Source: Minisyncoccota bacterium (GTDB taxonomy: Bacteria; Patescibacteriota; Minisyncoccia; Phycocordibacterales; UBA1006). From it: DNA of 64,000 bases. Shown here in pieces: positions 1-64,000 of this stretch. The notes below the pieces were generated by a model. The model saw only the letters and a list, made by a program, of their open reading frames with translations. It was not told the origin of the DNA and made no database searches. Both the position numbers and the translations under genes were made by a program. The stretch spans positions 22,285 through 86,284 of the forward strand of contig JAJOIF010000009.1 in assembly GCA_021209525.1 (NCBI GenBank). Reading direction: 5' to 3'. Numbering within the stretch: position 1 is the first letter of the stretch; the number at the start of each line of letters is the position of its first letter.

Positions 1-299
1 GTTGGAATAGTTACCGAGCCGCCGCCCATACCAATATGCACATGCGGCTGATTAAAGTTGTTTTGATTCTGTATGTTTTGTTGGTTAAGGTTATGTGTTG
101 ACCATTCTGTAGATTGCTGATTTCCTGAATTCGAGCCCGGTAAACGATCTTGACCAGATGATGCATAGGTAGAAAATGCAGTTGCAAAGAGTAGTGCAAA
201 AGTCATTGCTTTTTTTCGTATCATTTCAATACGCACATCAGCACCAGATTCTGGTGTAGGTGTTTTTTCAGTGCGTGGTTGTGGTGTGAATGATTCCAT
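1..299 (-). CDS. Partial CDS (3' end lies beyond the window start): secreted Q/N-rich protein with an N-terminal signal-peptide-like segment
   Basis: The minus-strand reading frame is open from the window edge to an ATG whose reverse complement sits at 297-299. It translates as MESFTPQPRTEKTPTPESGADVRIEMIRKKAMTFALLFATAFSTYASSGQ..., so the alternative start at 222-224 would give a classic signal peptide. The ORF track missed this gene because its stop lies outside the window. Confidence 0.45.
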   Translation of the reverse strand, partial: MESFTPQPRTEKTPTPESGADVRIEMIRKKAMTFALLFATAFSTYASSGQDRLPGSNSGNQQSTEWSTHNLNQQNIQNQNNFNQPHVHIGMGGGSVTIP

Positions 300-445
300 A
301 TATATGCTTGTATATACAAAGTATATCATGATTTACTACCTAATAATTACATAATATATTATAACATTTTTTATTATAAAGTCAATGTATTGCGGTATGT
401 TTTTTGTTAGCAGTTTACTTTCAGGTTAGAATTCAAGAAAAATGC

Positions 446-474
446 TTGACATATGCACTCATATATGCTATACT
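446..474 (+). promoter_or_regulatory. Sigma70-like promoter: TTGACA (446-451), 17-bp spacer, TATACT (469-474)
   Basis: This is a direct read of consensus hexamers with optimal spacing. A near-identical copy lies at 1317-1345. Confidence 0.6.
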
Positions 475-528
475 ATTCACAACAAGTAGAGCTCTTTGAC
501 ATATATGTTTTTCATCGTTTTTTGATGA

Positions 529-580
529 GTTTGAGAATATAGTGAGCAGAATATACATTGTGCTTGATATATTCTCAAAC
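529..580 (+). repeat. Perfect 13-bp inverted repeat GTTTGAGAATATA / TATATTCTCAAAC (arms 529-541 and 568-580) in the 5' leader of the 599 gene
   Basis: I read this directly from the sequence. It could be a leader hairpin or an operator. Confidence 0.6.
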
Positions 581-598
581 TTAAAAAAACAAAAAACT

Positions 599-1069
599 AT
601 GAAAACAATAAAATTTTTAATACTTGCTGCTCTAGGAGTACTTGTATTACAGTCTTGCACCGACAAAGAAAATTGGTGTACCGGCCCAAATGGTAATCGC
701 TACCCGTGCGAAATCCCTCCTGGCGGTAACCCAGGCGGAGGTAATCCAGGTGGTGGCCAGGGTGGTGGCACGCCTATAGGAGTAGCTACTCCCATCCTGG
801 TAACCCAGGGAGGGACAAATACCCTCCTTGCTTTTGACCAATTCGGTCAAGAGCGCAGATTATTTGTATACACCGGTTCACAGGTATGTACAGATGGCTG
901 GGGAGGTGTATTTCCATGCGGTAGCATGGTGACCCTGGTGACAGAGTCTCCTGCTATGCGATCTGATATACAGATTGCATTTAATAATGGTCAAGCATTC
1001 TATGCTACCATTATCAATACCATCACTGTACAGACAGGGATGGGTTGGGTGACCTATTGGGTCATCTAG
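599..1069 (+). CDS. Secreted lipoprotein-like protein, Gly-rich and Cys-rich
   Basis: The N-terminus MKTIKFLILAALGVLVLQSC has a lipobox-like LQSC. There is a GGNPGGGNPGGGQGGG linker and paired Cys motifs such as YPCE and FPCG. I prefer the ATG at 599 over the track's GTG at 542 because it places the signal peptide at the N-terminus. A terminator follows the gene. Confidence 0.6.
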   Translation: MKTIKFLILAALGVLVLQSCTDKENWCTGPNGNRYPCEIPPGGNPGGGNPGGGQGGGTPIGVATPILVTQGGTNTLLAFDQFGQERRLFVYTGSQVCTDGWGGVFPCGSMVTLVTESPAMRSDIQIAFNNGQAFYATIINTITVQTGMGWVTYWVI

Positions 1070-1088
1070 AGCACCGTAAAAATAAATT

Positions 1089-1116
1089 GCTCTCACAAAA
1101 GTGAGGGCGATTTTTT
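1089..1116 (+). terminator. Rho-independent terminator (GCTCTCAC..GTGAGGGC stem followed by T6)
   Basis: A hairpin plus U-tract lies immediately after the stop of the 599 gene. Confidence 0.6.
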
Positions 1117-1316
1117 ATTGTGTTTTTATTAATTACTCCATCTCCGCAATTTGTGAGGTAGCGAACAAATGTGCAGGGTCTCGGCAGGTCAGACATGCCT
1201 CGTATCTTGCAATGAGTAGTCGGCACAAGCGCCCCAAAGTTTATCAGTGGTGCCAATATTGCGAGATCCCGCACAACTTTTCGCTCGTAAACTCGCTCAT
1301 AGTTTGCGGGAATAGA

Positions 1317-1345
1317 TTGACATATACACTCAATTATGCTATACT
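1317..1345 (+). promoter_or_regulatory. Sigma70-like promoter: TTGACA (1317-1322), 17-bp spacer, TATACT (1340-1345); near-identical to the promoter at 446-474
   Basis: The two promoters match at 28 of 31 positions: TTGACATATGCACTCATATATGCTATACTAT versus TTGACATATACACTCAATTATGCTATACTAT. Confidence 0.6.
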
Positions 1346-1379
1346 ATAAAAAAATTTTCTAACCTTAAAAAATGAAAAA

Positions 1380-1958
1380 ATGAAAAAACTAATCATCGGT
1401 AAAAGTATTGCGTATATAGTATTAGCAATACTTATTTTCGTACTTTCTTCTTGTAAAAAAGAAGAACTGTGCAGAAATGCACAAGGGTACATGGTGCCCT
1501 GCCACACCATCAACCAAAACCCTATTAATGGAGGTGGCGGAAACAATGGCGGTGGATCTACTGAAACAGTATGCCAAGATCATCTTGGTAACACTATTCC
1601 ATGCTTTGAAATAAACGGAGTATACTATACACCCATTGGTGAGCATGTATACGCAGGAGCGTATACTCGCTCAAGTGCCGTGAGTATTGGCACAAATTTA
1701 TGGAAAATCAGTGTTTGTGAGGTAGGTAGACAAACTCACCAGACAAACACTGGCTACATGGCCGATTTGGTTATCTCAAAAGGAACATCGGAGTATTATA
1801 CCGATGACTCTACGATAGCTGCTTTATTTACTGGCCAATTGCGCTACGTAAATGCAGTAAAAAAACCAAGTGGTGAAGTGTTTATAACCTATACAGATCC
1901 ATTTCAGGGTCCGACAGGTACACCATGCACTAACCCTAATCAGTGGGTGATCATTTAG
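1380..1958 (+). CDS. Secreted lipoprotein-like protein, paralogue of the 599 gene
   Basis: The N-terminus MKKLIIGKSIAYIVLAILIFVLSSC has a lipobox. There is a GGGGNNGGGS linker and recurring C-x(8-10)-PC motifs. Its C-terminus QWVII resembles the WVTYWVI end of the 599 protein. Confidence 0.6.
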   Translation: MKKLIIGKSIAYIVLAILIFVLSSCKKEELCRNAQGYMVPCHTINQNPINGGGGNNGGGSTETVCQDHLGNTIPCFEINGVYYTPIGEHVYAGAYTRSSAVSIGTNLWKISVCEVGRQTHQTNTGYMADLVISKGTSEYYTDDSTIAALFTGQLRYVNAVKKPSGEVFITYTDPFQGPTGTPCTNPNQWVII

Positions 1959-1975
1959 TATCACCCACAAACATA

Positions 1976-2006
1976 AAAGCCTCATCGAGAATGATGAGGC
2001 TTTTTT
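1976..2006. terminator. Bidirectional terminator (GCCTCATC-GAGAAT-GATGAGGC plus T6) between convergent genes
   Basis: The hairpin is flanked by an A-run upstream and a T-run downstream. It lies between the 1380 gene on the plus strand and tig on the minus strand. Confidence 0.6.
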
Positions 2007-2016
2007 AATGCATGTA

Positions 2017-3066
2017 TTATTTTTGTGCTGCAAAAAATGTAAAGACATTTTGATTTGTCAGGAGCGACGCCACATATGCGCGCACATTGTTTGGATCAAT
2101 ATCTTTCATGTCTTTGTATTGCTCAAGAATTTTTTGCGCATCATTTTCAACTTGTTCATCAGTTGGATGTAATTTTTCCTGGTGAGCAATTTTTTCAATA
2201 ATGAGATTCATAAGCGCTCTCTTGGTTGCAGATTCGTGCCAATCTTTTTTCATATCGTCGCGTGTTTTTTCAATTGCCTTGAGGTACTCATCAAATGCCA
2301 TGCCCGTCATTGCAATATCATATTCCATTTGCGCCATCATTTTTTGTAATTCAAAATCAACGAGCACATCAGGAACATCTGCTTGCGTTGCTTCAATTAA
2401 TGCATCAGCAATAGCGAGCTGTGTTTTCTCATATGCTTTGTTTTCTTTTTCTGCTTTGAGATTTTCAGTGAGCTTGTGAGTAAAATCTGCAACATCAGTG
2501 AAATCTCCCAATGTTTTCACATATTCGTCATCAAGGTCTTTGATTTCTGCATCTTTTGCTTCTTTGGGATCAACTCCGGCTGTAATAGCGTCATTTTGAG
2601 CACGCATTTTTTGAATCTGAAGAATAGCATCTGCGACTTCGGTTTCAGTTACTTCGGTATCTGTTGGTTTCGCCATTTCAGCGCGCGCAATACTCTTGTA
2701 GTCAGGAAGGTTAATATCCGGAACCACCGCTGTAGTAATCGTAAATCCAAGAGGATTCCCTTTGGCAAGTTTTGTAATATTCACCATAGGGCGACCAAGT
2801 GGGTCGAGTTTGTGTTCCTCAAGCAAGAGCGGATATGCATCAGCAACTGCCATATGTGCCATTTCATCTAAAATACGCATATCGCCAAGAGTTTTTTCAA
2901 GAATTTCGCGAGGTGCTTGGCCTTTACGGAACCCTTTGAGTTCTACGTCTTTACCTAATTGATCAAGTGCGCGGTCATAATACGGCTCAAAATCCGCATA
3001 GCTTATTTCTGCAATAATATCGACAGTGCTTTTTTCTCCTTTTTTGATTTCGCTCGTTATTTTCAT
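2017..3066 (-). CDS. tig: Trigger factor with N-terminal ribosome-binding and C-terminal chaperone domains; the PPIase domain is absent
   Basis: MKITSEIKKGEK...GFRKGQAPREILEK matches the trigger-factor signature motif GFRxGxxP. The C-terminal region aligns with the trigger-factor C-domain. At 349 aa there is no room for the FKBP domain. I chose the start at the internal ATG (3066) rather than the track's 3243. Confidence 0.8.
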   Translation of the reverse strand: MKITSEIKKGEKSTVDIIAEISYADFEPYYDRALDQLGKDVELKGFRKGQAPREILEKTLGDMRILDEMAHMAVADAYPLLLEEHKLDPLGRPMVNITKLAKGNPLGFTITTAVVPDINLPDYKSIARAEMAKPTDTEVTETEVADAILQIQKMRAQNDAITAGVDPKEAKDAEIKDLDDEYVKTLGDFTDVADFTHKLTENLKAEKENKAYEKTQLAIADALIEATQADVPDVLVDFELQKMMAQMEYDIAMTGMAFDEYLKAIEKTRDDMKKDWHESATKRALMNLIIEKIAHQEKLHPTDEQVENDAQKILEQYKDMKDIDPNNVRAYVASLLTNQNVFTFFAAQK

Positions 3067-3367
3067 ATATGATGATGTGGTTATGTAACAATACAGGGCA
3101 AGTGTATACGGTATGAGGCTTTTTGTCAAAAAAAACACCATTGGACAAGGCGTGGATAAGTTGTTATAGTAAAAAAGTAAGAATCTAGACAGATTGACCT
3201 TATTGACCGCACACCCTTCTTGCACGTTATTCATTTTAGACATTGACTCTTTATATCTAATTATATGCTACGCATACATTCATATCGACACACCTTAGGC
3301 CACGCACACCTACTCGTGAGAGCCGAGGCGTAGTCTCTATAGTTACTATAAAGAGGCACACAACACT

Positions 3368-4885
3368 ATGGGAGCATTCCTTGTGATCATTATCGCACTG
3401 GTAAGCATTGCTGCCGGATATGTGCTCCGCTATGTTGTTGCGCTTTCTCAAAAGAAATCTCTAGAAATAGAGGTGCGTCAAATCACTCTTGATGCACGGA
3501 CAGAAGCACAACATATCGTTGACAAAGCCGAAGAAAAAGCAGAGCAACTTACCCAAGAACTCAAAAAACGCGAAGAAAACAAAGAGCGCGATTGGAAAGA
3601 AAAAGAAAACCGTCTCGCCAAAAAAGAAGAAACACTTGATGCTAAACAAGTACATCTTGATGAGGAAATGAAAGCCATCAAGGAAAAAATAGAGGAAATC
3701 AACGCCCTCAAAGAAGGCATCCTCGCTACAAAAAACAACCTTGAAAAAGAAATAGAAACCATTGCACGCATGAGCGCCGAAGACGCGCGCGCGATGCTCC
3801 TTGAGAATATAGAGAAAAAATATCAAGAAGATCTCTTGGTGCGTATGCAAAAAATGGAGCATGTAAATCGCGAAGAGCTCGAACGACGATCTCGCGACAT
3901 TATGATTAGCGCCATGCAACGCTATGCACATAGCGTAGTAAATGATGTCACCACAACATCAGTGACGATTCCTTCCGAAGACGCCAAAGGCAAGATTATC
4001 GGAAAAGAGGGGCGCAATATTCGTACTTTTGAACGCGTTTCTGGCACTGAACTCATTGTAGATGACACCCCTGACACTGTTGTCATTGCATCATTTGACC
4101 CCATTCGACGCCAAATAGCTCGTGTCGCCCTTGAAAACCTTATCCTTGATGGACGCATTCAGCCTGCAAAAATAGAAGAATTCATTGAAAAAGCACGCGC
4201 TGAAATTAATACCATCATTAAACAAAAAGGAGAGCAAGCCGTATACGAAGTAGGCATTCTCAATTTTGATCCACGCATTACTGCTATTTTGGGACGACTC
4301 TATTTCAGAACGAGTTATGGACAAAATGTATTGCAACACAGTGTTGAAATGGCACATATTGCAGGGATGCTCGCTGAGCAATTAGGAGCAGATCCTTATG
4401 TTGCCAAAGCTGGCGCCCTCGTACACGATATCGGCAAAGCCCTTGACCATGAAGTACAAGGCACTCATGTGCAAATCGGTATGCGTATCTTGCGCAAGTT
4501 TGGAGCAGATGAGCGTGTGGTGACCGCCATGAAGTCACACCATGACGAATACCCTCATGAGTCGCTTGAATCTATTATTGTCACCATTGCAGACGCTATT
4601 TCTGGGTCTCGCCCAGGAGCACGGCGTGATAGCGTTGAGAATTATATCAAGCGTCTCCAAGAACTAGAGACCGTAGCGCTCGGATTCACTGGTGTAGAGA
4701 AAGCATTTGCACTTTCTGCAGGGCGCGAAGTACGTGTCTTTGTATATCCAGAACAAATCAATGACCTCCAAGCAAAACAACTGGCACGATCTATTGCAGA
4801 ACAAATAGAAAAAGACCTTAAGTATCCAGGAGAAATTAAGATCACTCTGATACGCGAAAATAGAATTGTTGAATTTGCAAGATAG
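3368..4885 (+). CDS. rny: Ribonuclease Y
   Basis: The protein has an N-terminal TM helix and a coiled coil. The KH domain reads GKIIGKEGRNIRTFERVSG and the HD domain reads HSVEMAHIAGMLAEQLGADPYVAKAGALVHDIGKA. Confidence 0.9.
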   Translation: MGAFLVIIIALVSIAAGYVLRYVVALSQKKSLEIEVRQITLDARTEAQHIVDKAEEKAEQLTQELKKREENKERDWKEKENRLAKKEETLDAKQVHLDEEMKAIKEKIEEINALKEGILATKNNLEKEIETIARMSAEDARAMLLENIEKKYQEDLLVRMQKMEHVNREELERRSRDIMISAMQRYAHSVVNDVTTTSVTIPSEDAKGKIIGKEGRNIRTFERVSGTELIVDDTPDTVVIASFDPIRRQIARVALENLILDGRIQPAKIEEFIEKARAEINTIIKQKGEQAVYEVGILNFDPRITAILGRLYFRTSYGQNVLQHSVEMAHIAGMLAEQLGADPYVAKAGALVHDIGKALDHEVQGTHVQIGMRILRKFGADERVVTAMKSHHDEYPHESLESIIVTIADAISGSRPGARRDSVENYIKRLQELETVALGFTGVEKAFALSAGREVRVFVYPEQINDLQAKQLARSIAEQIEKDLKYPGEIKITLIRENRIVEFAR

Positions 4886-4893
4886 CACCAAAA

Positions 4894-4926
4894 TAAAAAC
4901 ACCTCATTTGAGGTGTTTTTATTTTG
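4894..4926. terminator. Bidirectional terminator (AAAACACCTCA..TGAGGTGTTTTT) between rny and hup
   Basis: A hairpin with A/T runs on both sides lies between the convergent genes rny and hup. Confidence 0.6.
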
Positions 4927-4939
4927 GTGTTGTTGTGTA

Positions 4940-5215
4940 CTATGCAGCAACTTTGTCTTTCAAACCTTTTCCGGCTTTGAATTTTGGTACGCGCTTTGCA
5001 GCAACTTTTACCATTTCTCCTGTTTTTGGATTGCGTGCTTCGCGAGCTGCTTGGATTTTTCCAGAGAATTTTCCAAAACCTGCAATATCTACATCTGTTC
5101 CTTTTGCCATTGCATCAGCCATAGCATCAAAAATCATTTGCACTACGCGTTCTGCTTGTGCGCGTGTTCCTTGTAATTCTTCTTGTACCATTTGTGCAAG
5201 ATCTGCTTTCTTCAT
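4940..5215 (-). CDS. hup: DNA-binding protein HU
   Basis: MKKADLAQMVQEELQGTRAQAERVVQMIFDAMADAMAKGTDVDIAGFGKFSGKIQAAREARNPKTGEMVKVAAKRVPKFKAGKGLKDKV is a canonical HU fold. The start is the internal ATG at 5215. Confidence 0.9.
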   Translation of the reverse strand: MKKADLAQMVQEELQGTRAQAERVVQMIFDAMADAMAKGTDVDIAGFGKFSGKIQAAREARNPKTGEMVKVAAKRVPKFKAGKGLKDKVAA

Positions 5216-5411
5216 AAAATGTATTTCTTTTAGAAATTGTGTATAAAATCGACTACATACACTATGTATATGTGTAAATCTATTATATATCAAGGTTTTT
5301 TGAAAAGAAAACATTGACTTTTTTTATATCTGTGTTATTTGTATATAACAAAAAATTCTCGCCGATCACATGGCGAGAATTTTTTGATGTATTTTTAAAA
5401 TACGATAGGTG

Positions 5412-7040
5412 TTATTGATTATTACGAACGAGTGTTTGACCTCCATCAGAAGGAGTTGTTGGCGTATTTTCAAGAATAACACGATGTGCATATCCTTGTT
5501 TTACGCTTGGCCCATAGGTAAAGTCCGCAATTCCTACATAGAAACTCTTGCCGGCAATAGGTTTTCCGTTATGGTCAACCAGAGACGACTTATTTGCTTC
5601 ATATGCTTTGAGAATTTCACCAGAAGGAACCAAGGCCACCTCTTTGGTTTTGTCATGTGAAAGGGCAAAGATAACATCAATTCCCTTTTCTTGTGCTTTT
5701 TGTTGCAAGGCTTGAATATATTCAGCATCTTGAATCATTTCGTCACTCCACATAATGAGCGCTTTTTTCATTCCTTCAGCAGCAGGAGCTTCACGATCAA
5801 GCATTTGTATTGCTGAAGTAACAATGCGTTCTCTATTGTCGCCCTTATTCTCAATTTTCTTGATAAAATTATTGAATGATTTCAAATTCTTAATTTCAAT
5901 TCCAGCATCGGCATTGTGAGAAAATGATGCCACGTGCTTCATTTTTTCAAATACATCAGATCGTTCTCCGGCGTAGGTGCTGAGTCCATCAATCAACTCT
6001 GCATAATCTACAGACTGACTATTATCAAGACCTAATGTGAATGCATCGTATTGATCAAGGATACGGAACATTTCGAGGTTTGTAGTTCTTTCGTATAAAG
6101 AAGTATTTGTTTCTATAGATGGCTCAAGCACTTCGTAGTCTTCTTGAGGAACGTCTTGTTGATCTACGCCGCGAGTCACATCAAGCCTAAACTCAACAAT
6201 ACGTGCTTTTTGCAAGAGAAGCGCAAATTCTGCTGGGTTATTTTTTTGAAGGCTTGCAATTTCTGCTTCGGTAAAATTCTCGCCTGTTGCAGGATTAATA
6301 AACTCTGCAACATGTGTCACACCCCCTTCGGGCATTTCAAAAGTAATTTTTTTGTTTTTGATTTGCTCAATCACATCAGCAGAGAGTCCTGCTTGGGCAA
6401 AATCAAAATTTTGACGCGCATCATCAAAAATCTTGAATGCCGCATTCAAACGCGCTTCGGTGAGTGCCTCATTACCACGCTCACCCCATGCATTCGTTGG
6501 GCGTTCATCGCTCGATCCAAAGAGTTTCCAATCTGCATCGAGAATGTTTTGAGCTTCTGCAGCAGAAATTGAAGCGAGGAATTCTTGAGCGCTTTCATAA
6601 ATCTTTTGCGCTGATTCTGGAGAAATATCAGCCTTGTCTGTTTTGAATGTTTGTTCCACATCAATAGAGAAACCTTCTATTTTTTTATCTACTTTGGTTT
6701 TTGTAATAATCTCTGGTTCGTATTGAGAAAAATCAGAAAAGTACACCGTGCTCTTGTCTGCAGTTTTTTGAGTCGCCACTCGCTCTTGTTCAGTTTTAAA
6801 ATTTTTCTGAAAGTCTTCATGTGCTTTATTATCAAACGCATCTGCTTGTGTTCCTGCAGAACCTGCCATAGCACTAAATGCATGGAGCAACCCAAAAGCC
6901 GCTGCAAGCGCTCGCTTTTTCATAACAGAAAATTTTGACTCGACGAGCTCTGTGTCCCGAGGCTCTTGATCAAGAGCAAGGTCTTCGTGCTGCTGTTCTA
7001 TTTTTTTATTTACCAAAGACTCAATTTTTTTCATAGACAT
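5412..7040 (-). CDS. Hypothetical protein, probably secreted; no domain recognised
   Basis: This is a long ORF. The internal Met at 6923 (MKKRALAAAFGLLHAFSAMAG) gives a signal-peptide-like N-terminus and may be the true start. Confidence 0.5.
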   Translation of the reverse strand: MSMKKIESLVNKKIEQQHEDLALDQEPRDTELVESKFSVMKKRALAAAFGLLHAFSAMAGSAGTQADAFDNKAHEDFQKNFKTEQERVATQKTADKSTVYFSDFSQYEPEIITKTKVDKKIEGFSIDVEQTFKTDKADISPESAQKIYESAQEFLASISAAEAQNILDADWKLFGSSDERPTNAWGERGNEALTEARLNAAFKIFDDARQNFDFAQAGLSADVIEQIKNKKITFEMPEGGVTHVAEFINPATGENFTEAEIASLQKNNPAEFALLLQKARIVEFRLDVTRGVDQQDVPQEDYEVLEPSIETNTSLYERTTNLEMFRILDQYDAFTLGLDNSQSVDYAELIDGLSTYAGERSDVFEKMKHVASFSHNADAGIEIKNLKSFNNFIKKIENKGDNRERIVTSAIQMLDREAPAAEGMKKALIMWSDEMIQDAEYIQALQQKAQEKGIDVIFALSHDKTKEVALVPSGEILKAYEANKSSLVDHNGKPIAGKSFYVGIADFTYGPSVKQGYAHRVILENTPTTPSDGGQTLVRNNQ

Positions 7041-7256
7041 GTTATGTGTACTTACTGTGATTAATATACCAAGTATAGCATAGAGAACTTTTTGCTTACT
7101 TTTGTAAATATAATTATACCATTTTATTTTAAAAAAGTAAAGTGTTCGTCTTGAATTCTACCCTGAATGTAAACTCTCATACACCTCCGCAGGGGTTCTC
7201 TGCTCAAATAACTTTCTTGAAGCGTTTTATGCGTTAAACTTTTCGTCGCACATAAA

Positions 7257-7318
7257 CAAAATCTCTAAAAGCGCTGCTTTTAGGAATAATATTTGCAGTG
7301 TGCGGGTGGGGAGAATCG
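7257..7318. repeat. Direct-repeat copy 1: a duplicate of the tRNA-Gly(TCC) 3' end (18 nt, 7301-7318) plus its 44-nt trailer and hairpin
   Basis: It is near-identical to 7469-7530. It also matches the trailer of tRNA-Gly(GCC) at 10034-10080. Confidence 0.6.
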
Positions 7319-7379
7319 GTCACTCTCGCGGGTCTCGCTACGCGCTTTGCGCTTGCTGCGACCTCGCTCCCTTGACCTC

Positions 7380-7468
7380 CACGCGGGCCCTTCCTCGACT
7401 CTTTCGCATTCGCTTCAGAGTCTGCGGGCTTCGCGGGCCCTTGGTTCGATTCTTCCACCGCACGCAAA
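7380..7468 (+). ncRNA. Candidate structured RNA element (GC-rich, about 90 nt), copy 1; second copy at 9948-10033
   Basis: The element is about 65% GC in an AT-rich genome. Two helices covary between the copies: GGGCCC/GGGCCC versus GGACCC/GGGTCC, and GACTC/GAGTC versus GGCTC/GAGCC. Its 3' end carries a T-arm-like GGTTCGATTC. The strand assignment is tentative. Confidence 0.4.
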
Positions 7469-7475
7469 TAAAATT

Positions 7476-7496
7476 CCCAAAAGCGCTGCTTTTAGG
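7476..7496. terminator. Palindromic hairpin (CCCAAAAGC-GCT-GCTTTTAGG) shared by tRNA-Gly(TCC) and the upstream GC-rich element
   Basis: An A-tract, GC core and T-tract give a bidirectional terminator architecture. The longer 10-bp version at 10041-10063 is conserved. Confidence 0.45.
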
Positions 7497-7512
7497 AATA
7501 ATATTTGCAGTG

Positions 7513-7583
7513 TGCGGGTGGGGAGAATCGAACTCCCCTCTTCTGCTTGGAAGGCAGACATTCTACCAATAAACTACACCCGC
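7513..7583 (-). tRNA. tRNA-Gly (anticodon TCC)
   Basis: The reverse complement reads GCGGGTG-TA-GTTTATTGGTAGAAT-G-TCTGC-CTTCCAA-GCAGA-AGAG-GGGAG-TTCGATT-CTCCC-CACCCGC-A. It forms a cloverleaf with anticodon TCC. Confidence 0.85.
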
Positions 7584-7654
7584 ATGGGAGGACTTGGTTA
7601 TAGTATCAAATAATATTTTTTTGAGCAAGCCCTCGCTCTTCTCTCTACCAACTA

Positions 7655-8125
7655 CTATGCGTGCATCAATGAATCCAAATCAGCGAGAATAATATCAGCA
7701 TGCGTTGCAGGATCAACTTTTGGATACACTTTGATAATGACACCTTCTGGATTTATCAAAAAACTTGATCGTATAATACCGAGAAATGATTTACCAAACA
7801 TTGATTTTTCTTTAAGCGCACCAAATGCGGTGAGTGTTGTGCGATCAGTATCTGAAAGCAAGGTAAATGGTAATTGGTATTTTTCAGCAAACTTTTTATG
7901 GCTCTTTGGAGAGTCGGCACTTATTCCAATAACTTTGACTTGTATTTTTTCAAATTCATCATAGATATCACGCAATATACATGCTTGCTGTGTACATCCA
8001 GGCGTATCGTCTTTTGGATAAAAATAGATGAGCACATACTGGCCCCTATACTCAGAGAGAGTGTGTGTTTTTTCATCTTGATCAAGAAGGGTGAATTCTG
8101 GTGCCGGTGAGTTAATTTCAAGCAT
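7655..8125 (-). CDS. bcp: Peroxiredoxin Bcp/PrxQ (thiol peroxidase)
   Basis: FTLLDQDEKTHTLSEYRGQYVLIYFYPKDDTPGCTQQAC is the Bcp active-site signature. Confidence 0.85.
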   Translation of the reverse strand: MLEINSPAPEFTLLDQDEKTHTLSEYRGQYVLIYFYPKDDTPGCTQQACILRDIYDEFEKIQVKVIGISADSPKSHKKFAEKYQLPFTLLSDTDRTTLTAFGALKEKSMFGKSFLGIIRSSFLINPEGVIIKVYPKVDPATHADIILADLDSLMHA

Positions 8126-8139
8126 ATAATGTATACAAA

Positions 8140-15876: not shown

Positions 15877-16821
15877 TTATTTTTTCTTGCCGTGGAATTT
15901 TTCGTGAACTTCACGCAGACGCTTGTCTGTAATATGAGTATAAATTTGTGTTGTTGCAATACTTGCATGACCGAGCATTTGCTGCACACTACGGAGGTCA
16001 GCACCATTTTCAAGGAGTCCTGTTGCAAAACTGTGTCGAATAACGTGTGGAGTCACTTTTTTGGATACACCGGCTTTGATGGCGAGTTGTTTCAAAATAC
16101 GCTCAATAGATCGCGGAGAGAGACGCAAACTCTTTTGATCTTCAAGATCCTTGGTAACGCGCGGAGACACTTGCACAAAGAGTGCTTCTTCCATGTCATC
16201 TCTTTTTTCAAGGTATGCGCGCAGGGCATCTCGCGCATCTGAAGAAATAAACACTACGCGAATTTTTTCGCCCTTTCCACGAACAGACAATTCTGATTTT
16301 GAAATATCAATATCACGATTGAGTCCAGCAAGCTCTGATACACGCAATCCCGTTGAAAAGAGAAGTTCGAGAATGGCAGTGTCTCTGAGGCTTTTGAGGT
16401 CATCCCCGCGCACCGCTTGAAACATGCGGTCGAGCTCTTGGGGTGATATGAGATCGAGACTGCGCTCACCCACCTTGGCGAGTTCAATGCGATCCGGCGC
16501 GAGCGAAGCAATGTCGCGTTTCATCATATATTTCAAAAAACTACGGAGCGCAATGAGGTAATAGTTTTGTGTTTTCTTTTTCAGCGTGCTTGTATGTTGT
16601 CCTTTGGTGCGCGCACCCATTTGCCTGTTCAGATGAAGACGAAATTCGCGCACGAGATCATCGGTAATCTCTTGGGGTTCGGTAATATTGGCAAAATCTA
16701 AAAAACGATAGAGGTACCGCTGATAATTATCAACAGTCTTGAGACTGCGCCCTTTTTCTATTTCAACATACTCGAGAAATTGATGCACCAAACTCTGTAT
16801 GCGCGTCTTGTTCTGTGTCAT
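15877..16821 (-). CDS. Tyrosine site-specific recombinase, XerC/XerD family
   Basis: The C-terminus HVIRHSFATGLLENGADLRSVQQMLGHASIATTQIYTH carries the catalytic R-H-R-Y box II. Confidence 0.85.
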   Translation of the reverse strand: MTQNKTRIQSLVHQFLEYVEIEKGRSLKTVDNYQRYLYRFLDFANITEPQEITDDLVREFRLHLNRQMGARTKGQHTSTLKKKTQNYYLIALRSFLKYMMKRDIASLAPDRIELAKVGERSLDLISPQELDRMFQAVRGDDLKSLRDTAILELLFSTGLRVSELAGLNRDIDISKSELSVRGKGEKIRVVFISSDARDALRAYLEKRDDMEEALFVQVSPRVTKDLEDQKSLRLSPRSIERILKQLAIKAGVSKKVTPHVIRHSFATGLLENGADLRSVQQMLGHASIATTQIYTHITDKRLREVHEKFHGKKK

Positions 16822-16852
16822 GTTTTCATTATATCATGTATACTAGAGATAT

Positions 16853-18025
16853 ATGCTATCATTTTTCAGAAAATTCTTATCCAAAAAAACACCCACACCA
16901 CCTCACATCCAAAGCCGCACCGACTTGCGTGGCACATATGTACTGGTGCGCATTGATGTGAATGTGCCTGTGCGAGGCGACGGCTCAGTGAGCGACGATG
17001 ATGCCGTACGTATTTTTGCAACACTTCCTACGCTTCAATTCCTCATAGATCAAGGAGCGAAAATTATTGCTATCAGTCACTGCGGCAATGCGGATGACAC
17101 CTTGGCACCAGTAGCTACATTTATGAAAGATACGTGCAATCTACCAGTAACCTTTATACCTTGTCTCTTTGGGCAAGAAGTAGATGATGCCCTTGCACAG
17201 CTTGGAGAAGGAGAAATACTCCTCTTGGAAAACTTGCGCAATGACGCCCGAGAAAAAAATAATAATCTCAATTTTGCGCGAGCTCTCGCTGCATATGCAG
17301 ATGTGTATGTAAATGAGGCATTTTCAGCATCGCATCGCGAACATGCAAGTATTGTAAGCATTCCACAGGTATTGCCTACATATTTTGGATTTCAGTTTCA
17401 TAAAGAATATACAGCACTCTCAGCTGTGCTCGATCCAAAGCATCCGCTCCTCGTTATTGTGGGTGGTGCTAAATTTGATACAAAACTACCTCTCATCAAT
17501 GCTATGCTCAAGCGCGCAGATACGCTCTTTGTTGGCGGAGCACTTGCCCATACTTTTTTTGTACATCAAGGACACACCATTGGTGCATCGCTCTTTGAAG
17601 CATATGATGCCATTGCAGACCTTGCGAAAAGGTCTTCTGTAATGATACCTCGCGACGTTATAGTTACAACAGGAGAAGAGGTGCGCACCACGACACCTGA
17701 TGCTATTACACCTCTTGAGAAAATTGTCGATCTCGGACCCGCGACTCTTGAAGCGCTCGCTCCACACATCACCAAAGCGCGCACTATTATTTGGAATGGC
17801 CCCTTGGGTTGGTATGAAGGAGGATTTGACGGTGGCACACAGGCGCTCCTTGAAAAAATCGCAGAGGCACCTGGGTTTTCTATTATCGGAGGAGGGGATA
17901 CTGTAGCTGTTGTTCGCGCTCATCATATGGAAGATCGTTTTGGTTTTGTTTCAACAGCAGGCGGTGCCATGCTTGATTTCTTGATTCACGAAACCTTGCC
18001 TGGTATTGATGCGGTGATGAAATAA
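16853..18025 (+). CDS. pgk: Phosphoglycerate kinase
   Basis: The N-terminus reads DLRGTYVLVRIDVNVPV...GAKIIAISH. The C-terminus IIGGGDTVAVV...FVSTAGGAMLDFLIHETLPGIDAV is the PGK signature. Confidence 0.85.
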   Translation: MLSFFRKFLSKKTPTPPHIQSRTDLRGTYVLVRIDVNVPVRGDGSVSDDDAVRIFATLPTLQFLIDQGAKIIAISHCGNADDTLAPVATFMKDTCNLPVTFIPCLFGQEVDDALAQLGEGEILLLENLRNDAREKNNNLNFARALAAYADVYVNEAFSASHREHASIVSIPQVLPTYFGFQFHKEYTALSAVLDPKHPLLVIVGGAKFDTKLPLINAMLKRADTLFVGGALAHTFFVHQGHTIGASLFEAYDAIADLAKRSSVMIPRDVIVTTGEEVRTTTPDAITPLEKIVDLGPATLEALAPHITKARTIIWNGPLGWYEGGFDGGTQALLEKIAEAPGFSIIGGGDTVAVVRAHHMEDRFGFVSTAGGAMLDFLIHETLPGIDAVMK

Positions 18026-18325
18026 TATCACCTTGACCTCTTTGAAGGCCGTGCTATAGTAAAATAAACATGCACCAAATAACATAAGGATGATTATGCG
18101 GTATGGGAACACCCCATAATCTAGCTCCGAGAAGAGTACCTCCATCAACCAGTGTAGATGCTACAAAAAACGCGTGTCGTGAACACCTTATACATACAGG
18201 TAAACTCTGCTAGCTCTTTTGATGCATGGGCGCCTTGTACACAAGTACAAGGCGTTTTTGTTACTGATTTACTTTCAGGCAAAAATTCAAACTTAACCAT
18301 TGACAAATAACCCTAAAAATCTATA

Positions 18326-19252
18326 GTGTACATAATATATTCATTGACAACTAAAAAAGAATTTATGATCCACTCTACAGAAAACAGTCAATTATTATTG
18401 ACACGTGAACAGCTCGACACATTATGTGCGGGCGGACATATTAAAATAGATACGCCTCTTTTGTTTTGGGAATTACAACATCTCATTAATAATGGAATGG
18501 TGGATCTGAGCACAGACCCAAACAGGCACGCATGGTCAACAGACAGCGCGCGAACTGACGGGGGAGACCCTGACAAAAATTATATTTTGCGCACAGGGGC
18601 CGATAAAGACGCTAAACATATTTTTCAATACAGAAATGCTACAGAGCAAGAAATTACAGCCGCTGGTATTACCTGTACAGAAACACAAACAAAGATGCTC
18701 AATGCTATGTATGAAATGCATATATGGAGCATGAACACTGCAAAAATTCTGTGGGGTCAATTACGAAATCATCTCAAAGAAACCTATGGCATGAGTATTT
18801 CAACAGATATAGATGTTGGGTCGTCTCTCTTGAGGTCGCTCTATTATCTACCAGAAAAAGAATTCTATGCAGAACCACACATTGATCTAGGACTACTTAC
18901 CATTGCATTTCCTGATATGGATACGTTCGGTAAACCATCACCAGGGCTTATTATGCCCGGCATGACAAAACCTTATAAGCACAGTAACAACAAAGCTTTG
19001 GTATTTTTAGGAGGCAAGGCATCAATGCTCACTCTGCCCTATATTAATAAAAAATTATTACTTGCCGAAGATTTGAAAGATGCAGTATTGCAGCCCGCAT
19101 TACATGGTGCCGTACGCAACACATCTCATCAACCACGTTTTACGCAAGTATATTTTGCACACTGCGATGTAGGTTTAGATCTTGATGAACTGGGTCTTCT
19201 CTTTAAAGAATATTATGTGCAAAGAGCTAGAGAGCTCTCATTTTATCCTTAA
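18326..19252 (+). CDS. Hypothetical protein; possible 2OG-Fe(II)-oxygenase-like fold (HxD motif EPHIDLG)
   Basis: The motif is weak and this is a tentative call. Confidence 0.35.
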   Translation: MYIIYSLTTKKEFMIHSTENSQLLLTREQLDTLCAGGHIKIDTPLLFWELQHLINNGMVDLSTDPNRHAWSTDSARTDGGDPDKNYILRTGADKDAKHIFQYRNATEQEITAAGITCTETQTKMLNAMYEMHIWSMNTAKILWGQLRNHLKETYGMSISTDIDVGSSLLRSLYYLPEKEFYAEPHIDLGLLTIAFPDMDTFGKPSPGLIMPGMTKPYKHSNNKALVFLGGKASMLTLPYINKKLLLAEDLKDAVLQPALHGAVRNTSHQPRFTQVYFAHCDVGLDLDELGLLFKEYYVQRARELSFYP

Positions 19253-19290
19253 AAATCACAAAAAATGCCTCATTATATTGAGGTATTTTA

Positions 19291-19665
19291 TTATTCCAAG
19301 ACTTGTTGTATGCGCTGAGCATGGTGCGCAAAATCTTTTTCCGTGCCGTCATGTGGTAAGTCAGGCCACAACCAAACATGAGCATGAGAAATCTCTTCTC
19401 CATAGATTTGACTGCGAATGAGATCAATACCATACGCACGCTGTAATGCTTGGGCAATCTTTTGTACAATACGAAAATATCCCTCAATGTCATTACTGTC
19501 CCACACCCAACGCATATGCTCTTTTGGTATCACTTGCACATGACCAGGCGCTCGCGGGAAAATATCGAGAAAAGCAATATAAGATTCATCTTCATATATA
19601 ACATACGCAGAAATCTCTTTATCAATAATTTTACAAAAAATACAGTTTTCCTTGAATTCGTTCAT
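19291..19665 (-). CDS. HIT-family hydrolase
   Basis: MNEFKENCIFCKII...HVQVIPKEH...HAHVWLWP carries the histidine triad H-x-H-x-H. The start is the internal ATG at 19665. Confidence 0.8.
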   Translation of the reverse strand: MNEFKENCIFCKIIDKEISAYVIYEDESYIAFLDIFPRAPGHVQVIPKEHMRWVWDSNDIEGYFRIVQKIAQALQRAYGIDLIRSQIYGEEISHAHVWLWPDLPHDGTEKDFAHHAQRIQQVLE

Positions 19666-19684
19666 GGTATAAGTATATGCTACA

Positions 19685-21424
19685 ATGCACGCTATGGCAA
19701 AACAATCAGACATTCCTCATATACCTCTTGATGTGCAAAATGCTCTCGGGGATTTGCACCCGCTTCAAAAAATACTCCTCTTTCGTCGGGGGATAACAAC
19801 CTATGAAGCAGCCCAAGCATTTCTAGAGCCATCATATGAACATCATGTACATGACCCATTTCTCTTGCCCGACATAGATCAGGCAGTGGCGCGCATATGC
19901 ACAGCCCTTGAGCGTAATGAGAAAATTGCACTGTATGCTGACTTTGATGCGGATGGTATTCCTGGCGCAGTCATATTGCATGATATTTTTAAAAAACTTA
20001 CCCATGAAAATCTCGTCATCTATATACCTCATCGCCACGAAGAAGGATATGGTGTGCACATGCCCGCACTTAAACAATTACACAAAGATGGTGTCTCGCT
20101 TATTATCACTATTGATGTAGGCATCACGTATGCATCAGAAATTGCTTGGGCTCAAGAAAATGGCATGGATGTTATCGTAACTGACCACCATGAACCCCAA
20201 GATATTATTCCGCCAGCGCATGCAGTTATCAATCCAAAACTCAATGCGTATCCTGATCCTATGATTTGCGGTGCTGCTGTTGCATGGAAATTAGGCTGCG
20301 CACTTATTGCAACACTGCGCACAAACAATGATACACGCGTACAAGATATTCCTGAGGGTTGGGAAAAATGGCTCCTTGATATGGTAGGTATTGCAACAAT
20401 ATCTGACTTGGTGCCACTCATTCACGAGAACCGAGCGCTCGCACACTATGGTCTGCATGTGCTCAGAAAAAATAAACGCCCGAGTTTACGCGCCCTTTTC
20501 CAAGAATTGAGACTGGGTACTCAGACACTTACCGAAGAAGATATTGCTTTCAGTGTGACACCGCGCCTCAACGCTGCGTCACGCATGGCTCATCCTCGTG
20601 ATGCTTTTGCATTTCTCATTGCAGAAAATAGAGAGATAGCGCATATGCATGTAACACATCTAGGTACTCTCAATGATGCACGTAAAAAACTCGTAGCGAG
20701 TATCGTCAAAAAAGCACATGCAAAACTACGCGCGCGTAATGATCTGCCTCCCATTATTGTTATTGGCGACCCTAATTGGAATACCGGCGTTGCAGGACTG
20801 GTCGCAACAAAAATTGCCGAACACTATGAACGCCCTGCATTTGTGTGGAGCAAGGAAGGAGACACCATCAAAGGATCTTGCCGAGGTTATAATGGCATTA
20901 GTGTTGTTGAGCTCATGGAGCATGCAACAGAGCACACTTTTTTACAATATGGCGGACACAGCGGCGCCGGTGGATTTTCTGTAGATCTTGAAAAAGTGCA
21001 CACACTTGAACAATCACTCACTGCAAGTTATGAGAGCATATACCCCAATGGTTTTGATGGTGAAATAGTTGCAGGGCACCACATTGATACACACCTGACT
21101 TTGGATGCGGTAACTATGGAAACATATCGCATTATTGAAAGTTGCGCACCGTATGGTATGGCGAATCCAAAACCTACTTTTCTATTTGAACATATCACTA
21201 TAGATTCAGTACGCATGTTCGGCAAGACCAAAGAACATCTTGAGATTATAGTGCGCGATGACACACACCCCAAAGGCGTCAAAGCTATTGCATTCTATGC
21301 ACACACAGAAACATTTACTGAAACAGTGCTCGAGGGACGAACTTGCTCGCTCGTTGCGCAATTTGATTATTCAATATTTCGCGGAAAAAGTGAATTACGT
21401 CTCAAGATTGTTGATATTGTATAA
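19685..21424 (+). CDS. recJ: Single-stranded-DNA-specific exonuclease RecJ (DHH/DHHA1)
   Basis: The DHH motifs are YADFDADGIPGAVIL and ITIDVGI...VIVTDHH, and the C-terminal GGHSGAGGFS is the DHHA1 motif. Confidence 0.85.
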   Translation: MHAMAKQSDIPHIPLDVQNALGDLHPLQKILLFRRGITTYEAAQAFLEPSYEHHVHDPFLLPDIDQAVARICTALERNEKIALYADFDADGIPGAVILHDIFKKLTHENLVIYIPHRHEEGYGVHMPALKQLHKDGVSLIITIDVGITYASEIAWAQENGMDVIVTDHHEPQDIIPPAHAVINPKLNAYPDPMICGAAVAWKLGCALIATLRTNNDTRVQDIPEGWEKWLLDMVGIATISDLVPLIHENRALAHYGLHVLRKNKRPSLRALFQELRLGTQTLTEEDIAFSVTPRLNAASRMAHPRDAFAFLIAENREIAHMHVTHLGTLNDARKKLVASIVKKAHAKLRARNDLPPIIVIGDPNWNTGVAGLVATKIAEHYERPAFVWSKEGDTIKGSCRGYNGISVVELMEHATEHTFLQYGGHSGAGGFSVDLEKVHTLEQSLTASYESIYPNGFDGEIVAGHHIDTHLTLDAVTMETYRIIESCAPYGMANPKPTFLFEHITIDSVRMFGKTKEHLEIIVRDDTHPKGVKAIAFYAHTETFTETVLEGRTCSLVAQFDYSIFRGKSELRLKIVDIV

Positions 21425-21497
21425 AGGAAAGATATTGCCTTGACCAAAACTCTTCTGTAAGTATGATGGGTAGAAATAACTTTTAAAAATTAATAGG

Positions 21498-22898
21498 ATG
21501 AACACACTTCAAGAAACACTTTGTTCTGTTGCTAATATTGCACTACAAAATATCCAAACACAAGCCTCAAATCGCAACGACATTACCACTGAAAATTATT
21601 TTGGTTTTAAGATTAAGCGACCACAACATATACACGATCGAGTTGCCGAAGGTCAAAAAATACAAAAAATTATTGACTGGCAGCAAGCAGCTCAAGAAGT
21701 GAATGAAATGATTACATCACGAGGATTACAGAAGCCTTTGGCAATTGTTCCCAAAAAAGTTTTTGATACAATACTCGAACTGATGGAAATTACTGATTTC
21801 AAAAATGCACTAAAGGAAAATGGTAATATCTATATTCCACCGATGGTCATTGAAACTGCATTTTCACTATTTGATCCTATTGCACACATATCAAATCCTA
21901 GCTGGGATGTGTCAATACAAGAAATCAAGAAGGTTCTTTTTTATAAAAAGTACCCTTATCTTGAAAAGGCCGCAAGATTCCTTTGTGTGAAAGAAAAAAT
22001 CTTAAAGAGTCTTCAGGAAAAGTCGTGGGATTTTGATGTTGAGCACACAGAAGCATGGAGATCTTTACCTCCCGGTATCTCTATTAAAAAAGAAGACTTT
22101 GGTCTTCCTCAATTGACGGATGAGTATACTGTTTATTTACGCCTGCTCTGCGCCCTCAGTAAAGATATGAACCCTCACGGCAGTATGATAGCAATGATGC
22201 AAAAAACGCCTTTTGTGCAAAAAGAATTTTTATTTAAAAATGATGAAAAATCTCATATCAATCGATGGGTTTTTTCAATTAAAAAACACTCTCGATACGA
22301 TATTATGAAGCATGTGCTCTCTTGTATTCAAGAAAGTAATTATCTTGAACCTTCAGCGCAAGAGCTTGATTTTCTTAAACAAGAAAAAGCATCTTTTGCA
22401 TCTCAGGTACACTTTGAAAAACTTCCTCAGAATATTGAAGATATTCTCATGGGAGTCAAAGAAAAATTTCCTTCATGGCATGTCTCTGTTGCATGTGATC
22501 CGTATTTCTTTTCCATCACCTCGCCTTTGGGTAAGGATTTTTGGAAATACGCCCAAGAGCGCGCGGATTATTGGCGGGGGAAATACGCTGAGGCAGATGC
22601 TATGGTTTTGGAATTTTTGACTAATTCAGAGAAATGGAAACAAGCTCTCATTGATCAAGGTATTTCATTCGCAGGAACTATATCAAGCCAGCAAATGTAC
22701 GAAGATATTCGCGATGGTAAATGGGCGGATGATAAAGATCCTATCTTTTACACACCTGTTAAACATACCTACCATCACACAAAATATGACATGGTGGTTG
22801 TATGGACTCAATATGGAAAAAGCCCCAAAGAAGCTGACGCGATTGCATATTTGCAAGCACTCACCGCAGCAGATTTTGAAGGGTTCATGAACATGTAA
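21498..22898 (+). CDS. Hypothetical protein (466 aa)
   Basis: This is a long open frame with no recognised domain. Confidence 0.5.
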   Translation: MNTLQETLCSVANIALQNIQTQASNRNDITTENYFGFKIKRPQHIHDRVAEGQKIQKIIDWQQAAQEVNEMITSRGLQKPLAIVPKKVFDTILELMEITDFKNALKENGNIYIPPMVIETAFSLFDPIAHISNPSWDVSIQEIKKVLFYKKYPYLEKAARFLCVKEKILKSLQEKSWDFDVEHTEAWRSLPPGISIKKEDFGLPQLTDEYTVYLRLLCALSKDMNPHGSMIAMMQKTPFVQKEFLFKNDEKSHINRWVFSIKKHSRYDIMKHVLSCIQESNYLEPSAQELDFLKQEKASFASQVHFEKLPQNIEDILMGVKEKFPSWHVSVACDPYFFSITSPLGKDFWKYAQERADYWRGKYAEADAMVLEFLTNSEKWKQALIDQGISFAGTISSQQMYEDIRDGKWADDKDPIFYTPVKHTYHHTKYDMVVVWTQYGKSPKEADAIAYLQALTAADFEGFMNM

Positions 22899-22948
22899 CA
22901 CAAAAGCCAGATATTCTCTGGCTTTTATTTATAGGTAAGTTTTTATGT

Positions 22949-23257
22949 TTAAGCTAATGCAATTACCGCAACCGCCAGAGCAAGCATGATGAGCGCAGGC
23001 GCTGTTTGCATTAATGAATCTTTAATTTTAATATGCATCGCTATAGCGCCCATCATCATAATAAGGAGCGCAAGCGCACTAGGCACCACAAGTAGAGGAA
23101 TGATAATCCCCACCAAAAGCGCTGTTGCGGCAATGAGCTTTATTCCTCCGACAACATATACTGACCATAAGGGAAGTCCGTACGCCTTAAATTCGTCAAC
23201 AATATTACCAGCATGAGCACCTCGGTATGCTGTTTTTTTCTTGGGCGAATAATCCAT
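22949..23257 (-). CDS. DoxX-like small membrane protein (resembles the C-terminal half of DoxX)
   Basis: AYGLPLWSVYVVGGIKLIAATALLVG...MMMGAIAMHIKIKD matches the DoxX pattern. Confidence 0.4.
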   Translation of the reverse strand: MDYSPKKKTAYRGAHAGNIVDEFKAYGLPLWSVYVVGGIKLIAATALLVGIIIPLLVVPSALALLIMMMGAIAMHIKIKDSLMQTAPALIMLALAVAVIALA

Positions 23258-23408
23258 ACATTATAAATTCCTAAACTGATAATTATTTGTAATATGATTA
23301 TGATAGTATCCATGCGTATCAGTATACCTTATTTTTTCTCTACACCACAGAGATTATTGACTTTATTTAAAAAAAGTATTATTTTTAAATAAATACAACC
23401 TTACTATT

Positions 23409-23912
23409 ATGAATACACAACAAACTCCGAGCCTTATCGACAATGTCATGGTTCCTCTGTGTGATATGGATGATCACCAAGTGACATGGATTAAACCATC
23501 GCTCATTTTCACATGGATGGGTTTTTGGCTCATTCCCAAAAAAAACAAGGCATGGTGCCTTGCTTCAGAAGAAAGAATCAGAGAAGAGTATCTGTTTTCA
23601 ATATGTAAAGTCAATGCTCTTCCCAAAAACTATGCATATATTTTTGGAGGACCCTTACAATCAAAAATGATTCTGGAAAACAAACACATGATTCACGAAA
23701 CAAATGGTTACATTGTACTCAACGTAGATGTTAAAAAAATTGTAGATAGGTGTACTGATGAAACTTTTTTAACAAACCAAAAACTCTCTGCCATATTGGC
23801 TGGTTTATTCTTGAAGGTACCCCATCATGTACTCTCTGATATTAGAGAAACAGCGGCTGGAGCTGAAGCATATACCCTTGCTTCTTTGGCACGCAATTCC
23901 TGTGCAGTATAA
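23409..23912 (+). CDS. Hypothetical protein
   Basis: The only support is the open frame. Confidence 0.4.
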   Translation: MNTQQTPSLIDNVMVPLCDMDDHQVTWIKPSLIFTWMGFWLIPKKNKAWCLASEERIREEYLFSICKVNALPKNYAYIFGGPLQSKMILENKHMIHETNGYIVLNVDVKKIVDRCTDETFLTNQKLSAILAGLFLKVPHHVLSDIRETAAGAEAYTLASLARNSCAV

Positions 23913-23991
23913 CTATACCGCACCATCTTAAACACCTCGCACTATGTTGCGGGGTTTTTTATTTATCTCAAAAAAATGTTATACTCTTTTT

Positions 23992-24762
23992 ATGAATACT
24001 CTTGATTCACACTTATATATCTTTACCGATGGATCTGCTCTTGGGAATCCGGGCAAGGGAGGATATGGGGCACTGCTCATCTTTGAACAACTTGATGAAA
24101 TTATTGAATTAGGAGGCGCCAAACCACACACCACCAACAATGAGATGGAGCTGAGTGCAATTATCGCAGCGCTTGCCTATGCGAGTCACAATATTGCACC
24201 TACAACTATTTTTACTGACTCATCGTATGTGGTTAATGGTATTACGCAATGGGTACATAATTGGGAAAAAAATAATTGGCGCACCCAAGACAAAAATCCA
24301 GTAGCGCACCAACCACTCTGGGAACAACTCCTTAATTTGGTGCGTGCACGAGAACAAGAAGCACCGCTCACCTGGAAATTAGTACCGAGCCATGTAGGCA
24401 TTGCGGGTAATGAACGTGTAGATACTATTGCAACCACTTATGCAGAGGGGCGGAATCCTACGCTCTATCGTGGTAATTTGTCGCAATACCCTCACGCACT
24501 CTTTCCATTACCATCAGATGCTGATATTCAAGCAAAACGATCAGAAAAGAGAGCTGCAAACCCTTCATCATCAGGATCATCAAAAGCATATAGCTATCTC
24601 TCTCTTGTAGATGATGTTGTCATGCGTCATGATAATTGGCTTGACTGCAAGGTCCGCGTAGACGGCAAAAAAGCACTTTTTCGTAAAGCGCTCTCGGCAG
24701 AACATGAGCAAGAAATATGTACCGCATGGGGAGTACCGCTTCCTCCACACGATACTGTATAA
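23992..24762 (+). CDS. rnhA: Ribonuclease HI with a C-terminal extension of about 105 aa
   Basis: IFTDGSALGNPGKGGYGALL...NNEMELSAIIAAL...FTDSSYVV...VPSHVGIAGNERVD supplies the DEDD catalytic residues. The start is the internal ATG. Confidence 0.8.
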   Translation: MNTLDSHLYIFTDGSALGNPGKGGYGALLIFEQLDEIIELGGAKPHTTNNEMELSAIIAALAYASHNIAPTTIFTDSSYVVNGITQWVHNWEKNNWRTQDKNPVAHQPLWEQLLNLVRAREQEAPLTWKLVPSHVGIAGNERVDTIATTYAEGRNPTLYRGNLSQYPHALFPLPSDADIQAKRSEKRAANPSSSGSSKAYSYLSLVDDVVMRHDNWLDCKVRVDGKKALFRKALSAEHEQEICTAWGVPLPPHDTV

Positions 24763-24828
24763 ATAGCATTCACCCTTTGTGGGTGAATTTTATTTTTTAC
24801 TGAACGTATCTATGCTCTTATACAAAGC

Positions 24829-26325
24829 ATGCAGAAGACGCATATATTTTCTTTGACTGTTGGTGTTATTATAGGAATTATACTTGGATACATAACGCCC
24901 TTTGCGCTTTTTTGGGTGCTGTGCTCTATAAGTCTAGGTGTTATTATAGGAATTATCGCGTACACGTATCCGCCGCACACCCACGCGCGAACCTATCTCT
25001 ACATACTCAGTATATGCTGTATAGGATGCGGGGTGGGAGCGATGAGGAGTCATGTCTTTCATCAAACTCTTGACCCTGAACTTGATGCAAGGGCCGGCAC
25101 GCGTGTGCACCTCATTGGACATATTGATGAAATAGAAGAACGAGCGCATAATCAACGAACAATTTTGTATGCACACACACTCATTGATGGAGAAGACCGT
25201 ATTCCCATTCATGAAAAAATACATGTCAGTTTTGATTATGGCACGACTCTTGATTTTGGTGATGAAGCATCTGTACAAGGGGTACTCAAAAAACCAGAAG
25301 GGTTTATTACAGATACGGGGAGATTATTTGCGTATGATCAATTTCTCGCAAAAGATACCATATATGCGACCATTTCTTTTGCAGAAGTAAATCGAGAAAG
25401 TGTTGGACGACGAACCGTACGGAGTAGGCTCATACTTCTCAAGAAAAATATGCGCCTGCGCATACTCCGCATCTTTCCAGAAAAAGAAGGGTCTTTCTTG
25501 GTAGGAATTATTCTCGGCGAAAAACATTTTATTCACTCGGATGTGCAAACATCATTTCGAAAATCTGGGCTCATACATATATTGGTGCTCTCTGGGTTTC
25601 ATATAACCATGATATCACTTGCCATACTATGGTGTATGCGCCTCATATTTCCTCTACGCCTAGCGCTCGCAATTAATGGCATCATTATTGTGCTTTTTAT
25701 CCTTATGGTGGGTGCAAGCGCAACCATCATACGCGCAGGAGGTATGGCAATGATTGCTCTCATTGCACGCATATTAGAACGCGAACATATAGGTATGCGC
25801 GGTCTCCTTATGGTGGGGACAGGTATGATGATACATAATCCGCGCATCCTCCTTTGGGATGTATCATTTCAGCTTTCTTTTTTAGCAACGCTCGGATTAA
25901 TTATTTACTCGCCATTTTTTGCAAAAAAATTACAAGGCATTCCTCAGTTTTTTAATATACGCGAAACAATGAGCGCAACGCTGTCTGCTCAAATCTTTGT
26001 CACACCGCTCATTATGTACCAAATGGGTGAGATATCTCTCATATCAATTATCGCTAATGTGCTCATTGTACCACTCACTGCATTTTCTATGATTTTTGGA
26101 AGTATTGCAGGTATTACTGGCGAAATACTCCCCATATTACAACCTTTCATACGATTACCTGCATATGCAAGCGCGCATCTTCAAATTACAGGGGCAGAAA
26201 TTATGGGATCACTTCCTTTTGCATCTATTTATGTGCCCCGTTTTTCATTCTTTTTCCTTGTTATAATCTATATACCTATCCTGTGGATAAGTTGGTATGT
26301 GTATAAAAAACAGAGCACTCCATAA
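24829..26325 (+). CDS. comEC: ComEC/Rec2-family DNA-uptake channel protein (no metallo-beta-lactamase domain)
   Basis: FLVGIILGEKHFIHSDVQTSFRKSGLIHILVLSGFHITMISL is the ComEC competence-domain signature. Confidence 0.8.
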   Translation: MQKTHIFSLTVGVIIGIILGYITPFALFWVLCSISLGVIIGIIAYTYPPHTHARTYLYILSICCIGCGVGAMRSHVFHQTLDPELDARAGTRVHLIGHIDEIEERAHNQRTILYAHTLIDGEDRIPIHEKIHVSFDYGTTLDFGDEASVQGVLKKPEGFITDTGRLFAYDQFLAKDTIYATISFAEVNRESVGRRTVRSRLILLKKNMRLRILRIFPEKEGSFLVGIILGEKHFIHSDVQTSFRKSGLIHILVLSGFHITMISLAILWCMRLIFPLRLALAINGIIIVLFILMVGASATIIRAGGMAMIALIARILEREHIGMRGLLMVGTGMMIHNPRILLWDVSFQLSFLATLGLIIYSPFFAKKLQGIPQFFNIRETMSATLSAQIFVTPLIMYQMGEISLISIIANVLIVPLTAFSMIFGSIAGITGEILPILQPFIRLPAYASAHLQITGAEIMGSLPFASIYVPRFSFFFLVIIYIPILWISWYVYKKQSTP

Positions 26326-26466
26326 TACGTCCAAAGAATAAAAAGCTGAGATTTAAAAACCCGCGCAATAGAAGCGCAGGTCATGAAAATTAATATACTC
26401 CTTATAATATAAGGGTTTTATAAAAGACATAGAAATATGTCGTATAGAAGAATACTGCATTGTCTT

Positions 26467-26808
26467 TTATTTTTTAGTACGCGTAGCAATACTCACAACA
26501 AAGATGAGCGTAAAAACACAAGCAAATACCATTGCTTGTGTTTTGAGAGATGTAAACATTTGCATATCTTTCTTGCCTATTTTAAAAAACAAGATAGTAA
26601 TACATATAAAAATAACAGCGAGAGATACTCCCCCGAAGACAGAGTGACGATGATTACGTCTCATGAGAATAATAAGGTTTAGTTTCACAATCAAGTGTAC
26701 TATAAAAATACCAGGTTGTATACTCGCTATTACCAGCACAATTATTTTGTTTATATCTTGCGCCTTATATTTTGCTACCCCATCACTTGACTTCACTTGC
26801 TTATTCAT
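26467..26808 (-). CDS. Hypothetical small membrane protein
   Basis: The ORF is hydrophobic and lies in an otherwise empty 570-bp gap upstream of rpsS. Confidence 0.3.
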   Translation of the reverse strand: MNKQVKSSDGVAKYKAQDINKIIVLVIASIQPGIFIVHLIVKLNLIILMRRNHRHSVFGGVSLAVIFICITILFFKIGKKDMQMFTSLKTQAMVFACVFTLIFVVSIATRTKK

Positions 26809-26901
26809 ATACTATACAACCCACTTGATTAGCAAGTAAATATCAAGAAACGGCAGAACCCTTCGGGGCGCACCTGTCATTTTATTTTTTTTATTATATA
26901 T

Positions 26902-27243
26902 ATGTCACGCAGTGTAAAAAAAGGTCCATACATAGATGTAAAGCTCTTGAAGAAAATCGAGGGCAAAACCCCGGAACAAGCTGGTGTTATTAAAACATGG
27001 GCACGCAGCTCAATGATTCCACCGGAATTCGTAGGTTTCACCTTCGGAGTCCACAATGGTCGAAAACATATTGATGTATTTGTTACCGAAGACATGATCG
27101 GTCACCGTCTTGGAGAATTCTCACCATCACGCACCTTCTACAAACACGGAGGTAAAATGCAGAAAGAACTTGAACAACGCAAACGCGAAGCCGAAATTGC
27201 AGCAGCAAAAGCAGCTCGCGCATCTGCTGATTCAAAGAAATAA
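26902..27243 (+). CDS. rpsS: 30S ribosomal protein S19 (with a Lys/Ala-rich C-terminal tail)
   Basis: [20 protein letters not shown]...[18 protein letters not shown] matches S19. Confidence 0.9.
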
Positions 27244-27263
27244 AGTAATTAATCATTTATTCT

Positions 27264-27611
27264 ATGAAAGCATATCTTAAAAATTATCGTCAATCACCTC
27301 GCAAGGTCCGTCTCGTTGTAGACGCCGTTCGCGGAAAACGTGTTGCTGACGCACTTACCCAATTAGATTTCATGCCCAAGCGAGCATCTCGCGCCGTATC
27401 AAAACTCATTGCGTCTGCTGCAGCTAATGCTACACAAAACTTCAATGTTGACGCATCGACTCTTTCTGTCAAAGAAATTCGCGTAGACGAAGGAATGACG
27501 CTCAAGCGCATTCGCCCACGATCACGCGGTATGGCACATCGCATTAACAAACGAACAAGCAACATCATGGTTACTCTTGCTCCTATCGAAGCAAAAACCA
27601 AAAAAGCTTAG
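27264..27611 (+). CDS. rplV: 50S ribosomal protein L22
   Basis: MKAYLKNYRQSPRKVRLVVDAVRGKRVADAL matches L22. Confidence 0.9.
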   Translation: MKAYLKNYRQSPRKVRLVVDAVRGKRVADALTQLDFMPKRASRAVSKLIASAAANATQNFNVDASTLSVKEIRVDEGMTLKRIRPRSRGMAHRINKRTSNIMVTLAPIEAKTKKA

Positions 27612-27639
27612 TCATTAATCATTTACGTATTATTTATCT

Positions 27640-28308
27640 ATGAGTCATAATGTTCACCCTTATGCACACCGGTTGGTAACCCTCCGCGATTGGAAATCAC
27701 GTTGGTTCGCTGGTAACAAAAAGAACTATACTGAGTTATTGCGCGCTGATATTCTTATCCGAGAATACCTCGAAAAGAAATTACGCAGTGCCTATGTTGC
27801 CGACATCGAAATTGAACGATCACGCAAAGCAACTCGTATTATCATCCACACATCACGCCCAGGTATGGTGATTGGACGTCAAGGAGAAGGAGCGAAGAAA
27901 ATTCGCCAAGACCTCTTGACCTTTATGAAAAAGAACAATATCAATACCGCAGAAGATTTCCGTATTGATATTGCAGAAGTTGCAAATCCTGACGCAAATG
28001 CAAAAATCGTTTCTCATATGATTGTTGAAGCACTTGAAAAACGTATGCCATTCCGTCGTGTACTTAAACAAACACTTGATAAGGTAATGGCTGTGCGCGG
28101 CGTTAAAGGAGCAAAAATTAGTCTTTCGGGCCGTCTTGGTGGAGCAGAAATGTCACGCAAAGAAGAGCTCAAGAAAGGTGGAGTTCCTCTCCAATTCATT
28201 CGCGGAGATATTGATTACGCAACAAATACCGCACGTCTTTCATACGGAGGAATTGGTATTAAAGTCTGGATTTATAAGGGCGATAGTCTAGAACAAGGAC
28301 AAAAGTAA
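27640..28308 (+). CDS. rpsC: 30S ribosomal protein S3
   Basis: The KH domain plus S3 C-terminal domain are present, including ...GRLGGAEMSRKEELKKGGVPLQFIRGDIDYA. Confidence 0.9.
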   Translation: MSHNVHPYAHRLVTLRDWKSRWFAGNKKNYTELLRADILIREYLEKKLRSAYVADIEIERSRKATRIIIHTSRPGMVIGRQGEGAKKIRQDLLTFMKKNNINTAEDFRIDIAEVANPDANAKIVSHMIVEALEKRMPFRRVLKQTLDKVMAVRGVKGAKISLSGRLGGAEMSRKEELKKGGVPLQFIRGDIDYATNTARLSYGGIGIKVWIYKGDSLEQGQK

Positions 28309-28323
28309 TTAACCAAAATATAT

Positions 28324-28755
28324 ATGTTATTTCCAAAAAAAGTAAAACATCGAAAATGGCACACGGATCGTAAAAATCCAAATCGTGTTGCCACTCGAAA
28401 AGCTACACGCGGTACAACACTCCATTTTGGATCTTTTGGTCTCAAAGCTACCTCATCAGCTCGTATCAAATCAAACCAAATTGAATCAAGCCGTAAAGTA
28501 ATTTCTCGAACCATCGGAAAACTTGGACAATATTGGATTCGTATTTTTCCTGACCGACCATATACTGCAAAAGCTGCAGAAGTAGGTATGGGTAAGGGGA
28601 AAGGAGATCCTCAAGGATTCTGTTTTGAAGTAGAACCAGGTCGTATTATGTTCGAAGTAGACAATGTTACCGAAGAAGTGGCTCGCGAGGCTCTTCGCAA
28701 AGCGGCAACAAAGCTACCGGTGACAACAAAAATTGTTAGCAAGAACGATCTCTAG
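28324..28755 (+). CDS. rplP: 50S ribosomal protein L16
   Basis: MLFPKKVKHRKWHTDRKN... matches L16. Confidence 0.9.
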   Translation: MLFPKKVKHRKWHTDRKNPNRVATRKATRGTTLHFGSFGLKATSSARIKSNQIESSRKVISRTIGKLGQYWIRIFPDRPYTAKAAEVGMGKGKGDPQGFCFEVEPGRIMFEVDNVTEEVAREALRKAATKLPVTTKIVSKNDL

Positions 28756-28772
28756 TTTCACTCAAACACACT

Positions 28773-28964
28773 ATGGCAAAAGATTTACAAAAAATGTCTC
28801 ACGAGGAACTTACCCAAGAACTCGTTGAAACACGAGAAAAAATACGCGTATTCACTATGGCGCACAGCTCTGGCCCAAACACCAAAGAACGCAGTGCATT
28901 ACGCAAACACGTGGCTCGCATTCTGACCACATTACAAACACAAGGTCGTAACCAACAATCATAA
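28773..28964 (+). CDS. rpmC: 50S ribosomal protein L29
   Basis: MAKDLQKMSHEELTQELVETREKI matches L29. Confidence 0.85.
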   Translation: MAKDLQKMSHEELTQELVETREKIRVFTMAHSSGPNTKERSALRKHVARILTTLQTQGRNQQS

Positions 28965-28982
28965 TACTCGTCTCATATTTCT

Positions 28983-29246
28983 ATGGATACAGCAAAACAA
29001 CAAAACAAAACTGCAAAGAAAGCACTTGTAGGGACTGTTGTCTCAGACAAAATGCAAAAAACTGTAGTTGTGCTCGTAGATCGTTTCGTGAAAGATACTA
29101 AATACAAAAAGTATTACAAAACAAACAAAAAATACAAAGCACATGATGAAACAAATCAATACAAAGTGGGCGACAAGGTCATGATTGTTGAAACCATTCC
29201 GATGTCAAAGGATAAACATTTTAAAGTTATTGGATTAAGTCAATAA
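28983..29246 (+). CDS. rpsQ: 30S ribosomal protein S17
   Basis: [36 protein letters not shown] matches S17. Confidence 0.85.
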
Positions 29247-29252
29247 ACGCTT

Positions 29253-29621
29253 ATGATTCAAGCAGGAACAAAAGTAATTATTACTGACAATACCGGAGCA
29301 AAGCGTGGACAAGTTTTCAAAGTTCTTGGAGGCTCAAAGCGACGCTATGCACGTATTGGAGATCTTGTAGTGCTCTCTGTAAAAAGCGCAGAACCACGCA
29401 AGATGGTAAAAAAGAAAGATGTTGTACGCGGAGTGGTTGTTCGACAACGAAAACCTTTTAGACGCGCAGACGGTTCATATATTTCTTTTGACGACAATGC
29501 AGTAGTTATTATCGAAAAAGGAAAAGAACCAAAAGGAGGGCGCATCTTTGGACCGATTCCTCGAGAAATCGCGGATCGCGGATATCAAAAAATTGCCAGC
29601 TTAGCACCCGAAGTGCTCTAG
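29253..29621 (+). CDS. rplN: 50S ribosomal protein L14
   Basis: [27 protein letters not shown] matches L14. Confidence 0.9.
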
Positions 29622-29656
29622 GTCGAATGCGTTATACGCACTAACTCATACTACAT

Positions 29657-29953
29657 ATGAAGATTAAAAAAGGAGATAAGGTAATGGTGATTACCGGAAA
29701 AGATAAAGGTGTCACCGGAACTGTTGTAAAAGCTCTTCCTAAAACAGAACAAGTTGTTGTTGAAGGCGTGAACATCAAAAAGAAAAATGTACGCGCCCAA
29801 CAAGGAGGAGGTATCATTGATATCACCACACCTATTCATGTTTCAAATGTGATGATTCTTGACCCAAAAACAAAGAAACCTTCACGTATTGGCAAGAAAA
29901 AAGTAGGTGACGCATATGTTCGCGTAGCGGTAAAAAGCAACCAAGAAATTTAA
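29657..29953 (+). CDS. rplX: 50S ribosomal protein L24
   Basis: MKIKKGDKVMVITGKDKGVTGTVVKALPK is the L24 KOW domain. Confidence 0.9.
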   Translation: MKIKKGDKVMVITGKDKGVTGTVVKALPKTEQVVVEGVNIKKKNVRAQQGGGIIDITTPIHVSNVMILDPKTKKPSRIGKKKVGDAYVRVAVKSNQEI

Positions 29954-29978
29954 ACATAATTTTGTATCATAACTCACT

Positions 29979-30524
29979 ATGGAAAGCGTAAAAGAAAAAC
30001 AAAAGAAAGCATACGAAGCTATGAAAGCAGAATTTGGTTATGCAAATAGTATGGCTGCTCCACGCATTACCAAAGTAACCATCAATATTGGTACTGGAAA
30101 GCGTAGCCGCAATGACCGCAACTTTAACGAGCTCGTTACTGACCGTATTGCAAAAATCACAGGTCAAAAACCTGCTATCCGCGGTGCTAAAAAATCAATC
30201 GCTGGTTTCAAGATTCGTACCAATGACCCTGTAGGACAATTGGTGACCCTTCGTGGTCCTCGCATGTTCACATTCTTGGACAAACTCATTGATATCGCGC
30301 TTCCACGAACCAAAGACTTCCGTGGTCTCAAGCGATCATCAGTAGATGCTATGGGAAATATGACCCTTGGTATCAAAGAACACACTATCTTCCCTGAATG
30401 CTCAGAAGAAGAAATTCGTGATGTGTTTGGATTCTCAATTACCATCACCACCACTGCAAAAACAAAAGCAGAAGCTATGAAGTTCCTAGAACTTATCGGC
30501 ATGCCTTTTGTAAAAGCAGCATAA
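29979..30524 (+). CDS. rplE: 50S ribosomal protein L5
   Basis: ...ITKVTINIGTG...FRGL... matches L5. Confidence 0.9.
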   Translation: MESVKEKQKKAYEAMKAEFGYANSMAAPRITKVTINIGTGKRSRNDRNFNELVTDRIAKITGQKPAIRGAKKSIAGFKIRTNDPVGQLVTLRGPRMFTFLDKLIDIALPRTKDFRGLKRSSVDAMGNMTLGIKEHTIFPECSEEEIRDVFGFSITITTTAKTKAEAMKFLELIGMPFVKAA

Positions 30525-30545
30525 TGTATACTTGTTGACACTCTC

Positions 30546-30574
30546 TAAAAACCTCATTTGTGAGGGTTTTTGTG
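30546..30574 (+). terminator. Rho-independent terminator after rplE (AAAACCTCA-TTTG-TGAGGGTTTT)
   Basis: A hairpin plus T-run ends the ribosomal-protein block immediately after L5. Confidence 0.6.
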
Positions 30575-30629
30575 TACCCAAAATACTTATTTTGGTGTAT
30601 ACTGATTTGTACATTATTCATGTAATTTA

Positions 30630-31085
30630 TTGATCATTATGAAATTTATCCATAAAAATGCTCACATTATTATCCCCGCACTCGTAGTGCTCGTTGCTGT
30701 GTTTTTGATTATTCGGGGTGTTCAAAAATCAAAACAACCAGGAACATACGACGCATTTGCACAATGTCTCACCGATAATGGCGTGACCTACTACGGCGCA
30801 TTTTGGTGCCCTAATTGCCAAGCTCAAGGAGAAATGTTTGGCAAGTCAAAGAAATTCATCAACTATGTTGAATGTTCAACGCCACAACGCGGACAAAAAA
30901 CAGTGTGTCGCGAAGCAGGTATTACCTCATACCCAACATGGGACATTGGGTCAGTACGCCTTGAGGGAGTACAATCTTTTGAAACCCTTGCTATGATTTC
31001 AGGATGCGCCCTTCCTGGACAAGAATCAGTGCAAGAGGCAGACGAAACCTTATCAGAAACAAATGGACAAGAGTCAGAATTGTAA
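30630..31085 (+). CDS. Thioredoxin-fold CxxC protein (DsbA/BdbD-like partner of DsbB)
   Basis: The protein has an N-terminal TM anchor and the CxxC motif YGAFWCPNCQAQ. The adjacent gene encodes DsbB. Confidence 0.6.
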   Translation: MIIMKFIHKNAHIIIPALVVLVAVFLIIRGVQKSKQPGTYDAFAQCLTDNGVTYYGAFWCPNCQAQGEMFGKSKKFINYVECSTPQRGQKTVCREAGITSYPTWDIGSVRLEGVQSFETLAMISGCALPGQESVQEADETLSETNGQESEL

Positions 31086-31087
31086 TT

Positions 31088-31633
31088 ATGTTTATTGAAA
31101 CCTTTAATACGAGCATTGCTGTACTCGTAGTGCTCGCTCAAGTTATCGCAGCGCTCTTGTTGTACTTTGTGATTTTTTATAAGCGATTCAAAGACACAGC
31201 AGTGGTAGCATTTCTTGAGAATCAAAGCCTACGCTTGATTACTCTTGTTTCTTTTGTTGGGATAGCAGGATCGCTCACGTACTCAAATATCATTGGCTTT
31301 GAACCTTGTGTGATGTGTTGGTGGCAAAGAATTTTTCAATATCCTGTATTCATTATTTCATTCTTGGCACTCGCTCTCAAAGAAACAAGTAATCGCTTTG
31401 CTGCATATGTAGTTACACTATCGACTATTGGACTTGGATTCTCTGTATATCACTACCTTGTTCAGATGGTAGATAGTGTAACGAGCTCGTGTGATGTGTT
31501 CGGGCAAACAGCATCATGTGCAGGGTATTATGTATTTGAATTTGGATATATCACTATCCCTATGATGGCGCTCACCATATTTGTAAACACTATTTTACTC
31601 TCATTTTTTTATTACAAAAAAGTCCAAAAATGA
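31088..31633 (+). CDS. dsbB: Disulfide bond formation protein B (DsbB/BdbC family)
   Basis: EPCVMCWWQRIFQYP matches the BdbC/DsbB signature C-x-x-C-W-x-Q-R. The protein has four TM helices and a second Cys pair, SSCDVFGQTASCAG. This gene has the only TGA stop I found in the window. Confidence 0.7.
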   Translation: MFIETFNTSIAVLVVLAQVIAALLLYFVIFYKRFKDTAVVAFLENQSLRLITLVSFVGIAGSLTYSNIIGFEPCVMCWWQRIFQYPVFIISFLALALKETSNRFAAYVVTLSTIGLGFSVYHYLVQMVDSVTSSCDVFGQTASCAGYYVFEFGYITIPMMALTIFVNTILLSFFYYKKVQK

Positions 31634-31695
31634 ATTACACGCAAAGCCCAGAAATAAAAACCCTCGCGTAGTGCCAGGGTTTTTATTTATCTACT

Positions 31696-32409
31696 CTACT
31701 TGTTCTTTTTTTCTGCTTTTTCAAGCTCAACAAGATGATCTTGAATAATAATTTCTTCATTTTTTTGATGAACCACTGACTCGACTTGATTAAATCGTGA
31801 AAGGGAAAATACAATCAAGCTTCCCATAAGAATACCAAATATATTCAACGCAAAAATAGAAAAGAATGTGCTTGCGAGATCAAATTGAAAAGAACCGAAC
31901 CCAACTCCCACCATAGCGAGTGGCGGCACTAAAGAAACCGCAATAGCAACCCCTGGCAAGACTTCTGATATTTCTTTTTGTATCCAGGCAAGTGTTGCTG
32001 CTCCACCAGCAGCAATAGCAACTATAAAGTAGAGAAGTGATGTGCGCAAGGAATCATGAATAAGTGTAAATTCTTGAGGCGCACCAAAAAGAACAGTGAG
32101 TAGAACCCCGAGTACAAACACATAGAAAAATGACTTGATCAGAAATTTTGAAACACGACCCACAAGCAACAGATCCCCAACAGAGAAACCGAGTGCAATG
32201 ACGAGCACAGGAGTCAAAAGCGGCGTCACCAACATGCCCCCAATGACAATAGCCGTATTATTAAGGAGTAATCCGGCGGTAATAATAACACTTGAAATAC
32301 TTAAAAGTGCATAATACGAAAAGTCTGGACGGCTTTTTTCAATAAGTTCTTGAACGGTGCGGTATTGCACATCAGGAGATATTGTGAATGATGATTCTGT
32401 GTGTTTCAT
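31696..32409 (-). CDS. Hypothetical polytopic membrane protein (DUF389-like)
   Basis: The hydrophobicity pattern is the only support. Confidence 0.45.
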   Translation of the reverse strand: MKHTESSFTISPDVQYRTVQELIEKSRPDFSYYALLSISSVIITAGLLLNNTAIVIGGMLVTPLLTPVLVIALGFSVGDLLLVGRVSKFLIKSFFYVFVLGVLLTVLFGAPQEFTLIHDSLRTSLLYFIVAIAAGGAATLAWIQKEISEVLPGVAIAVSLVPPLAMVGVGFGSFQFDLASTFFSIFALNIFGILMGSLIVFSLSRFNQVESVVHQKNEEIIIQDHLVELEKAEKKNK

Positions 32410-32428
32410 AGATGGATAGAGATATGGA

Positions 32429-33169
32429 TTATACTGCCATCAAAATATCAATATATGCCCAAAATCCGTCATTGCCTTTTTCCTCAGCAATACATTCTGA
32501 AGCAAGTGATTTCACCACTGAATTTTGAGAAAGAATAGGGAATTGACGATATACCCAATTCACATCATTGCGACGATCTACAATAGTATGCAATGTTCCG
32601 TGCAGTCTCTTACAAAAACCACACTCCATATCTGAGTACTCGATAATAGTGTACTCAGCATCCGGATTTCCTAGAATATGATCTGCGTCACGCACCGCCA
32701 TAATGTTTCGAGACAGTTCACTCTCTGGGCTTTCAATAGTAAAGACACGGTCTCCACTTGCAATAAAACTTGATTGCCCCTCAGCGAGTGCTCCTAAAAT
32801 TCCTTCCCACACCGCTTGTTCTTGAGCACCTTGTACGAGTACGGTGCGCCCATCGCGAGCAAGAATAATACTGTGCGGCGTACCTGTTCCTCCGGTAAGG
32901 CGTGCATTATCAATATCTGCTTCTATTTTTGCAATTTGGTTTTCGCCATTTTCAAGACATGCTGTGAGCGTATCAACATCTGCACCAATTGCTTCTGCTG
33001 CAGCAAAAATGTCCATTGCTTGAGTGGCTTGGTCTTGACCGATTGGCGCACCTCCTTGATTCACCCCTCTGCCACCAAAGGCAAAAATGATCCCGATAGC
33101 AATAATGACGCTTCCTAAAATAATTGCTCCTGGTAATGAAATTTTTTCTGTAGATGTATTTTCTGACAT
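32429..33169 (-). CDS. DsbA-like thiol:disulfide oxidoreductase with an N-terminal membrane anchor
   Basis: The protein carries the CxxC motif EYSDMECGFCKRLH and a thioredoxin-fold GTGTPHSIIL cis-Pro region. Confidence 0.6.
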   Translation of the reverse strand: MSENTSTEKISLPGAIILGSVIIAIGIIFAFGGRGVNQGGAPIGQDQATQAMDIFAAAEAIGADVDTLTACLENGENQIAKIEADIDNARLTGGTGTPHSIILARDGRTVLVQGAQEQAVWEGILGALAEGQSSFIASGDRVFTIESPESELSRNIMAVRDADHILGNPDAEYTIIEYSDMECGFCKRLHGTLHTIVDRRNDVNWVYRQFPILSQNSVVKSLASECIAEEKGNDGFWAYIDILMAV

Positions 33170-33343
33170 ACGATTTATATACTTACTTATATGAATAACC
33201 TATTTATTGTACCACAAAATAGGCAAGGGGTGTGTGTTTCTGAGCGACTTGCTTTCAAGACAAGCGTGTACAAAAATTATTGACTTTTTTATGTCGTTGT
33301 GTTAATATTTGATAAATTTTCTAACCTTGTAAATTAAAAAAAA

Positions 33344-35491
33344 ATGAACAAAAAAATCATCCTTGTTATCTTTTTAGTATTCATGGCATTGTGCCTGTTT
33401 TCAGTAACACAAGCCCAAAATACCTCCGGATCCTTGAATCCAGTAAACACATCAACCATTTCTCATAATCAAGCTCTCTTGGAGGGCGCTGTTGTGGGGA
33501 GTAGTAACCCGGTGTTTGTGTATGCGGAGTGTCGTATAGGATCAGGTAATTGGAACACTGTTTCAGACACCTTAACCCTAAATGCGCCCACACCGACAGC
33601 TGTACAAATATTCGCTCAGAACCTGAGCGGAAATACCACGTACGAATGTCGTTTAGCAACGTATCTACTTGATACTGCGCAAAACAGTATTGGAGCAAAT
33701 GTGTCTAATACGCGAACATTCACTACATTACTTGCACCGCAAGTACCTGTGACAAGCAATGCCACGGTAATTAATCCAACACTTACCACCCTGACGGTGC
33801 GTTTCAATTATGTGTGTGGTAATACGCCCACGACATATACGATTCGCTATGGTACGAGCCCGCTCGTGCCACAATCAGTAGATGTGGTGGTTGCAGGATC
33901 AGGAACAACTGATGTGCTGCTGACAAACTTAAACCCAGCAACGCTCTATTACGTAGAAATTCAAGGATACAATTCTTTATTTTTCTTTGGTAATGTTGCA
34001 ACAGCTACAGGAACAACTACCACACCGGTTGGCCCTATGGGCTCATTGATTAATATCATTCCAGCTGATTACAGCATACAAATGGATGTGATTATTATCC
34101 CTGAACTGAATACTGTAAATGGCCTGGTTCATCTTGTGCATAATGGCACAGTAGAAAATGAATGGACTATCAACGGTGTGCAAAATGTAGATACATTTAC
34201 TATAACGTTAGGTGCTTTACCTATTACTTCGTATCAGTTACGATTGTATATTGATGCTGGTGCGGGTTTCGTTCTCAAAGATGTAAAAAATGTAACTACG
34301 GTCAACTGCCCAGAGCCTGTTATTTCATATAATTGGTTCTTGAATCCAGACACAACACTTCATTTGGATGTATTCTTGGATGCAGACAGTGTGCCACCAT
34401 TTGGTACCAATTTGTTTCTCACGATTCAAAATCTAGGAACAGGATTTATGTTTTATGACAATATAGTATTGACCCAAGTATATGGATCTGAGTCTATATC
34501 ATTCATGCTCAATGAGCTTGAATATGAGTCACTCTATAGGGTAACACTACGCGCAGAAGGTAATTGTGGAAATGTAACTGAAACATTCCTTTTTACAACT
34601 CCTGCAAAAATACTTCCTGATCCGCCTGTATTGCAATTTTTGAATTGGAGCAATCCAACCATCAATAGCATGCGTGTGCCCTTTACTCTTCAAGGTTCTG
34701 AGCTCATGAGCGTGAGGTACACCCTTACCAATACAACAACAAGCACGACTCTTGATGTTGATCAGGAACTGTATGTAGGTATTGGAAGTGGTATGTATGA
34801 ACCAGTATTCGCAGAATATAATCCTGGTCAAAACTTCACCCTTACCGTAACGGTGAGTTATGTGGATTATCCGCAGGTTACTACCACAGAGAATATTAAT
34901 CTCTTTACACAACAAGGTGCCGTACCCGATGTATTCTTGAGCCTTGTATCGGTAGATACAAATTTTGCCGAAGTAAGTATCACATTTTCTGCTGGTGGCT
35001 GGATAACATTTGCAGATGTGCTTTCATTTACACCTCTTGATGTGCTGTCGACTGATTATTTTTTCCTTGGAAGAAATGATTCTGTGTACAGCTTATTGCT
35101 TTTTAATCTTGAACCAAATACGCTTGTAACCGTTCGCGGAAAAATTATAAGTAATGAATTTGGAACTCGCCAAAAAGAAATACAGTTTCACACTCTTCAA
35201 GAAGAAGACACAACTGGCGGAGGAGGCAATCCACCACCGCCACCACCTATCACCTCTATCAAGGATGCCAAAGATGATATATTTTTGAATCCTTATGGAA
35301 CGATAACAACAGAAAAAAATGTTGTCCTGAGCATCTACACATTGCTAGGGCAAAAACTTTTTTCACAAACAATTTCTGCAGGAAGTCACTCATTTGAAAA
35401 ACCTTCGGCTGCCGGTGTATACATATACACTATTGACGCCCAAGAAGATGGACACATGATTCGTTTTTCTGAAAAGTACTACCTAGAGTAG
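33344..35491 (+). CDS. Large secreted or cell-surface protein with FN3-like repeats, a poly-Pro linker and a C-terminal beta-sandwich sorting-tail-like domain
   Basis: The signal peptide is MNKKIILVIFLVFMALCLFSVTQAQ. It is followed by repeated TxYxxxL/YYVEIQGYN modules and the linker GGGGNPPPPPP. The C-terminus NPYGTITTEKNVVLSIYTLLGQKLFSQTISAGSHSFEKPSAAGVYIYTI resembles T9SS/Por C-terminal tails. Confidence 0.55.
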   Translation: MNKKIILVIFLVFMALCLFSVTQAQNTSGSLNPVNTSTISHNQALLEGAVVGSSNPVFVYAECRIGSGNWNTVSDTLTLNAPTPTAVQIFAQNLSGNTTYECRLATYLLDTAQNSIGANVSNTRTFTTLLAPQVPVTSNATVINPTLTTLTVRFNYVCGNTPTTYTIRYGTSPLVPQSVDVVVAGSGTTDVLLTNLNPATLYYVEIQGYNSLFFFGNVATATGTTTTPVGPMGSLINIIPADYSIQMDVIIIPELNTVNGLVHLVHNGTVENEWTINGVQNVDTFTITLGALPITSYQLRLYIDAGAGFVLKDVKNVTTVNCPEPVISYNWFLNPDTTLHLDVFLDADSVPPFGTNLFLTIQNLGTGFMFYDNIVLTQVYGSESISFMLNELEYESLYRVTLRAEGNCGNVTETFLFTTPAKILPDPPVLQFLNWSNPTINSMRVPFTLQGSELMSVRYTLTNTTTSTTLDVDQELYVGIGSGMYEPVFAEYNPGQNFTLTVTVSYVDYPQVTTTENINLFTQQGAVPDVFLSLVSVDTNFAEVSITFSAGGWITFADVLSFTPLDVLSTDYFFLGRNDSVYSLLLFNLEPNTLVTVRGKIISNEFGTRQKEIQFHTLQEEDTTGGGGNPPPPPPITSIKDAKDDIFLNPYGTITTEKNVVLSIYTLLGQKLFSQTISAGSHSFEKPSAAGVYIYTIDAQEDGHMIRFSEKYYLE

Positions 35492-35506
35492 TGCGATTAT
35501 ATTTTC

Positions 35507-35540
35507 AAAGCCCTTATCCTCTGTGGTAAGGGCTTTTTTG
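35507..35540 (+). terminator. Rho-independent terminator (AAGCCCTTA..TAAGGGCTT plus T6)
   Basis: A hairpin plus T-run follows the 33344 gene. Confidence 0.6.
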
Positions 35541-35679
35541 TGTATTTGGGTTCTACATACATTACACAGGGAACACGGCATATTCTCTACTTGCTTTTTT
35601 ATATAAAATATGCTATTGTTCTCTTATCTTCGCTTTTATTATTAGTTTAGTGAAGCTTACGGCTATATGGCCATTTCTT

Positions 35680-35946
35680 ATGCTGACAACACGTAAAAAA
35701 CAAACAATCATCAAAAACTACCAACAAGCTGACAATGACACTGGTTCACCAGAAGTACAAGTTGCTTTGCTTACCAAACAAATTGAAGAACTTACTGGTC
35801 ACCTTCAAAACCACAAAAAAGACCTCCACTCACGACGAGGACTTATCAAAATGGTTTCAACACGACGCAAACTCTTGAAATACCTCAAAGGTCAAGACAT
35901 TGCTCGCTACGAAGCACTCATTCAAAGCCTTGGCTTGAAAAAGTAA
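35680..35946 (+). CDS. rpsO: 30S ribosomal protein S15
   Basis: [51 protein letters not shown] matches S15. I placed the start at the internal Met, so it is approximate. Confidence 0.85.
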
Positions 35947-35953
35947 TCTTCAA

Positions 35954-35987
35954 AAAATTCTGCTCGGTGCGAGCAGAATTTTTTTTA
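35954..35987 (+). terminator. Rho-independent terminator (AATTCTGCTCG-GTG-CGAGCAGAATT plus T8)
   Basis: A hairpin plus T-run follows rpsO. Confidence 0.65.
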
Positions 35988-36081
35988 CACACCTCTCGTC
36001 ACGGAATACTCATCTAAAATATTTTTACAATGAGTCTTCGTGGTATACTGAAAGAGAGAATTATTTCTCATTATATATTGT

Positions 36082-36627
36082 ATGTCTAATATTAAACACC
36101 CAGAACAACGCATCGGCGTATTTATCGATGCACAAAATTTATATCACTCAGCAAAACATCTCTATCGCACTCATGTGCACTTTGGAAATATTTTGACTGA
36201 CGTCGTTGCAAAACGAAAACTCATCCGCGCAGTTGCGTATGTGATCACCTCAGAATCAGGAGAAGAAAAAACTTTTTTTGAAGCACTTAACAAAGTTGGT
36301 ATTGAAACAAAAACAAAAGATCTCCAAATATTTTTTGGTGGTGCCAAAAAAGCCGACTGGGATGTTGGGCTCGCTGTTGACGCAATCACCATGGCACCCA
36401 AGCTCGACGCGCTCGTTCTCGTCTCAGGAGATGGTGACTATGTGCCTATGGTAGAATACTTGCAAAAACATTCCGGCGTACAAGTTGAGGTTGCATCATT
36501 TGGCAAATCAACTTCAGCGCACTTGCGCGAAGTGGCAGATGATTTTCTCGATCTGTCTGAAAATCAATCACGCTATTTGATCAAGAAAAAACGCCCTGCC
36601 AAAAATACGCGCATCAAGAAAAAATAA
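36082..36627 (+). CDS. NYN-domain (LabA-like) putative ribonuclease
   Basis: IGVFIDAQNLYHSAK...LVLVSGDGDYVPMVEYLQ is the NYN/PIN-like acidic signature. Confidence 0.7.
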   Translation: MSNIKHPEQRIGVFIDAQNLYHSAKHLYRTHVHFGNILTDVVAKRKLIRAVAYVITSESGEEKTFFEALNKVGIETKTKDLQIFFGGAKKADWDVGLAVDAITMAPKLDALVLVSGDGDYVPMVEYLQKHSGVQVEVASFGKSTSAHLREVADDFLDLSENQSRYLIKKKRPAKNTRIKKK

Positions 36628-36720
36628 TTTCTGACATCAAAAAACTTACCTAGGAAGTACACGTGAAAAAATCCCTCAAACATTTTGTTTGAGGGATTTT
36701 ATTTTTTCTTTACTGATTGC

Positions 36721-37257
36721 CTATGCAGCAACCTTTGATTGCTGTTCTGTAATTATTTGCTCAAGAGCACATGCTTCATGATAAAAACCATCGATTCGCG
36801 CTTCACGCAAAAATCTTTGAAGAACACCTGAATGCGCATGTCCAAATCCTGTCACAATAATTGCTCGTGTGAGGGAGCGCATATATTTTGAAGGAATTGT
36901 TTTTTTAATATTTTGTAGATGCGCCACCTGGGGCATTTCTCTGCAAAGCTCTTCTCTTTCTTTCATGCGCTCTGGATATTTTTGAGCATCATAAATAGAG
37001 AAATCAGGCAATGATACCCAATTACACATGTAGACAAAAAGGGTGAATGTAAGCGCTCCGCGAATACGCTCTTCTGACGCAGTGAGCTTTCTCGTATATT
37101 TTTTGTATTCCCCCAGTTCGTCAATAATTTCTGAAGCAGAAATTATATGCATGTATTTTTCTTCTGCGAGCCTTTTTTGTTTTTTTGTAAACTCAATAAA
37201 AGGATCGAGGGTGATGAGTGTACCATCAATCATAAATGATCTTGTTTTTGTATTCAT
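36721..37257 (-). CDS. Hypothetical protein (degenerate HAD-like N-terminus FMIDGTL)
   Basis: The frame is open, but the HAD-like motif lacks the nucleophile Asp. This is a tentative call. Confidence 0.4.
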   Translation of the reverse strand: MNTKTRSFMIDGTLITLDPFIEFTKKQKRLAEEKYMHIISASEIIDELGEYKKYTRKLTASEERIRGALTFTLFVYMCNWVSLPDFSIYDAQKYPERMKEREELCREMPQVAHLQNIKKTIPSKYMRSLTRAIIVTGFGHAHSGVLQRFLREARIDGFYHEACALEQIITEQQSKVAA

Positions 37258-37882
37258 AATAGTAAGGTTTTATTTACATCCAACATTACGCTTTTTATTA
37301 AAAAAGTCAAGAGTCTCGGCACACAGCATATTTTCACGCCCGCTGTATTTCTTGTATCTATAACACTCATGTTTTTGTGTCGCCAATATACGCAGAAGCG
37401 TATTTTATACTCATTGTTTTTTCTTATAGAAATTTTGCCACACAAACCAGCAATGATCATGGCACACCTTGCGCGCGAGCACTGTGTCTCATATATACAT
37501 GTCTTTAATAGCTCACATTACCTGTCTTTTACAAATGTCTTTGTGAAACAAGGTGTCTGTGTAGCACAAGAGCACGCACATGAAGTATGTACAGCGTTTC
37601 ACATACACAATGAAACATGAATGATCTGCACAAGAATACGAGAACAAAAGGAAATAAGAGTACTTACTCTACACACTCACACATGCAACGTATATACAAT
37701 GATGTGTTACACGGCAATACGCACTCTACAAAAAATGAAACGTCATTCATAAATTATGTGTGAAATAATGCACAGGCAGGACAGCAGATCTTGCTCATAT
37801 ATATACAGCATATATATTTCATTAATGACTCTACATGTATGCGAGCAAAAGAATCTCTTACAAATATGTGAAACACGCCGTA

Positions 37883-37984
37883 CCGCAATATCACTTGGTG
37901 TTTCATAAAAAATAAAACGAGCTTCTATAAAAAATATGTATGTGCCTATATGATTTTTGTGAAACACCAAGTGATATTATGCGG
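37883..37984. repeat. Inverted repeat of about 24 bp (arms 37883-37906 and 37959-37984, 22/24 matching) within a non-coding island containing TGTGAAAC/GTTTCACA and GTCTTT motifs
   Basis: CCGCAATATCACTTGGTGTTTCAT pairs with ATGAAACACCAAGTGATATTATGCGG. The arms are about 52 nt apart. Confidence 0.55.
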
Positions 37985-38064
37985 GTCGTATTAATTCTTT
38001 AGGAAAAATAAAAGACCCTCCTGATTAAAAAAATGGGGGTCTTTGTCTGTAAGTCATTTTGTCG

Positions 38065-38526
38065 CTAAGAGTCGAGCGACACCTTGCGCATAGAGCGGAG
38101 CTGCATAAGCGCGGCCTTATCAAGTGTTGCGAGAAATCCGCCAACAGAAACCTTGCTCAGAATTTCAATAATTTGATACTGTGCCTCTGTTTGAAAAATA
38201 GAAAGTAAAAATTTGAGCACCGCTAAATTTTTATTCTCTTTAATTTTTTCATCGAGGGTTTGGGCAAGATTATTTTGCTGCGCAGCCTGTGCGAGTCTTG
38301 TAAATAATTGAGCATTTGCATCTCTTAAGAAGTATTCAAAATCTATACCCTGCCACAGCAGGGCAAGTTCTTTTTTTTCTGGCTCTGAGAGCAGGGATAA
38401 TATTTTTGCATAATACTTTATCTTTTGCTCATCTCTTTGAGATAGCATATGGTCGACAAATTGTGATGAGAATTGTGATAATGCCATAGTGGTATATTTT
38501 ATTTTGAGAGAATATTTACTTACCAC
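38065..38526 (-). CDS. Hypothetical all-alpha protein
   Basis: The frame is open. The true start may be the Met at 38489. Confidence 0.4.
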   Translation of the reverse strand: MVSKYSLKIKYTTMALSQFSSQFVDHMLSQRDEQKIKYYAKILSLLSEPEKKELALLWQGIDFEYFLRDANAQLFTRLAQAAQQNNLAQTLDEKIKENKNLAVLKFLLSIFQTEAQYQIIEILSKVSVGGFLATLDKAALMQLRSMRKVSLDS

Positions 38527-38628
38527 ATTAAACTAATATATGGCATATGTCAATATCGCAATAACTCACTATGCCGAGATTGCCTATGTGTACAATGTAC
38601 GATGATTCTCATCTTTTTATAAATGCGG

Positions 38629-38634
38629 TATACT
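38629..38634 (+). promoter_or_regulatory. TATACT -10 element 7 nt upstream of the ATG at 38642 (leaderless-type start)
   Basis: The sequence reads GGTATACTATGCAGTATGAAC. Confidence 0.35.
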
Positions 38635-38641
38635 ATGCAGT

Positions 38642-39601
38642 ATGAACACACCATCCATTCCACCAGCACCCAAAAAGTCACCTGAATCAAAAACATCAAT
38701 TCGTTCTATGTACCATGATATTGATGCAGTGATGCGCCAAGGTCAAACAGGCACCCTTGCAGGGGCACTCAAAGAATATCATGAAGAAGAACGCGAGAAA
38801 AAAGAAGCGTCTCTGCAATCGCCTAAAAATATTTTTCTCTTGATTCTGAGCACTCTACTCATCGTCGGAGGAGGGGTATTAATTATCTTTGCACTTGGTG
38901 CACAAGTGCGGACACCAGAAAACACCTCCACACCCCTACTTGCTACAAAGGTTCCCGTGAACATACAAACCGGTATTCAAGCAGATGCCACTTCTCGTTT
39001 CGCACTCTACACAAAAATCAACGACGCGATTGCACTCAATACAGGGACACCATCATTGCAATATATTTACTTTGTCACCAATACCACCCAAGGAGGGTCG
39101 CTCGTATCCGCATCTAGTTTTTTTGAAAGACTTGAAATACGCGTACCTGAATCGCTCATGCGCGCATTAGATACTGGTATGATGTATGGAACATTTCGTA
39201 ACCAAGAAACACTGACCCCTTACCTCATCCTTGATGTCACTTCATTTGATCGCGCATTCATCGGCATGCAAGATTGGGAAAACTCTCTCTTGCGAGACCT
39301 CGCTGAATTGTTTATGTATGACACATCGGTACTCACACCAGAAAATATCGAAGGGGTCTTTGAATCACGCACCATACAAAACATACCCACAAGAATTCTG
39401 ACGCGCCAAAGCATTATTCCTAACCAAAACACCTCCGAAGACCGCGCCATCATTCCTCAAGAATTTATCAATATTGATCATCAAAATATTCTCTTGAGCT
39501 ATGCATTTTTGGACGAGTCCACCGTCGTTATTACGACCACTCCAGATCTCATTCATGAAATGAGACGACGCATTCGTGAAAGACAGTTTTTGAATCAATA
39601 A
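38642..39601 (+). CDS. Hypothetical membrane-anchored protein
   Basis: It has one N-terminal TM helix and is followed by a strong terminator. Confidence 0.5.
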   Translation: MNTPSIPPAPKKSPESKTSIRSMYHDIDAVMRQGQTGTLAGALKEYHEEEREKKEASLQSPKNIFLLILSTLLIVGGGVLIIFALGAQVRTPENTSTPLLATKVPVNIQTGIQADATSRFALYTKINDAIALNTGTPSLQYIYFVTNTTQGGSLVSASSFFERLEIRVPESLMRALDTGMMYGTFRNQETLTPYLILDVTSFDRAFIGMQDWENSLLRDLAELFMYDTSVLTPENIEGVFESRTIQNIPTRILTRQSIIPNQNTSEDRAIIPQEFINIDHQNILLSYAFLDESTVVITTTPDLIHEMRRRIRERQFLNQ

Positions 39602-39603
39602 GA

Positions 39604-39633
39604 AAAGCCTCGCAACGCTGCGAGGTTTTTTTG
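39604..39633 (+). terminator. Rho-independent terminator (CCTCGCA-ACGC-TGCGAGG plus T7)
   Basis: A hairpin plus T-run follows the 38642 gene. Confidence 0.65.
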
Positions 39634-39651
39634 ATTTTGAAAAATGATTAA

Positions 39652-40381
39652 GATCTTCCCTTGATAGAATAATCAACAATATCTTGTCTAGATACAGGAG
39701 TACTTGATGACTTCTGATGAGGTTGAGAAAATTTTAAACTCGCCATGCGTGAAAAAATAACCACCCCATTGCCGTTAGGTCCAAATTTATCTAAAAAGTT
39801 TTCATAAATAACATAGCTTGGTAAACCCGTTATTCTTTTTTCAGAAAAACATCGTATTAGCTTGATACGATTATCTTGGCCTTGATATAGCCAATTTGCC
39901 TCTCTGTGTTCAACATAAGACGGGTATTTAAAGGTGATTAAATAAGAAACTATTTGAGCGAGAATGTCCTCTTTTTTAGAAAAAAGATCACTCCTTTGAA
40001 TAATAACCCCTTGATCACAAATAATGTCTTCTTTTAGCTTTGTTGAACAAATTACAATATGTGGTGGCGGTGTTATTGAAAAGGTATTTTCATTCGGAAT
40101 ATTTTTTACAAATAATGCAAATTGACCTTTTTATCTACGTCCAAAGTGACATACCCATTACTGCCACTTACAAAAAAATTACTTTTTCTTATAGTTTTGT
40201 AAGGATGGGTCGCCCCTGAAGATCTATTTTCTATATAATGTACCATGGCTTGCAAATCATCATCAGAAACAGATCCGCTGTGCACCAAAGACAGAAATTT
40301 TTCTAGCATTTCTGCTGAAACAGATTGATGTATATTCATATGTGTAAGTTTTAGATTTACCCGAGCATAACAAAGCGGCAC
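39652..40381 (-). pseudogene. Frameshifted gene: two overlapping minus-strand frames of about 90 aa and about 150 aa that join at a T6/A6 homopolymer (40102-40107)
   Basis: The track ORF 40106..40381 ends in a TAA inside the homopolymer. A second frame is open from 40130 down to 39652 (KNIPNENTFSITPPPHIVICSTKLKEDIICDQ...SIKGRS) and has no upstream Met. A 1-nt shift would fuse the two into a protein of about 245 aa. Confidence 0.4.
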
Positions 40382-40448
40382 ACGTAGTCAAGGAACGATT
40401 TTACACCACCAACACCAAAGCGGCCTACAAAATTTTCTCTTTGCTCAT

Positions 40449-40590
40449 ATAATGTCTTTTATAAAAACTTGCAAAACATTGCTGTATATAATGAATACAT
40501 ACACAATATGCATACGGTTATCCCTAAAAGACACATACTTATCCACAGGTAATTTTGCTAAACGACACTTACTTGCTATAATGTCTTTGA
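40449..40590. repeat. Non-coding island sharing the 17-mer AATGTCTTTTATAAAAA (40451-40467), AAAAGACACAT (40526-40536) and a perfect TTATCCACA box (40539-40547) with the 9697-9912 island
   Basis: The matches are direct sequence identity. Confidence 0.55.
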
Positions 40591-40870
40591 TAGTTCTTTC
40601 CGCTGATCTTTTATAATTGCATATATTTGCACATTCAGCTAGCGCTGTCATTCGTAATTTCTTTCCAAAGAATTTACTTTACATACAAACAATAAAAAAC
40701 AAAAGCAACGCACACACACATAAAAACTTTACCTTTCAGAACTTTCCCTTGAACTCTTTCAAGGAAACCACACAATATATTAAAGCCGCTCTTCCGCAAT
40801 TTTGAGTGGCTTTTCTTTTTCTTGAAAAAAAATGATATACTGACATACGTAGCTATTAATTTATATACAT

Positions 40871-41221
40871 ATGTCATTACCTATAGAAATACTCAAGGAA
40901 AAATTACTCGCAGAAAAAGCACTCTTGGAGCAAGAACTCAACCATATTGGCAAGAAAATGGATACTGAATCATCAGACTGGATTATTGGCACCGAAGGGG
41001 GTGGCGATCATGCAGATATTCAAGAAAATGCAGATGAAGTCATTGATTTTCAACAACGCATTGCATTACTTGAGCCACTGGAACAACAATATCAAGATGT
41101 TCTAGATGCTCTTGATAAAATAGACGCAGGAACCTATGGTATTTGCGAAAAAACAGGTGACGCAATTCCCGAAGAACGCCTCATGGCAAATCCTTCTGCG
41201 CGGACTTGCGCGCACTGCTAA
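40871..41221 (+). CDS. DksA/TraR-family C4 zinc-finger protein
   Basis: The C-terminus reads GTYGICEKTGDAIPEERLMANPSARTCAHC with C-x2-C...C-x2-C spacing. Confidence 0.7.
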   Translation: MSLPIEILKEKLLAEKALLEQELNHIGKKMDTESSDWIIGTEGGGDHADIQENADEVIDFQQRIALLEPLEQQYQDVLDALDKIDAGTYGICEKTGDAIPEERLMANPSARTCAHC

Positions 41222-41353
41222 ACTACTTTAAAAAGCCTTAATTATATACAGAATACTTACCTCGCTTATTATCAGGCGAGGTTTGTTTTTGAAAAAGTGT
41301 TTCATGGTCTCATTTTTATCTTTTCTTGATACGCATTATGCGAAAATGCGCCT

Positions 41354-42859
41354 ATGCAAACATTTTCACGCGTTTATTCTGCTCAACCACATAACCTAGA
41401 GGGTCACATCATATCTGTTGAATTAGATATTTCTCCAGGGATACACAAATTCACTGTCATTGGCCTCGCCGGCAAAGCGGTAGACGAAGCGAGGGAGCGA
41501 GTAGGATCAGCGCTCAAAAATGGGGGCTGGCCATCACCCAAAAACACCAATAATAAAACCGTTATATCGCTTGCGCCTGCAGAAATACCTAAATATGGAT
41601 CATATTTTGATGTTGCTATGGCGCTTGGATACTTGCTCTCAAGAAAAGCGGTGCATTTTGATCCCGAAAGCAAGATATTTTTAGGTGAATTATCATTAAA
41701 TGGGCAAGTATTACCCGTCAAAGGGGTCCTACCTATTACTCAAACCGCGCAAAAGCTCGGTTTTGCTGAAATATATGTACCAGTAGACAATGCAGAAGAA
41801 GCGGCTCTTGTTTCTGATATGACTGTATATCCTATACACACCCTTGATGAACTCATTGCACATATTGACGACAGACCCAAAAAGCAAAAGCGTATCACTC
41901 CACAACCACCAACACCCGTACACAAAGACGAAAGCATCTATAATCAAGGTATTGTAGATATGTCAGAAATCAAAGGTCAAGAATCCGCAAAAAGGGGACT
42001 AGAAATAGCTGCAGCGGGCGGTCATAATATCTCTATGTATGGACCTCCCGGTACCGGCAAGACGACGCTTGCAAAAGCGCTGCGCGGCATTTTACCACCA
42101 CTTGAAATAGCTGATGCTCTCGAGGTGACTGGTATTCACAGTATCGCAGGTACATTACATACGCGCGTGATGACTCATCCACCATTTCGTTCACCCCATC
42201 ATACATCGAGCTATGTATCTATTATAGGAGGAGGCACGAAAATCAAGCCTGGAGAAGTCACTCTCGCTCACAAAGGCGTGCTCTTTATGGATGAATTTCC
42301 AGAATTTGAGCCGCGCGTTCTCGAGAGTTTGCGCCAACCCCTCGAAGACAAGGTGGTACACATTGCACGCGCGAGCGGTTTTGCTCTATTTCCTACGAAT
42401 TTTATACTCGTCGCGGCGCTCAATCCGCCACCCAAAGATGCATCGCCTCTTGAAATACAGCGTCACACCAAGAAAATATCTGGCCCGATTATCGATCGTA
42501 TAGATATTTGGGTGCCTGTAGAGCATATAGAATATGCTGAATTACACAACAAAGCGCCTTCGGGAGAAGAGAGCGCCACTATTAGAAAACGCGTTCTGGC
42601 TGCGCGCCATCGCCAATACCTCAGAAATAATGGCGTGTTGAATGGTATGCTTACCCTCAAAGACATCCATACACTCATCATGACCACTGATGCCCGCACC
42701 ACGCTCGACAAGGGCGCCCACATGCTCGGTTTATCTCCGCGAGGATATCATCGTATTATTAAGTTAAGCCGAACTATTGCTGATTTAGATGGTGCTGACA
42801 TTATTGAAACAGGACACATACTTGAAGCGCTCAATTATCGCCCCAAACATAGTAACTAA
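41354..42859 (+). CDS. comM: Mg-chelatase-like AAA+ ATPase YifB/ComM
   Basis: The N-terminus is Lon-protease-like. The Walker A motif is GPPGTGKTTLAK, and the C-terminal region is the Mg-chelatase family region. Confidence 0.85.
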   Translation: MQTFSRVYSAQPHNLEGHIISVELDISPGIHKFTVIGLAGKAVDEARERVGSALKNGGWPSPKNTNNKTVISLAPAEIPKYGSYFDVAMALGYLLSRKAVHFDPESKIFLGELSLNGQVLPVKGVLPITQTAQKLGFAEIYVPVDNAEEAALVSDMTVYPIHTLDELIAHIDDRPKKQKRITPQPPTPVHKDESIYNQGIVDMSEIKGQESAKRGLEIAAAGGHNISMYGPPGTGKTTLAKALRGILPPLEIADALEVTGIHSIAGTLHTRVMTHPPFRSPHHTSSYVSIIGGGTKIKPGEVTLAHKGVLFMDEFPEFEPRVLESLRQPLEDKVVHIARASGFALFPTNFILVAALNPPPKDASPLEIQRHTKKISGPIIDRIDIWVPVEHIEYAELHNKAPSGEESATIRKRVLAARHRQYLRNNGVLNGMLTLKDIHTLIMTTDARTTLDKGAHMLGLSPRGYHRIIKLSRTIADLDGADIIETGHILEALNYRPKHSN

Positions 42860-42916
42860 GGAATGTATTTTATGATATAGTTAGTGCTGTCTCTTTATTA
42901 TAGTAAGTATTTACAT

Positions 42917-44137
42917 ATGTCATCATATACACCTTCACCAAAAATTTTAGAAAAATATGCACATGTGCTCGTTAATTTTGCTTTGCGCGATGGCAAAGGC
43001 ATCAAAAAAGGCGATGTCGTGCGTATTACATGCTACGAAGAAGCAAAGCCGCTCTACCGCGCACTGCGACTCGCTGTCATCAAAGCAGGCGGTCATGTAC
43101 TCGGCAATTATCTACCAAGCGCAGACGGTACTCTTGAAAAAGATTATTTTCAACACGCATCTGATGAGCAGCTTGATTTCTTTCCCAAGAAATATATGCG
43201 CGGACTCGTTGATGAAATTGATCATCAAATTGTCATCATTAGCGAAACCAACAAGCAGGCCATGAAGGGTGTTGATCCGCAAAAAATCATGCGGACACGG
43301 GCAGCATTCAAGCCGTACATGGATTGGCGTCGCATCAAAGAAAATCAAGGTAAATTCACATGGACGCTCGCACTCTATGGTACCGAAGCCATGGCAGCAG
43401 AAACAGGTATGACATTAAAAGAGTATTGGCAAGAAATTATCAACGGATGTTTCTTGAATACCAAAGATCCTGTACTTAAATGGCGTGAAGTTTTTGCAAG
43501 TCTTGCTCATTATCAAAAGAAACTCAATACCCTTGCAAAGAAAATCGCTTGGTACCACATTGAAGGCCCTGATGCTGATTTGTGGATACAAGCAGGGGAC
43601 AAGCGCGCATGGATGGGTGGATCAGGGCGCAATATTCCGAGCTATGAGCTCTTTACCTCGCCTGATTGGCGTGGCACTCATGGCTGGATTCGTTTTAATC
43701 AGCCACTCTACCAATATGGGGTAATTATTGAAGGAGTAGAATTGCATTTCAAGGACGGCGTCGTCACCAAAGCGACGGCGCGCAAAAATGAAAAAACACT
43801 CCTCTCTATGATTGCTTCAAAAAATGCGGACAAGATTGGTGAATTTTCTATGACCGACAAACGATTTTCTCGTATTACACGCTTTATGGCAGAAACATTA
43901 TATGACGAAAATGTTGGCGGGGAACATGGTAATACACATATCGCCCTTGGATCTGCATATCATGATTGCTATGCAGGCAATCCAGCAAAGGTGAGCAAAA
44001 AAGAATGGGAAAAGTTAGGCTACAATGATTCACCTATTCATACAGATATTGTATCTACCACACCGCGCACCATTACTGCTCATTTCCATAATGGTAAAAC
44101 GCAGGTGATTTATAAAGATGGGATGTATCAAGTGTAA
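42917..44137 (+). CDS. Aminopeptidase, M29 (AmpS/PepS) family
   Basis: The N-terminus LEKYAHVLVNFALRDGKGIKKGDVV...AGG resembles M29 aminopeptidases. This is a moderate-confidence call. Confidence 0.6.
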   Translation: MSSYTPSPKILEKYAHVLVNFALRDGKGIKKGDVVRITCYEEAKPLYRALRLAVIKAGGHVLGNYLPSADGTLEKDYFQHASDEQLDFFPKKYMRGLVDEIDHQIVIISETNKQAMKGVDPQKIMRTRAAFKPYMDWRRIKENQGKFTWTLALYGTEAMAAETGMTLKEYWQEIINGCFLNTKDPVLKWREVFASLAHYQKKLNTLAKKIAWYHIEGPDADLWIQAGDKRAWMGGSGRNIPSYELFTSPDWRGTHGWIRFNQPLYQYGVIIEGVELHFKDGVVTKATARKNEKTLLSMIASKNADKIGEFSMTDKRFSRITRFMAETLYDENVGGEHGNTHIALGSAYHDCYAGNPAKVSKKEWEKLGYNDSPIHTDIVSTTPRTITAHFHNGKTQVIYKDGMYQV

Positions 44138-44221
44138 GAAGAAGAAAATAACTAGATCTTGAATATGTTTTTTGACATATCACCCACCAAAAAATCGCAC
44201 CTCGGTGCGATTTTTTGGTTA

Positions 44222-45496
44222 CTACCAGTTCATTGGTATATCTCCCCAATTTCTAATTTCAAAGTGAAGGTGAGGCCCTGTTGATCGTCCAGTATTTCCA
44301 GACAAACCAATGAGTTGACCTTGCTCTACTTGCTGACCAACAGATACTTTGAGTTGATCGAGGTGAGCATAATAGGTTTGTGCTCCATTAGGGTGTTGCA
44401 AGATGATGAGACCTCCATATCCACCATTCCATGCAGATGGTGATCGTGCAGCAATAACAGTTCCTGCACCTGCCGCCCCAATAGGGGACCCAATAGGCAT
44501 TGCATAGTCTACAGCGCGCCATGGGCCGTGATATCCTTGAGATACTACACCTCCCCATGCTCGTCTAAAGAATGCCCCCGAGTCTTGGGTTGCAGATAGT
44601 GGCGGCTGCGGTGTATTACGAGTCGTTGTTGTCTGAGGAGTGCTTTGACGAGTATTCGCAGCACGTGATGATTGGGCCGGAGCCGGTCGAGACGCTGGAG
44701 GCGGTGTTGGCGCGGCTTCTGCCATAATACCATCTGGAATCAAGATGATTTGACCGGGCTCGAGCACTGCGTCAACTTCAAGCCCGTTAAATACCGCTGT
44801 TTCAGTAATATCTCCTCCGTATTTCTTGGTAAGAGAGGCAAGTGTATCACCTTTTTTGACCGTATGACGCACACTTGTAATAGGCAAGATAGTCAAAATT
44901 TGACCAGGACGAATGGTGCCGCGCGTCCCGAGATCATTGGCCCAGCGAATCGTATTCACAGAAACACCAAATAATTGAGCAATTTGATTCAAAGTATCGC
45001 CATTTTGAACTACATAGAGACTTACTTGATCTGCTCCAGGTGTAAACACTTGATCAGAAAGGGCTCCTGCAGGACTCATGGTTGGCACTAATGCATGATT
45101 ATCAACAGCAACAGTAGATCCTCCTGTTGCTGGACTCATTGCATAAAACTCAGCCGTACCCAAAAGAGCAAGGTTTTGTGAGTTTTGTACATTATATTCG
45201 CGAGCCATAGATGCTGAGCGTGGAGTAAACCCAAATAATGCCAAGGGCATTGCAAACAAAAAGAGCGTAATGGGGGTTACTATATAAACCCATGAACGTT
45301 TTTGTTTACCATATGTCGCGTGGTTCCTATATAAGGAAGGTTCACGGTCTTGTGTTGTTTGAGAAATAAGCCTAAGAAAAAGAAACAAAGAATCAACGAC
45401 CACGATCAACCGATATCTACCAAACAGATTTTGATTCTTTGTAACGTTCTTTATGGTAGCAGAAGCATAGAGAGAGGCAAGGGGGGTAAAAAACAT
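44222..45496 (-). CDS. LysM-domain M23 peptidase (peptidoglycan hydrolase) with an N-terminal TM helix and a Pro/Thr-rich linker
   Basis: The two LysM repeats are YVVQNGDTLNQIAQLFGVSVNTIRWANDL and HTVKKGDTLASLTKKYGG. The M23 signature is HLHFEI with GLSGNTGRSTGPH. The start codon is uncertain. Confidence 0.8.
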   Translation of the reverse strand: MFFTPLASLYASATIKNVTKNQNLFGRYRLIVVVDSLFLFLRLISQTTQDREPSLYRNHATYGKQKRSWVYIVTPITLFLFAMPLALFGFTPRSASMAREYNVQNSQNLALLGTAEFYAMSPATGGSTVAVDNHALVPTMSPAGALSDQVFTPGADQVSLYVVQNGDTLNQIAQLFGVSVNTIRWANDLGTRGTIRPGQILTILPITSVRHTVKKGDTLASLTKKYGGDITETAVFNGLEVDAVLEPGQIILIPDGIMAEAAPTPPPASRPAPAQSSRAANTRQSTPQTTTTRNTPQPPLSATQDSGAFFRRAWGGVVSQGYHGPWRAVDYAMPIGSPIGAAGAGTVIAARSPSAWNGGYGGLIILQHPNGAQTYYAHLDQLKVSVGQQVEQGQLIGLSGNTGRSTGPHLHFEIRNWGDIPMNW

Positions 45497-45566
45497 AACA
45501 ATGTTTTTAAAAATATGTCAATAGTTACCCCCTTTATTTTTCAACACCGCAGAGAAAGTTGACCGT

Positions 45567-47927
45567 ATGTTCTATATATTATATAATTTTTTCATGGACA
45601 CACACCCATCTTCTTTAGAAAAAAAACCTATTCTGAGCATTGAGCCTTTTGGGAACCATGTACAACTGGTCGCAAGCACTATTCTTGAGTCATTGCAGCC
45701 CACACCTTCAGCGCGCACCAAAGAAGATATTATCAAGGTTGTTGAATTTATATTAAATGGCAAAGAAGAACAAGCTTCTCGGATTCTTAGTCGCATGGTA
45801 TCTATAGGAAAGATATCATCTGAACATTTTGTACGCATTCTTGAAAATGCGAGCGATTACTATAATTCCAACAAAGAAGAGCTTCTTGCAGCACCGCGCA
45901 CACAAACACCAGAACCTGTAGCACTTTCCTCTGAACCTGCTACAGAGACCACCCTTCATAATGGCATCCCTGCTATTGAAATCAAAAATCCAGCAGAAAA
46001 TGAGGGAGGCGAACCCATTGCTCAACACACAAAAACAAATACAGCAGAAGTAATTGCTGACCAGCCTGCGCTGGATACAGAGATTATTACTGACACAGAA
46101 CCGCTTGAACAAATAGAGGATTCTATTGAAACACCCGAAGCAAGTGCGATTGAGGCAAAAATGAGTACTAAAAAGAAAACTCTCTACGCTATTGCCAAGC
46201 GCGAGTATACACAAAAATACATTGCACCTCGATCAAAAGATATATCTCTCAGTCCTGAAATTCAAAAATATTTTGAAAAGAAACAAAAAGAAATGGACAT
46301 TTTTTATAACACCAAAAAAAACCGTAATCAGATCATTGAAGGGCTTATTAAGGCTGTGCGCGAGAATACTCCTCAAAAAACCTCTCTTCATAGAAATATA
46401 GATGTCGTGAGCGAATTCAAAGATGCTCATATGTATAAGAAATTACGTGATATTATCACCACAGAAGGTATTGATGTCATCCTTATTCACGGCAAAGAAA
46501 ATACACGCGGCGCAACAGGTGACTCTCTTTCATTTGATGATGACACAGACACCAAAGCAGCACTCCATATATTACATCTCGTGAATCCGCAATACAAAGA
46601 AGGCGCACATACACATCTCGTACCCAAAGGATACAAACTTTCCCCAGAAGATCCTGAATTTGCAGGTAAAAATATTCTCAGTATCGATGTGGGGGGAACT
46701 GATTATGGTATTACCTTGACCGCCGGGAAAAAAGGTGCTGAGCATATTATCCTTGATCATCACCAAGAACATGCACAAGCCGGTCAGCAATCTGCCGCAA
46801 GCCTTATGCTTACCCTCATTCGCGAAACTGGACTCATAGAAAACCTGAGCCCAGAACAGCGTGCCGAAGCAGAAAATATTGGCGCTTTCGTAAATACTGT
46901 TGACGACCTCACCTATCCTTTCAATGCTCAAAAAGATGGCGCAACATGGCCGTATACACTCTATGGACTTGAGCCATACACCCCAAAAGAAATTCTTTTC
47001 TCTCTTGTAGGGAAAAGTGCGCCTGAGAAATTTAACAAACCACTTGATCCACAAGTACTCGCTCGCATTCCTATTGGCAAGAAAGTTGATGGGCGCATTA
47101 TCTTTGCAAAAAACGCAGAAGAAAGGGCCGCCTTTGCTCAAGACCCTGAATTCAGAGCACAAAGTGAACAAATTGTTACAGACCTTGCTGCGCGAAACCA
47201 TGAACTCCACACACTCTTAAAAGAAAAAGTAAAAGATCCTCAACACAAAGAACGCGTCAATGCGCTGCGTAAAAAGATAAGCACCCTTGCAGGAATATTA
47301 CCTGCGGAATACATCACCCTCGGCAATCAAGCAGAGCGAGCTCGCAGAGACCTCGCGGCATCACTCTATCGCATACGTAATCTCGCACAAGTGCAAAAAG
47401 AAAACGGACTTGCAACACATACACCTGATTTGGGTAAGGTGCTCGTTAATAAATATAAAGGCGGGGAAGCTCTCCCTCTTGGGTTTAATGCTGTCCGTGC
47501 TGCTGGATATGATAGTTATCTCAATTTCTTTACCAAAGAAAAAATAGATGGCGATACAAAAACATATGATACGGTAGGTTTCTTTGTTTCATCAGATCAC
47601 CTCAGCAAGTATTCTGTTGAAGCGATATATCCGCGCATTAAAGAATTATTTCCTGAAGCAAAAATGATTCGTGGAAAAATGATCATGTATACAGCGCCTG
47701 AAGGGCAAGAAATGGATCCAGAAAAGCTTTTGCAAGCGCTTGAACTCATTAAACAAGATGAAGCACTTGCAGAGGACACTGCGCCAGAAACACAAATCAC
47801 ACCAGAAGCATTGCCAGAAATCATCTTCTACAAAGGAGAACAGGTACGCGTACTCTCTCGAGATATATACGGACGCATCTCTGTTGAAAAAAGCGATGGT
47901 ACACAGCTACGCATTATACCTTCATAG
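45567..47927 (+). CDS. Large hypothetical protein with a central DHH-like phosphoesterase-type region
   Basis: GIDVILIHGKENTRGATGDSLSFDDDTD ... ILSIDVGGTDYG ... EHIILDHHQEH resembles DHH motifs I to III of NrnA. The N-terminal part is acidic. Confidence 0.45.
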   Translation: MFYILYNFFMDTHPSSLEKKPILSIEPFGNHVQLVASTILESLQPTPSARTKEDIIKVVEFILNGKEEQASRILSRMVSIGKISSEHFVRILENASDYYNSNKEELLAAPRTQTPEPVALSSEPATETTLHNGIPAIEIKNPAENEGGEPIAQHTKTNTAEVIADQPALDTEIITDTEPLEQIEDSIETPEASAIEAKMSTKKKTLYAIAKREYTQKYIAPRSKDISLSPEIQKYFEKKQKEMDIFYNTKKNRNQIIEGLIKAVRENTPQKTSLHRNIDVVSEFKDAHMYKKLRDIITTEGIDVILIHGKENTRGATGDSLSFDDDTDTKAALHILHLVNPQYKEGAHTHLVPKGYKLSPEDPEFAGKNILSIDVGGTDYGITLTAGKKGAEHIILDHHQEHAQAGQQSAASLMLTLIRETGLIENLSPEQRAEAENIGAFVNTVDDLTYPFNAQKDGATWPYTLYGLEPYTPKEILFSLVGKSAPEKFNKPLDPQVLARIPIGKKVDGRIIFAKNAEERAAFAQDPEFRAQSEQIVTDLAARNHELHTLLKEKVKDPQHKERVNALRKKISTLAGILPAEYITLGNQAERARRDLAASLYRIRNLAQVQKENGLATHTPDLGKVLVNKYKGGEALPLGFNAVRAAGYDSYLNFFTKEKIDGDTKTYDTVGFFVSSDHLSKYSVEAIYPRIKELFPEAKMIRGKMIMYTAPEGQEMDPEKLLQALELIKQDEALAEDTAPETQITPEALPEIIFYKGEQVRVLSRDIYGRISVEKSDGTQLRIIPS

Positions 47928-47934
47928 TATATAA

Positions 47935-47965
47935 AAAACCCCGAACTTGTGTCGGGGTTTTCTTG
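47935..47965. terminator. Bidirectional terminator (AACCCCGA-ACTTGTG-TCGGGGTT) between convergent genes
   Basis: A hairpin flanked by an A-run and a T-run lies between the convergent 45567 and 47978 genes. Confidence 0.65.
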
Positions 47966-47977
47966 TTGTTGTAATTA

Positions 47978-48724
47978 TTACCATTTGAGCGGGTCTTCGT
48001 CAGAAGTGACGAATATCCACGCCCCCTTTGGTAATATGACATAATCTGGGTTCCACCCCCTGAATTCCGCACCTCCTGGGGTGAGATAGAAAACCTCTTG
48101 GTATAATTGCGTACCAATCGTTTTTCTTTGAAAAACATAGGTTTGAGAGCATGAGGCACATTCGCTGTACCTCTTTTCACCATCGTATGGCACCCGATAT
48201 GTGGTGGTAATACCATCATCAAACATTGTCATTTTTGAAGACGGTACATTTACCACAGTTCGGGTAATTTCCTTCTTCTCACTAAGAGAAGAAAGTCCCA
48301 GTGCTACACATGGGTTTTTCTTGAGCAAATCACCCACCACCTCAGTGGTTGAGTGCATGTTCAAAAACATGTGCAGATCATGTCTAGAACCAAGTTTGGT
48401 TCCATATAATCTGCGCACTTCGGCAATGGTAAGTGACGCGGGTATTTGTATAAAACCCGCATACTTACGCGAGGGTGCGCTCATGACCCCTTCTGTTTTC
48501 TCTGGTAGCAAGAAGTCCTCATCTGCTATCTTGAGAAAAAAAGACAGCGGGACAATGGTGTCGCCATTATTTTTTAAATAAAACGACTTTTCATCCCAAA
48601 ATGTGTCCTTTAATGTGTCACCATCAACTATAATAGTTTCGGTAACTTGTTTTTTGATGTACCACCTTTCTCCTGCTTGCGCAAAAATTGAAAGTGTGGC
48701 ACATACAAAAAACATAAGAATCAT
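47978..48724 (-). CDS. Hypothetical secreted protein
   Basis: The signal peptide is MILMFFVCATLSIFAQA. Confidence 0.5.
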   Translation of the reverse strand: MILMFFVCATLSIFAQAGERWYIKKQVTETIIVDGDTLKDTFWDEKSFYLKNNGDTIVPLSFFLKIADEDFLLPEKTEGVMSAPSRKYAGFIQIPASLTIAEVRRLYGTKLGSRHDLHMFLNMHSTTEVVGDLLKKNPCVALGLSSLSEKKEITRTVVNVPSSKMTMFDDGITTTYRVPYDGEKRYSECASCSQTYVFQRKTIGTQLYQEVFYLTPGGAEFRGWNPDYVILPKGAWIFVTSDEDPLKW

Positions 48725-48923
48725 TATTTTTTCATTTTTTAAATTTTAAGGTTCGTGGCAATATTGCCCTATACAGTGATATATTATCATAAATAATATC
48801 ATATGTCAATCTTTGCTCTTGAATTATCGTCTGGGTCGCATTTCTACACAAAAACAGTTTCATGACATATTTTGTAAAATATGTTATAATTATATTACTT
48901 ATTCATCATAATTACCTTGCCCT

Positions 48924-51900
48924 ATGAAACAACCCGACACCTTACGCGATATTGATTCTTATCCAGATGTTCCCGCACTTTCCCTTGACGCAATGCTCGA
49001 TGCGCTTGAACGCAAAGAGGTTGTCTATGTGCAACGTATCACCCAAGATAATACTTTAGAAAGTGGCTGGAAGGTGGTAGCCGCAACAACAGGAGGGGTT
49101 GTGACGCTTGAAAAAATAGCAGGGAGCAATATAGGGGAACGCATAGAAGTGCGACCTATTGATGTCACCCTTGAACCTGTTCCTCCTCATGAAGTCACCC
49201 TTCATGGCAAAATGCTTGATGGTCTTGATTTAGGGCAAGGTTTTCGTATTTCTGCCGTAGAAACAGGCGCAGACGAAGCGTCTACATATGTGCATATTGA
49301 TGTACCTACGTCTTCACAAGCAATATTTGGTAATACAGACAGTGTGCGTATTTCCGTAAGTAGTCTTGGGCTTATGACAGATCCTGCCACATCAGAACTT
49401 GATGTGAATATGCTTTTAAGCACACTCAATATTATTGAATCAAAACCTATTACCGGAACACCTGATGTGGAAACACCGAGCGATACACTTCTTGCAGACA
49501 CAGAAACGCATATGTCACCCATAAAATCAACCACCCAGGCACTCAGAAGTGTTTATGAACACCTCGTAGAATCAAATAATGAGCATGCGTTTTGGGATGC
49601 TCATGATCTCATACCCGCTGACATGCAAGAGAGTTTCAAAGACCTCAAAAAGACTATTTACCAGGAACTTAGCGAGGCATATTATCATGCACAAGATACG
49701 AACACAAACCCTGAATTAATACAGCGTGTTAATGATTTATTGTCTTTGGTGCAAAAAAAAGAACAACCCGCTCAGGAAGTTTTTGTTACTACAGAAGACG
49801 GCACTCTTGAAGGTGGATGGAAAATGGCGCCTATTATTGCGGGTAGTGACTATGTGCTCGTATACAAAAAAGACCCCGTAACAGGAGAACTCCTTAAAAA
49901 ACAAATTTTGCGCGAAAAATTTTATGCAGATAATCCCCATATTTCAGAAGAAGCAGAAGAAATAGCAACCCCAGAAATACCTACAAAAGAAGACGCCGAG
50001 CCAGAAGCCCCAGCAGAAAAAAATGAGCAGCCAGCAAATCAGTTCGAACAAAGTATTTGGCTCAAGCGACAAAAACAAAGCACCCTTGAAGCATATATCA
50101 AAGCATATGAAGATCACTATGGCGCAAAAAGTGATAGTTCGAAATTCTTGAAGGAAATGCTGAGCGGTACAGGTTTTGTAAAACGCGAAGATACTGACTT
50201 GTCTCTTGAAAATGCTCCGGAAGGGTCAACAGGGCACGCACTCCTTGCGGCAAAGAGAATGTACGAGCAAGCACGCGAAGATTATCTCAATAATCGCAAG
50301 CGTCAAATTGAACTTGCTGCAACAAGACACTTAGAACGATTACAAAACGATCCTGAGTACACATCAAACCCTCAAGGAATGACTCTCAGTAAAGAAAATC
50401 TTTACGCATATACTGAGGCGCTTACTCAAAAATATCGCGGACTTGAAGCGGTGCGCAGTCAAGAAACCGCACTTCATACTGCTCAAGAAAAGGCATTTGA
50501 GAGCAAGACAAAGCGCATTGTTGCGGGTATTGCACAAAAATGGAACAAGCTCCCTTGGTATGTAAAAGTAACTCTTTCATCTGCTGCCATTGGTGCTGGT
50601 ACTGCCGCTGCCATTGGTGCTATTGCAGGAACGGGAGGTATGGCGCTTGGTGGCGGTCTTGTGATGGGACGCAGCTTGTTGAGCGGTGCTGCTGGTGTAT
50701 TAGGTAATCGTATCGGAGGAGCCACCGGCGCACTTCTTGGGTCATCTGGCGCTCGAGCTCTTTTAGGAGGACTTGGTGGGGTTGTTGGAGGTTTTGTTGG
50801 ACGAGGTGTAGTTGCTGGAACAGAAATGGCCTCAAATACATTTAATCGCTTGAGGGGAAAAGATCCTCAAAGAATGCGCGCAAAAATTCAAGACGCTTAT
50901 AATGAGGGTGTTTTATCTTATAGAGAATACACCGAAGCTCTTGCAGATATTGAACAAACTCAAAAGAAATGGGAAACAGGAAAAACCGCCGGTATGGTTG
51001 CTGGGGCAATACTTGGTGGTGCAGCAACACAGTTTTCATTTGAAAATAATGCGGAGCCAATTACAACAACACCTGAACCAGAGCCCGCACCACAACCCGA
51101 ACCAATCCCAGCAATACCTGAACCAGTTGTGGAAGCACCTGCCTGGGAAAATGTTTCTGACCTTGCCAAAGTACAAAAAGGCGACGGAGTCACGAATATT
51201 TTGGCACGACAAATCAATGCTGACCCAGAGCTCTTGCGCGCAGCGGAACAAGAACTCGGCATGAACTATAATGACAATAGAGGAGTATTTCTTGCCAAAC
51301 TTGCTCAAAAATTTGGCTACATCAATGAATCAGGAACAGCCGATGTGCGCTTGGTTATGAATCCAGAAAATGCATATGAGCTCTCTACAGAAAATAGTAC
51401 TCTCGTCATGCGCGAATGGGAAAATGGTACACTCGACAGAGTGCATGGCACGAACACAGCCTTCCAAGGATCTATCAATGAGGTGCAATCATCTCGCGAG
51501 TATGTATACGGTCAAACAGGAGCAAATACTACATCGTCAAATTGGGGTGCTCAGTCTGCAAATAATTACGTAGAGGGTCCAACTTCAGGAAGTATTGGTA
51601 CCTTGTCAAATAATGACGGATTCGTAAAAGGACCAACATCGGGAAGTATAGGAAATTTCTCTACCGAAGGACTTGTGGCGGGGCCCACTTCAGGAAGTAT
51701 TGGAGCAAACATGACTTTTGAAAACGGGCCTGATCTAAAAACAAATCCTGCAGATATATTGAATACAGCTAATGAGCAGAGTGCGGACACATATACTGCA
51801 AAAGCTATCGAGGCGCGCGACCAGTACTTTACTGAGAAAAACAAAGGCTGGGTACTCGAAGATGGGCGACGCATTATTTATGAACGCGACTTAGCGCCAC

Positions 51901-52493
51901 TCTCTGCAAAAGAAGTATTTATGCATATGAGCGGCTATGAACAAGGTACTTTTGCAATCAAAGACAAGAAATTTGAAGCATTGATTCCATTTATGAGCAG
52001 TATATATCACCAAGTAGATGCGCAAGGAGTTGATTGGAAATCATGGCCAGACACACTCACCTTTGATGAGGCAACACTTATTGCCGCAGGAAAGCCATTT
52101 GAAAGCACTCCTGAAACACCTCAATTCTTTGCACAAGGCCCTGTATTTGAAAATTACAATTATGACAAGGTATTTGCATTAGTGAATGGTAGTGATCGCT
52201 TTACTCCAGATCAGAGCACAGCATCCCTTGCATACTTGAATCGCGTATTTGGGCCAGAACGATTTGCACAATTCATGACTGTTCCGTACGGACAACTTGA
52301 AGGAATTATTACGAGCGCTCCTTTTGCAAAAAGCCAGCAAACATTATTCAAAGAAGTGATCGAGAAAATTATTGCAAGTAGCGGCACGGTGGCAAGTGCT
52401 GAAAAACCTATTGGTGCACTCTTGAATACATCGCTCGCGCAAATGGGATCAACCTATAGCACTCAAGACATCTTGGTGTATAATACACAGTAA
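48924..52493 (+). CDS. Giant hypothetical protein (1189 aa) with an internal module duplication, a central Gly/Ala-zipper hydrophobic segment and three GPTSGSIG repeats
   Basis: Modules TQDNTLESGWKVV and TEDGTLEGGWKMA repeat. The hydrophobic segment reads AAIGAGTAAAIGAIAGTGGMALGGGLVMG...GGLGGVVGGFVG. The repeats are in VEGPTSGSIGT / VKGPTSGSIGN / VAGPTSGSIGA. A TGtTATAAT extended -10 lies at 48882-48890. Confidence 0.6.
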   Translation: MKQPDTLRDIDSYPDVPALSLDAMLDALERKEVVYVQRITQDNTLESGWKVVAATTGGVVTLEKIAGSNIGERIEVRPIDVTLEPVPPHEVTLHGKMLDGLDLGQGFRISAVETGADEASTYVHIDVPTSSQAIFGNTDSVRISVSSLGLMTDPATSELDVNMLLSTLNIIESKPITGTPDVETPSDTLLADTETHMSPIKSTTQALRSVYEHLVESNNEHAFWDAHDLIPADMQESFKDLKKTIYQELSEAYYHAQDTNTNPELIQRVNDLLSLVQKKEQPAQEVFVTTEDGTLEGGWKMAPIIAGSDYVLVYKKDPVTGELLKKQILREKFYADNPHISEEAEEIATPEIPTKEDAEPEAPAEKNEQPANQFEQSIWLKRQKQSTLEAYIKAYEDHYGAKSDSSKFLKEMLSGTGFVKREDTDLSLENAPEGSTGHALLAAKRMYEQAREDYLNNRKRQIELAATRHLERLQNDPEYTSNPQGMTLSKENLYAYTEALTQKYRGLEAVRSQETALHTAQEKAFESKTKRIVAGIAQKWNKLPWYVKVTLSSAAIGAGTAAAIGAIAGTGGMALGGGLVMGRSLLSGAAGVLGNRIGGATGALLGSSGARALLGGLGGVVGGFVGRGVVAGTEMASNTFNRLRGKDPQRMRAKIQDAYNEGVLSYREYTEALADIEQTQKKWETGKTAGMVAGAILGGAATQFSFENNAEPITTTPEPEPAPQPEPIPAIPEPVVEAPAWENVSDLAKVQKGDGVTNILARQINADPELLRAAEQELGMNYNDNRGVFLAKLAQKFGYINESGTADVRLVMNPENAYELSTENSTLVMREWENGTLDRVHGTNTAFQGSINEVQSSREYVYGQTGANTTSSNWGAQSANNYVEGPTSGSIGTLSNNDGFVKGPTSGSIGNFSTEGLVAGPTSGSIGANMTFENGPDLKTNPADILNTANEQSADTYTAKAIEARDQYFTEKNKGWVLEDGRRIIYERDLAPLSAKEVFMHMSGYEQGTFAIKDKKFEALIPFMSSIYHQVDAQGVDWKSWPDTLTFDEATLIAAGKPFESTPETPQFFAQGPVFENYNYDKVFALVNGSDRFTPDQSTASLAYLNRVFGPERFAQFMTVPYGQLEGIITSAPFAKSQQTLFKEVIEKIIASSGTVASAEKPIGALLNTSLAQMGSTYSTQDILVYNTQ

Positions 52494-52519
52494 TACTTAA
52501 TCATTAATCAATTATTCTT

Positions 52520-52855
52520 ATGGATATTCAACAAACACCCGAAGAAGCATTTCAAGCAGCAATACAGATTCTTGGTCTCGAGAACACTCCCCAAGAATTT
52601 CAAGAAGAATACGTTGCTGAATTTGGCGATATGGTGATTCAATCAATCATTTATCGCGTACTTCCAGACATGGACGAAGCACAACAAAATGCACTTGAGT
52701 CACTCCTTGAAGAAAGTGACAACGAAGAAGGTATTGCAAAAATATTTGCATACCTCGAACAACACGTACCTAACTTTAATACTGTGGTTATCGAAGAAAC
52801 AAAAAGAATTACCGACGCCATTAAAGAAGCAGAACAGCAAGAAGGAATCATCTAA
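52520..52855 (+). CDS. Small acidic hypothetical protein
   Basis: The frame is open and is followed by a terminator at about 52861-52889. Confidence 0.45.
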   Translation: MDIQQTPEEAFQAAIQILGLENTPQEFQEEYVAEFGDMVIQSIIYRVLPDMDEAQQNALESLLEESDNEEGIAKIFAYLEQHVPNFNTVVIEETKRITDAIKEAEQQEGII

Positions 52856-52974
52856 ACAAAAAACACGGCATACTCTGTCGTGTTTTTTGTTGTCGACATA
52901 CTTATTCTTATTGCTATTATTTTGAAGTAAAAGGTATAATATATAGTATTACTCAGTGATTAATATTTCTATAC

Positions 52975-53775
52975 ATGAATCTACACAATATAACAGGTTT
53001 GCATATTTTTATTACCCTACTCATAGGAGGGGGACTTATTACTGGTGCGTATCTTTTAGGTAAAAATACCCCCCAAGAGCGCAACACTCTTACAGAGACA
53101 GAACCAGGCACTTTTACCTTCGATGACTTTGTTTTATCTGAAGAAATATTAGATGACATGCCACCATCTGCAACACCCCAAACAAACACCACTTCATCAT
53201 CAGCGCCATCTGGAGTACCTATTTCTGGTGGAGGACCAGCAAGCGCTCTAGGGTGCGCGGTGAATGCTCCAGGAAATGTGACCAATGCACAAGCGGTACA
53301 ATTATGGAATAATCTTTCGTCTCAGTCGCTCTATGATCAAGCATTAGCGAGTGGTATTTGGCTAGAAGAAGGATTTGGTGTAAATCTATCTGGAGTAAAA
53401 GATGTTACTGGAGATGGTGTTTCCGAGGCTATTTTTACAGGAAACGGAGGAAATGCGGATGTTTCATTTATTGCTCGAGCACTCACACCTACAACATATG
53501 AAATACTTCGTATGAAACTAGAAAATAATACCTCCGAAACCCTTTCGCTCATGCGGAAAGGAGTCGTTACCTATAGCGTTGGTTACCGTATTAAAGAAGA
53601 TCAGTGTCGTATCGGCATCTATCAATATGCTATTGATCAAATCGCAGGGAATATAAATTGCTCTTCGCAAGATCTCCCCGCTCAAATAAATGGCTATATT
53701 TGGAATCAAAATGAAGGTTTGTTTGTGTGGAATACCGATTACACACAACAACTCATACAAGAAATTTGTACATAG
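52975..53775 (+). CDS. Hypothetical membrane-anchored protein
   Basis: It has the N-terminal TM helix ITGLHIFITLLIGGGLITGAYLL. Confidence 0.5.
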   Translation: MNLHNITGLHIFITLLIGGGLITGAYLLGKNTPQERNTLTETEPGTFTFDDFVLSEEILDDMPPSATPQTNTTSSSAPSGVPISGGGPASALGCAVNAPGNVTNAQAVQLWNNLSSQSLYDQALASGIWLEEGFGVNLSGVKDVTGDGVSEAIFTGNGGNADVSFIARALTPTTYEILRMKLENNTSETLSLMRKGVVTYSVGYRIKEDQCRIGIYQYAIDQIAGNINCSSQDLPAQINGYIWNQNEGLFVWNTDYTQQLIQEICT

Positions 53776-53843
53776 AAAAACATAAAACAAAAATATACAA
53801 TTTAACATTTGTCTCTTGGGTCTTCTTCGCTTATACTACCTCC

Positions 53844-55793
53844 ATGGAATCATATATCAGCGAACTCAATCACGAACAACAGCAAGCAGTCATGCATACC
53901 GAAGGACCTCTTCTTATTGTTGCGGGAGCAGGAACAGGGAAAACAAAAACTCTTACCCGTCGTATTTATCATTTAATCAGAAGCGGTATTGCGCCAGAAA
54001 ATATTCTCGCTATTACCTTTACTAATAAAGCTGCGGCGGAAATGCGTGAGCGTGTACAACATCTTATGCACGGGCATAGTGAATATAAAAATGAAATGCC
54101 TTTTATGAGCACCTTTCACGCACTGGGAGCATTTCTTCTTCGTAATCATGCAGATCGTATGGGACTCAAAAAACATTTTGTTATTGCGGACAGCACTGAT
54201 CAAAAAGGTCTTATCAAAGATGCCATGCATGCACTTGATATTAATCCTAAACAATGGGAGCCAAAGCGTATTCGGTCTATTATCTCAAAAAACAAGGGCG
54301 ATCTCGTCACGCCTTCTGATTACCAAAAAACTATTGCGAGCGCCCTTGCTGAAATAACCCATGCGGTGTGGGTACGCTACGAAGAGCTCCTTGCGGAAAA
54401 TTCCGCTATTGATTTTGATGATCTCTTGTGTAAAACACATGATCTTCTCAACGGTCATCCTGACATTTTAAATCTCTACCAAAACAAGTGGAAATATATT
54501 CACATTGATGAATACCAAGACACCAATACTGCGCAATATCGTATTGCAAAATTATTAGCAGCAGGGCACAAAAACATCTGTGTCGTTGGGGATGGTGATC
54601 AAAATATTTATAGTTGGCGCGGTGCTGATATGCGCAATATGCTCAATTTTGAAAAAGATTATCCCGGAGCGCGAGCTATTGTTCTTGAGCGCAATTACCG
54701 ATCTACACAAAATATCCTCACCGCTGCAGACGAGGTTATTAAGAAGAATAGCAATCGTATTCCCAAAAAACTCCATACGGAAAATGAGGCTGGGCATGCA
54801 ATTAAAATATATCATGCATTTTCTGAGCGCGACGAAGCCACATTTATTGCTGAGCAATGCGGCCGGAGTATTGCGCTCGGCGCAGACCCTCGTGAAATTG
54901 CCGTGCTCTTTCGTACCAATTTTCAATCACGCGCTATCGAGGAAGCGTTACTCCATAGTGGTATCCAATATCAAGTACTCGGTGTAAAATTCTTTGACCG
55001 CAAGGAAATCAAAGATGTATTATCCTACATTCGTGCAGCGCTCAATCCTGAAAGCCTGGGCGACATAGCGCGCATTATTAACACTCCCAAGCGCGGTATT
55101 GGCAAGGCAACTCTTGCTAAAATTTTTGCTGGGCAAGCAGAAAGCCTTACGCCAAAAGTGCGCGAAAAATATACTGCATTTACGGCAACGCTTGCGCTTA
55201 TCAAGAAAACCGCAGAAACAGAGACTGCAAGCAATACCGTGCGCATCACTTTGGAAAAGTCAGGTCTCATTGACGAGCTCATTCCACAAAATGAAGAAGA
55301 TGCTGAGCGTATTGCAAATATGAAAGAACTCGTGAGCTATGCAACACGGTATGATCATATGGCGCCAGTAGAGGGTATTGCAAAACTTATGGAGGATGCA
55401 GCGCTCATGGGTGAACAAGATTCTCTAGAAAACAAAAAAGATCTGCCTGCTGTGCGCCTTATGACTATTCACGCATCCAAAGGGCTTGAGTTTGATCATG
55501 TGTTTATCACAGGGCTCGAGCAAGGATTATTTCCGAGCCAGCGCGATGATGAGAAAAAAGAAGATACCGAAGAAGAGCGTCGTCTCATGTATGTTGCACT
55601 CACTCGCGCCCGCAAAAATCTATACCTTTCACATGCACGCACACGCAGAGTGTATGGCGATCAAGAGTTGCGTACTCCTTCTGAGTTTCTTATGGATATT
55701 CCGCCGCATATTGCAGAACATATTGCAGACCCATGGACTGGAGAACAGGGAGGTGAGGGAGATGGTGAAAAAATTATTTATTTGGACTTTTAG
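53844..55793 (+). CDS. pcrA: ATP-dependent DNA helicase, UvrD/PcrA/Rep family
   Basis: LNHEQQQAVMHTEGPLLIVAGAGTGKTKTLTRRI is the Walker A motif. The protein also has DEYQDTN and VGDGDQNIYSWRGA. The start is the internal ATG. Confidence 0.85.
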   Translation: MESYISELNHEQQQAVMHTEGPLLIVAGAGTGKTKTLTRRIYHLIRSGIAPENILAITFTNKAAAEMRERVQHLMHGHSEYKNEMPFMSTFHALGAFLLRNHADRMGLKKHFVIADSTDQKGLIKDAMHALDINPKQWEPKRIRSIISKNKGDLVTPSDYQKTIASALAEITHAVWVRYEELLAENSAIDFDDLLCKTHDLLNGHPDILNLYQNKWKYIHIDEYQDTNTAQYRIAKLLAAGHKNICVVGDGDQNIYSWRGADMRNMLNFEKDYPGARAIVLERNYRSTQNILTAADEVIKKNSNRIPKKLHTENEAGHAIKIYHAFSERDEATFIAEQCGRSIALGADPREIAVLFRTNFQSRAIEEALLHSGIQYQVLGVKFFDRKEIKDVLSYIRAALNPESLGDIARIINTPKRGIGKATLAKIFAGQAESLTPKVREKYTAFTATLALIKKTAETETASNTVRITLEKSGLIDELIPQNEEDAERIANMKELVSYATRYDHMAPVEGIAKLMEDAALMGEQDSLENKKDLPAVRLMTIHASKGLEFDHVFITGLEQGLFPSQRDDEKKEDTEEERRLMYVALTRARKNLYLSHARTRRVYGDQELRTPSEFLMDIPPHIAEHIADPWTGEQGGEGDGEKIIYLDF

Positions 55794-55799
55794 ATTTGT

Positions 55800-56633
55800 T
55801 TGACTATACTGATGCGTATGATTCGCGCAAAAAAATCTCTCGGGCAAAATTTTCTCAACCAACCCCTTGTTATAAATACCATGGTCAAGTCTGGAAATAT
55901 TGCACCAGAGAGCATTGTGGTTGAGGTGGGCCCCGGCAAAGGTGCACTTACCAAGAAAATCCTCGAAGAAGGAGGTATTGTTATCGCCCTTGAAAAAGAT
56001 CCTCGTCTCGTCGAGCATTTGCACGAAGTATTTGCTGCTGAGATTGCGGATGGGCGACTTTTTGTTATCGAAGAAGATGCGCTCACTTTTCATGACACGA
56101 CAAGTAGTGCTTATACCCTCATGAACAAGGTGACTCATCATTTCTCACAACCATATACTGTTATTGCTAATATTCCTTATTATATTACCGGTGCTCTCAT
56201 TCGCATGTTCTTGGGCGGACCTCACAAACCGAGCCATATGGTACTCCTCATGCAAAAAGAAGTTGCCGATCGTATTGTCAAAAAAGACGGCAAAACGAGT
56301 ATTTTGTCACATGCTGTTGAACTTTACTGTACGCCTCACTTTATTAAAAAAGTTCCTCCAAGCGCTTTTTCGCCGAGCCCTAAAGTGGACTCAGCAATTA
56401 TCGCCTTTACACATATTAGAGAACCCGACCTCTCGCCAATAGAGCAAGATCGTTTCTTTGAATTGGTAAAAATTGGCTTTCACCACAAAAGAAAAACGCT
56501 CCATAAAAATTTAAGTGTCGCATTACCTCACACAGACATTGCTCGTGTTTTTGAATTATGTAATCTGTCTCCGCAGGTGCGCGCAGAAGAAATAGATATA
56601 CACACATGGATAGAGCTCTCTCGTCATTTGTAG
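55800..56633 (+). CDS. rsmA: 16S rRNA (adenine1518/1519-N6) dimethyltransferase
   Basis: KKSLGQNFLNQPLVINTMVKS...VVEVGPGKGALTKKIL matches RsmA. Confidence 0.85.
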   Translation: MTILMRMIRAKKSLGQNFLNQPLVINTMVKSGNIAPESIVVEVGPGKGALTKKILEEGGIVIALEKDPRLVEHLHEVFAAEIADGRLFVIEEDALTFHDTTSSAYTLMNKVTHHFSQPYTVIANIPYYITGALIRMFLGGPHKPSHMVLLMQKEVADRIVKKDGKTSILSHAVELYCTPHFIKKVPPSAFSPSPKVDSAIIAFTHIREPDLSPIEQDRFFELVKIGFHHKRKTLHKNLSVALPHTDIARVFELCNLSPQVRAEEIDIHTWIELSRHL

Positions 56634-56639
56634 TATACT

Positions 56640-57572
56640 ATGATCATGATTGATCGTACAAAATTTTTACCCAGCAAAGAGTTTATTATTCGCATCACTG
56701 TTCTTGGAGTACTCGTACTCATTGGGGTGGTGATTCTTGTTATTAATCAAAGAAAACACAAAGACGAAGAACCAGAAGTAACTGCACGTGCGCTTTCTTT
56801 TGAAAATATTTTAGCCCTTGATACAGATGGCGACGGATTACCTGATTGGGAAGAAGCGCTTTGGGGTATGGATCCGCTCAACCCCGACACAAGCGGCAAT
56901 GGTATTCCGGATGGCGAAGAAGTAGCCCTCATACGCGAAGCGCAACGTCTTGAAAATCTTGCATTAGGTATTGATGTTGATACTAATCCAGAAAATCAAG
57001 GAGATTTGACCCAGTCTGAAATTTTAGCAAGGCAACTCTATGCAACCCTTGCAACAATGAGCGTGGGTGGCGAAATATCTGATGACGCTCGTGCAGATAT
57101 TTCATTTTTGATAGAGCGCTCTATTCAACAACCACTCTTGCAAGAAAACATTCGCCCAGAGAACCTCACCATTGTCGCCTCAAATGTGACTAATAATACT
57201 GCCTATTTTCAAGTACTTTCAACAATACTTGGGCGACTCGCAAGTACAGAAAGCGCGCTCGTAAACTTATTCCAAGATATTGAGAGTCGCTCAACAAATC
57301 TCCAGGCGCGTTATGGCGCTACTGCGGCACTCTATGCAAATATTCACAAAGAATTGATAGAAATGTCCGTACCAGCACCAGCACGCATTGTACATGCACG
57401 ACTTGCAACTACAACAGGGAATATGGCGCTCGCGCTTGAAAAAATAACCTTGATTGAGCGCGATCCACTGCCTGCATTTCAATCATTCTTACAAATAGAC
57501 TCGCTTGTGCTTGAGCTTGCAAATAATCTCCAAGACATGAGCACGCTCTTGCGCACCTTGCCTGTGAATTAA
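56640..57572 (+). CDS. Hypothetical membrane-anchored protein with DxDxDG calcium-binding-like repeats
   Basis: It has an N-terminal TM helix and the repeats LDTDGDGLPDWEE...DTSGNGIPDGEE. Confidence 0.5.
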   Translation: MIMIDRTKFLPSKEFIIRITVLGVLVLIGVVILVINQRKHKDEEPEVTARALSFENILALDTDGDGLPDWEEALWGMDPLNPDTSGNGIPDGEEVALIREAQRLENLALGIDVDTNPENQGDLTQSEILARQLYATLATMSVGGEISDDARADISFLIERSIQQPLLQENIRPENLTIVASNVTNNTAYFQVLSTILGRLASTESALVNLFQDIESRSTNLQARYGATAALYANIHKELIEMSVPAPARIVHARLATTTGNMALALEKITLIERDPLPAFQSFLQIDSLVLELANNLQDMSTLLRTLPVN

Positions 57573-57612
57573 TTTCTTGCACCATTATTGGCATTCACGT
57601 ACTATATATATT

Positions 57613-59793
57613 ATGACTACTCATATTCTTCGATTATTTTCTTTCTGTATTATCGGCACACTCGTACTGCTCGCAAGTATCGCTCCTCAACAAAGTCGCG
57701 CCCAGCTTGTTGTTTCAGATCCTGGAGCAACAGGTGTTTTAGTGCTTGATCAAGTACAACAAGCAAATCAAACATTTACAAGTATTTATGATAATCTCAA
57801 AGAATTTGCTCTTGATGCCCTTGCTTTTAATCTCGCAAGCATGCTTTCTCAGCAGCTCACTCAACAAATTATCAACTGGGCAAATACAGGATTTGACGGT
57901 AATCCATTTTATGTAAATGACTTGGGTCTTTATTTTCAAGACATTTCACGCAATCAATTTAATTCTGTTATTCAAAATGCGCAGTTAAATCAAAACCCTT
58001 TTATTCGATCTATTGTGCGTGGACAATTCCGCGGTATTGATTCAGGGGCAGGTGCACCTACTCTTGCTGAACAATTTGGGGTAAGTGTTGATGATATATT
58101 TGTTGACATTACTCCTTTTGGGTGGGATGCTTTGCAATCAATTCACAGACCACAAAATAATATTATTGCATCAACACTTGCTATTACCGGAGAACGCGCG
58201 GCGCGCGAAGTTGCCGAAAAAGAACTTGCAACACTTGATTTGATGGGTGCAAATTTTAGATCTGACACCGCATGTTTAGTGACTAATATTCAACGCCAAT
58301 ACCGCACCACTGAATTTATTGGCGAATCATTCACAGGAACAGGATCCTCTTTTCGTGCGCGGGATTTTAGAGAAGGACTCATCCTTGAAACAGCTGATGG
58401 GGGCACCGTCCTTGCAGAATGTTTAGTTTCAAACACGAATACACCGAGCAGTCTCATTCAACAACAAGTAGACCGCGCCCTCGCCGAACCGCTTGAGAGA
58501 ACCAAAATTCCTACAGAATTTCAGCAAATTATTGCGAGCTCATTCAGTAATCTGGTCAATACTTTTGTAAATCGCGGTATTCAGGCAGCAACTTCTCGTA
58601 TGTCTCCGGCGCAACCCTCATCAACACGAGGACCACTGAGTCCACTCGAGAATTTACTTAATGACATCAGCGCAGAAGAAGCACAAAATAATCAAGACGA
58701 CTGGTCAGGTTCATCATTTATTGTTATTGATCTCTTGGCAGAATTAGACGGCGTACCGCTTCTTGACCCAATAACAGGAGCGCCTACAGGACAATTTGTA
58801 CGCCCCGGAGCAATTACACTCGCCGAGCAAGAACTCGCACTGATTAATCAAATGCTCGAAGAGATAAACACCACCTTTGTTGCTTTACAGAGCCTTGATC
58901 GCTGTATTCCTGGTCCTGATTTTGGATGGGAATCACGCCTCCGCAACTCACTTCAAAACAAAGCACGCATGCGTCGAGCAAGTAATAGTAATGCCAATAG
59001 AAATCAGGCAGCTGTTGCTCAGGTTGAATTTGCCGTAGAAATGCTTATTCCTGTTATACAAAGAGAAATGCGCGGATCTGCAACAGAATCCACTTTTGTA
59101 TTTGGAACAACTATTCCAAGCGCGGACATATTTATGCAGGAAATTGACCAAACAGCTAATGTGCGCAATCTGAACACACGACTTGAAACGGAACGAGGTC
59201 GTGTCAGCGAAACCCTGGTTGCGCTGAGGACTATGCGTCAAAAATATACAGACCCAAGCACTACCGAGGCCGAGAAATCAAATATTCGTTATGGTTTTAC
59301 CCAACTGACAACAACACCATCCCCTCAAGCGGTTGCACAAAGACAAAACATGCTCGAAGGAATGCGTGCTATGCAGCAATCAATTGCAGAAAAACAGCTT
59401 AGGTGTGAAGCAGAGGTGGCACAAAAAGCGCAAAGCAATCCTGCTTGGGGCAGACTGTACCTCAATAGTATTAACAGCACTCAAAATGGAGATGAAAATG
59501 ACCAACTCTTCTGCCTTGCTCTTCCTATTCAAGACGCATACCAAGGATGGGAAACAAAAAGTGCTCTTGAGTTCTTGGCCGGTCCTTTTAGAGGTGTCAT
59601 GGTGAGTCGTCAATCAAATGGACAAATACAATCTTCTTTCCCGCTAGGGCGACATGTTCCTTCTTTCTTGGACAGTAGTATTGATTGTTCGAGCGATGGG
59701 GACGACTGCCAAGACGGAAGGTTGCGTCTTAGCTTGGATTGTAGCGAATTCTACAGATCAAGTCTCTCATCATATAAAAGTTTCGTAAATTAA
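57613..59793 (+). CDS. Hypothetical secreted protein (726 aa) in the T4SS-like cluster
   Basis: The signal peptide is MTTHILRLFSFCIIGTLVLLASIAPQQSRAQ. Confidence 0.5.
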   Translation: MTTHILRLFSFCIIGTLVLLASIAPQQSRAQLVVSDPGATGVLVLDQVQQANQTFTSIYDNLKEFALDALAFNLASMLSQQLTQQIINWANTGFDGNPFYVNDLGLYFQDISRNQFNSVIQNAQLNQNPFIRSIVRGQFRGIDSGAGAPTLAEQFGVSVDDIFVDITPFGWDALQSIHRPQNNIIASTLAITGERAAREVAEKELATLDLMGANFRSDTACLVTNIQRQYRTTEFIGESFTGTGSSFRARDFREGLILETADGGTVLAECLVSNTNTPSSLIQQQVDRALAEPLERTKIPTEFQQIIASSFSNLVNTFVNRGIQAATSRMSPAQPSSTRGPLSPLENLLNDISAEEAQNNQDDWSGSSFIVIDLLAELDGVPLLDPITGAPTGQFVRPGAITLAEQELALINQMLEEINTTFVALQSLDRCIPGPDFGWESRLRNSLQNKARMRRASNSNANRNQAAVAQVEFAVEMLIPVIQREMRGSATESTFVFGTTIPSADIFMQEIDQTANVRNLNTRLETERGRVSETLVALRTMRQKYTDPSTTEAEKSNIRYGFTQLTTTPSPQAVAQRQNMLEGMRAMQQSIAEKQLRCEAEVAQKAQSNPAWGRLYLNSINSTQNGDENDQLFCLALPIQDAYQGWETKSALEFLAGPFRGVMVSRQSNGQIQSSFPLGRHVPSFLDSSIDCSSDGDDCQDGRLRLSLDCSEFYRSSLSSYKSFVN

Positions 59794-59890
59794 ATATTTG
59801 TACACAAAGAGCGGATTATCCGCTCTTTGTTATGTGTGACTTTTCCACCACAACAATGCTTTTATTTATTTTTTTGGTATAATACAAAAC

Positions 59891-62239
59891 ATGATACGCG
59901 CATCGCTCATGCTTCGAAGCCTCGTAATACTGTGTACGCTCTTTTTTGTATTTGCTCCATTTTCATTTGAAATGGGGAGTATTGCTGATGGTGTTGTTGC
60001 GCTCCAAGAAAATACTGCCTTAGCACAATCTCCAACCACAGGACTGCTCGGCGAAGATAATGTGATTACAATCTGGAGCATCATCAAAGGTGAGCACAGT
60101 TTTGTTGATGTATTCAGTATTTTGATTTATTGGATTATTGCATATCCGCTCTTTTATATCACGCGCGCTGTGGCTATGGTGCTTGATATTATGCTCTTTT
60201 TGTCAGTAAGCAGTTCAACTTATTCATCACTTCTTTTCATTCGCGAAGGGTGGGAAATTGTTCGAGACATTGCGAATATTGGTTTTATTTTTGCACTCCT
60301 CTATGTAGCTATTGGCCTTACGCTTGATTTACAACAAGTCAATGTGAAGAAGCTCTTGGTTAATATTGTTATTGTTGCACTCCTTATTAACTTTAGTCTC
60401 TTTTTTGCTCGCGTTATTGTTGATGCGGGGAATATTTTGGCTCGCGTATTTTATAATAATATCACCGTTATTGATACTGGTGATTTTGATCAATCAATCA
60501 TAGGCGCTGGGCAAGATCCGGTGAAAAATGTCAGCGCCGCTATTATGGCAAAAGTACGCCCTCAAGCACTCTTGTCAAAAGATTTATATAATGCACCTAT
60601 TGGCGCAAATGGTATTATGCCGAGCTCTACAGAAAAAGCCCTCTTGAATCTTTTTGTGATACTCTTGCTCATTATTGTATACATTGCACTCTTGGGAGCA
60701 TTTGTGACTGTGTCTGTTTTATTCCTCGTACGTATTGTATCAATTGCTATTAGCATGATTCTTGCGCCGCTTGCATTTGCAACACTTATGTTCCCAGGCG
60801 CTTCGGGAATTTCTCGTATTGGATTTAGCAGCTGGATAGGAGAGCTCGTGAAAATATCATTCATGGCGCCGGTATTTATATTCTTTTTGTACATTATTCT
60901 ACGCTTCTTGAGTATTGATACCTTTATCAGTGTCACGCCCGGTGCAACTTTCTGGGTACAAATTATGCAAGTAGTCATTCCGCTTGCTATTCTCATTGGT
61001 CTCATTTATGCAGCAAAAAACATTGCGACAAAGATGTCTGGCGAAATGGGAGAAAAGGCTGCTGGTTTTGCTGGTAAGGTATCAAGTGCAATTGGTGGTG
61101 TAACTGTCGGAGCAGGGCTTGCTGTTGCAACAGGGGGCGCAGCGCTCGCAGCACAATCAACTATTGGTCGCGCCGGCAATGCTTTGGCAAATAGCGACTT
61201 TGCAAAAGGTATGATTCGCAGTGATTCTGCATGGATACAAAAAGCGGGTATGAGTCTCCAGTCTGCTGGTAAAAAAGCAGCTACATCAAGTTTTGATTGG
61301 CGACAAACATCCCTCGGCCAAAAAGCTGTTGCAGCAACAGGACTCAATACTATGGGTGCTGAAAATGCATTTGCTGGCGCATCTATTGGTGGATACACAG
61401 GAGCTCAAGAACGTAAAGAAAAATCAAAAATTGAAAGAGAAAAAGCAATTACCGAAGCAGCTGAGGTTAAGAAAGGTGATAAAGAGCGTAAAGACCTTGA
61501 TCTTGCTGAAAAAGAACGCGATAAGCTTAATCAAACAGAACAACAATTAAACACTAAATATGCTACTGAATTAGAGTATTTTGCAAAAGCTATTGCTGAT
61601 GCTCGAGAAAAAATGAAGGATGCGGGAACGCCTGCAGAAAAAGCGGCGGCGGCAAAAGAGCTTAATACCGCAAAAACTCGAGAAAAAGCATTTAAGGCTG
61701 GCCGACGAGTAAACATGAGTAAGAACGGTGTTATTACTCAAGTTCAGATGACTGGAGATACTCATGTTGATGCTAACGGGGTTTCTCAAGCTGTTAATCT
61801 CAAATCACTCAGTGACATGAAGCAATCAAACCAAACAGTGATTAGGTCAGAAGAGAATAGGATTAATGGGCTCAATGCTGGCTTCCGCCAAAACCAAGCA
61901 AAAGCATTTGTTCAAAAAGAAAATATCAAAAATGCCGCAACAAATATTGCTGTTACTATTGTGAGCGGGGTGGCGGGTGCGGCAGCATTCATCCCTCAAG
62001 CAGGTGCAGCTATGAAGGCAGGTCAAGCACTTACCACTATAGGAGCGGTTGCAGGAGTAGGTAGTGGCGCGGCCGGCGTTATAGACGGCTTCTCTACAGC
62101 AAGCCAGATAAGCCAGCGCGATGAAATTCGAGATAAAATATTGAATAAACGCTACGGCACCCAAGCTGGCCCAGCACCACGAAACCCAGGAGGTGCACCA
62201 TCAGCAACAACAGGCGGGCCCGGCGCACCGACACCATAA
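59891..62239 (+). CDS. Polytopic membrane protein, VirB6/TrbL(PrgH)-like, with a long coiled-coil and Gly/Ala-rich C-terminal tail
   Basis: It has a signal peptide and at least six TM helices. The tail is Lys/Glu-rich and coiled-coil-like with Gly/Ala-zipper segments. It lies just upstream of the PrgI-like and VirB4-like genes. Confidence 0.45.
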   Translation: MIRASLMLRSLVILCTLFFVFAPFSFEMGSIADGVVALQENTALAQSPTTGLLGEDNVITIWSIIKGEHSFVDVFSILIYWIIAYPLFYITRAVAMVLDIMLFLSVSSSTYSSLLFIREGWEIVRDIANIGFIFALLYVAIGLTLDLQQVNVKKLLVNIVIVALLINFSLFFARVIVDAGNILARVFYNNITVIDTGDFDQSIIGAGQDPVKNVSAAIMAKVRPQALLSKDLYNAPIGANGIMPSSTEKALLNLFVILLLIIVYIALLGAFVTVSVLFLVRIVSIAISMILAPLAFATLMFPGASGISRIGFSSWIGELVKISFMAPVFIFFLYIILRFLSIDTFISVTPGATFWVQIMQVVIPLAILIGLIYAAKNIATKMSGEMGEKAAGFAGKVSSAIGGVTVGAGLAVATGGAALAAQSTIGRAGNALANSDFAKGMIRSDSAWIQKAGMSLQSAGKKAATSSFDWRQTSLGQKAVAATGLNTMGAENAFAGASIGGYTGAQERKEKSKIEREKAITEAAEVKKGDKERKDLDLAEKERDKLNQTEQQLNTKYATELEYFAKAIADAREKMKDAGTPAEKAAAAKELNTAKTREKAFKAGRRVNMSKNGVITQVQMTGDTHVDANGVSQAVNLKSLSDMKQSNQTVIRSEENRINGLNAGFRQNQAKAFVQKENIKNAATNIAVTIVSGVAGAAAFIPQAGAAMKAGQALTTIGAVAGVGSGAAGVIDGFSTASQISQRDEIRDKILNKRYGTQAGPAPRNPGGAPSATTGGPGAPTP

Positions 62240-62265
62240 TTATCCACTAACACATACGCATATAT

Positions 62266-62904
62266 ATGATCGACGCAGAACTACAACAAATCATTGACTC
62301 ACGCATGGCGGAGCTTCCACAATACAGCAAAGAGGCACTCCTTGCTTCAAAATGGGAACAAAAACTTCAAGCCCTTTGTGCGCAACATGGACTCTTGCTT
62401 GATGAAGCAGAAAATGTGTACACTGAAACACTTCTTATTCTTCTTGGGGTAGGGTATCCTGAGCTCTACGAAGACAATATAGTGCGGCGTGCTGGTATTG
62501 ATAAAAAAACAGCAGATGCCCTCATTGCTGATATTTACAGCAAGATATTCGAACCCCTGCAAGCAGATATTATTGCTCGCACAGAATCAGCGAGCACTCT
62601 GCGCAATGAACTCTTTGAATCAGCAACACAAACACCCGCAGAAAGAGAAGCGGCAGAACCTCAAGCACTACACCCAAAACGCGATGACTTGATCAAGGAA
62701 ATTGAAGACCCTTCAAAAACAGACACAGCTCTCAGTCGTATGAAAATGAATGAAATTGTTACAGAACCGCCTGTCACGAGCACTCATGGTCAAGCAATAC
62801 CCCCAGCACCTAAAAAAGAAGTAGTTATCTCTGTAGAGCGAGCGCCTGCACCTGCAGCATATGCATCTCCTCACGCAGATCCATACCTAGAACCTATTGA
62901 ATAA
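62266..62904 (+). CDS. Hypothetical protein in the T4SS-like cluster
   Basis: The only support is the open frame. Confidence 0.45.
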   Translation: MIDAELQQIIDSRMAELPQYSKEALLASKWEQKLQALCAQHGLLLDEAENVYTETLLILLGVGYPELYEDNIVRRAGIDKKTADALIADIYSKIFEPLQADIIARTESASTLRNELFESATQTPAEREAAEPQALHPKRDDLIKEIEDPSKTDTALSRMKMNEIVTEPPVTSTHGQAIPPAPKKEVVISVERAPAPAAYASPHADPYLEPIE

Positions 62905-62909
62905 ACCCT

Positions 62910-63329
62910 ATGCGCTACCAAACACCACAATTTATCAATATCGAAGACAAAATCTTTGGTCCGCTCACCTTTAGACAATTTGTCTATATTCTCGGCGGAG
63001 GAGGTATTAGTTATCTCTTGTTTCGTTTCTTACCAGGTGTAATTGCCATTCCTTTGATTGTTATTGTTGCTGGTTTTGCCCTTGCCCTTGCCTTTTATCA
63101 AGTAAATAACCGCCCTTTTATTTACTTGGTGCAATCTATGATTGGTTATGTTATTCGTGATAAATTCTATTTATGGCGCAAGGTGCCTAAAAAAACATCT
63201 CCTTCTGAAGCGGTTGATGGAGTAGACGATGTAGCACCCCTTGAACCAAAACTGAGCGAGAGTAGGCTCAAAAAACTTGCGTGGAGTCTCGATGTGCTCG
63301 ACATGCAAAACAACAATACAGATGAATAA
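62910..63329 (+). CDS. PrgI-family-like small membrane protein (VirB3-like role)
   Basis: The N-terminus MRYQTPQFINIEDKIFGPLTFRQFVYILGGGGISYLL plus two TM helices matches the PrgI pattern. Its position immediately upstream of a VirB4-like gene is typical. Confidence 0.5.
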   Translation: MRYQTPQFINIEDKIFGPLTFRQFVYILGGGGISYLLFRFLPGVIAIPLIVIVAGFALALAFYQVNNRPFIYLVQSMIGYVIRDKFYLWRKVPKKTSPSEAVDGVDDVAPLEPKLSESRLKKLAWSLDVLDMQNNNTDE

Positions 63330-63394
63330 TGTGTCTCGCATGAAAACACTGCGCACGGCGTGGTGTTTGTATATTCTTTTCTTTGTACGAAGTG

Positions 63395-63403
63395 TGCTAT
63401 AAT
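63395..63403 (+). promoter_or_regulatory. Extended -10 promoter element TGcTATAAT 7 nt upstream of the ATG at 63410
   Basis: The sequence reads GTGCTATAATAATTTTATGGCT, which implies a leaderless start. Confidence 0.4.
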
Positions 63404-63409
63404 AATTTT

Positions 63410-64000
63410 ATGGCTCAATCATCATCAGCAAAACCTACTCAGGATTTTATTCCTATTCGTGAAGTTCGAGACGGTATTGTGGTTCTCGAAGACGGGGGAT
63501 TGCGTGGTGTTCTCTTGGCGTCATCTATCAATATCGCCCTCAAATCAGCAGAAGAACAACAAGCAGTCATTTCACAGTTTCAAAACTTTTTAAATGCTCT
63601 TGATTTTTCTATTCAAATATCTGTACAGTCACGACGCCTTGATATTCGTCCTTATATTTTACTTCTTGAAGAACGCTACAAAGAACAAAAAGAAGAGCTC
63701 TTGCGCGTACAAACACGAGAATATATCGAGTTCATTCAATGGCTCAATGATTCAGTAAATATTATGGACAAGAGTTTCTTTATTGTAGTGCCTTATGCAG
63801 GCGCACCTCTGTCTACCTCAAAACAAGTTGGTTTTCTTGATCAAATTGGTGGCATGCTGGGCAAGTCATCACAACAAAAAGCTCAAGAGAAAAAAGAACG
63901 CCAAGAACGCTTTGAAGAAGACCGCACACAATTAGAACAACGACTTTCTGTTATCAAGCAAGGTCTCTCAAGTATGGGAATCAAGACAGTAGAACTCGGC
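63410..64000 (+). CDS. Partial CDS (runs off the window end): VirB4/TrsE/PrgJ-like conjugative ATPase, N-terminal region
   Basis: MAQSSSAKPTQDFIPIREVRDGIVVLEDGGLRGVLLASSINIALKSAEEQQAVISQFQNFLNALDFSIQISVQSRRLDI resembles the N-terminal domain of Gram-positive VirB4-like ATPases. There is no stop before position 64000. Confidence 0.5.
   Translation, partial: MAQSSSAKPTQDFIPIREVRDGIVVLEDGGLRGVLLASSINIALKSAEEQQAVISQFQNFLNALDFSIQISVQSRRLDIRPYILLLEERYKEQKEELLRVQTREYIEFIQWLNDSVNIMDKSFFIVVPYAGAPLSTSKQVGFLDQIGGMLGKSSQQKAQEKKERQERFEEDRTQLEQRLSVIKQGLSSMGIKTVELG

Follow-up and report, generated by a model that had tools for sequence, protein, structure and literature searches.

In the vpma genes of Mycoplasma agalactiae and the vsp genes of M. 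bovis, which encode lipoproteins, conservation is high in the 5' untranslated regions and the codons of the signal peptide, and the mature parts have no significant homology (PMC2268961). The UHB/Erp (OspE/F-related) genes of Borrelia burgdorferi are likewise divergent surface lipoprotein genes with similar upstream promoter sequences (PMC7002432). The locus described here, from a Minisyncoccota bacterium (Patescibacteria), lies in the 64-kb stretch of DNA referred to here as the window and resembles the Mycoplasma systems in its clustered lipoprotein genes, reduced genome, conserved 5'UTR and signal peptide, and divergent mature regions. Patescibacteria are uncultured reduced-genome episymbionts whose surface proteins presumably mediate contact with the host, and to our knowledge almost nothing is known about regulation in this group.

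The differences from both systems are also clear. In Mycoplasma, site-specific inversion of the Xer1 type, acting at a recombination site within the 5'UTR, relocates a single promoter, whereas here each gene has its own promoter and all are on the + strand. No inverted (minus-strand) copy of the promoter sequence was present in the window, no recombinase was identified in a non-exhaustive search, and no sign of phase switching was seen. The homopolymer run that underlies Mycoplasma-type phase variation in the promoter spacer is absent from the spacers here. The promoter box common to divergent lipoprotein genes recalls Borrelia UHB/Erp by analogy only; those genes reside on cp32 prophage plasmids, while the present locus is chromosomal, between clpP and tig, and syntenic in four lineages. 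The features of the locus are listed in Table 1.

Table 1. Features of the lipoprotein locus and of the Dsb genes, in window coordinates.
Feature	Position	Strand	Description
geneA promoter	446..476	+	-35 TTGACA, 17-nt spacer, extended -10 TGC-TATACT
geneA 5'UTR (leader)	482..598	+	117 nt; long interrupted hairpin at ~506-607
geneA	599..1069	+	156-aa predicted lipoprotein: LQSC lipobox, Gly linker, two C-x9-PC loops, beta-rich C-terminal domain
geneA intrinsic terminator	1084..1119	+	Stem plus T-run
U element	1140..1313	+	GC-richer structured quasi-palindromic repeat between the geneA terminator and the geneB -35
geneB promoter	1317..1347	+	30/31 identical to the geneC promoter
geneB 5'UTR	1348..1379	+	Short; remnant of the ancestral hairpin 3' arm (TTCTAACCTTAAAAAA), 5' arm and apex deleted
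geneB	1380..1958	+	192-aa predicted lipoprotein: LSSC lipobox, two C-x9-PC loops
Terminator between convergent geneB and tig	1975..2004	.	Hairpin
ORF with CPNC motif	30630-31085		Pfam: no match
DsbB homologue	31103..31633	+	PF02600, E=7.7e-15
DsbA-like thioredoxin-fold protein, CGFC motif	32429..33169	-	PF13462, E=2e-10; PF01323, E=2.9e-9

The promoters of geneA (TTGACATATGCACTCATATATGCTATACTAT) and geneB (TTGACATATACACTCAATTATGCTATACTAT), both on the + strand, are identical at 28 of 31 positions, as the first-pass annotation had reported. When up to 3 mismatches were allowed on either strand of the window, these two sites were the only matches, and 100 shuffles of the window yielded none. In ~78 kb of the genome (the window and 14 kb upstream), which our copy counts cover, there is a third copy (L007 9851-9881), located before geneC, a third lipoprotein gene about 4.8 kb upstream of the window. 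The three copies precede the only three ORFs in these ~78 kb with a convincing lipobox and secreted-protein layout; the possibility that the 31-mer is a generic promoter, which had been raised at the outset, is therefore not borne out. The geneA and geneB promoters each match TTGACA-17-TATAAT at 11 of 12 positions and carry the TG of an extended -10, and are predicted to be near-consensus sigma-70 promoters, presumably active, with transcription expected to start near 482 and 1354. Other sigma-70-like sites of the window have spacers unrelated to theirs. Directly beyond the 31-mer, the upstream regions of geneA and geneB do not align. A degenerate 31-mer scan of public genome, metagenome and viral contigs returned no match. 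A divergent minus-strand promoter inside the 31-mer was considered and rejected, being unconserved in the geneA or geneC copy.

The products of both window genes have an N-terminus rich in K and, besides a hydrophobic core, lipobox and Gly-rich linker, two C-x9-PC loops each (CTGPNGNRYPC and CTDGWGGVFPC in geneA, CRNAQGYMVPC and CQDHLGNTIPC in geneB), in agreement with the architecture first ascribed to them. A scan with the pattern [LVI][ASTVIQ][GAS]C located the lipobox in MKTIKFLILAALGVLVLQSC (geneA), MKKLIIGKSIAYIVLAILIFVLSSC (geneB) and ...FSLQSC (geneC); from this pattern alone, all three are predicted signal peptidase II lipoproteins. The Q at lipobox position -2 of geneA and geneC is unusual. 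The reported strong divergence of the two proteins is evident, with BLASTP aligning the first ~51 residues only (41% identity, E=0.006). A profile of geneA and geneC aligned with the geneB profile over 37 N-terminal columns with a probability of 95%, a stretch that takes in the signal peptide, the lipobox and the first Cys loop, and no relation between the mature domains was detectable by profile-profile comparison. The term 'paralogous' used in the first-pass annotation is thus apt for the N-terminal module and not for the mature domains. geneA and geneC are related over their full length (30% identity; C-terminal BLASTP E=2e-4), and their synonymous sites are saturated (pS = 0.72; third-position identity of 0.30 in the mature part).

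No homologues of geneA were found by word-indexed search, Pfam or NCBIfam, word-indexed homology searches with geneB and geneC returned self matches only, and Pfam, NCBIfam and PDB sequence searches with the lipoproteins gave nothing significant. A match to the EGF-like domain of factor VII (E about 0.12) was rejected as weak, and an ORF upstream in the related contig set L013 was rejected as a homologue of geneA and geneC (E=0.024 to geneC, not significant to geneA). The AlphaFold models were of low confidence, with pLDDT values of 41.5 (geneB) and 42.5 (geneA with geneC). Among four geneB homologues, C41, C65, C75, C113 and C183 are invariant, and the C-terminal domain of geneB has a conserved Cys pair. 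The Dsb system proposed earlier at 30630-33169 was recovered by Pfam as DsbB and DsbA-like proteins, with a DUF389 gene between the Dsb genes, and the conserved Cys pairs of the geneB homologues accord with it. With predicted export, conserved Cys pairs, and DsbA-like and DsbB genes in the genome, geneB is a candidate Dsb substrate.

The similarity between geneA and geneC extends well beyond the promoter. Their leaders are 92.7% identical (window 440-588), and window 440-630 matches the geneC region at 87%, reaching into the first codons. The geneA leader folds with an MFE of -38.8 kcal/mol (z = -6.1 to -6.9), with GUUUUUCAU and the start region, AUGAAAAC, forming the basal helix. Four related groups of metagenomic contigs have the same fold ahead of lipoprotein genes; in L011, the leader heads a lipoprotein with an unrelated mature domain. 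Six leaders from four lineages gave z values of -4.65 to -10.6, with the start codon paired in five of the six and an SD-like GGAGG (SD, Shine-Dalgarno) paired in the sixth, and a seventh (L016) has an 11-bp anti-start match as read off the sequence. In the leader model, 91.7% of cells were paired and 19 of 34 pairs showed compensatory changes, compared with 2-6 in slid controls; these pairs were counted on a hand-specified structure and a covariance-model alignment of about four independent lineages, and the counts lean toward the model structure because the alignment was fitted to it. MAFFT and RNAalifold did not recover the stem from the six leaders, owing to register shifts. A-run length at 576 and 609 differs among assemblies, and assembly error may explain indels there. 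An upstream ORF (MFFIVF, 505-525) was dropped since it was not clearly conserved in relatives.

The A/U-rich basal helix (U-run against A-run) that pairs the start region recalls RNA thermometers (fourU/ROSE) and other leaders that mask the ribosome-binding site. The leader differs from fourU and ROSE in its length (~100 nt), in its upper stem of 16-26 bp, in masking the AUG itself, in the lack of an Rfam match, and in belonging to a genome essentially without SD sites; SD motifs were observed upstream of only 1 of 43 long ORFs. Rfam searches (gathering threshold and E≤10) gave no real match to the leader, the only hits being chance ones, below threshold, to models of miRNAs and snoRNAs. It is unlikely, in our estimation, that the hairpin has no role in gating translation and serves instead in RNA processing or stability, as a double-strand RNase site or a 5' stabiliser, or is a DNA-level palindrome without an RNA role. 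The upper stems are nearly perfect duplexes long enough for a double-strand RNase, and the element, being palindromic, obtains a score on the reverse strand as well. A motif scan found no RNase III gene in the window. However, the sequences have changed between lineages and yet the basal helix pairs the start codon or SD in all of them, with a compensatory switch from C-G to U-A at position -1, and many of the G-U pairs are possible on the mRNA strand only. Moreover, processing and unmasking of the start could both hold. A start-masking hairpin remains our preferred reading of the leader.

The geneB 5'UTR aligns with the 3' arm of the orthologous leaders across a gap of ~90 columns, and the syntenic geneB orthologue adjoins tig in relatives; a search of public genome contigs with the tig protein as a synteny anchor gave no match. 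The homology between geneA and geneC recurs at their ends, where the geneA terminator is 92% identical over 25 nt to the terminator after geneC (L001 4881-4905).

Upstream of the geneB promoter lies the U element, of which three copies of 124-176 nt were found (one in the window, and two at L007 9647-9822 and L007 2912-3035). The copies at geneB and geneC are 84% identical over 147 nt. In a fold of 29 pairs, 97.7% of cells were paired and 8 pairs carried compensatory changes, a result reached by 0 of 500 shuffles, which suggests selection on the fold. U resembles ERIC, Correia elements and MITEs in being an intergenic repeat of this size with symmetric arms, a long hairpin, presence or absence among relatives and one end beside a promoter. 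The likeness is one of layout, with no sequence similarity claimed, and U differs in its compensatory changes and in the absence of a clear target-site duplication in its flanks and of a known partner transposase. Rfam searches (gathering threshold and E≤10) with U gave no real match, and U-element patterns matched nothing in public metagenome and viral contigs. A coding function was dropped, as the frames are open on both strands but the copy U_D lacks the centre, and 6S RNA, an integron attC site, a DGR template and a retron were each dropped as having no supporting feature.

The three genes combine these modules differently, with promoter and leader at geneA, U and promoter at geneB, and all three at geneC. 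Such a mosaic could arise if a MITE-like element carrying the promoter, together with U and/or the leader palindrome, had inserted before unrelated lipoprotein genes, in the manner of the outward-reading promoters of Correia elements, although we consider this quite unlikely. U is indeed repeated and symmetric, with terminal-inverted-repeat-like arms, and its covariance model scores on both strands; it ends 3 nt from the -35 of geneB and 28 nt from that of geneC, and relatives lack it, their terminator T-run lying directly against the -35 at the orthologous site (L011, L013 and L016). However, the copy at L007 2912-3035 has neither a promoter nor a lipoprotein gene, and the geneA promoter has no U. 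In relatives without U, the promoters and leaders of the geneB orthologues occupy the same site by tig, and promoter and leader are therefore ancestral there. Homology that reaches into the codons of the signal peptide and appears again at the terminators, and the lack of a clear target-site duplication, also argue against a mobile carrier. On the reading that we prefer, that of a common 5' block, U would be a separate lineage-specific repeat that was inserted upstream of the geneB -35.

In Borrelia, the UHB/Erp genes are controlled by operator-binding proteins. The first-pass annotation had taken the conserved spacer to imply either a recent promoter conversion or an operator overlapping the promoter. 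In the latter case, a repressor or activator would bind the spacer (…TAT[G/A]CACTCA…), perhaps with a second TTGACATAT in the leader, and would co-regulate the genes, with selection keeping the spacer. The distal spacer CACTCA is common to all three promoters of the source genome and absent in relatives, TTGACATAT is enriched in the window (7 copies versus 1.03 expected) and occurs again at 496, inside the geneA leader, and the spacers of geneB and geneC are identical at 17 of 17 positions next to a U element at 84%. The geneB and geneC promoters as a whole (30/31) are also better conserved than this adjoining element, with a binomial estimate of p about 0.03 that is to be read with the caveat that core promoter elements make up 15 of the 31 positions. 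On the other side, the distal spacer varies across relatives: it is not conserved before the geneB orthologues (L011, L013 and L014), and even the close strains L013 and L016 disagree at 5 of 17 positions. The geneA and geneC promoters (27/31) are no more alike than the leaders next to them (93%), and no spacer dyad symmetry, as read off the sequence, is kept in all three copies. Across seven promoters from five contig sets, in an alignment that took in geneB orthologues and one other lipoprotein gene of relatives, the invariant positions were TTGAC, the TATG of the extended -10 and three positions of the -10 hexamer. We thus regard an operator as distinctly improbable, and a spacer-specific one is not needed. 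A shared or homogenised 5' block is favoured over it; promoter conversion stands in this broad sense, and the claim of a special spacer falls, since the homology runs into the leader between geneA and geneC (93%) and into U between geneB and geneC (84%). The block also departs from Borrelia UHB/Erp in including a start-masking RNA hairpin.

We also considered whether the repeated promoter and leader might result from chimeric or collapsed metagenome assembly. Several assemblies break within the repeat (contig starts at window 459, 479 and 546), and geneC-type bases occur at one contig end. Nevertheless, both arrangement and sequence recur, at 99.6-100% identity over 1.5-2.1 kb, in three NCBI MAGs and in several Logan assemblies made independently, and the copies differ from each other at fixed positions, making an artefact highly improbable.

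Overall, we consider it fairly probable that geneA, geneB and geneC are members of a small, rapidly evolving group of surface lipoprotein genes with a shared modular 5' expression block, and that their promoters are near-identical because the genes share this duplicated control block, through either common descent or within-genome homogenisation (gene conversion); with three copies only, gene conversion and purifying selection are indistinguishable. The block would consist of a near-consensus sigma-70 promoter with an extended -10, a hairpin 5'UTR of ~115 nt and a lipoprotein signal peptide. Ordinary selection on the -35 and extended -10 would add to the likeness of the promoters, which probably drive strong transcription. 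At the base of the hairpin, an upstream UUUUCAU pairs with the AUGAAAA start region, so that the start codons of geneA and geneC would be masked and their translation presumably repressed. As the genome is almost without Shine-Dalgarno sites, translation would then depend on opening or cleaving of the helix by temperature, a protein or helicase, or a double-strand RNase. In geneB, a deletion of ~90 nt has removed the 5' arm of the hairpin, and translation would therefore proceed without the gate. More tentatively, the hairpin may represent an undescribed class of cis-regulatory RNA that gates surface-lipoprotein translation in Patescibacteria with no Shine-Dalgarno sites and with many leaderless mRNAs, opened by some cue (temperature, contact with the host, a binding protein or cleavage by a double-strand RNase, for instance), and U a second undescribed structured RNA or mobile repeat; we would put this at possible, and well short of probable.

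The locus provides a concrete regulatory unit in which unrelated fast-evolving lipoproteins are joined to one block of promoter, start-masking leader and signal peptide. This block points to where surface variability may lie, following the same genomic logic as surface variation in Mycoplasma and Borrelia, and the leader and U covariance models have a practical use in scanning further genomes. Should the block be no more than a duplicated regulatory region, the finding is a modest one; if the reading of the hairpin gate and U is true, it would offer a first handle on surface regulation in these episymbionts.

Both tandem lipoprotein genes of the window, geneA and geneB, encode proteins that combine a lipobox with a basic N-terminus and a hydrophobic core and that each carry a Gly-rich linker plus two C-x9-PC loops, consistent with the secreted, Cys-paired lipoproteins described in the first-pass annotation. 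Their promoters were identical at 28 of 31 positions, at the places it had given, and the window, scanned on both strands with up to three mismatches allowed, contained no match besides these two copies of the 31-mer (−35, spacer, and −10) (0 matches in 100 dinucleotide-preserving shuffles). Each promoter agreed with TTGACA-17-TATAAT at 11 of 12 positions and carried a TG extended −10, and the spacers of the remaining promoter-like sites were unrelated to the 31-mer. Several independent assemblies were 99.6–100% identical to the window, one of which reaches upstream and contains a third lipoprotein gene, geneC, whose promoter (TTGACATATACACTCAATTATGCTATATTAT) was identical to that of geneB at 30 of 31 positions. 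A lipobox pattern scan of the part of the genome covered, about 78 kb, returned four ORFs, among which only geneA, geneB, and geneC resembled secreted lipoproteins; since the 31-mer precedes all three, it does not behave in these 78 kb as a generic promoter, which would have undermined the earlier reading. The sequence TTGACATAT occurred seven times (1.03 expected), at window positions 446, 496, 1317, 38545(−), 44172, 45513(−), and 48801(−), an excess that may represent a preferred −35 extension in this genome.

Locations of the genes and repeats, and the combination of the three shared non-coding modules at each lipoprotein gene (window coordinates unless noted; L007, same-genome contig reaching upstream of the window)
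Feature	Location	Strand	Description	U element	Promoter	Leader hairpin
geneA	599–1069		156 aa	no	yes	yes
geneB	1380–1958		192 aa	yes	yes	no, 3′ remnant only
geneC	about 4.8 kb before window position 1		147 aa, lipobox LQSC, Gly/Gln linker	yes	yes	yes
31-mer of geneA	446–476
31-mer of geneB	1317–1347
U element, window copy	1140–1313		structured quasi-palindromic repeat
U element, copy 2	L007 9647–9822		before geneC promoter
U element, copy 3	L007 2912–3035		124 nt, centre replaced, between tpiA and rpsN, outside window
WCPNC/CPNC-motif protein	30630–31085		151 aa, membrane-anchored, directly before DsbB homologue
DsbB homologue	31103–31633		match to DsbB
DsbA-like thioredoxin-family protein	32429–33169	−	family match
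FN3-repeat secreted protein	33344–35491		715 aa

The 117-nt 5′UTR of geneA was predicted to fold, at −38.8 kcal/mol (z about −6 to −7), into a long hairpin with interruptions, in whose basal helix GUUUUUCAU pairs with AUGAAAAC, start codon included. The predicted fold of the geneC leader likewise pairs the start codon, and its 5′UTR was 92.7% identical to that of geneA over window positions 440–588, with a longer match to position 630 (87%) reaching into the first codons; the two terminators were 92% identical over 25 nt. Leaders of the geneB orthologues on three contigs of relatives (L011, L013, and L014) shared the geneA architecture (z-scores −7.4 to −10.6), and their minimum-energy folds each paired an upstream UUUCAU(N) with (N)AUGAAA, position −1 covarying with its partner (C-G in L011 and L014, U-A in L013). 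The relative on contig L016 had a perfect 11-bp anti-start match, as read from the sequence without folding. Upstream of a second lipoprotein gene of L011 (90 aa), whose mature domain is unrelated, the same hairpin was found, with CCUCC paired with an SD-like GGAGG at its base.

A covariance model derived from three of the leaders detected those of geneA (E=4e-5) and geneC (E=0.07) and no further convincing copy within the window, and no Rfam family matched the leader. In a five-leader alignment, 91.7% of cells were paired and compensatory changes affected 19 of 34 pairs, compared with 2–6 when partners were slid by 1–3 columns, although these counts lean on the alignment having been fitted to the structure it scores; more than 12 G-U cells would become A-C mismatches if read on the opposite strand. 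Support for the leader comes from about four independent lineages. Because Shine-Dalgarno motifs were nearly absent (1 of 43 long ORFs of the window), the helix may plausibly block initiation by masking the AUG and the A-rich upstream tract; a competing reading gives the same hairpin a role in processing or stability. The short UTR of geneB aligned with the orthologous leaders along their 3′ arm and A-rich tail, across a gap of ~90 columns, so the 5′ arm and apex have been lost from geneB.

Several further features were observed around these leaders. The 5′UTR of the FN3-repeat protein gene shares AAATTTTCTAACCTT, equivalent to the 3′ hairpin arm in relatives, with the short geneB UTR (81% over 48 nt at 33314–33361), and the promoter there differs. 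A six-codon uORF (MFFIVF-stop, 505–525) overlaps the anti-start arm of the geneA leader and is identical in the geneC leader; upstream ATGs also occur in the relatives' leaders at non-conserved positions. A −10-like hexamer, often with TG, ends 6–8 nt before the ATG in 9 of the 43 long ORFs (5.6% at random positions), for example at starts 16853, 38642, 59891, 15192(−), and 16821(−), which together with the scarcity of Shine-Dalgarno motifs suggests that many mRNAs are leaderless. In two MAG assemblies, geneA is frameshifted at codon 4 by A-run indels (576 and 609), which accounts for its absence from some annotations; several assemblies end within the promoter/leader repeat (contig starts at 459, 479, and 546), and geneC-type bases occupy positions 483 and 502 at the end of one contig. 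Assembly error, gene conversion, or phase variation may lie behind these features. An assembly artefact is a rival, though improbable, explanation of the repeated block, to be set against the near-identity of the independent assemblies.

Regarding the origin of the promoter likeness, the 31-mer aligned between the upstream regions of geneA and geneB and the sequence directly flanking it did not. Identity between the geneA and geneC promoters (27/31) was not above that of the adjoining leader; that between geneB and geneC exceeded the identity of the adjoining U element (84%), but core promoter elements make up half of the 31-mer. In seven promoters aligned without gaps, the only invariant positions were TTGAC, the TATG of the extended −10 region, and three of the −10 hexamer, while the distal spacer was variable, with 5 of 17 spacer positions differing even between the close strains of L013 and L016. 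The L016 promoter does contain TATACAC, as do those of geneB and geneC. The variability speaks against an operator conserved in the spacer, one of the two explanations first proposed; a lineage-specific operator is a less probable alternative. The other explanation fared better: the sequences fit descent from a strong ancestral promoter, with the copies in this genome related via recent duplication or conversion.

The U element is GC-richer (50%) with a predicted multi-helix fold. Its structure is supported by three copies, in which 97.7% of cells were paired and 8 of 29 pairs showed compensatory changes, a number reached in none of 500 shuffles (0–2 in slid controls); U is symmetric, and the model scores the reverse strand as well. 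The window contained no further copies, and U was absent from the relatives' loci; at the orthologous site in L011, L013, and L016, the terminator T-run abuts the −35 directly. Given this absence, U appears to be an insertion specific to this lineage, as a MITE-like repeat or as a structured RNA of no recognised class. A promoter carried by a mobile element is a further rival; the third U copy has no promoter or lipoprotein gene close by, and U does not explain the promoter identity. A fragment like the left end of U lies just upstream of that copy (L007 ~2850–2880).

The coding regions were far less alike. The geneA and geneC proteins were collinear and 30% identical (C-terminal BLASTP E=2e-4), and a pS of 0.72 with a third-position identity of 0.30 indicates that their mature regions have diverged to saturation. 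No similarity was found between the geneB and geneC proteins, and profile–profile comparison of geneA plus geneC with the geneB family aligned only 37 N-terminal columns (probability 95%), comprising the signal peptide, lipobox, and first Cys loop. The genes can thus be called paralogous, as initially annotated, for the N-terminal module and regulatory block, and not demonstrably for the mature domains. Predicted structures (pLDDT about 42) were unusable.

A hypothetical protein from a ‘Candidatus Pacebacteria’ MAG has the same sequence as the geneB product. An exhaustive HMMER search with geneB yielded three clear homologues (E from 4.5e-19 to 1e-6), each a lipoprotein in which CxDxxGxx[IV]xC loops accompany a C-terminal domain with a conserved Cys pair. 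Synteny was kept, the orthologue adjoining tig and the RNase Y gene (rny) on the homologues' contigs. Trigger factor was 72% and 67% identical to that of the window, compared with 39% and about 32% for the geneB orthologues; thus, geneB evolves fast. The clpP–tig interval (L011 3890–6000 in the relative) is a hot spot of small secreted or lipoprotein genes; L011 has three paralogues (125, 142, and 90 aa) with a common motif AQNxAIDxxRAAxxINxxYxRxxVH, and an orthologue, in opposite orientation, of the window's minus-strand 144-aa Gly-rich gene (window 1–299(−)). The Dsb system invoked for the Cys pairs was recovered in substance, with both DsbB and DsbA-like genes present. The WCPNC/CPNC protein had no Pfam match and partly overlaps the longest reading frame of the DsbB homologue; it may be a third thiol-disulfide component.

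By analogy, the closest known systems are the vpma/vsp families of Mycoplasma, whose members have a conserved 5′UTR and signal peptide ahead of unrelated mature parts (PMC2268961), and the Borrelia lipoprotein genes with an upstream homology box (PMC7002432). However, the switching of the former (single promoter, inversion, recombinase) is not present at this locus, and the plasmid and prophage context of the latter is not applicable here. The predicted fold resembles RBS-masking leaders and RNA thermometers in mode of action, but the leader belongs to no described family. Overall, the best-supported reading of these sequences is a modular lipoprotein expression block of strong promoter, start-masking leader, and signal peptide, which would have been passed on by inheritance or homogenised across a small set of surface lipoprotein genes, the mature parts of which evolve very fast or have been exchanged; translation would be gated for geneA and geneC, and geneB would be constitutive.

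Follow-up and report, generated by a model that had tools for sequence, protein, structure and literature searches.

The window, by which we mean the whole 64-kb stretch of DNA analysed, is part of a CPR/Patescibacteria chromosome from the Paceibacteria. Its genes are of a housekeeping character, including HU, RNase Y, trigger factor, the CCA-adding enzyme, PGK, RecJ and ribosomal proteins; a peroxiredoxin gene flanks the region of interest, its product being 100% identical to a protein of a Candidatus Pacebacteria MAG, and ComEC is encoded at 24829-26325. Within this setting a GC-rich element (61-62% GC) occurs as two 89-nt copies which share 80 of 89 bases (90%), each next to a minus-strand tRNA-Gly gene. 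A sequence-only reading had described two copies of about 90 nt beside tRNA-Gly genes, with the GC content put at roughly 65%, and the copies are real. The genes and signals of the region are as follows.

7380-7468: copy 1 of the element
7467-7511, minus strand: spacer and intrinsic terminator hairpin (7473-7499) for tRNA-Gly(TCC), a 12-bp stem followed by TTTATTTG
7512-7583, minus strand: tRNA-Gly(TCC) (ARAGORN; Rfam tRNA, 70.4 bits), the last 19 nt of which are repeat copy A
8374-8447, minus strand: tRNA-Pro(TGG) (ARAGORN and Rfam)
9946-10034: copy 2 of the element
10033-10077, minus strand: spacer and terminator hairpin (10039-10065) for tRNA-Gly(GCC) (terminator scoring)
10078-10149, minus strand: tRNA-Gly(GCC) (ARAGORN and Rfam)
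10160-10267: Arg-type spacer with a GGGGTTTTGC...GCAAAACCC hairpin, downstream of tRNA-Arg(TCG)
10268-10340, minus strand: tRNA-Arg(TCG) (ARAGORN and Rfam)

Both copies are enclosed in a 220-nt direct repeat (7366-7585 and 9932-10151) which consists of the element, a hairpin and the tRNA-Gly gene, and the 64 kb contain exactly two occurrences of the 20-mer CTTTCGCATTCGCTTCAGAG, where 0 would be expected. The distance from the end of a copy to its tRNA-Gly gene is 44 and 45 nt for the TCC and GCC genes, with a 12-bp hairpin in between, in agreement with the spacing of about 45 nt and the intervening hairpin reported earlier. These hairpins (7473-7499 and 10039-10065) carry T-rich tails on the minus strand and qualify as intrinsic terminators. 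The hairpin had also been called bidirectional, which is correct for copy 2, where it scores as a terminator on both strands, but not for copy 1, where it does so only on the tRNA-sense strand. Similarly, the association with tRNA genes is specific, but it is wider than the tRNA-Gly link first proposed, as the element is also found at tRNA-Arg and tRNA-Pro elsewhere.

Other sequences in the window lack an assignment in Pfam. The 542-aa ORF at 5412-7040, directly beside the element, has no Pfam domain and is split by an indel in the near-identical assembly L084, and the ORFs at 45567-47927, 48924-52493, 57577-59793 and 59891-62239 (738-1189 aa) gave no Pfam match. A 14-nt palindrome, GTTTCACGTGAAAC, occurs eight times in the window at up to two mismatches (0.27 expected), with seven copies within 8954-9611 and another at 10971-10984. 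Two of the clustered copies are in the 3' end of a UPF0102 gene and five in the AT-rich intergenic region of ~770 bp downstream of it; similar motifs are present beside the same genes in L085, L103, L104 and L105, and the palindrome is probably a conserved operator-like site. A replication origin in the AT-rich stretch 9160-9930 was considered and rejected, as DnaA boxes do not cluster there.

An inverted copy of the neighbouring tRNA

The 3' part of each copy had been described as a T-arm-like tail which does not fold as a tRNA. The tail, GGTTCGATTC...CCGCAC, is indeed present and is not a tRNA: on direct reading of the sequence, the CTTGG and CTTCC that flank TTCGATT are unable to pair as a T stem. 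What had been missed is its origin in the adjacent tRNA gene, the 3' end of which it repeats in inverted orientation; it is termed here the B arm (B' when the unit is read in the tRNA sense).

7443-7466, plus strand: B arm of copy 1, an inverted, imperfect copy of the tRNA-Gly(TCC) 3' end, GGTTCGATTCTTCCACCGCACGCA
10009-10032, plus strand: B arm of copy 2, repeating the tRNA-Gly(GCC) 3' end in inverted orientation, GGTTCAATTCTCCTGCCGCACGCA (match at +49; inverted repeat I2)

Beside tRNA-Gly(TCC) the tail reads GGTTCGATTCTTCCACCGCAC and the 3' end of that tRNA TTCGATTCTCCCCACCCGCAC, and beside tRNA-Gly(GCC) the corresponding sequences are GGTTCAATTCTCCTGCCGCAC and TTCAATTCTCCCTGCCCGCAC. Of the nine positions at which the copies differ, three (7448, 7456 and 7457) coincide exactly with those that differ between the two tRNAs; the arm of copy 1 matches tRNA-Gly(TCC) better than tRNA-Gly(GCC), and that of copy 2 tracks the G/A and CA/TG differences between the tRNAs. 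The inverted match of the copy 1 arm to tRNA-Gly(TCC) lies at +49 with one substitution and two deletions, and both B arms in the window share the same two single-base deletions relative to the tRNA. Judged by its sequence, the resemblance to a tRNA is that of a piece copied from the neighbouring tRNA gene and inverted.

Layout of the full unit

Copy 1 is the right-hand half of a larger unit (7300-7511, roughly 190 bp) which also contains a second, displaced copy of the tRNA 3' end, the C arm. Between the C and B arms are two core domains, with the following features (model R1 is introduced below).

7247-7299: older duplicate of the last 5 nt of the inverted arm (CGCAC) and of the terminator region, with a hairpin at 7264-7284, terminator-like on both strands
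7300-7318, minus strand: C arm, a perfect direct copy (19/19 at +194) of the last 19 nt of tRNA-Gly(TCC), displaced
7319-7379: core domain I, a GTCA...TGAC hairpin with an inner GCGC/GCGC stem (folding)
7380-7442: core domain II, a three-way junction (folding; model R1, 106 bits; covariation counts)
7385-7390 with 7435-7440: outer helix of domain II
7397-7402 with 7417-7422, plus an inner GC/GC pair: hairpin 1 of domain II
7424-7426 with 7432-7434: hairpin 2 of domain II
9932-10008: copy 2, which retains domain II alone, its outer helix formed by 9951-9956 and 10001-10006 (R1 match 9943-10018, 105.6 bits)

Read in the tRNA sense, the full unit consists of the tRNA (A), a terminator, the inverted arm B', a GC-rich two-domain core of 125 nt, C and a second terminator. 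The C arm spans the T-loop (CGATT) to the tRNA 3' end, where GAATCG joins the GTCAC of the core, and the exact repeat at tRNA-Gly(TCC) is 52 nt long, starting from tRNA position 54 with a spacing of 212. Copy 1 is full length, and copy 2 (9932-10077) is a relic which has lost the C arm and domain I, with AT-rich DNA in their place. The count of two copies is borne out, although a third, partial copy had been overlooked: a terminator with a tRNA 3' fragment at 7247-7318, which belongs to a 72-nt direct repeat (family D2: 7247-7318, 7459-7530 and 10025-10096). The 90 nt first noticed are not a unit of their own; they are the right part of an insertion of ~190 bp bounded by direct repeats of a tRNA 3' end.

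Fold and covariation

Two compensatory changes had been proposed between the copies and both are real. In the outer helix, pair 7387/7438 changes from G-C to A-T, and in the inner helix pair 7398/7421 changes from A-T to G-C; these account for four of the nine differences, and both pairs stay paired. The 89-nt fold alone has a stability which is ordinary for its composition (z -1.0 to -2.4). Taken as DNA or RNA, 7300-7466 folds into a closing stem of ~17 bp, formed by the C and B arms and interrupted by two bulges, around the two domains; the B arm of copy 1 pairs with the C arm to make this stem or, alternatively, with the 3' end of the tRNA itself.

A covariance model, R1 (17 pairs), was built from both window copies and one unit of the relative L101 (L101_a). 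Searched against related DNA, R1 recovered two copies in the more distant relative L090 (E = 2e-6 and 1e-4), and it had no other credible match in the 178 kb of Paceibacteria DNA searched, which took in the remainder of the window; all members lie beside tRNA genes. The L090 copies could not be aligned by MAFFT and were aligned by the covariance model. In the resulting set of five sequences from three lineages, an alignment fitted to the model, 98.6% of the aligned cells are paired. Both partners change in five pairs, of which four belong to the outer helix with its six pairs (GGGCCC/GGGCCC and GGACCC/GGGTCC, with GAATGC/GCATTC in L090). The covariation score was 0.40 against 0.17 in shuffled alignments (0/500 reached 0.40) and at most 0.12 when the pairing partners were slid. 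The fold is real and conserved.

The loop of hairpin 1 is less constant than the two window copies, where it is identical, had suggested. It reads TTCCGCATACGCTACA in L101, and L090 has a much shorter hairpin at this place (2 bp, against 6 bp in the window), while in a further L101 unit, L101_b, the loop of hairpin 1 is similar, TCGCATCCGCTC, but is closed by a stem of unrelated sequence, CCTTGTGT/ATACAAGG.

All of the helices are palindromes at the DNA level, hence the covariation identifies neither RNA nor the strand that folds. The claim of selection on RNA structure therefore stands as regards a conserved fold, but not as regards RNA. Such conservation and covariation would be equally expected of a functional RNA, and the element could be a free-standing structured ncRNA that is transcribed antisense to the tRNA, from the plus strand, and terminates at the shared hairpin, with its own function and a tail that mimics the tRNA 3' end. 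Apart from the three-way junction and its compensatory changes across genomes, this would fit the ~94% identity of the window and L101 elements despite CCA enzymes that are 75% identical, and the hairpin with a T-rich tail downstream of copy 2 on the plus strand. The count of G-T against A-C mismatches in the stems (4 vs 2 on the plus strand) also weakly favours that strand. However, there is no promoter-like site upstream, copy 1 being preceded by a terminator and GC-rich DNA, the stability is ordinary as described above and no Rfam family matches. The distribution of the element among relatives (below) weighs further against an independent ncRNA, which we consider unlikely.

Searches for known families

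ARAGORN, run for tRNA and tmRNA, returned only the four minus-strand tRNAs and nothing over either copy on either strand. Rfam searches of 7300-7470 and 9930-10035 on both strands gave no family at gathering thresholds or at permissive ones (E up to 10). Two of the identities suggested earlier are contradicted by these results: a tRNA-like ncRNA gene, as neither ARAGORN nor RF00005 found a cloverleaf and the tail has been copied, inverted, from the tRNA next to it, and a tmRNA- or SRP-like fragment, as no Rfam match or ARAGORN tmRNA match was obtained on either strand. Coding potential was likewise rejected, since the ORFs at the element are GC-driven, occur on both strands and are not conserved in homologues; no ORF of any length in the element survived the comparison. 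Group I introns of Patescibacteria tRNA genes interrupt the anticodon loop and are much longer than the element (PMC13011429), which rules them out here.

Scans of viral contigs, and BLAST against phage and plasmid collections, found no similar DNA. Loci reached through Bcp homologues (P0022, P0014 and P0009) were non-syntenic and held no tRNA, and a metagenome scan with the pattern TTCAGAGNCTGCGGGCTTCG gave three chance matches and no copies of the element. A scan of a genome collection with an 18-mer from the loop gave 79 loci, none of them the element; those outside the Bacteroidales were chance matches in genes, and ~35 in Bacteroidales MAGs belonged to an unrelated 33-nt repeat, CTTTCGCATTCGCTTCAGCGACTTCGTCGATTA. 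This repeat unit contains the 18-mer exactly and occurs singly or in tandem beside other short GC-rich repeat modules (e.g. L007 3660-3725 and 4841-4906; L016 1502-1640; L029 7327-7395). A Bacteroidales origin of the window, to which these matches might point, is contradicted by the protein search. The context is unrelated and the identity is probably a coincidence; the Bacteroidales repeat family itself looks uncharacterised.

Units at tRNA genes of related genomes

Syntenic loci of relatives were obtained through their flanking proteins, with about seven genomes sampled. In L101 (CCA enzyme 75% identical) three or more units follow one another in tandem, at repeats of the tRNA-Gly(TCC) type, up to the contig end, and over domain II, arm and terminator the first unit differs from the window at only 4 of 73 positions, three of them in the loop. 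L085 (CCA enzyme 73%) has a unit at tRNA-Gly(TCC) with the layout of the window but a different core, and the junction of GAATCG with GTCAC is common to the window, L085 and L101. L090 (CCA enzyme 55%) has units at tRNA-Gly(GCC) and at tRNA-Arg which share an identical 47-nt domain II; their inverted arms, TTCGATTCTCC... at Gly and TTCGAGTCCTGGCGGG... at Arg, each fit their own tRNA, and a perfect 19-nt direct copy C is also present at tRNA-Gly(GCC). Domain I has homologues in L101_b, where the inner stem is GCAC/GTGC, and in the tRNA-Arg unit of L090. In L105 there is a unit at tRNA-Gly(GCC) and, at tRNA-Arg, one of the Arg type whose orthologues are window 10160-10267 and the spacer in L085; units at tRNA-Pro were found in L088 and L090.

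The direct repeats that bound these units occupy a fixed part of the tRNA. At tRNA-Gly they are perfect over 52, 22 and 19 nt with spacings of 212, 192 and 192 (window, L085 and L090 respectively), start at the identical T-loop base in each locus and reach 0-33 nt past the gene. The repeats at tRNA-Arg and tRNA-Pro loci are 17-28 nt long. The orthologous tRNA-Arg spacers of L085 and L105 have perfect direct repeats of 17-21 nt, and at the same place in the window 10160-10175 is a degenerate direct copy of the tRNA-Arg(TCG) 3' end (match at +93). In all five loci read for it, the displaced copy C is followed by a terminator of its own. In L088 the displaced segment (605-720) is longer than usual and covers a tRNA-Pro 3' half from the variable loop onwards. 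This half stems from another tRNA-Pro allele, with an acceptor strand that would fail to pair with the 5' half of the resident gene.

Sites with and without a unit were both observed. L103 (CCA enzyme 68%) has no element at tRNA-Gly(TCC), tRNA-Gly(GCC), tRNA-Arg or tRNA-Pro, and given this absence at all four orthologous tRNAs the element is dispensable. Comparison of L104 (filled) with L103 (empty) shows a precise insert of 165 nt in L104, unrelated in sequence and bounded by a perfect 28-nt direct repeat which runs from the T-loop to 9 nt beyond the tRNA end; the downstream stretch shared by the two genomes matches closely, with mismatches in about 1 column in 12. The insert has the order A, terminator, B', core, C seen in the window. 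It represents a sibling element, alike in layout and without clear sequence homology to the window core.

The absence in L103 is difficult to reconcile with a free-standing ncRNA, as are the truncation of copy 2 and L101_a at different 5' points, the direct-repeat boundaries and the tandem arrays. The same comparison bears on a role in cis, in which the element would be part of the tRNA transcript and contribute to its termination, to 3' processing or to the quality control of precursors made by read-through. Its position would suit such a role, being always immediately downstream of a tRNA and on the tRNA transcript strand; furthermore, the terminator hairpin is best on that strand, either copy C or the tRNA 3' end is a possible pairing partner of B', and the 296-nt fold has a z of -7.8. 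Yet the element is located past a good terminator, the L103 tRNAs function without it although their 3' ends are identical, copy C is missing from copy 2, and one core serves different tRNAs while one tRNA has different cores in different genomes. We therefore regard a cis-acting role as very unlikely.

A third alternative needs neither mobility nor selection. Duplication around a palindromic terminator, combined with template switching at quasi-palindromes, could leave a neutral by-product that mimics compensation; in quasi-palindrome mutagenesis, templated correction can yield compensatory changes in palindromic DNA. The locus is built of direct and inverted copies of a tRNA 3' end centred on a palindrome and its inverted arm follows the local tRNA, both of which such a process would produce. 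It does not account for the core, which has no origin in the flanking DNA and is common to different tRNA loci and genomes at an identity far above that of the rest of the genome, nor for the foreign sequence held by the filled site in L104, and a purely neutral origin appears distinctly improbable.

Two observations concern the assemblies. Independently assembled contigs of L101 (1-20), L104 (1-35) and L105 (1-196) end inside tRNA-linked units, which appear to break metagenome assemblies. L084 (GCA_021209085.1) differs from window 2659-12168 by small indels only (14 gap openings, no BLAST mismatches). By their coordinates some of these lie within genes, e.g. 3604-3619 in the RNase Y ORF and 6927 in the 542-aa ORF, and the indels probably reflect mistakes of sequencing or assembly in either L084 or the window. 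A case for weak constraint built on L084 changes in the element (7388 delC and a 5-nt loss in the T-loop-like motif) was withdrawn as resting on probable assembly errors.

A probable miniature insertion element of tRNA 3' ends

On balance, the units are probably a family of miniature, folded insertion elements of tRNA 3' ends in Paceibacteria/Nomurabacteria (CPR), of which the 90-nt element is domain II with the inverted arm. This reading follows from the direct repeats at a fixed sublocation of the tRNA, the existence of filled and empty sites with complete absence in L103, the occurrence of different units at one tRNA across genomes and of one core at different tRNAs within a genome, and from tandem stacking, truncated relics and an identity far above that of the surrounding genome (4/73 differences between window and L101 with CCA enzymes 75% identical). 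An insertion element of this kind would enter by site-specific recombination with a crossover in the T-loop. The insert would supply a replacement tRNA 3' end and terminator, leaving the tRNA intact and the old 3' end displaced, as is the case with tRNA-targeted integrative elements. The element has nowhere near enough room for a recombinase gene and would therefore be moved in trans or be a decayed remnant. The B and C arms would form the ~17-bp stem which closes the two hairpin domains, a fold probably recognised by recombination proteins and possibly as single-stranded DNA.

No integrase lies in or next to the element, nor was a circular or excised form of it observed, and a Pfam scan of 47 window ORFs found no transposase, Rep or second integrase. 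The only recombinase among these ORFs is of the Xer type, a tyrosine recombinase at 15877-16821, 8 kb from the element and in conserved synteny.

Some findings fit an insertion element less well. The L090 units share a core and differ in their arms and terminators, where a simple cut-and-paste unit predicts otherwise, and this implies local matching of the arms, whether through conversion against the tRNA or through selection that keeps the closing stem paired. A classical double-stranded attP has no need of an inverted B arm, the displaced tRNA-Pro 3' half in L088 does not suit the resident 5' half, and copy 2 has no outer repeat, although the direct repeats expected of a tRNA-targeted element are otherwise present.

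Comparison with known elements

The T-loop to 3' end region is one of the usual attachment sublocations of integrative elements in tRNA genes (bioRxiv 10.1101/2020.11.02.365908), and CIMEs are integrase-less remnants of such elements which keep both attachment sites and are known to accrete in tandem (PMC5704250). The units described here resemble both in that the insert is bounded by direct repeats running from the tRNA T-loop to the 3' end, the element's own copy restores the tRNA, units are stacked in tandem at one tRNA (L101), and filled and empty sites exist (L104/L103). They differ in being ~100-1000x smaller (115-210 bp) with zero genes, and in having a conserved two-domain fold and an extra, inverted copy of the attachment sequence; unlike autonomous tRNA-targeted elements, they have no cognate integrase among the 47 window ORFs. 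The combination of 115-212 bp without genes, a conserved two-domain fold and the inverted copy B' is unusual.

For the inverted target copy, the nearest mechanistic parallel is by analogy CTXphi, an IMEX in which two opposed dif-like sites ~90 bp apart fold, within the single-stranded genome, into a 150-nt forked-hairpin attachment site (PMC3089051). Similar to CTXphi attP(+), the units have two inverted target-like sites ~90-125 nt apart and a predicted forked hairpin of ~150 nt whose imperfect stem would mimic the double-stranded target, and the predicted folds also include the unpaired bases characteristic of folded single-strand sites. If one strand were exchanged at the T-loop and the product then replicated, exactly the arrangement A, terminator, B', core, C would result. 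In contrast to CTXphi, the target is a tRNA 3' end and not dif, any involvement of Xer is a guess, the 'genome' between A and B' is a 45-nt terminator without phage or replication function, and the units are known from sequence only.

Taken further, the parallel would make these units gene-less mobile elements of ~190 nt in CPR bacteria which integrate as a folded single strand by means of a host tyrosine recombinase, a proposal that we hold to be rather doubtful. B' and C would then pair into a mimic of a tRNA gene's 3' end in its double-stranded form, a Xer-type or other host tyrosine recombinase would exchange one strand in the T-loop, and replication would fix the insertion.

The units also resemble MITEs, REP/BIME and Correia elements: they are short (115-212 bp), non-coding, GC-rich and hairpin-forming, with C/B terminal inverted repeats, several copies (2-3 per sampled locus) and truncated relics. 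Their terminal repeats, however, duplicate the local target gene where MITEs have fixed transposase sites, and the flanking repeats are 17-52 bp and variable as opposed to a short target duplication of fixed length. The units are also strictly tied to tRNA 3' ends and have no known autonomous partner. At E. coli tyrT, a tRNA 3'-end segment is likewise repeated downstream of the gene, within longer repeat units, as in the window element. The tyrT repeats are plain tandem direct repeats at one locus, and are not known to have an inverted arm, a conserved fold or any spread to other tRNAs.

Significance

If the insertion-element reading is correct, even the smallest, most reduced bacterial genomes still host tiny, selfish or semi-selfish elements which use tRNA genes as landing pads and repair the gene that they enter. 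Such elements would explain why GC-rich islands and partial copies of tRNAs recur next to tRNA genes in these genomes, and they could be mistaken for tRNA-like RNAs in annotation. The fold with its inverted target copy would offer a handle on hairpin-type single-strand integration outside Vibrio phages and integrons, and integration as a single strand, if true, would broaden the CTXphi/attC principle so that it covers tRNA genes and the smallest known integrating elements. The family may also serve as a marker for recent DNA exchange among uncultured CPR lineages.

Follow-up and report, generated by a model that had tools for sequence, protein, structure and literature searches.

A lineage-restricted, conserved intergenic array of single parS arms 28 kb from the parS cluster of a patescibacterial genome

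The spacer at positions 37258–38064 of the 64,000-nucleotide stretch of DNA analysed here (the window), which we call island B, holds eight to nine single parS arms (GTGAAACA, ATGAAAC, and GTTACAC) that form, together with TGTCTTT words, a conserved but lineage-restricted intergenic array, 28 kb away from the real parS cluster of the genome. The words are parS arms and are strongly over-represented, no full parS site accompanies them, and three lineages agree in how the words are ordered, oriented, and approximately spaced. Judging from the sequence, we regard the case as evenly balanced that island B is a selected platform for weak ParB binding and not a mobile repeat; we infer ParB as the binder, and likewise the effect of its binding.

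The 14-mer GTTTCACGTGAAAC, the motif of a first-pass annotation of the window, is the core of the canonical chromosomal parS sequence TGTTTCACGTGAAACA, the ParB/Spo0J site (PMC5450999, PMC7053999). The annotation's proposal of sites for an unidentified DNA-binding protein was right in spirit, and the kind of protein can be named, since the 14-mer is the core of parS. The scan that it recommended (14-mer, ≤2 mismatches, over the window) returned eight matches, all in 8954–10984 and none in island B. With the 16-mer TGTTTCACGTGAAACA and up to 3 mismatches, the window contained seven matches against 0.54 expected, all of them in the following feature.

8953–9612: island A, the true parS cluster of the genome, in which seven sites differ from TGTTTCACGTGAAACA by at most 3 mismatches; relatives have orthologous clusters next to yraN and cca.

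Island B contained 0 sites within 3 mismatches of TGTTTCACGTGAAACA over 37258–38064 and does not qualify as a centromere. Islands A and B thus differ in nature, the former being a true parS cluster and the latter having single arms only. No shared function was found for the genes that flank islands A and B, which the annotation had suggested looking for.

In relatives, perfect or near-perfect parS clusters occupy the orthologous yraN/cca locus, often inside the yraN ORF, which indicates that the clade uses this ParB/parS system. Island A is most readily taken as the orthologous centromere, and the conservation of parS suggests that ParB is present in this genome. A parB gene was found neither in the window nor in the relatives' loci examined (Pfam and a GERRxRA motif scan), and parA and dnaA are also missing from the window. 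Full parS sites of the relatives L006 and L007 include the arm variant GTTACAC too. Island B, judged by its distance from comM, might correspond in position to the parS cluster that relatives have upstream of comM, but synteny mapping rejects this correspondence and shows that cluster to be orthologous to island A.

Counted within 2–3 mismatches of TGTTTCACGTGAAACA, seven to eight parS sites lie at 8953–9612 (and 10971), those at 8953 and 8968 inside a UPF0102/YraN-like ORF (8770–9159). Clusters orthologous to island A are beside or inside yraN in the Parcubacteria L002, L007, L008, L032, L087, and L088. Island A also contains a 38-codon ORF (9198–9314, minus strand) for the hydrophobic peptide MHWFILIIVSLLASIFIEWWLGIVIFFVVRAIINWIG. 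The cca ORF (10935–12416) carries six parS-arm heptamers in the window and six to eight arms or full sites in some relatives, at non-homologous codons (relatives including L007 1–918, L042, and L045); the gene body next to the centromere seems also to be used for ParB binding in several lineages. At 1250–1750 of L088 (MKWU01000458.1), tandem units of ~135 bp, each with three to four parS sites, adjoin yraN and form a predicted amplified centromere array in another Parcubacteria genome.

The features of island B are given below; the motif sites and the hairpin at 38010 were read directly in the letters.

37258–38064: island B, an 807-bp non-coding spacer between the ORFans h178 and h153 (both on the minus strand), 35% G+C.
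37258–37282, minus strand: block upstream of the h178 start, whose minus strand reads ...TGGATGTAAATAAAACCTTACTA; alignment columns 14–36 are nearly invariant in four islands.
37499–37542, plus strand: three TGTCTTT words, ATGTCTTTAA, TGTCTTTTAC, and ATGTCTTTG, starting at 37500, 37523, and 37536.
37542–37550, plus strand: parS arm TGTGAAACA, with the perfect 8-nt arm GTGAAACA.
37595–37603, minus strand: parS arm, plus-strand text CGTTTCACA, conserved in L084, L086, and L089.
37610–37617, plus strand: parS arm variant ATGAAACA.
37706–37714, minus strand: GTTACACGG, carrying GTTACAC, an arm variant at position 5; all three lineages have the 9-mer.
37735–37742, plus strand: parS arm variant ATGAAACG, kept as ATGAAAC in L084, L086, and L089.
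37759–37770, plus strand: degenerate arm TGTGAAATAATG (TGTGAAAT at 37759); TGAAATAATG also occurs in L084 and L086.
37867–37876, plus strand: 10-mer TGTGAAACAC, invariant in 4/4 aligned islands.
37883–37984: inverted repeat or hairpin, with core arms 37887–37911 and 37954–37978 (25 nt, 24/25 complementary, 42 nt apart).
37898–37906, minus strand: parS arm, plus-strand text GTGTTTCAT, in the left hairpin arm; it has a counterpart in L089 and is degenerate in L084.
37958–37967, plus strand: TGTGAAACAC, in the right hairpin arm; it corresponds to the relatives' last RTGAAACA before the h153 terminator.
38010–38045, minus strand: hairpin AAAGACCC...GGGGGTCTTT followed by a T-run.

Island B carries seven GTTTCA[CT]/[AG]TGAAAC heptamers on its two strands, against 0.38 expected from its own first-order composition and a maximum of four in 5000 simulations, and no 800-bp cluster of more than five was seen in 200 simulated windows. 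The seven lie within 424 bp, compared with 0.3 per kb outside the parS neighbourhood, and all are isolated, each being one parS arm without a partner; GTTACAC and TGAAAT variants come in addition. The word TGTGAAAC occurs nine times in the window against 3.3 expected, a count that was reached in 0 of 100 shuffles; in island B the plus strand has it at 37542, 37867, and 37958, and the minus strand at 37596. Three of the window's five perfect 8-nt arms GTGAAACA are in island B, as are seven of its 27 RTGAAACR words, with six in 9160–10080 and three more in 8953–9090. When islands A and B were taken together, GTGAAAC was enriched 36-fold and GTCTTTTA 45-fold. The vocabulary that the annotation had noticed in both island B and the island at 9–10 kb is thus genuine, and so are its individual motif sites, each within ~10 nt of the position given; the site at 37610 had been missed. 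Its reservation that the motif might be no commoner than on shuffling is not borne out by the counts for TGTGAAAC. The base preceding GTGAAAC is always T in island B and C inside full parS. The minus-strand arm at 37595–37603 and the arm at 37610 form a palindrome split by 7 bp.

The ParB of P. aeruginosa binds the heptamers GTTCCAC, GTTTCAC, and GTTTCAT in vivo without spreading (Kawalek et al. 2018, 2023; PMC5961200, PMC10419367), and Burkholderia ParBs and V. cholerae ParB2 also bind half-sites (PMC5450999, PMC3688505). Like the half-parS of P. aeruginosa, the sites of island B are one-arm heptamers without a second arm, and GTTTCAC and GTTTCAT are among the variants bound there. The P. aeruginosa sites, however, number hundreds, are scattered, and are mostly intragenic, whereas island B has eight to nine predicted sites in one 450-bp stretch of spacer. 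Instead of a random genomic scatter, island B shows clustering and an arrangement kept in three lineages, with order and orientation conserved and with co-inheritance of two ORFan genes. Canonical parS, TGTTTCACGTGAAACA, the site of ParB (Spo0J), has the same arm as island B, and a true cluster of it is present in the same genome (8953–9612); in relatives the canonical clusters are surrounded by the word TGTCYTTT, as in island B. Unlike canonical parS, island B lacks any 16-bp palindrome within 3 mismatches, and for that reason it is expected neither to load ParB-CTP clamps nor to serve as a centromere. The half-parS2 bound by V. cholerae ParB2 in the oriCII 39-mer (PMC3688505) is likewise a single arm outside a centromere, with a regulatory, non-segregation role, but it is one site in a replication-control element, requires flanking sequence, and belongs to a different ParB family with a different word (TGTAAA). 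Plasmid centromeres such as parC of R1 and sopC of F resemble island B in being non-coding arrays of short protein-binding words near small genes. Island B differs from them in that no partition NTPase gene is nearby, the repeats are irregularly spaced and in both orientations, and the locus is chromosomal and vertically inherited.

The inverted repeat and the GTCTTTT motifs described in the first-pass annotation were both recovered, the former with arms matching at 24/25 positions and the latter as the three TGTCTTT words. The repeat reaches 37883–37984 with a 2-nt bulge, has a folding energy of −45 kcal/mol, and gave folding z-scores of −7.6 and −6.6. Its arms, when joined, yield a 40-bp palindrome centred on the junction of TGTTTCAT and GTGAAACA, which amounts to a parS-like site split by ~52 bp. 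The long hairpin is absent from the aligned islands of L084, L086, and L089 and is probably a lineage-specific rearrangement.

The energy of −45 kcal/mol and the z-score of −7.6 would suit a small non-coding RNA, comprising the hairpin or the whole island, in which the inverted words form RNA helices, as would the complementarity of TGTGAAACAC and GTGTTTCA, which are both present in the window and L089. We consider such an RNA improbable. Among the Rfam 15 families none matched island B at its gathering threshold and nothing real appeared at E up to 10; the matches were generic hairpins far below threshold, the best being a plant miRNA-precursor model at 38.6 bits (threshold 90). The island body outside the hairpin folded no better than shuffles (z −0.15 and −0.86), the long hairpin is missing in the other lineages, and the partner word in L084 has a mismatch with no compensatory change. 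Moreover, a single word that recurs in either orientation is more in keeping with a DNA-binding site than with separate RNA helices.

The first-pass annotation had also offered a MITE-like dispersed repeat family as an explanation of the shared words. The 25-nt inverted repeat, the ORFan nature of the flanking genes, and an IS30-like transposase inside the island in L086 are what one would expect of such a repeat, or of a plasmid or phage insert with its own centromere or origin. This explanation is scarcely credible in view of the remaining evidence: no second copy occurs in the 64 kb, and apart from its own hairpin island B has no extended similarity to island A or to other parts of the window, the words in common being ≤15 nt long. 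The palindrome runs on into the flanks CCGC and GCGG, and no direct repeat that would mark a target-site duplication was seen. Island B gave no match in plasmid or phage collections, its flanking proteins gave no PHROG match, and its syntenic position in the chromosome is fixed in three lineages. An insert with its own origin is further opposed by the finding of no DnaA box within 1 mismatch in island B. Island B was also rejected as an oriC, because it has no cluster of TTATCCACA-type DnaA boxes, the genes on its two sides have the same orientation, and the cumulative GC skew does not change direction at this place.

No hidden genes were found in island B: ORFs of ≥25 aa translate into Cys/His-rich junk and the NCBI annotation has none, and one 83-aa ORF is called in the Logan annotation. 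Reading the sequence of island B revealed no CRP-type TGTGA-N6-TCACA palindromes. The block at 37258–37282 is probably the proximal promoter or leader of h178, a role suggested by its position and near-invariance, and the nearest arm (37542) is ~260 bp beyond it. At the other end, the hairpin at 38010–38045 is probably the intrinsic terminator of h153; the terminator scanner did not list it because its loop exceeds 8 nt, and analogous hairpins occur at the same place in L084 and L089.

The two genes on either side of island B are as follows.

36721–37257, minus strand: h178, a 178-aa ORFan downstream of the island; homologues of ~25% identity stand at the same place in L084 and L086.
38065–38487 from the ATG (ORF to 38526), minus strand: h153, 140 aa from the ATG and 153 aa from an upstream GTG.

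The order NYN, the 178-aa ORFan h178, the island, the 140-aa ORFan h153, and a 319-aa gene is kept in two further lineages, which gives three in total: the window, L084 with L086, and L089–L091. The flanking proteins of the other two lineages are 25–38% identical to those of the window. L084 and L086 (ENA ERZ27301260) have the end of NYN, an h178-like gene (25% identity), a spacer of 776 or 739 bp, and an h153-like gene (31–35%); in L089–L091 (Logan), the neighbourhood from DUF389 to M29 is wholly colinear with the window and the spacer measures 562 bp. We compared these three lineages and aligned four islands (window, L084, L086, and L089); L001, L082, and L083 are 99.9–100% identical to the window and are for this reason uninformative on fine-scale conservation. 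Of two contigs from one sample that are otherwise ~90% identical, one (L086) has an IS30-like (HTH_38) gene inserted at 1575–2522, where it separates the island from the h178 homologue.

Coding DNA was 68–81% identical between the module lineages, and the island DNA gave no BLAST match between them. Despite this, the module spacers contain the same words in the same order and orientation.

Word 1: ATGTCTTT(T)A.
Word 2, minus strand: GTTTCACA.
Word 3, minus strand: GTTACACGG.
Word 4, plus strand: ATGAAAC.
Word 5, plus strand: TGTGAAACAC, invariant at 10/10 positions in all four sequences.
Word 6, minus strand: GTGTTTCAT, in the window and L089; degenerate in L084.
Word 7, plus strand: RTGAAACA, just before the h153 terminator.

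The spacings between words agree within ~10–35 bp among the module lineages. The window and L084 had 16 colinear 8-mers in common against a null value of 4.8 ± 1.8 (P ~0.001), and the bases flanking each individual site are conserved from lineage to lineage (TGTGAAACAC and GTTACACGG). No full parS palindrome was found in the module spacer of any of the lineages. The perfect single arms, their unrelated partner halves, and the saturation of the surrounding DNA indicate selection on the arms and not a decaying parS cluster. That island B is the decaying relic of such a cluster, or an origin-proximal segment that was duplicated and now has no function, is therefore very improbable in our estimation. 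This reading could draw on the movement and turnover of parS clusters among yraN, cca, and downstream spacers in this clade, on the rearrangement of the cca–comM region in the window relative to relatives, and on the hairpin, in which one can read a parS-like palindrome with its halves 52 bp apart. However, the arms are perfect 8–10-mers whose would-be partner halves have no residual similarity, the same arms recur in the same order in lineages with saturated neutral DNA, and in no lineage has a full site been kept there.

The array is restricted in its distribution. In the NYN–dksA interval of 44 relatives, arms occur at a background density of 0.41 per kb, and the genes are contiguous in many of them. 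A scan of metagenome DNA for GTTTCACA...ATGAAAC...TGTGAAACAC matched only ordinary yraN-associated parS clusters.

The TGTCTTT words accompany the arms in the islands of L084, L086, and L089 as well, and TGTCTTT(T)A also occurs in island A and, throughout the clade, in the surroundings of true parS clusters. In relatives, TGTCTTT(T)A was ten-fold enriched near full parS, with 1.43 per kb at distances of up to 500 bp and 0.15 per kb elsewhere (P ~5e-19), and near the relatives' parS clusters it often adjoins DnaA boxes.

Searches with the flanking proteins returned few relatives. No homologue of h178 was found in a scan of GTDB genomes, and a word-indexed search of 5.8 billion proteins retrieved only h178 itself; its AlphaFold model, predicted alone, has a pLDDT of 40 and is unusable. 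The h153 proteins form a small, all-helical family, 31–38% identical across lineages, with three distant relatives from an exhaustive HMMER search, a fourth from a profile search, and five clusters in 5.8 billion proteins; a metagenome protein scan gave no member. The AlphaFold model of h153 has nine helices (pLDDT 83.5, pTM 0.74), and it has no Foldseek neighbour in the PDB and no match among PDB sequences or Pfam. A recognisable DNA-binding domain was found in neither protein.

The array may instead be the platform of a different, lineage-specific protein that binds (T)GTGAAAC(A), either as a monomer or at an unusual spacing, with h153 or h178 as candidates and the likeness to parS arms as co-option or coincidence. 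We regard this as somewhat unlikely. It is favoured by the co-inheritance of h178, the island, and h153 in three lineages, by the conservation of site-specific flanks, and by the recurrence in the window and L089 of the split palindrome GTTTCAC-N6/7-RTGWAAC, which favours some fixed architecture. The confident all-helical model of h153, which has no known structural neighbour, neither supports nor excludes such a role. On the other side, h153 and h178 have no recognisable DNA-binding domain, the word is the exact arm of this genome's own full parS sites, and GTTACAC is also a parS-arm variant in relatives. Furthermore, the arm and TGTCYTTT co-occur around true parS clusters throughout the clade, where h153 and h178 are absent.

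If island B is a platform for ParB, the protein, encoded elsewhere in the genome, would recognise each arm with one helix-turn-helix domain and at low affinity. Loading of the ParB-CTP clamp requires parS. Because the two-arm palindrome is absent, the CTP-dependent sliding clamp would not close on island B; the array would instead hold or bridge ParB near the origin-proximal domain. Alternatively, it could provide local ParB-dependent control of the adjacent ORFan genes. Island B would thus be a local sink, bridge, or regulator of ParB, and no second centromere. Several points speak against ParB: the conserved flanks exceed what a 7-nt half-site needs and could point to another protein or to a fixed nucleoprotein architecture; known half-parS do not form an array in a single spacer but are dispersed, for the most part inside genes; the comparison extends to three lineages; the co-conservation of TGTCTTT with the arms is not explained by ParB; and, besides the lack of parB in the window and the relatives' loci examined, the base before GTGAAAC is T and not C.

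A bolder proposal, which we think rather unlikely, is that h153, the half-site array, and h178 constitute a self-contained nucleoprotein module of a Parcubacteria lineage, undescribed so far. The new-fold helical protein, or ParB together with it, would then assemble on the ordered single arms and TGTCTTT words. Half-parS binding would in that event gain a selected, architecture-dependent function, for example the anchoring or insulating of the ParB partition complex or the coupling of segregation to expression of the module.

Arms kept in order, orientation, and spacing amid divergence would be the first comparative evidence of selection on half-site binding, and island B offers a compact 450-bp substrate on which half-site binding could be assayed in vitro. 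The analysis also places a canonical ParB/parS system and a chromosomal landmark, the yraN–cca locus with its adjacent DnaA boxes, in Patescibacteria. To our knowledge, chromosome organisation in Patescibacteria is essentially unstudied.

In its gene content the window is a typical patescibacterial locus (trigger factor, RNase Y, PGK, RecJ, ComEC, ribosomal proteins, and a PrgI-like protein), and its ComM is at best 58% identical to that of Parcubacteria-type MAGs. In 80 related loci, the conserved order is yraN on the minus strand, the parS cluster, cca on the plus strand, a few kb, rpsO, NYN, h319, dksA, and comM. The interval between cca and rpsO (12416–35650) spans ~23 kb in the window against 2–3 kb in most relatives and holds a Xer-type recombinase (15877–16821), PGK, RecJ, RNase H, ComEC, and ribosomal-protein genes, which implies that the lineage of the window has undergone rearrangement or insertion on a large scale between cca and rpsO. 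A 20-nt fragment at 10010–10029 (plus strand) matches the 3' end of tRNA-Gly at 20/22 positions, inverted and facing the intact tRNA-Gly(GCC) gene (10078–10149, minus strand), with only a bidirectional terminator-like hairpin between them. In L002, a tRNA-Gly lies on that side of the parS island on which the window has the fragment, which suggests that the fragment marks an old rearrangement breakpoint.

Three tandem DnaA-box-like 9-mers (TTATGCACC, TTATTCACC, and TTATCCACA) follow GTCTTTTAT at 9715–9750, and the block GTCTTTTAT...TTATCCACAG is conserved beside the parS cluster in L008, L024, L055, L002, and L027. Gene orientation diverges at this place and the GC skew has no minimum; the region is a candidate oriC or DnaA-regulated region.

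A third AT-rich spacer, 40400–40870 (core 40526–40613), lies between a 91-aa minus-strand ORF and dksA. It contains TATAATGTCTTT twice (40448 and 40577) and a perfect DnaA box, CTTATCCACAGG, at 40539; downstream of this box, a TGTCTTT word directly follows an extended −10 element (TGcTATAAT, then GTCTTT). The core is 80% identical in L089 (4757–4846), where it is called within a 91-aa ORF, and it looks like a DnaA-box-bearing extended −10 promoter or the start of a small RNA. The 15-mer ATGTCTTTTATAAAA occurs three times in the window, at 9818, 26422 (minus strand), and 40452, one copy being just upstream of the ribosomal-protein block near 26.4 kb.

Follow-up and report, generated by a model that had tools for sequence, protein, structure and literature searches.

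The intergenic stretch at 40440-40620 is probably a DnaA-responsive promoter region of a small RNA that also carries operators for a second putative factor, a reading in which we place moderate confidence. It belongs to a window of 64,000 nucleotides (the whole stretch of DNA that was analysed) and lies upstream of a dksA-like gene, whose DksA-like protein is encoded at 40871-41221, and of comM. A sigma-70-type promoter at 40555-40582 would drive transcription of a structured RNA of ~237 nt, predicted to end at an intrinsic terminator at ~40782-40825. DnaA may bind a group of boxes that ends 7 nt before the -35 element and whose last member, ACTTATCCACAGG, is perfect. Such binding would couple transcription of the RNA, or the local DnaA pool, to the state of replication initiation. 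A second short word, here called M1, may be the operator half-site of a putative DNA-binding protein, probably a repressor. Its four copies are positioned ~90 nt upstream (within a 17-mer), against the DnaA box, in the promoter spacer and across the -10/+1 boundary, a placement that would match the usual layout of repressor operators. We thus read the promoter as being under putative dual control. The DnaA part of this reading draws on the consensus box, the tight grouping, the conserved distance to the -35, the proximity of the origin and the precedent of Bacillus subtilis; the M1 part draws on enrichment, clustering, syntenic conservation and position.

Layout of the flagged island and its probable RNA unit

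The island was compared with L085, a Logan assembly and the closest relative available. M1 is defined as ATGTC[T/G]TTT(A), a lineage-specific word of 9-10 bases. The parts of the island and its surroundings are as follows.

39648-40339, minus strand: divergent orphan ORF, broken by a frameshift near 40106-40130 into 77 aa and an open frame of 160 codons
40451-40467, plus strand: 17-mer AATGTCTTTTATAAAAA, the long form (M1a) of M1, ~90 nt upstream of the -35
40518-40526, plus strand: degenerate DnaA-type box TTATCCCTA, box 1 of a group of three (spacing 9 + 12 nt)
40526-40534, minus strand: M1 copy (plus-strand letters AAAAGACAC), occupying the middle-box position of the three-box group
40537-40549, plus strand: perfect DnaA box in its extended form ACTTATCCACAGG, a 13-mer identical in L085
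40555-40582, plus strand: sigma-70-type promoter TTGCTA-16-TGcTATAAT (10/12, extended -10), the best promoter-like site of the region
40560-40568, minus strand: M1-like word AAACGACAC in the promoter spacer, as read from the sequence
40581-40589, plus strand: M1 copy ATGTCTTTG, which runs from the end of the -10 over the predicted start site
40589-40825, plus strand: predicted non-coding transcript of ~237 nt, its ends inferred from the sequence

The sequence-only reading that drew attention to this stretch had called it a non-coding island. This is not simply so, given the frameshifted orphan ORF on one strand and the transcript, probably an RNA gene, on the other. A promoter-like site at 40391-40364 on the minus strand is found on the side of the orphan ORF. 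The orphan has no counterpart in L085, and family searches with it and with neighboring orphan proteins returned no match. A search of the islands for genes hidden by stop-codon reassignment gave no convincing gain; the exception, a standard-code open frame of 160 codons at 39648-40130, is part of the same frameshifted orphan.

Gene order is conserved between the window and L085, and the encoded proteins are 83% (NYN), 80% (M29 peptidase) and ~64-65% (DksA and ComM) identical. ComM of the closest species representative in GTDB is only 58% identical, and a scan of metagenomes turned up no relative above 74%. Four same-strain contigs match the island letter for letter and are thus uninformative on conservation. 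The genome is of the Parcubacteria/Paceibacteria type within the Patescibacteria; GCA_021208345.1 and GCA_021208725.1, both listed by NCBI as Candidatus Pacebacteria, have contigs that encode the DksA-like protein without any change.

Between a 330-aa gene and dksA, L085 contains three copies of ATGTCGTTT and a stretch orthologous to 40526-40602. This core is 80% identical, compared to 24% in the upstream flank and ~50% in the downstream flank. Its conserved order is M1 on the minus strand, a 4-nt gap, ACTTATCCACAGG, a 7-nt gap and the -35 (TTGCTA/TTGATA), followed by AAACGACA(C/T) in the spacer, TGnTATAAT, GTC(T/G)TT and AGTTCTTTCC; the first transcribed bases are also kept. The perfect box therefore ends 7 nt upstream of the -35 in window and relative alike. 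The degenerate box at 40518 has its counterpart in TTATCACCT, upstream of the perfect box of L085, and the M1 copy at 40526-40534 is kept as AAAACGACAT, again 4 nt away from the perfect box. The orthologous promoter, TTGATA-17-TGtTATAAT (11/12, extended -10), is the best sigma-70-type site there too. The M1-like word in the spacer is kept as AAACGACAT and the copy at 40581-40589 as ATGTCGTTA in the same place; in the window these two words form an inverted pair that flanks the -10. The ATGTCGTTT copy at L085:5595 occupies the upstream position equivalent to that of the 17-mer. M1 is retained at orthologous places among species in which the surrounding DNA can no longer be aligned.

Public gene calls on L085 cover two M1 regions with ORFs that were judged spurious. 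A 91-aa gene call in L085 starts at an M1 word (ATG TCT/TCG TTT) and spans the promoter, for which reasons it is regarded as spurious.

The stretch 40589-40825 is a probable RNA gene; a promoter of its own and an intrinsic terminator enclose a short unit without a conserved ORF. The transcript of the window would contain a hairpin at 40745-40762 and a 10-bp terminator stem at 40782-40813 followed by a U-rich tail. Its fold z-score is -4.27 for the whole unit and -3.92 without the terminator, compared to -1.62 for the antisense strand. The L085 orthologue (5700-5945, ~246 nt) has a z-score of -4.90 and a strong 12-bp terminator. Both units have an A/C-rich unpaired center with a conserved GCAACGCA block. 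The alignment of the two units contains gaps of 5, 2 and 6 nt, sizes that argue against a coding region. No match at gathering score was found in the islands with Rfam 15, and matches at E values up to 5 were at chance level. The alignment of the two sequences gave no consensus structure, and a profile search of all loci found no copies of the unit beyond the window species and one relative.

The word M1 and the DnaA-box module

The 17-mer AATGTCTTTTATAAAAA is present exactly at 9817-9833 and 40451-40467, both on the plus strand, as the sequence-only reading had reported; its positions and its perfect boxes were correct throughout. A copy with two mismatches is located at 26415-26431 on the minus strand. 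With up to three mismatches allowed, the window contains six matches, where 0.96 are expected, and none of 100 shuffles reached six. The window holds two copies of the 17-mer and three of the 15-mer ATGTCTTTTATAAAA, and neither was found in 1.27 Mb from 175 related Patescibacteria loci. The 17-mer is thus not a common AT-rich word, the outcome that had been proposed as fatal to the observation, and the earlier judgment that the recurrence is unlikely to be due to chance stands, for the 17-mer as well as for the perfect boxes (three compared to 0.58 expected). The longest match between islands is 17 nt, and neither target duplications nor terminal repeats were found. Since the similarity ends at 17 nt, what recurs is a short word, as opposed to a dispersed repeat.

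Of all versions of the M1 core, the 17-mer is the longest. Taking it as the unit, as had been done earlier, picked out a real sequence and missed the core GTCTTTTA, which is the most enriched 8-mer of the intergenic DNA in the window (nine of its ten copies are intergenic, compared to 0.94 expected). In the M1 frequency table TGTCTTT is invariant, with an A preferred before it and an A after it. The copies in the window form four clusters, all in intergenic islands: four copies and two degenerate ones at 9698-9912, two copies at 26422-26468, three direct copies at 37499-37543, and three copies at 40452-40589 with a fourth in the promoter spacer. Across all loci, ten pairs of adjacent M1 copies are within 120 nt of each other, where 1.05 are expected and the maximum in 500 randomisations was five. 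Both orientations occur; inverted copies are 4-77 nt apart and direct copies 12-45 nt. This variable spacing would be unusual for a dimeric operator and suits a monomeric binder or RNA hairpins better.

Several other identities of M1 were tried and rejected. As an ordinary -10/-35 or ECF-type promoter it has a plausible upstream -10, judged by eye, in just 5 of 12 copies. As a start codon followed by Ser-Phe (Met-Ser-Phe) it has no ribosome-binding sites, and the downstream ORFs, of 10, 25 and 54 aa, are unrelated. Its resemblance to a dif/Xer-type site is partial, and its copies are many. No candidate M1-binding protein was found, the neighboring proteins having no family matches; single-sequence structure models had pLDDT values of 40 and 47 and were unusable.

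The other islands of the window contain the following features.

9685-9912: comparator island I9, with M1, DnaA boxes and a promoter-like site
9698-9706 (minus strand), 9787-9795 (minus), 9817-9833 (plus, the 17-mer) and 9904-9912 (minus): M1 copies of I9
9685-9693 and 9714-9722: M1-like words of I9
9720, 9729 and 9741, plus strand: three DnaA boxes of I9
9753-9780, plus strand: promoter-like site of I9
26282-26468, minus strand: third locus, with the 15-mer, M1 and a pair of DnaA boxes
26430-26416, minus strand: 15-mer ATGTCTTTTATAAAA of the third locus
26422-26430 and 26460-26468: M1 copies of the third locus
26306-26298 and 26290-26282, minus strand: DnaA boxes TTATACACA and TTATCCACA of the third locus, inside the 3' end of comEC
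37499-37543, plus strand: fourth M1 cluster (copies at 37499, 37522 and 37535), at the edge of an island of ~800 nt rich in half-parS words

The pairing of box and M1 seen in the flagged island recurs at 9685-9912 and 26282-26468. The sequence-only reading had described an ordered motif pair in two islands, AAAAGACACAT at 40526-40536 with TTATCCACAGG at 40539-40549, and AAAAGACA at 9698-9705 with TTATCCACAG at 9741-9750. Both pairs are present, but the third locus (26282-26431, minus strand) and the fourth M1 cluster had been missed. This joint recurrence of the two words accounts for the presence of the 17-mer and the box in both islands of the earlier reading.

Perfect TTATCCACA boxes number three in the window (p ~0.025), at 40539, 9741 and, on the minus strand, 26282. 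All three have a same-strand partner with no more than two mismatches at a distance of 10-25 nt, where 0.02 are expected, and none of 200 simulations reached three. Each group holds two or three boxes within 25 nt, one of them perfect and one or two partners with one or two mismatches. The distance from box group to long M1 copy is 50-110 nt in all three groups. The preferred form of the box in the window is TTATCCACAG, and the 13-mer ACTTATCCACAGG is also found at 26280-26292 on the minus strand. Placement is intergenic, origin-proximal and promoter-adjacent, with the exception of the box pair at 26282-26306, which is inside comEC.

The three-box module with its 9 + 12 nt spacing is kept in five lineages, and its last box is near-invariant. 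The form found in I9 is present in L092, in two Kaiserbacteria (L064 and L065) and in L160, and box 1 is directly adjoined by ATGTC in L092, L064 and L065. In the flagged island the 9 + 12 geometry recurs, and an M1 copy stands where the middle box would be. The I9 block at 9713-9750 (GCGTCTTTTATGCACCTTATTCACCTAGTTATCCACAG) is kept in L092 as ATGTCGTTTATGCACCTTGTGGACATGTTTATCCACAG, although the CCA enzyme of L092 is only 68% identical to that of the window. Apart from L092, relatives at 68-75% CCA-enzyme identity, in which synteny is broken, yielded nothing for I9. The order in L160 is yraN, three boxes, an inverted M1 pair, tRNA-Gly, tRNA-Arg and the CCA enzyme. The island at 37258-38064 does not align with its syntenic counterpart L085:3493-4054; both contain M1 clusters (three copies compared to six) next to half-parS words.

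The origin-proximal setting

To the right of the window are jag, yidC, yidD and rpmH on the minus strand, followed by dnaA on the plus strand, ~9 kb outside and at about window coordinate 73178. The window thus spans ~9-73 kb from dnaA, and the flagged island is ~33 kb from it. Two perfect boxes, 20 nt apart, are positioned upstream of dnaA, and the gap between rpmH and dnaA contains no M1. The cumulative GC skew decreases monotonically past 9.7, 26, 37 and 40.5 kb and levels off only on approaching 60-73 kb, close to dnaA. The replication-associated component of the GC3 skew is -0.118 and -0.076 on the two sides of 9.7 kb, of the same sign. Because the skew has no switch at the islands, none of the four is taken to be the origin, and the DnaA-box groups are outside oriC; I9 in particular was ruled out as oriC by the skew. 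No TAG/GAT-type trinucleotide (DnaA-trio) repeat was seen by eye in the AT-rich M1 DNA beside the boxes.

I9 adjoins an array of palindromes.

8953-9612: seven parS-like palindromes (tGTTTCACGTGAAACa)

No other site of this kind occurs in the window, where 0.54 are expected. The enriched palindrome, GTTTCAC(G/A)TGAAAC, is what we take to be the canonical parS site of ParB/Spo0J. Two of the seven are inside the yraN/UPF0102 gene; parS sites within genes are usual. Seven sites in 660 nt are unusually dense for parS. Arrays are also found at the syntenic place in L092, where the array is beside the conserved I9 block, and in L064. A literature search for parS in Patescibacteria was without result. 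The flagged island differs in having no parS palindrome, as none is present within 40341-40870, and M1 is not a parS variant.

Competing explanations and known counterparts

That the box groups mainly titrate or recycle DnaA in the manner of datA/DARS or of B. subtilis, with M1 as the site of an accessory architectural protein and the RNA gene as incidental, seems rather unlikely. In its favor, the three-box module by parS is conserved from the window to Kaiserbacteria and its downstream content is not, all modules are origin-proximal, ATGTC is found against box 1 as described, and such clusters occur near oriC (PMC2533591). However, the box-promoter distance and the promoter are conserved together in the flagged island, which fits transcriptional control. 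Furthermore, two or three boxes would make a small sink, and M1 does not match the IHF consensus as generally known. A datA-like titration role may nevertheless coexist with promoter control. It is improbable that M1 acts at the RNA level, where its inverted pairs (AAAAGACAU ... AUGUCUUUU) would be A/U-rich hairpins that weakly terminate transcription in both directions or that serve RNA processing or stability. Suggestive examples are GACATAtttcTATGTC then TTTTATAAAA directly past the stop codon of a gene at 26445-26416 on the minus strand, AAAAGACATC-N9-GATGTCTTTTAT between two genes in L065, and ATGTCTTTT-N5-AAAAGACGT immediately 3' of tRNA-Gly in L160; the variable loop lengths also suit hairpins over dimer operators. 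On the other hand, pairing is impossible for the direct repeats formed by the three copies at 37499-37543 and by several in L085, the conserved copies in the spacer and upstream of the promoter would escape transcription, and a terminator scan reported none of these hairpins.

An origin, present or former, second or ancestral, would explain the boxes and the parS sites and would make M1 a repeat of the unwinding element. The deep conservation of the three-box array beside parS and the AT-rich DNA around the M1 copies are in line with this, as is the coding bias, 87% of coding bases between 16.8 and 73 kb being on the plus strand as if forks ran rightwards from ~10-17 kb. The course of both skews described above speaks against it, and so does a classical rpmH/dnaA arrangement with boxes of its own and without M1 beyond the window, so that we consider an origin highly improbable. 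It is barely credible that the shared words are a decayed mobile or dispersed repeat (MITE- or REP-like) or a chance product of AT-rich DNA. They do occur in both orientations in intergenic DNA and sometimes as inverted pairs, but their similarity extends over no more than 17 nt without the marks of transposition sought above, they are conserved in synteny where the flanks fail to align, and both the lack of the 17-mer in related loci and the shuffle controls exclude chance. The sequence-only reading had offered paired binding sites, for DnaA as a transcription factor or for another regulator, or else remnants of one repeat family. The first of these is supported, as far as sequence can, by the conserved distance from box to promoter, the tight groups and the M1 copies around the promoter. 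The second is not supported, given the short extent of the similarity and the orthologous retention of the word.

The reading of the flagged island as a DnaA-responsive promoter region for a small RNA has its closest precedent in B. subtilis, where DnaA stably occupies clusters of intergenic boxes near oriC and regulates the genes next to them (PMC2533591). The regulated genes include sda, ywlC and yydA (Ishikawa et al. 2007, PMC2533591). Binding there is governed by how dense the boxes are and by their affinity, stable binding requiring tight same-strand groups, and the clusters contain 4-10 boxes, scored by four successive boxes (PMC2533591). The groups described here resemble those clusters in being tight, of the TTATCCACA type, intergenic, near the origin and by promoters. 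One B. subtilis region is bound by both DnaA and Spo0J (PMC2533591), and I9 would likewise bind both. The present groups differ, so far as can be told from sequence, in the fixed 9 + 12 nt spacing across Paceibacteria, the small RNA unit and the interleaved M1.

Counted against the favored reading are the two or three boxes per group, one of them perfect, which are fewer than the 4-10 of B. subtilis; the lack of a consensus RNA structure from two sequences, in a unit present in two species only; and the one box pair (26282-26306) within a coding region.

The RNA unit resembles bacterial small RNA genes in its own promoter, its intrinsic terminator, the lack of a conserved frame, its folding above background and its retention in a relative. 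It differs from known small RNA genes in having no Rfam match and in being found in two related species so far.

In Escherichia coli, datA, DARS1 and DARS2 are non-origin DnaA-box clusters that work with IHF and Fis to control the state of DnaA, and IHF is an accessory architectural protein at datA and DARS2. The present groups are also non-origin clusters which a second protein would join. However, there is no sequence relationship, and M1 resembles neither IHF nor Fis sites. A broader conjecture, which we hold to be unlikely, is that the M1 factor co-evolved with the three-box DnaA module beside parS across Paceibacteria and forms part of a CPR-specific system that controls initiation, segregation and the small RNA. 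Such a system would be a counterpart of datA/DARS plus IHF assembled from other components.

DnaA-box clusters and DnaA-regulated promoters outside oriC are already known in kind. New here are the three-box geometry conserved in Paceibacteria, the lineage-specific word interleaved with it, and a small RNA unit, not described before, that is probably the gene under regulation. Knowledge of gene regulation and replication control in Patescibacteria (CPR) is minimal: they are uncultivated, the transcription factors recognisable in them are very few, and their intergenic DNA is usually ignored. The locus offers testable elements: a box module of fixed geometry, a partner word and a small RNA gene as a possible reporter of the DnaA state. 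If the favored reading is true, M1 would be a bait sequence for a new regulator, and the role of DnaA as a transcription factor at near-origin clusters, established in Bacillus and E. coli, would be extended to a deeply divergent phylum.

The parS-like array and the tRNA genes

The following features belong to this part of the window:

8953-9612: array of seven densely packed parS-like palindromes (consensus tGTTTCACGTGAAACa, up to 3 mismatches)
7366-7585 and 9932-10151: the two copies of a 220-nt duplication, 80% identical

At this mismatch threshold 0.54 parS-like palindromes would be expected, compared to the 7 observed, two of which lie within the yraN/UPF0102 coding region. Similar arrays occupy the syntenic position in two related Patescibacteria loci, L092 and L064, and are also present in two others, L005 and L160.

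Each copy of the duplication comprises a tRNA-Gly gene and a ~100-nt GC-rich element, together with a hairpin terminator shared by both copies. The GC-rich element can be drawn with two helices, each of which retains one compensatory change between the copies, and its folding is no better than that of shuffled sequences (z about -1). The tRNA-Gly(GCC) and tRNA-Arg(TCG) genes form a pair that lies on the - strand in both the window (10078-10340) and L160 (369-555), whereas it is on the + strand in L092 (9787-9960). This opposite orientation is a small inversion adjoining the conserved three-box module, a set of three DnaA boxes kept in several lineages. The window also retains an inverted, partial copy of the tRNA 3' end at 10010-10039.

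M1 words, gene calls and an orphan frame

M1 is the lineage-specific word ATGTC[T/G]TTT(A), and L085, in which gene order is conserved, is the closest available relative. The features concerned are:

37258-38064: gene-free island of 800 nt, syntenic to L085:3493-4054
L085:3551-3859 and L085:5595-5870: public gene calls of 102 and 91 aa
39648-40339, - strand: ORF of 77 aa, adjoined by an open frame of 160 codons

In the gene-free island M1 occurs as three direct copies and the half-parS word [GA]TGAAACA seven times; an inverted repeat of 25 nt has its arms at 37887-37911 and 37954-37978. In the L085 counterpart M1 is present six times and the half-parS word five times, and the two islands do not otherwise align. 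Both public gene calls on L085 appear to be spurious: M1 words (ATG TCT TTT) make up their start codons as well as their internal 'MSF' motifs, and the calls overlie an M1 cluster and a promoter with a predicted non-coding transcript.

M1 also forms the basis of a hairpin in the interval where comEC converges with a membrane-like gene of 113 aa. Two tandem - strand hairpins are located there (26355-26385 and 26398-26445), one GC-rich, the other weak and M1-based, and both are followed by T runs. The last 45 nt of comEC contain a DnaA-box pair.

The 77-aa ORF and the 160-codon frame look like a single gene of ~237 aa broken by a frameshift. The product has no homologue in Pfam, PDB or databases, and the gene has no counterpart in L085; it may be an orphan that is either decaying or very young.

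The approach to dnaA

L094, the sequence continuing past the right edge of the window, extends to dnaA and includes:

L094:19900-20266, equivalent to window positions of about 72.8-73.2 kb: rpmH-dnaA gap

Immediately upstream of dnaA the gap contains the perfect DnaA boxes TTATCCACAG and TTATCCACAT, 20 nt apart. The palindrome CTTATAAAAC-AG-GTTTTATAAG is also present in the gap, which probably represents the promoter of dnaA or a part of oriC.

A type IV secretion or conjugation-like gene cluster (62266-63329 and L094:10001-16154), positioned between the right end of the window and the dnaA region, encodes PrgI, a TraC-like protein, a VirB4/TraG-type P-loop ATPase and NlpC/P60.

Over the stretch from 16800 to 64000 and its continuation in L094, up to about 73 kb, the + strand, which points towards dnaA, carries 87% of the coding bases. 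Yet judging by the GC3 skew of this stretch, the C-rich (lagging) strand is the + strand, so that most genes, the ribosomal protein genes at 26.9-31 kb among them, would be head-on to replication.

Follow-up and report, generated by a model that had tools for sequence, protein, structure and literature searches.

The downstream end of the window (the whole 64-kb stretch of DNA analysed here) very probably (about 0.85) carries the upstream half of a chromosomal type IV secretion system (T4SS) block. The block is origin-proximal, has no relaxase, and is typical of Patescibacteria (CPR); the source genome belongs to Paceibacteria/Parcubacteria. The evidence supports a Gram-positive-type T4SS-like cluster, in which VirB6-like, PrgI-like, and VirB4-like genes are accompanied by secreted accessory proteins and by neither a relaxase nor a coupling protein. 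T4SSs of Patescibacteria have already been published (Wang et al., 2023, PMC10633639; Quinonero-Coronel et al., 2025, PMC12102498), and the present locus is not a new kind of system. Few envelope machines are conserved across this huge and mostly uncultivated bacterial radiation, and these T4SSs are among them. The locus is a clean Paceibacteria example and defines a conserved ten-gene block.

Extent and conservation of the block

The complete block, assembled from the window and the downstream sequence, consists of ten co-directional genes, C to L (Table 1). The downstream genes were read from an overlapping contig, L005, which is 100% identical to the window over a 3,724-nt overlap. The cluster extends about four to five genes beyond the downstream end of the window, of which I, J, K, and L are named here. 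The order of the neighborhood is uvrD-ksgA, C to L, jag-yidC-yidD-rnpA-rpmH, and dnaA; location near dnaA, rpmH, rnpA, and ksgA is the Paceibacteria pattern. Gene C starts 6 nt after the end of ksgA, and the intergenic gaps within the block are 2-97 nt. The GC content is 0.426 in the cluster and 0.403 in the remaining window. An earlier note on this DNA had proposed a Gram-positive-type T4SS-like cluster and named five ORFs. All five are present on the plus strand where the note placed them, and the cluster type was borne out by a PrgI match above the Pfam cutoff and by VirB4 profile matches. The gene list was incomplete, since gene F (212 aa) had been missed.

Table 1. Features of the T4SS block and its candidate expression signals (positions in the window; + denotes the forward strand)
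Feature	Position	Strand	Description
Gene C	56640..57572	+	310-aa single-pass membrane protein with one TSP3 calcium-binding repeat
Gene D	57613..59793	+	726-aa secreted protein with signal peptide and conserved cysteines
-10-like hexamer	59878..59883	+	TATAAT with TG extension (TGGTATAAT); ends 7 nt before gene E ATG; candidate
Gene E	59891..62239	+	782-aa extended VirB6-like polytopic membrane protein (modest support)
Gene F	62266..62904	+	212-aa protein lacking TM helix and signal peptide; probably cytoplasmic
Gene G	62910..63329	+	139-aa PrgI/VirB3-family small membrane protein
Terminator-like hairpin	63344..63368	+	11 pairs and T-rich tail, in the 80-nt prgI/trsD-like gap
-10-like hexamer	63398..63403	+	TATAAT with TG extension (TGCTATAAT); ends 6 nt before gene H ATG; candidate
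Gene H	63410..64000	+	TrsD-like; 197 of 221 codons inside the window, end at window-equivalent 64075
Gene I	window-equivalent 64078-65889 (L005 3802-5613)	+	603-aa VirB4 ATPase, outside the window
Gene J	downstream of window	co-directional	secreted beta-rich protein
Gene K	downstream of window	co-directional	pilin-like hairpin (weak match) fused to NlpC/P60 cell-wall hydrolase
Gene L	downstream of window	co-directional	peptidoglycan-binding protein

The 80 best genome matches to the VirB4 body (gene I), taken at species level, are 72-82% identical to it, and nearly all are labelled as Patescibacteria, Paceibacteria, or Parcubacteria MAGs. Homologues in the same order were found in 73 of these 80 species-level genomes; hence, the cluster genes are not chance ORFs. 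Presence was counted in 47 related loci with enough upstream flank and in 58 loci with enough downstream flank.

Pfam scans recovered no relaxase or T4CP domain in the cluster ORFs or in 30 other window ORFs, i.e., all window ORFs of at least 150 aa except a few short or overlapping ones, in agreement with the earlier note. No relaxase or VirD4/TcpA-type coupling protein was detected by Pfam in the 9 kb downstream, among the genes up to dnaA. Thus, the combination of relaxase and VirD4/TcpA-type coupling protein that defines a conjugative T4SS was not found in the 64-kb window or the 9 kb downstream, and the cluster agrees with the Patescibacteria-clade T4SS, in which neither is encoded at the cluster. 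The search covered about 74 kb of the genome; the remainder may contain a coupling-protein gene, and the system may thus transfer DNA as well. VirD4-like genes occur in many Patescibacteria, far from virB4 (PMC12102498).

Components encoded in the block

The ORF at 63410 had been described as a VirB4/PrgJ-like ATPase running off the window. The ORF does run off the window, and its partial product matches VirB4 profiles through the N-terminal part (NF045975, E 6e-8; TIGR00929, E 1.4e-4; NF045971, E 1.6e-4), as well as TrsD NF041427 (E 3.9e-6); the interpretation was therefore not refuted. The ATPase assignment has to be moved to the next gene. In L005, the stop codon of gene H lies 75 nt past the window end. 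The full product has E-values of 2.7e-11 (NF045975) and 5.6e-8 (NF041427), both matches being below the curated cutoffs, and only positions 1-101 of NF045971 and 98-233 of NF045975 are covered. Judged by these profiles, gene H is a TrsD-like homologue of the VirB4 N-terminal domain without the ATPase domain, encoded beside virB4. Gene H as the VirB4 ATPase was ruled out, given its length of 221 aa, the lack of a P-loop, and the presence of the ATPase domain in the next gene. That gene became visible on extension downstream. The ATG of gene I is 2 nt from the TAA stop of gene H, and its product scores 377.4 bits against NF045971 (cutoff 325) and 87.7 bits against P-loop_TraG, with intact Walker A (AKSGAGKS) and Walker B (LLVVDE) motifs. 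Gene I encodes a monoderm (FATA/CD1110-like) type VirB4 ATPase, its best VirB4 model being the CD1110 conjugative family. Genes H and I are separate ORFs in all 76 related loci (76/76).

Gene G had been called PrgI-like, correctly. Its product matches Pfam PrgI (PF12666) over residues 10-89 with 43.6 bits (cutoff 27) and has a hydrophobic stretch at residues 22-65. A homologue is present in 45 of the 47 loci. The PrgI/VirB3 protein is the membrane anchor of VirB4 in characterised systems.

Gene E is, as had been noted, polytopic with a long tail. An N-terminal hydrophobic segment and a TM core (about residues 60-400; about six to seven helices between 70 and 400) are followed by a Lys/Glu-rich coiled-coil tail (500-690) with a small beta insert. 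A hydrophobic segment rich in Gly and Ala comes next, and the C-terminal end is rich in Pro and Gly. The TrbL/VirB6 profile search that the earlier note had advised for this protein gave no hit to PF04610 at E<=1. Within the gene E family, 2 of 57 members match the TrbL profile (best E 3.6e-4). Comparison of the family with ten VirB6 sequences by hhalign was marginal (E 3.8e-4, probability 36%), and hhalign found nothing against PrgH. Membership in VirB6/TrbL or PrgH was thus not established at the level of sequence profiles. The structural similarity to the VirB6 fold is modest (Foldseek E 0.027, TM-score 0.3-0.4). Gene E nevertheless has the combined features of a VirB6 protein, being polytopic (at least 5 TM helices), VirB6-like in fold, and encoded beside VirB3 and VirB4. 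The modest structural score and the marginal profile match give modest support to the assignment of gene E as VirB6-like.

Gene C, which the NCBI gene call starts at ATG 56646 (308 aa), had been described as a DxDxDG-repeat membrane protein. A single N-terminal TM helix (residues 16-34) and a match to TSP3_bac (PF18884; 27.0 bits, cutoff 25, residues 61-82) agree with this description, but there is one repeat and no array. A motif script located a single canonical DxDxDG motif, DTDGDG at residue 61, with a degenerate copy after it. The rest of the extracellular domain is unannotated. Of the 47 loci, 32 have a gene C homologue upstream of the T4SS core. The product of gene D has the expected signal peptide, a clear one ending in ...ASIAPQQSRAQ, and the conserved motifs NWxNTGFxGNPxYV and DYCIPGPNPxW. 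Its family is large and unannotated: a profile search with a threshold of E<=1e-3 gave 4,888 representative clusters, and one of E<=1e-30 gave 907; the family core has no Pfam match among the 43 members scanned. A few family members carry extra FN3 domains. A syntenic homologue of gene D is present in 36 of the 47 loci. The AF2 model of gene D is unusable (pLDDT 32.6).

Gene F has no Pfam or NCBIfam hit and no similarity to a nearby DUF5663 protein. Lacking both TM helix and signal peptide, it is probably cytoplasmic. In 18 of the 47 loci, a homologue could be recognised at the corresponding position, which indicates that gene F evolves fast. J, K, and L were each found in 56 of the 58 loci. 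Gene K matches NlpC/P60 (26.4 bits, cutoff 23) and, weakly, T4SS_pilin (20.1 bits, below the Pfam cutoff of 26.6); gene L matches PG_binding_1. A search of the window and of the sequence beside the cluster revealed no free-standing VirB2-like pilin gene. From conserved synteny only, we infer that C, D, F, and J, which are without annotated homologues, participate in the T4SS machine.

The two TATAAT hexamers in Table 1 are candidate promoter elements. The one before gene E may act as an internal promoter of a leaderless or near-leaderless mRNA, and the one before gene H as the promoter of the trsD-virB4 unit. Similar hexamers precede the virB4 ATG in related loci having longer spacers. Of 34 window genes, 7 have a TAYAMT hexamer whose start lies between -20 and -9, versus 1.7% of random positions; an SD-like core occurs in only 2 of the 34. 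The hairpin between genes G and H may be an attenuator or a transcription-unit boundary. It is weak evidence because the terminator-like sites in the region do not exceed chance (13 vs 10.0 +/- 3.2 in shuffles).

Proposed function and alternative readings

With the components identified here, assembly and function can be proposed by analogy with characterised T4SSs. The membrane translocon would consist of the VirB6-like E and the PrgI-like G. The VirB4 ATPase (I), docked by G and H, would drive both assembly and transport. K and L would act on the cell wall by opening and binding it, and the extracellular part in contact with the host would be formed or decorated by the secreted proteins C, D, and J. 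The block is probably not a conjugation module, because no relaxase or coupling protein was found in the window or the 9 kb downstream and because it is located among core genes beside oriC. The suggestion in the earlier note of a role other than conjugation is probably right, as neither protein accompanies the block. More likely, the block would encode a housekeeping apparatus of the epibiotic lifestyle that exchanges proteins or other macromolecules with the host.

An integrated conjugative element, i.e., a remnant or active mobile Gram-positive-type conjugation module in the chromosome, would account for the E-G-(H)I-K order, which mirrors prgH-prgI-prgJ-prgK of pCF10, for the conjugative family of the best VirB4 model, and for a tyrosine recombinase in the window (15877-16821, minus strand). 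However, the recombinase is 40 kb off, beside pgk, and the block has no relaxase, T4CP, or nearby integrase. Core genes (uvrD, ksgA, yidC, rnpA, rpmH, and dnaA) directly flank the block, its GC content is unremarkable, and its chromosomal position and order are kept in 73/80 species-level genomes. Moreover, the closest relative of a Patescibacteria VirB4 protein belongs to the same class in 99.3% of cases (PMC12102498), which argues for vertical inheritance. Such an element is most improbable. A VirB4-powered, pilus-like device for surface adhesion and cell-wall remodelling only, with no translocated substrate, is less far-fetched and still quite improbable. VirB4 is established as a driver of pilus biogenesis (cited in PMC12102498), essential VirB2-like pilin arrays exist in Saccharibacteria, gene K joins a T4SS-pilin-like hairpin to a hydrolase, and gene L binds peptidoglycan. 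Against this, the pilin match of gene K is below the Pfam cutoff, no free-standing pilin gene was detected in the window or beside the cluster, and a translocon is the better explanation for keeping a VirB6-like channel protein.

Import of nucleic acid is a somewhat better candidate, albeit an unlikely one. In such a system, like ComB or Ced, the VirB4 motor and the VirB6 channel would pull in host or environmental nucleic acid and feed a genome unable to make nucleotides. The lack of relaxase and T4CP fits import better than export, and import of DNA or another macromolecule was explicitly proposed (PMC12102498). A cultivated Patescibacterium is reported to take up host RNA and to have tubular structures, maybe T4SS pili (2026 preprint, 10.64898/2026.06.21.733656). 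Gene I weakly matches the archaeal DNA-import ATPase CedB (E 1.8e-7), but this match is far weaker than that to conjugative VirB4 (377 bits), and the sequence gives no indication of transport direction. A conventional competence channel is already encoded in the window (ComEC, 24829-26325; ComM-like, 41354-42859; RecJ, 19685-21424). In S. epibionticum, transformation needs ComEC, and the T4SS is essential independently of ComEC (PMC12857230). A bolder reading, to which we likewise give a low probability, is that C, D, J, and the pilin-hydrolase fusion K make up a Paceibacteria-specific extracellular conduit that would penetrate the host envelope and replace the missing VirB8, adhesin, and free-pilin parts. 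Host macromolecules, e.g., RNA, would then be imported via the VirB4-powered channel without a coupling protein.

Comparison with known systems

The R388 system is a diderm MPF_T type with VirB5, VirB7, VirB9, and VirB10, which are absent here. Gene E has 9-15% sequence identity to R388 TrwI/VirB6 (PDB 7O3V, 8RT9), is more than twice as long, and carries a C-terminal coiled-coil domain. In the Trs system of pGO1/pSK41 (TrsD and TrsE), the small TrsD, a remote homologue of the VirB4 N-terminus, is encoded just upstream of the VirB4 ATPase, as here (PMC12102498). The score of gene H against the TrsD model NF041427 is 32.9 bits, far below the cutoff of 200. Unlike the window block, pGO1 is a conjugative plasmid with relaxase and T4CP.

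The Prg/Pcf system of Enterococcus faecalis pCF10, the MPF_FATA prototype, is also a monoderm-type T4SS. Its prgH (VirB6)-prgI (VirB3)-prgJ (VirB4, CD1110 family)-prgK (hydrolase) genes are collinear with E-G-H/I-K. The pCF10 VirB4 is a single chain of 796 aa, whereas the present one is split into 221 aa and 603 aa. pCF10 is plasmid-borne and has the VirD4-like PcfC, a relaxase, the adhesin PrgB, and the VirB8-like PrgL; the window block is chromosomal and has no T4CP, relaxase, or adhesin.

In Southlakia epibionticum ML1, the T4SS (SEML1_0006-0019) is essential for growth on the host, as revealed by Tn-seq; essentiality has been shown in this one Saccharibacterium only (Wang et al., 2023, PMC10633639). 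The core order is shared, with a VirB6-like protein, PrgI, a 293-aa hypothetical (TrsD-like) protein, a 612-aa VirB4 body, and cell-wall hydrolases. The cluster is likewise origin-adjacent and without relaxase or coupling protein. Two of its features have no detectable counterpart here, namely six free VirB2-like pilins in an array and an NTF2-like (VirB8-like) protein. In their place, the window cluster has the upstream genes C, D, and F and the downstream pilin-hydrolase fusion.

The closest arrangement is that of the Paceibacteria, for which the same repertoire (VirB4, TrsD, PrgI, VirB6, and VirB2-like), the lack of a relaxase, and a location close to dnaA, ksgA, rnpA, and rpmH have been described (PMC12102498). 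The present block has the same set of components, with a TrsD homologue beside VirB4, PrgI/VirB3, VirB6, a VirB1 analogue of the NlpC/P60 type, and a pilin-like domain. It also shares the neighborhood of dnaA, rpmH, rnpA, and ksgA, and neither a relaxase nor a T4CP lies close by. There is no difference in kind. Our analysis adds C, D, F, and J as conserved, unannotated syntenic partners, of which D belongs to a very large family (about 4,900 clusters). If any proteins of the block make up the part of the machine that touches the host, these four are the obvious candidates. The analysis also adds that the pilin-like segment is fused to the hydrolase and that the VirB6-like protein is extended, with a coiled-coil tail.

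Organization and genomic setting of the cluster

Six tightly packed ORFs, designated C to H, run on the + strand from position 56640 to the window end (ORF listing), with intergenic gaps of 5-97 nt. C starts 6 nt after the end of ksgA, and a UvrD/PcrA helicase gene lies upstream of ksgA. An earlier note, made from the sequence alone, had proposed a T4SS-like cluster of five ORFs at 56640-64000; this was largely confirmed, with one substantive correction concerning the ORF at 63410 (H).

Cluster ORFs and DNA-uptake or DNA-processing genes in the window
Feature	Window position	Strand	Remark
C, TSP3 membrane protein	56640-57572	+	310 aa
D, large secreted protein	57613-59793	+	726 aa counted from ATG
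E, VirB6-like protein	59891-62239	+	782 aa
F, small protein	62266-62904	+	212 aa; absent from the earlier note's list
G, PrgI/VirB3	62910-63329	+	139 aa
H, TrsD-like protein	start 63410	+	open at window end
RecJ	19685-21424		Pfam scan
ComEC competence channel	24829-26325		Pfam scan
ComM-like (Mg-chelatase family) protein	41354-42859		Pfam scan

Seven public contigs encode exactly this G protein. One of these, L005, reaches further downstream and is 100% identical to the window across a 3,724-nt overlap; identity to the window is 99.96-99.98% for three NCBI MAG contigs that carry the name 'Candidatus Pacebacteria bacterium'. Extension along L005, as the earlier note had advised, disclosed the VirB4 ATPase gene (I) and three further genes downstream of it, J, K, and L. 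On the 3' side of L, jag, yidC, yidD, rnpA, and rpmH lie on the opposite strand, followed by dnaA on the + strand; hence, the cluster adjoins the replication origin. The GC content of the cluster, 0.426, is similar to the 0.403 of the remaining window. Near-identical assemblies of this organism from NCBI and Logan (L002, L003, and L004) differ over 11 kb by 2-5 single-base indels, and these fragment E, D, and virB4. Owing to its coiled-coil tail, one E fragment is called 'cell envelope integrity protein TolA' at NCBI, an annotation artefact.

With 72-82% identity, relatives of the VirB4 body occur in 80 genomes, each representing a species; nearly all of these genomes carry the label Patescibacteria, Paceibacteria, Parcubacteria or Nomurabacteria. 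The gene order was collinear in 73/80 loci (tblastn, all twelve proteins). For the 47 loci that extend 9 kb or more upstream, the counts were H 46, G 45, E 42, D 36, C 32, and F 18; J, K, and L were each present in 56 of the 58 loci that extend 7 kb or more downstream. Given this collinearity and these counts, C to L is a conserved ten-gene block. UvrD and KsgA genes often lie directly upstream of it in related loci. A typical Patescibacteria T4SS block, with a VirB4 of 78% identity, also occurs in a MAG labelled Crocinitomicaceae (Bacteroidota) (L009, JBLIKX010000014.1), which is probably a mis-binned contig.

Pfam scans covered 30 other window ORFs, that is, all those of at least 150 aa save a few short or overlapping ones. 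Their products include housekeeping proteins (RNase Y, CCA-adding enzyme, PGK, ribosomal proteins, DsbA/DsbB) as well as a peptidase of the M23/LysM type and a recombinase resembling XerC/D. The scans detected neither a relaxase nor a VirD4/TcpA or FtsK-like protein, in line with the earlier note, which had seen neither a relaxase nor a coupling protein in the window. An ICE or plasmid origin of the cluster was rejected on the grounds of its core-gene flanks, conserved position, ordinary GC content, and the lack of mobility genes in these scans. ORFs 45567-47927 (786 aa), 48924-52493 (1189 aa), 5412-7040 (- strand, 542 aa), and 21498-22898 (466 aa) had no Pfam match. The lowest GC content, 0.334 against a window mean of 0.406, is at 8001-10000.

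The split VirB4 and the membrane components

The ORF at 63410 had been taken for a VirB4 ATPase that runs off the window. It does run off the window and does match VirB4 profiles; on L005, however, it stops after 221 codons, and its TAA is followed after 2 nt by the ATG of a 603-aa gene (I). H matches VirB4 profiles N-terminally only (NF045975, E 2.7e-11; NF045971, positions 1-101) and the TrsD profile NF041427 at E 5.6e-8. Because its matches are confined to these profiles, H is assigned as a TrsD-like N-domain protein, and the ATPase itself is encoded just past the window end. The 603-aa protein scores 377.4 bits against NF045971 (VirB4-like, CD1110 family; cutoff 325) over profile positions 183-734 and 87.7 bits against P-loop_TraG. 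It retains an intact Walker A motif (AKSGAGKS) and an intact Walker B motif (LLVVDE), and by these features it is a bona fide VirB4 ATPase body.

Two other explanations of the split were considered. A frameshift or recoding event joining the 221-aa and 603-aa parts was rejected in view of the clean TAA-2 nt-ATG junction and of the related loci, in which the TrsD-like and VirB4-body ORFs are separate in 76/76 cases with spacers of 1-506 nt. The same 76 loci speak against an assembly artefact, which was likewise rejected. In two related loci (L007, 4179-11746; L009, 2237-10254), the VirB4 ATPase gene lies about 5 kb from the TrsD-like gene, past J-K-L; as the halves are >5 kb apart there, they need not adjoin.

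G belongs to the PrgI family (43.6 bits, Pfam cutoff 27), as had been proposed. E, described earlier as a polytopic, long-tailed VirB6/PrgH-like protein, has this topology and no Pfam or NCBIfam match. In an AlphaFold2 model built from 57 homologues, its TM core (residues 60-400) is confident (pLDDT ~90). The top Foldseek matches of the model were TrwI chains (E 0.027, probability 0.96), with low TM-scores of 0.3-0.4, and when the trimmed TM core was aligned by hhalign with ten plasmid MPF_T VirB6 proteins, the match had E 3.8e-4 and a probability of 36%. Pfam TrbL was reached weakly by only 2/57 E-family members (best E 3.6e-4). Alignment of the E family with one PrgH sequence by hhalign yielded nothing, and a profile search of PDB sequences returned coiled-coil noise only. 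We conclude that E is VirB6-like as judged by modelled fold and gene position, and that by sequence it cannot be assigned to either TrbL or PrgH. At its C-terminus E is extended by 380 residues, in which a coiled coil and a beta insert are followed by a hydrophobic Gly/Ala-rich segment and an end rich in Pro and Gly; with this extension, E is what PMC12857230 terms an 'extended VirB6'. A Gly-rich hydrophobic segment resembling that of E was also seen in the 1189-aa ORF, which sits 4 kb upstream of the cluster beside a DUF5663 gene (52520-52855).

Accessory proteins and expression signals

C carries one TM helix and a single calcium-binding repeat of the TSP3 type (27.0 bits, Pfam cutoff 25). 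The DxDxDG repeats attributed to this membrane protein amount to one canonical motif, DTDGDG, and one degenerate copy of it. D bears the signal peptide noted earlier. A word-index homologue search with D returned only four distant relatives, to which a profile repeat added none; an exhaustive profile search returned 4,888 representative clusters (50% identity) at E<=1e-3, of which 907 reached E<=1e-30. The D family is thus easy to miss. It has conserved cysteines, and no Pfam domain covered the conserved core in any of 43 sampled members. A few of these members have extra FN3 modules, which fit an extracellular location. An AF2 model of D from five sequences had a pLDDT of 32.6 and was discarded. 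No similarity was detected between F and the nearby DUF5663 protein. J (337 aa) has a signal peptide and matched neither a family nor a PDB sequence.

K (698 aa; L005 6692-8788, about 3-5 kb past the window end) has a signal peptide and a 350-residue Cys-rich extracellular domain, followed by a T4SS-pilin-like TM hairpin (residues 386-449; 20.1 bits, below the 26.6-bit cutoff) and a C-terminal NlpC/P60 domain (26.4 bits, cutoff 23). It is a predicted pilin-hydrolase fusion of unusual type, the pilin part being below the Pfam cutoff. L (540 aa) has a PG_binding_1 domain. Neither tblastn, queried with the pilin segment of K, nor a screen of the window for small ORFs with two TM helices found a free VirB2-like pilin gene there.

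TATAAT-like boxes, often TG-extended, occur 6-13 nt upstream of start codons across the window and at about 8845-8855 of L005. Extended -10 boxes lie 6-7 nt ahead of the ATG of E (TGGTATAAT, 59878-59883) and H (TGCTATAAT, 63398-63403), and comparable hexamers lie ahead of J and L. Of the 34 window genes, 7 have such a hexamer with its start between -20 and -9, compared with 1.7% of random positions; an SD-like core was present in only 2/34. This enrichment of -10-like hexamers and rarity of SD-like cores suggest that many mRNAs are leaderless and that the T4SS block contains internal promoters. Generic promoter and terminator consensus counts in 52400-64000 were not above shuffled controls. 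Between prgI and the trsD-like gene, a hairpin with an 11-bp stem and a T-rich tail (63344-63368) is a possible terminator or attenuator, but hairpins of this kind are no more numerous in the region than expected by chance.

Proposed function and relation to known systems

Component identities, gene order, context, and absence of mobility genes come from the present analysis, and the functional steps are inferred from characterised T4SSs. E and G would form the membrane translocon, with G anchoring VirB4. H would supply the N-domain that single-chain VirB4 proteins hold in cis, and I would power assembly and transport. K and L may remodel and bind the cell wall, and C, D, and J may build the external host-facing part.

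The suggestion that the apparatus serves DNA uptake or host interaction rather than conjugation is supported and matches the current view of the field. Import of host nucleic acid by the T4SS (PMC12102498; preprint 10.64898/2026.06.21.733656) is a live alternative. However, the genome also encodes the ComEC pathway, and the essentiality of the S. epibionticum T4SS is independent of ComEC (PMC12857230). Since ComEC, a ComM-like protein, and RecJ are encoded in the window, a conventional DNA-uptake and processing route exists alongside the T4SS. What remains of interest is the set of conserved accessory proteins that lack annotation, chiefly the very large D family, together with the role of the Patescibacteria T4SS.

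A survey of 3,035 Patescibacteria genomes described a monophyletic VirB4 clade nested in MPF_FATA, with TrsD as the most frequent VirB4 companion, relaxases almost absent, T4CP genes rarely linked to virB4, and, in Paceibacteria, virB4 near dnaA, dnaN, rnpA, ksgA, and rpmH (Quinonero-Coronel et al., 2025, PMC12102498). By Tn-seq, epibiotic growth requires the Saccharibacteria counterpart, SEML1_0006-0019 (Wang et al., 2023, PMC10633639). The tables of that study give, in order, a TrbL/VirB6-like protein, PrgI, a hypothetical protein of 293 aa, and a DUF87 (VirB4) protein of 612 aa (PMC10633639). The Southlakia/Saccharibacteria cluster and the window cluster share the order VirB6-like, PrgI, hypothetical or TrsD-like, and VirB4 body. 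By comparison with these two reports, the window cluster is a typical member of the published, already known Patescibacteria T4SS.
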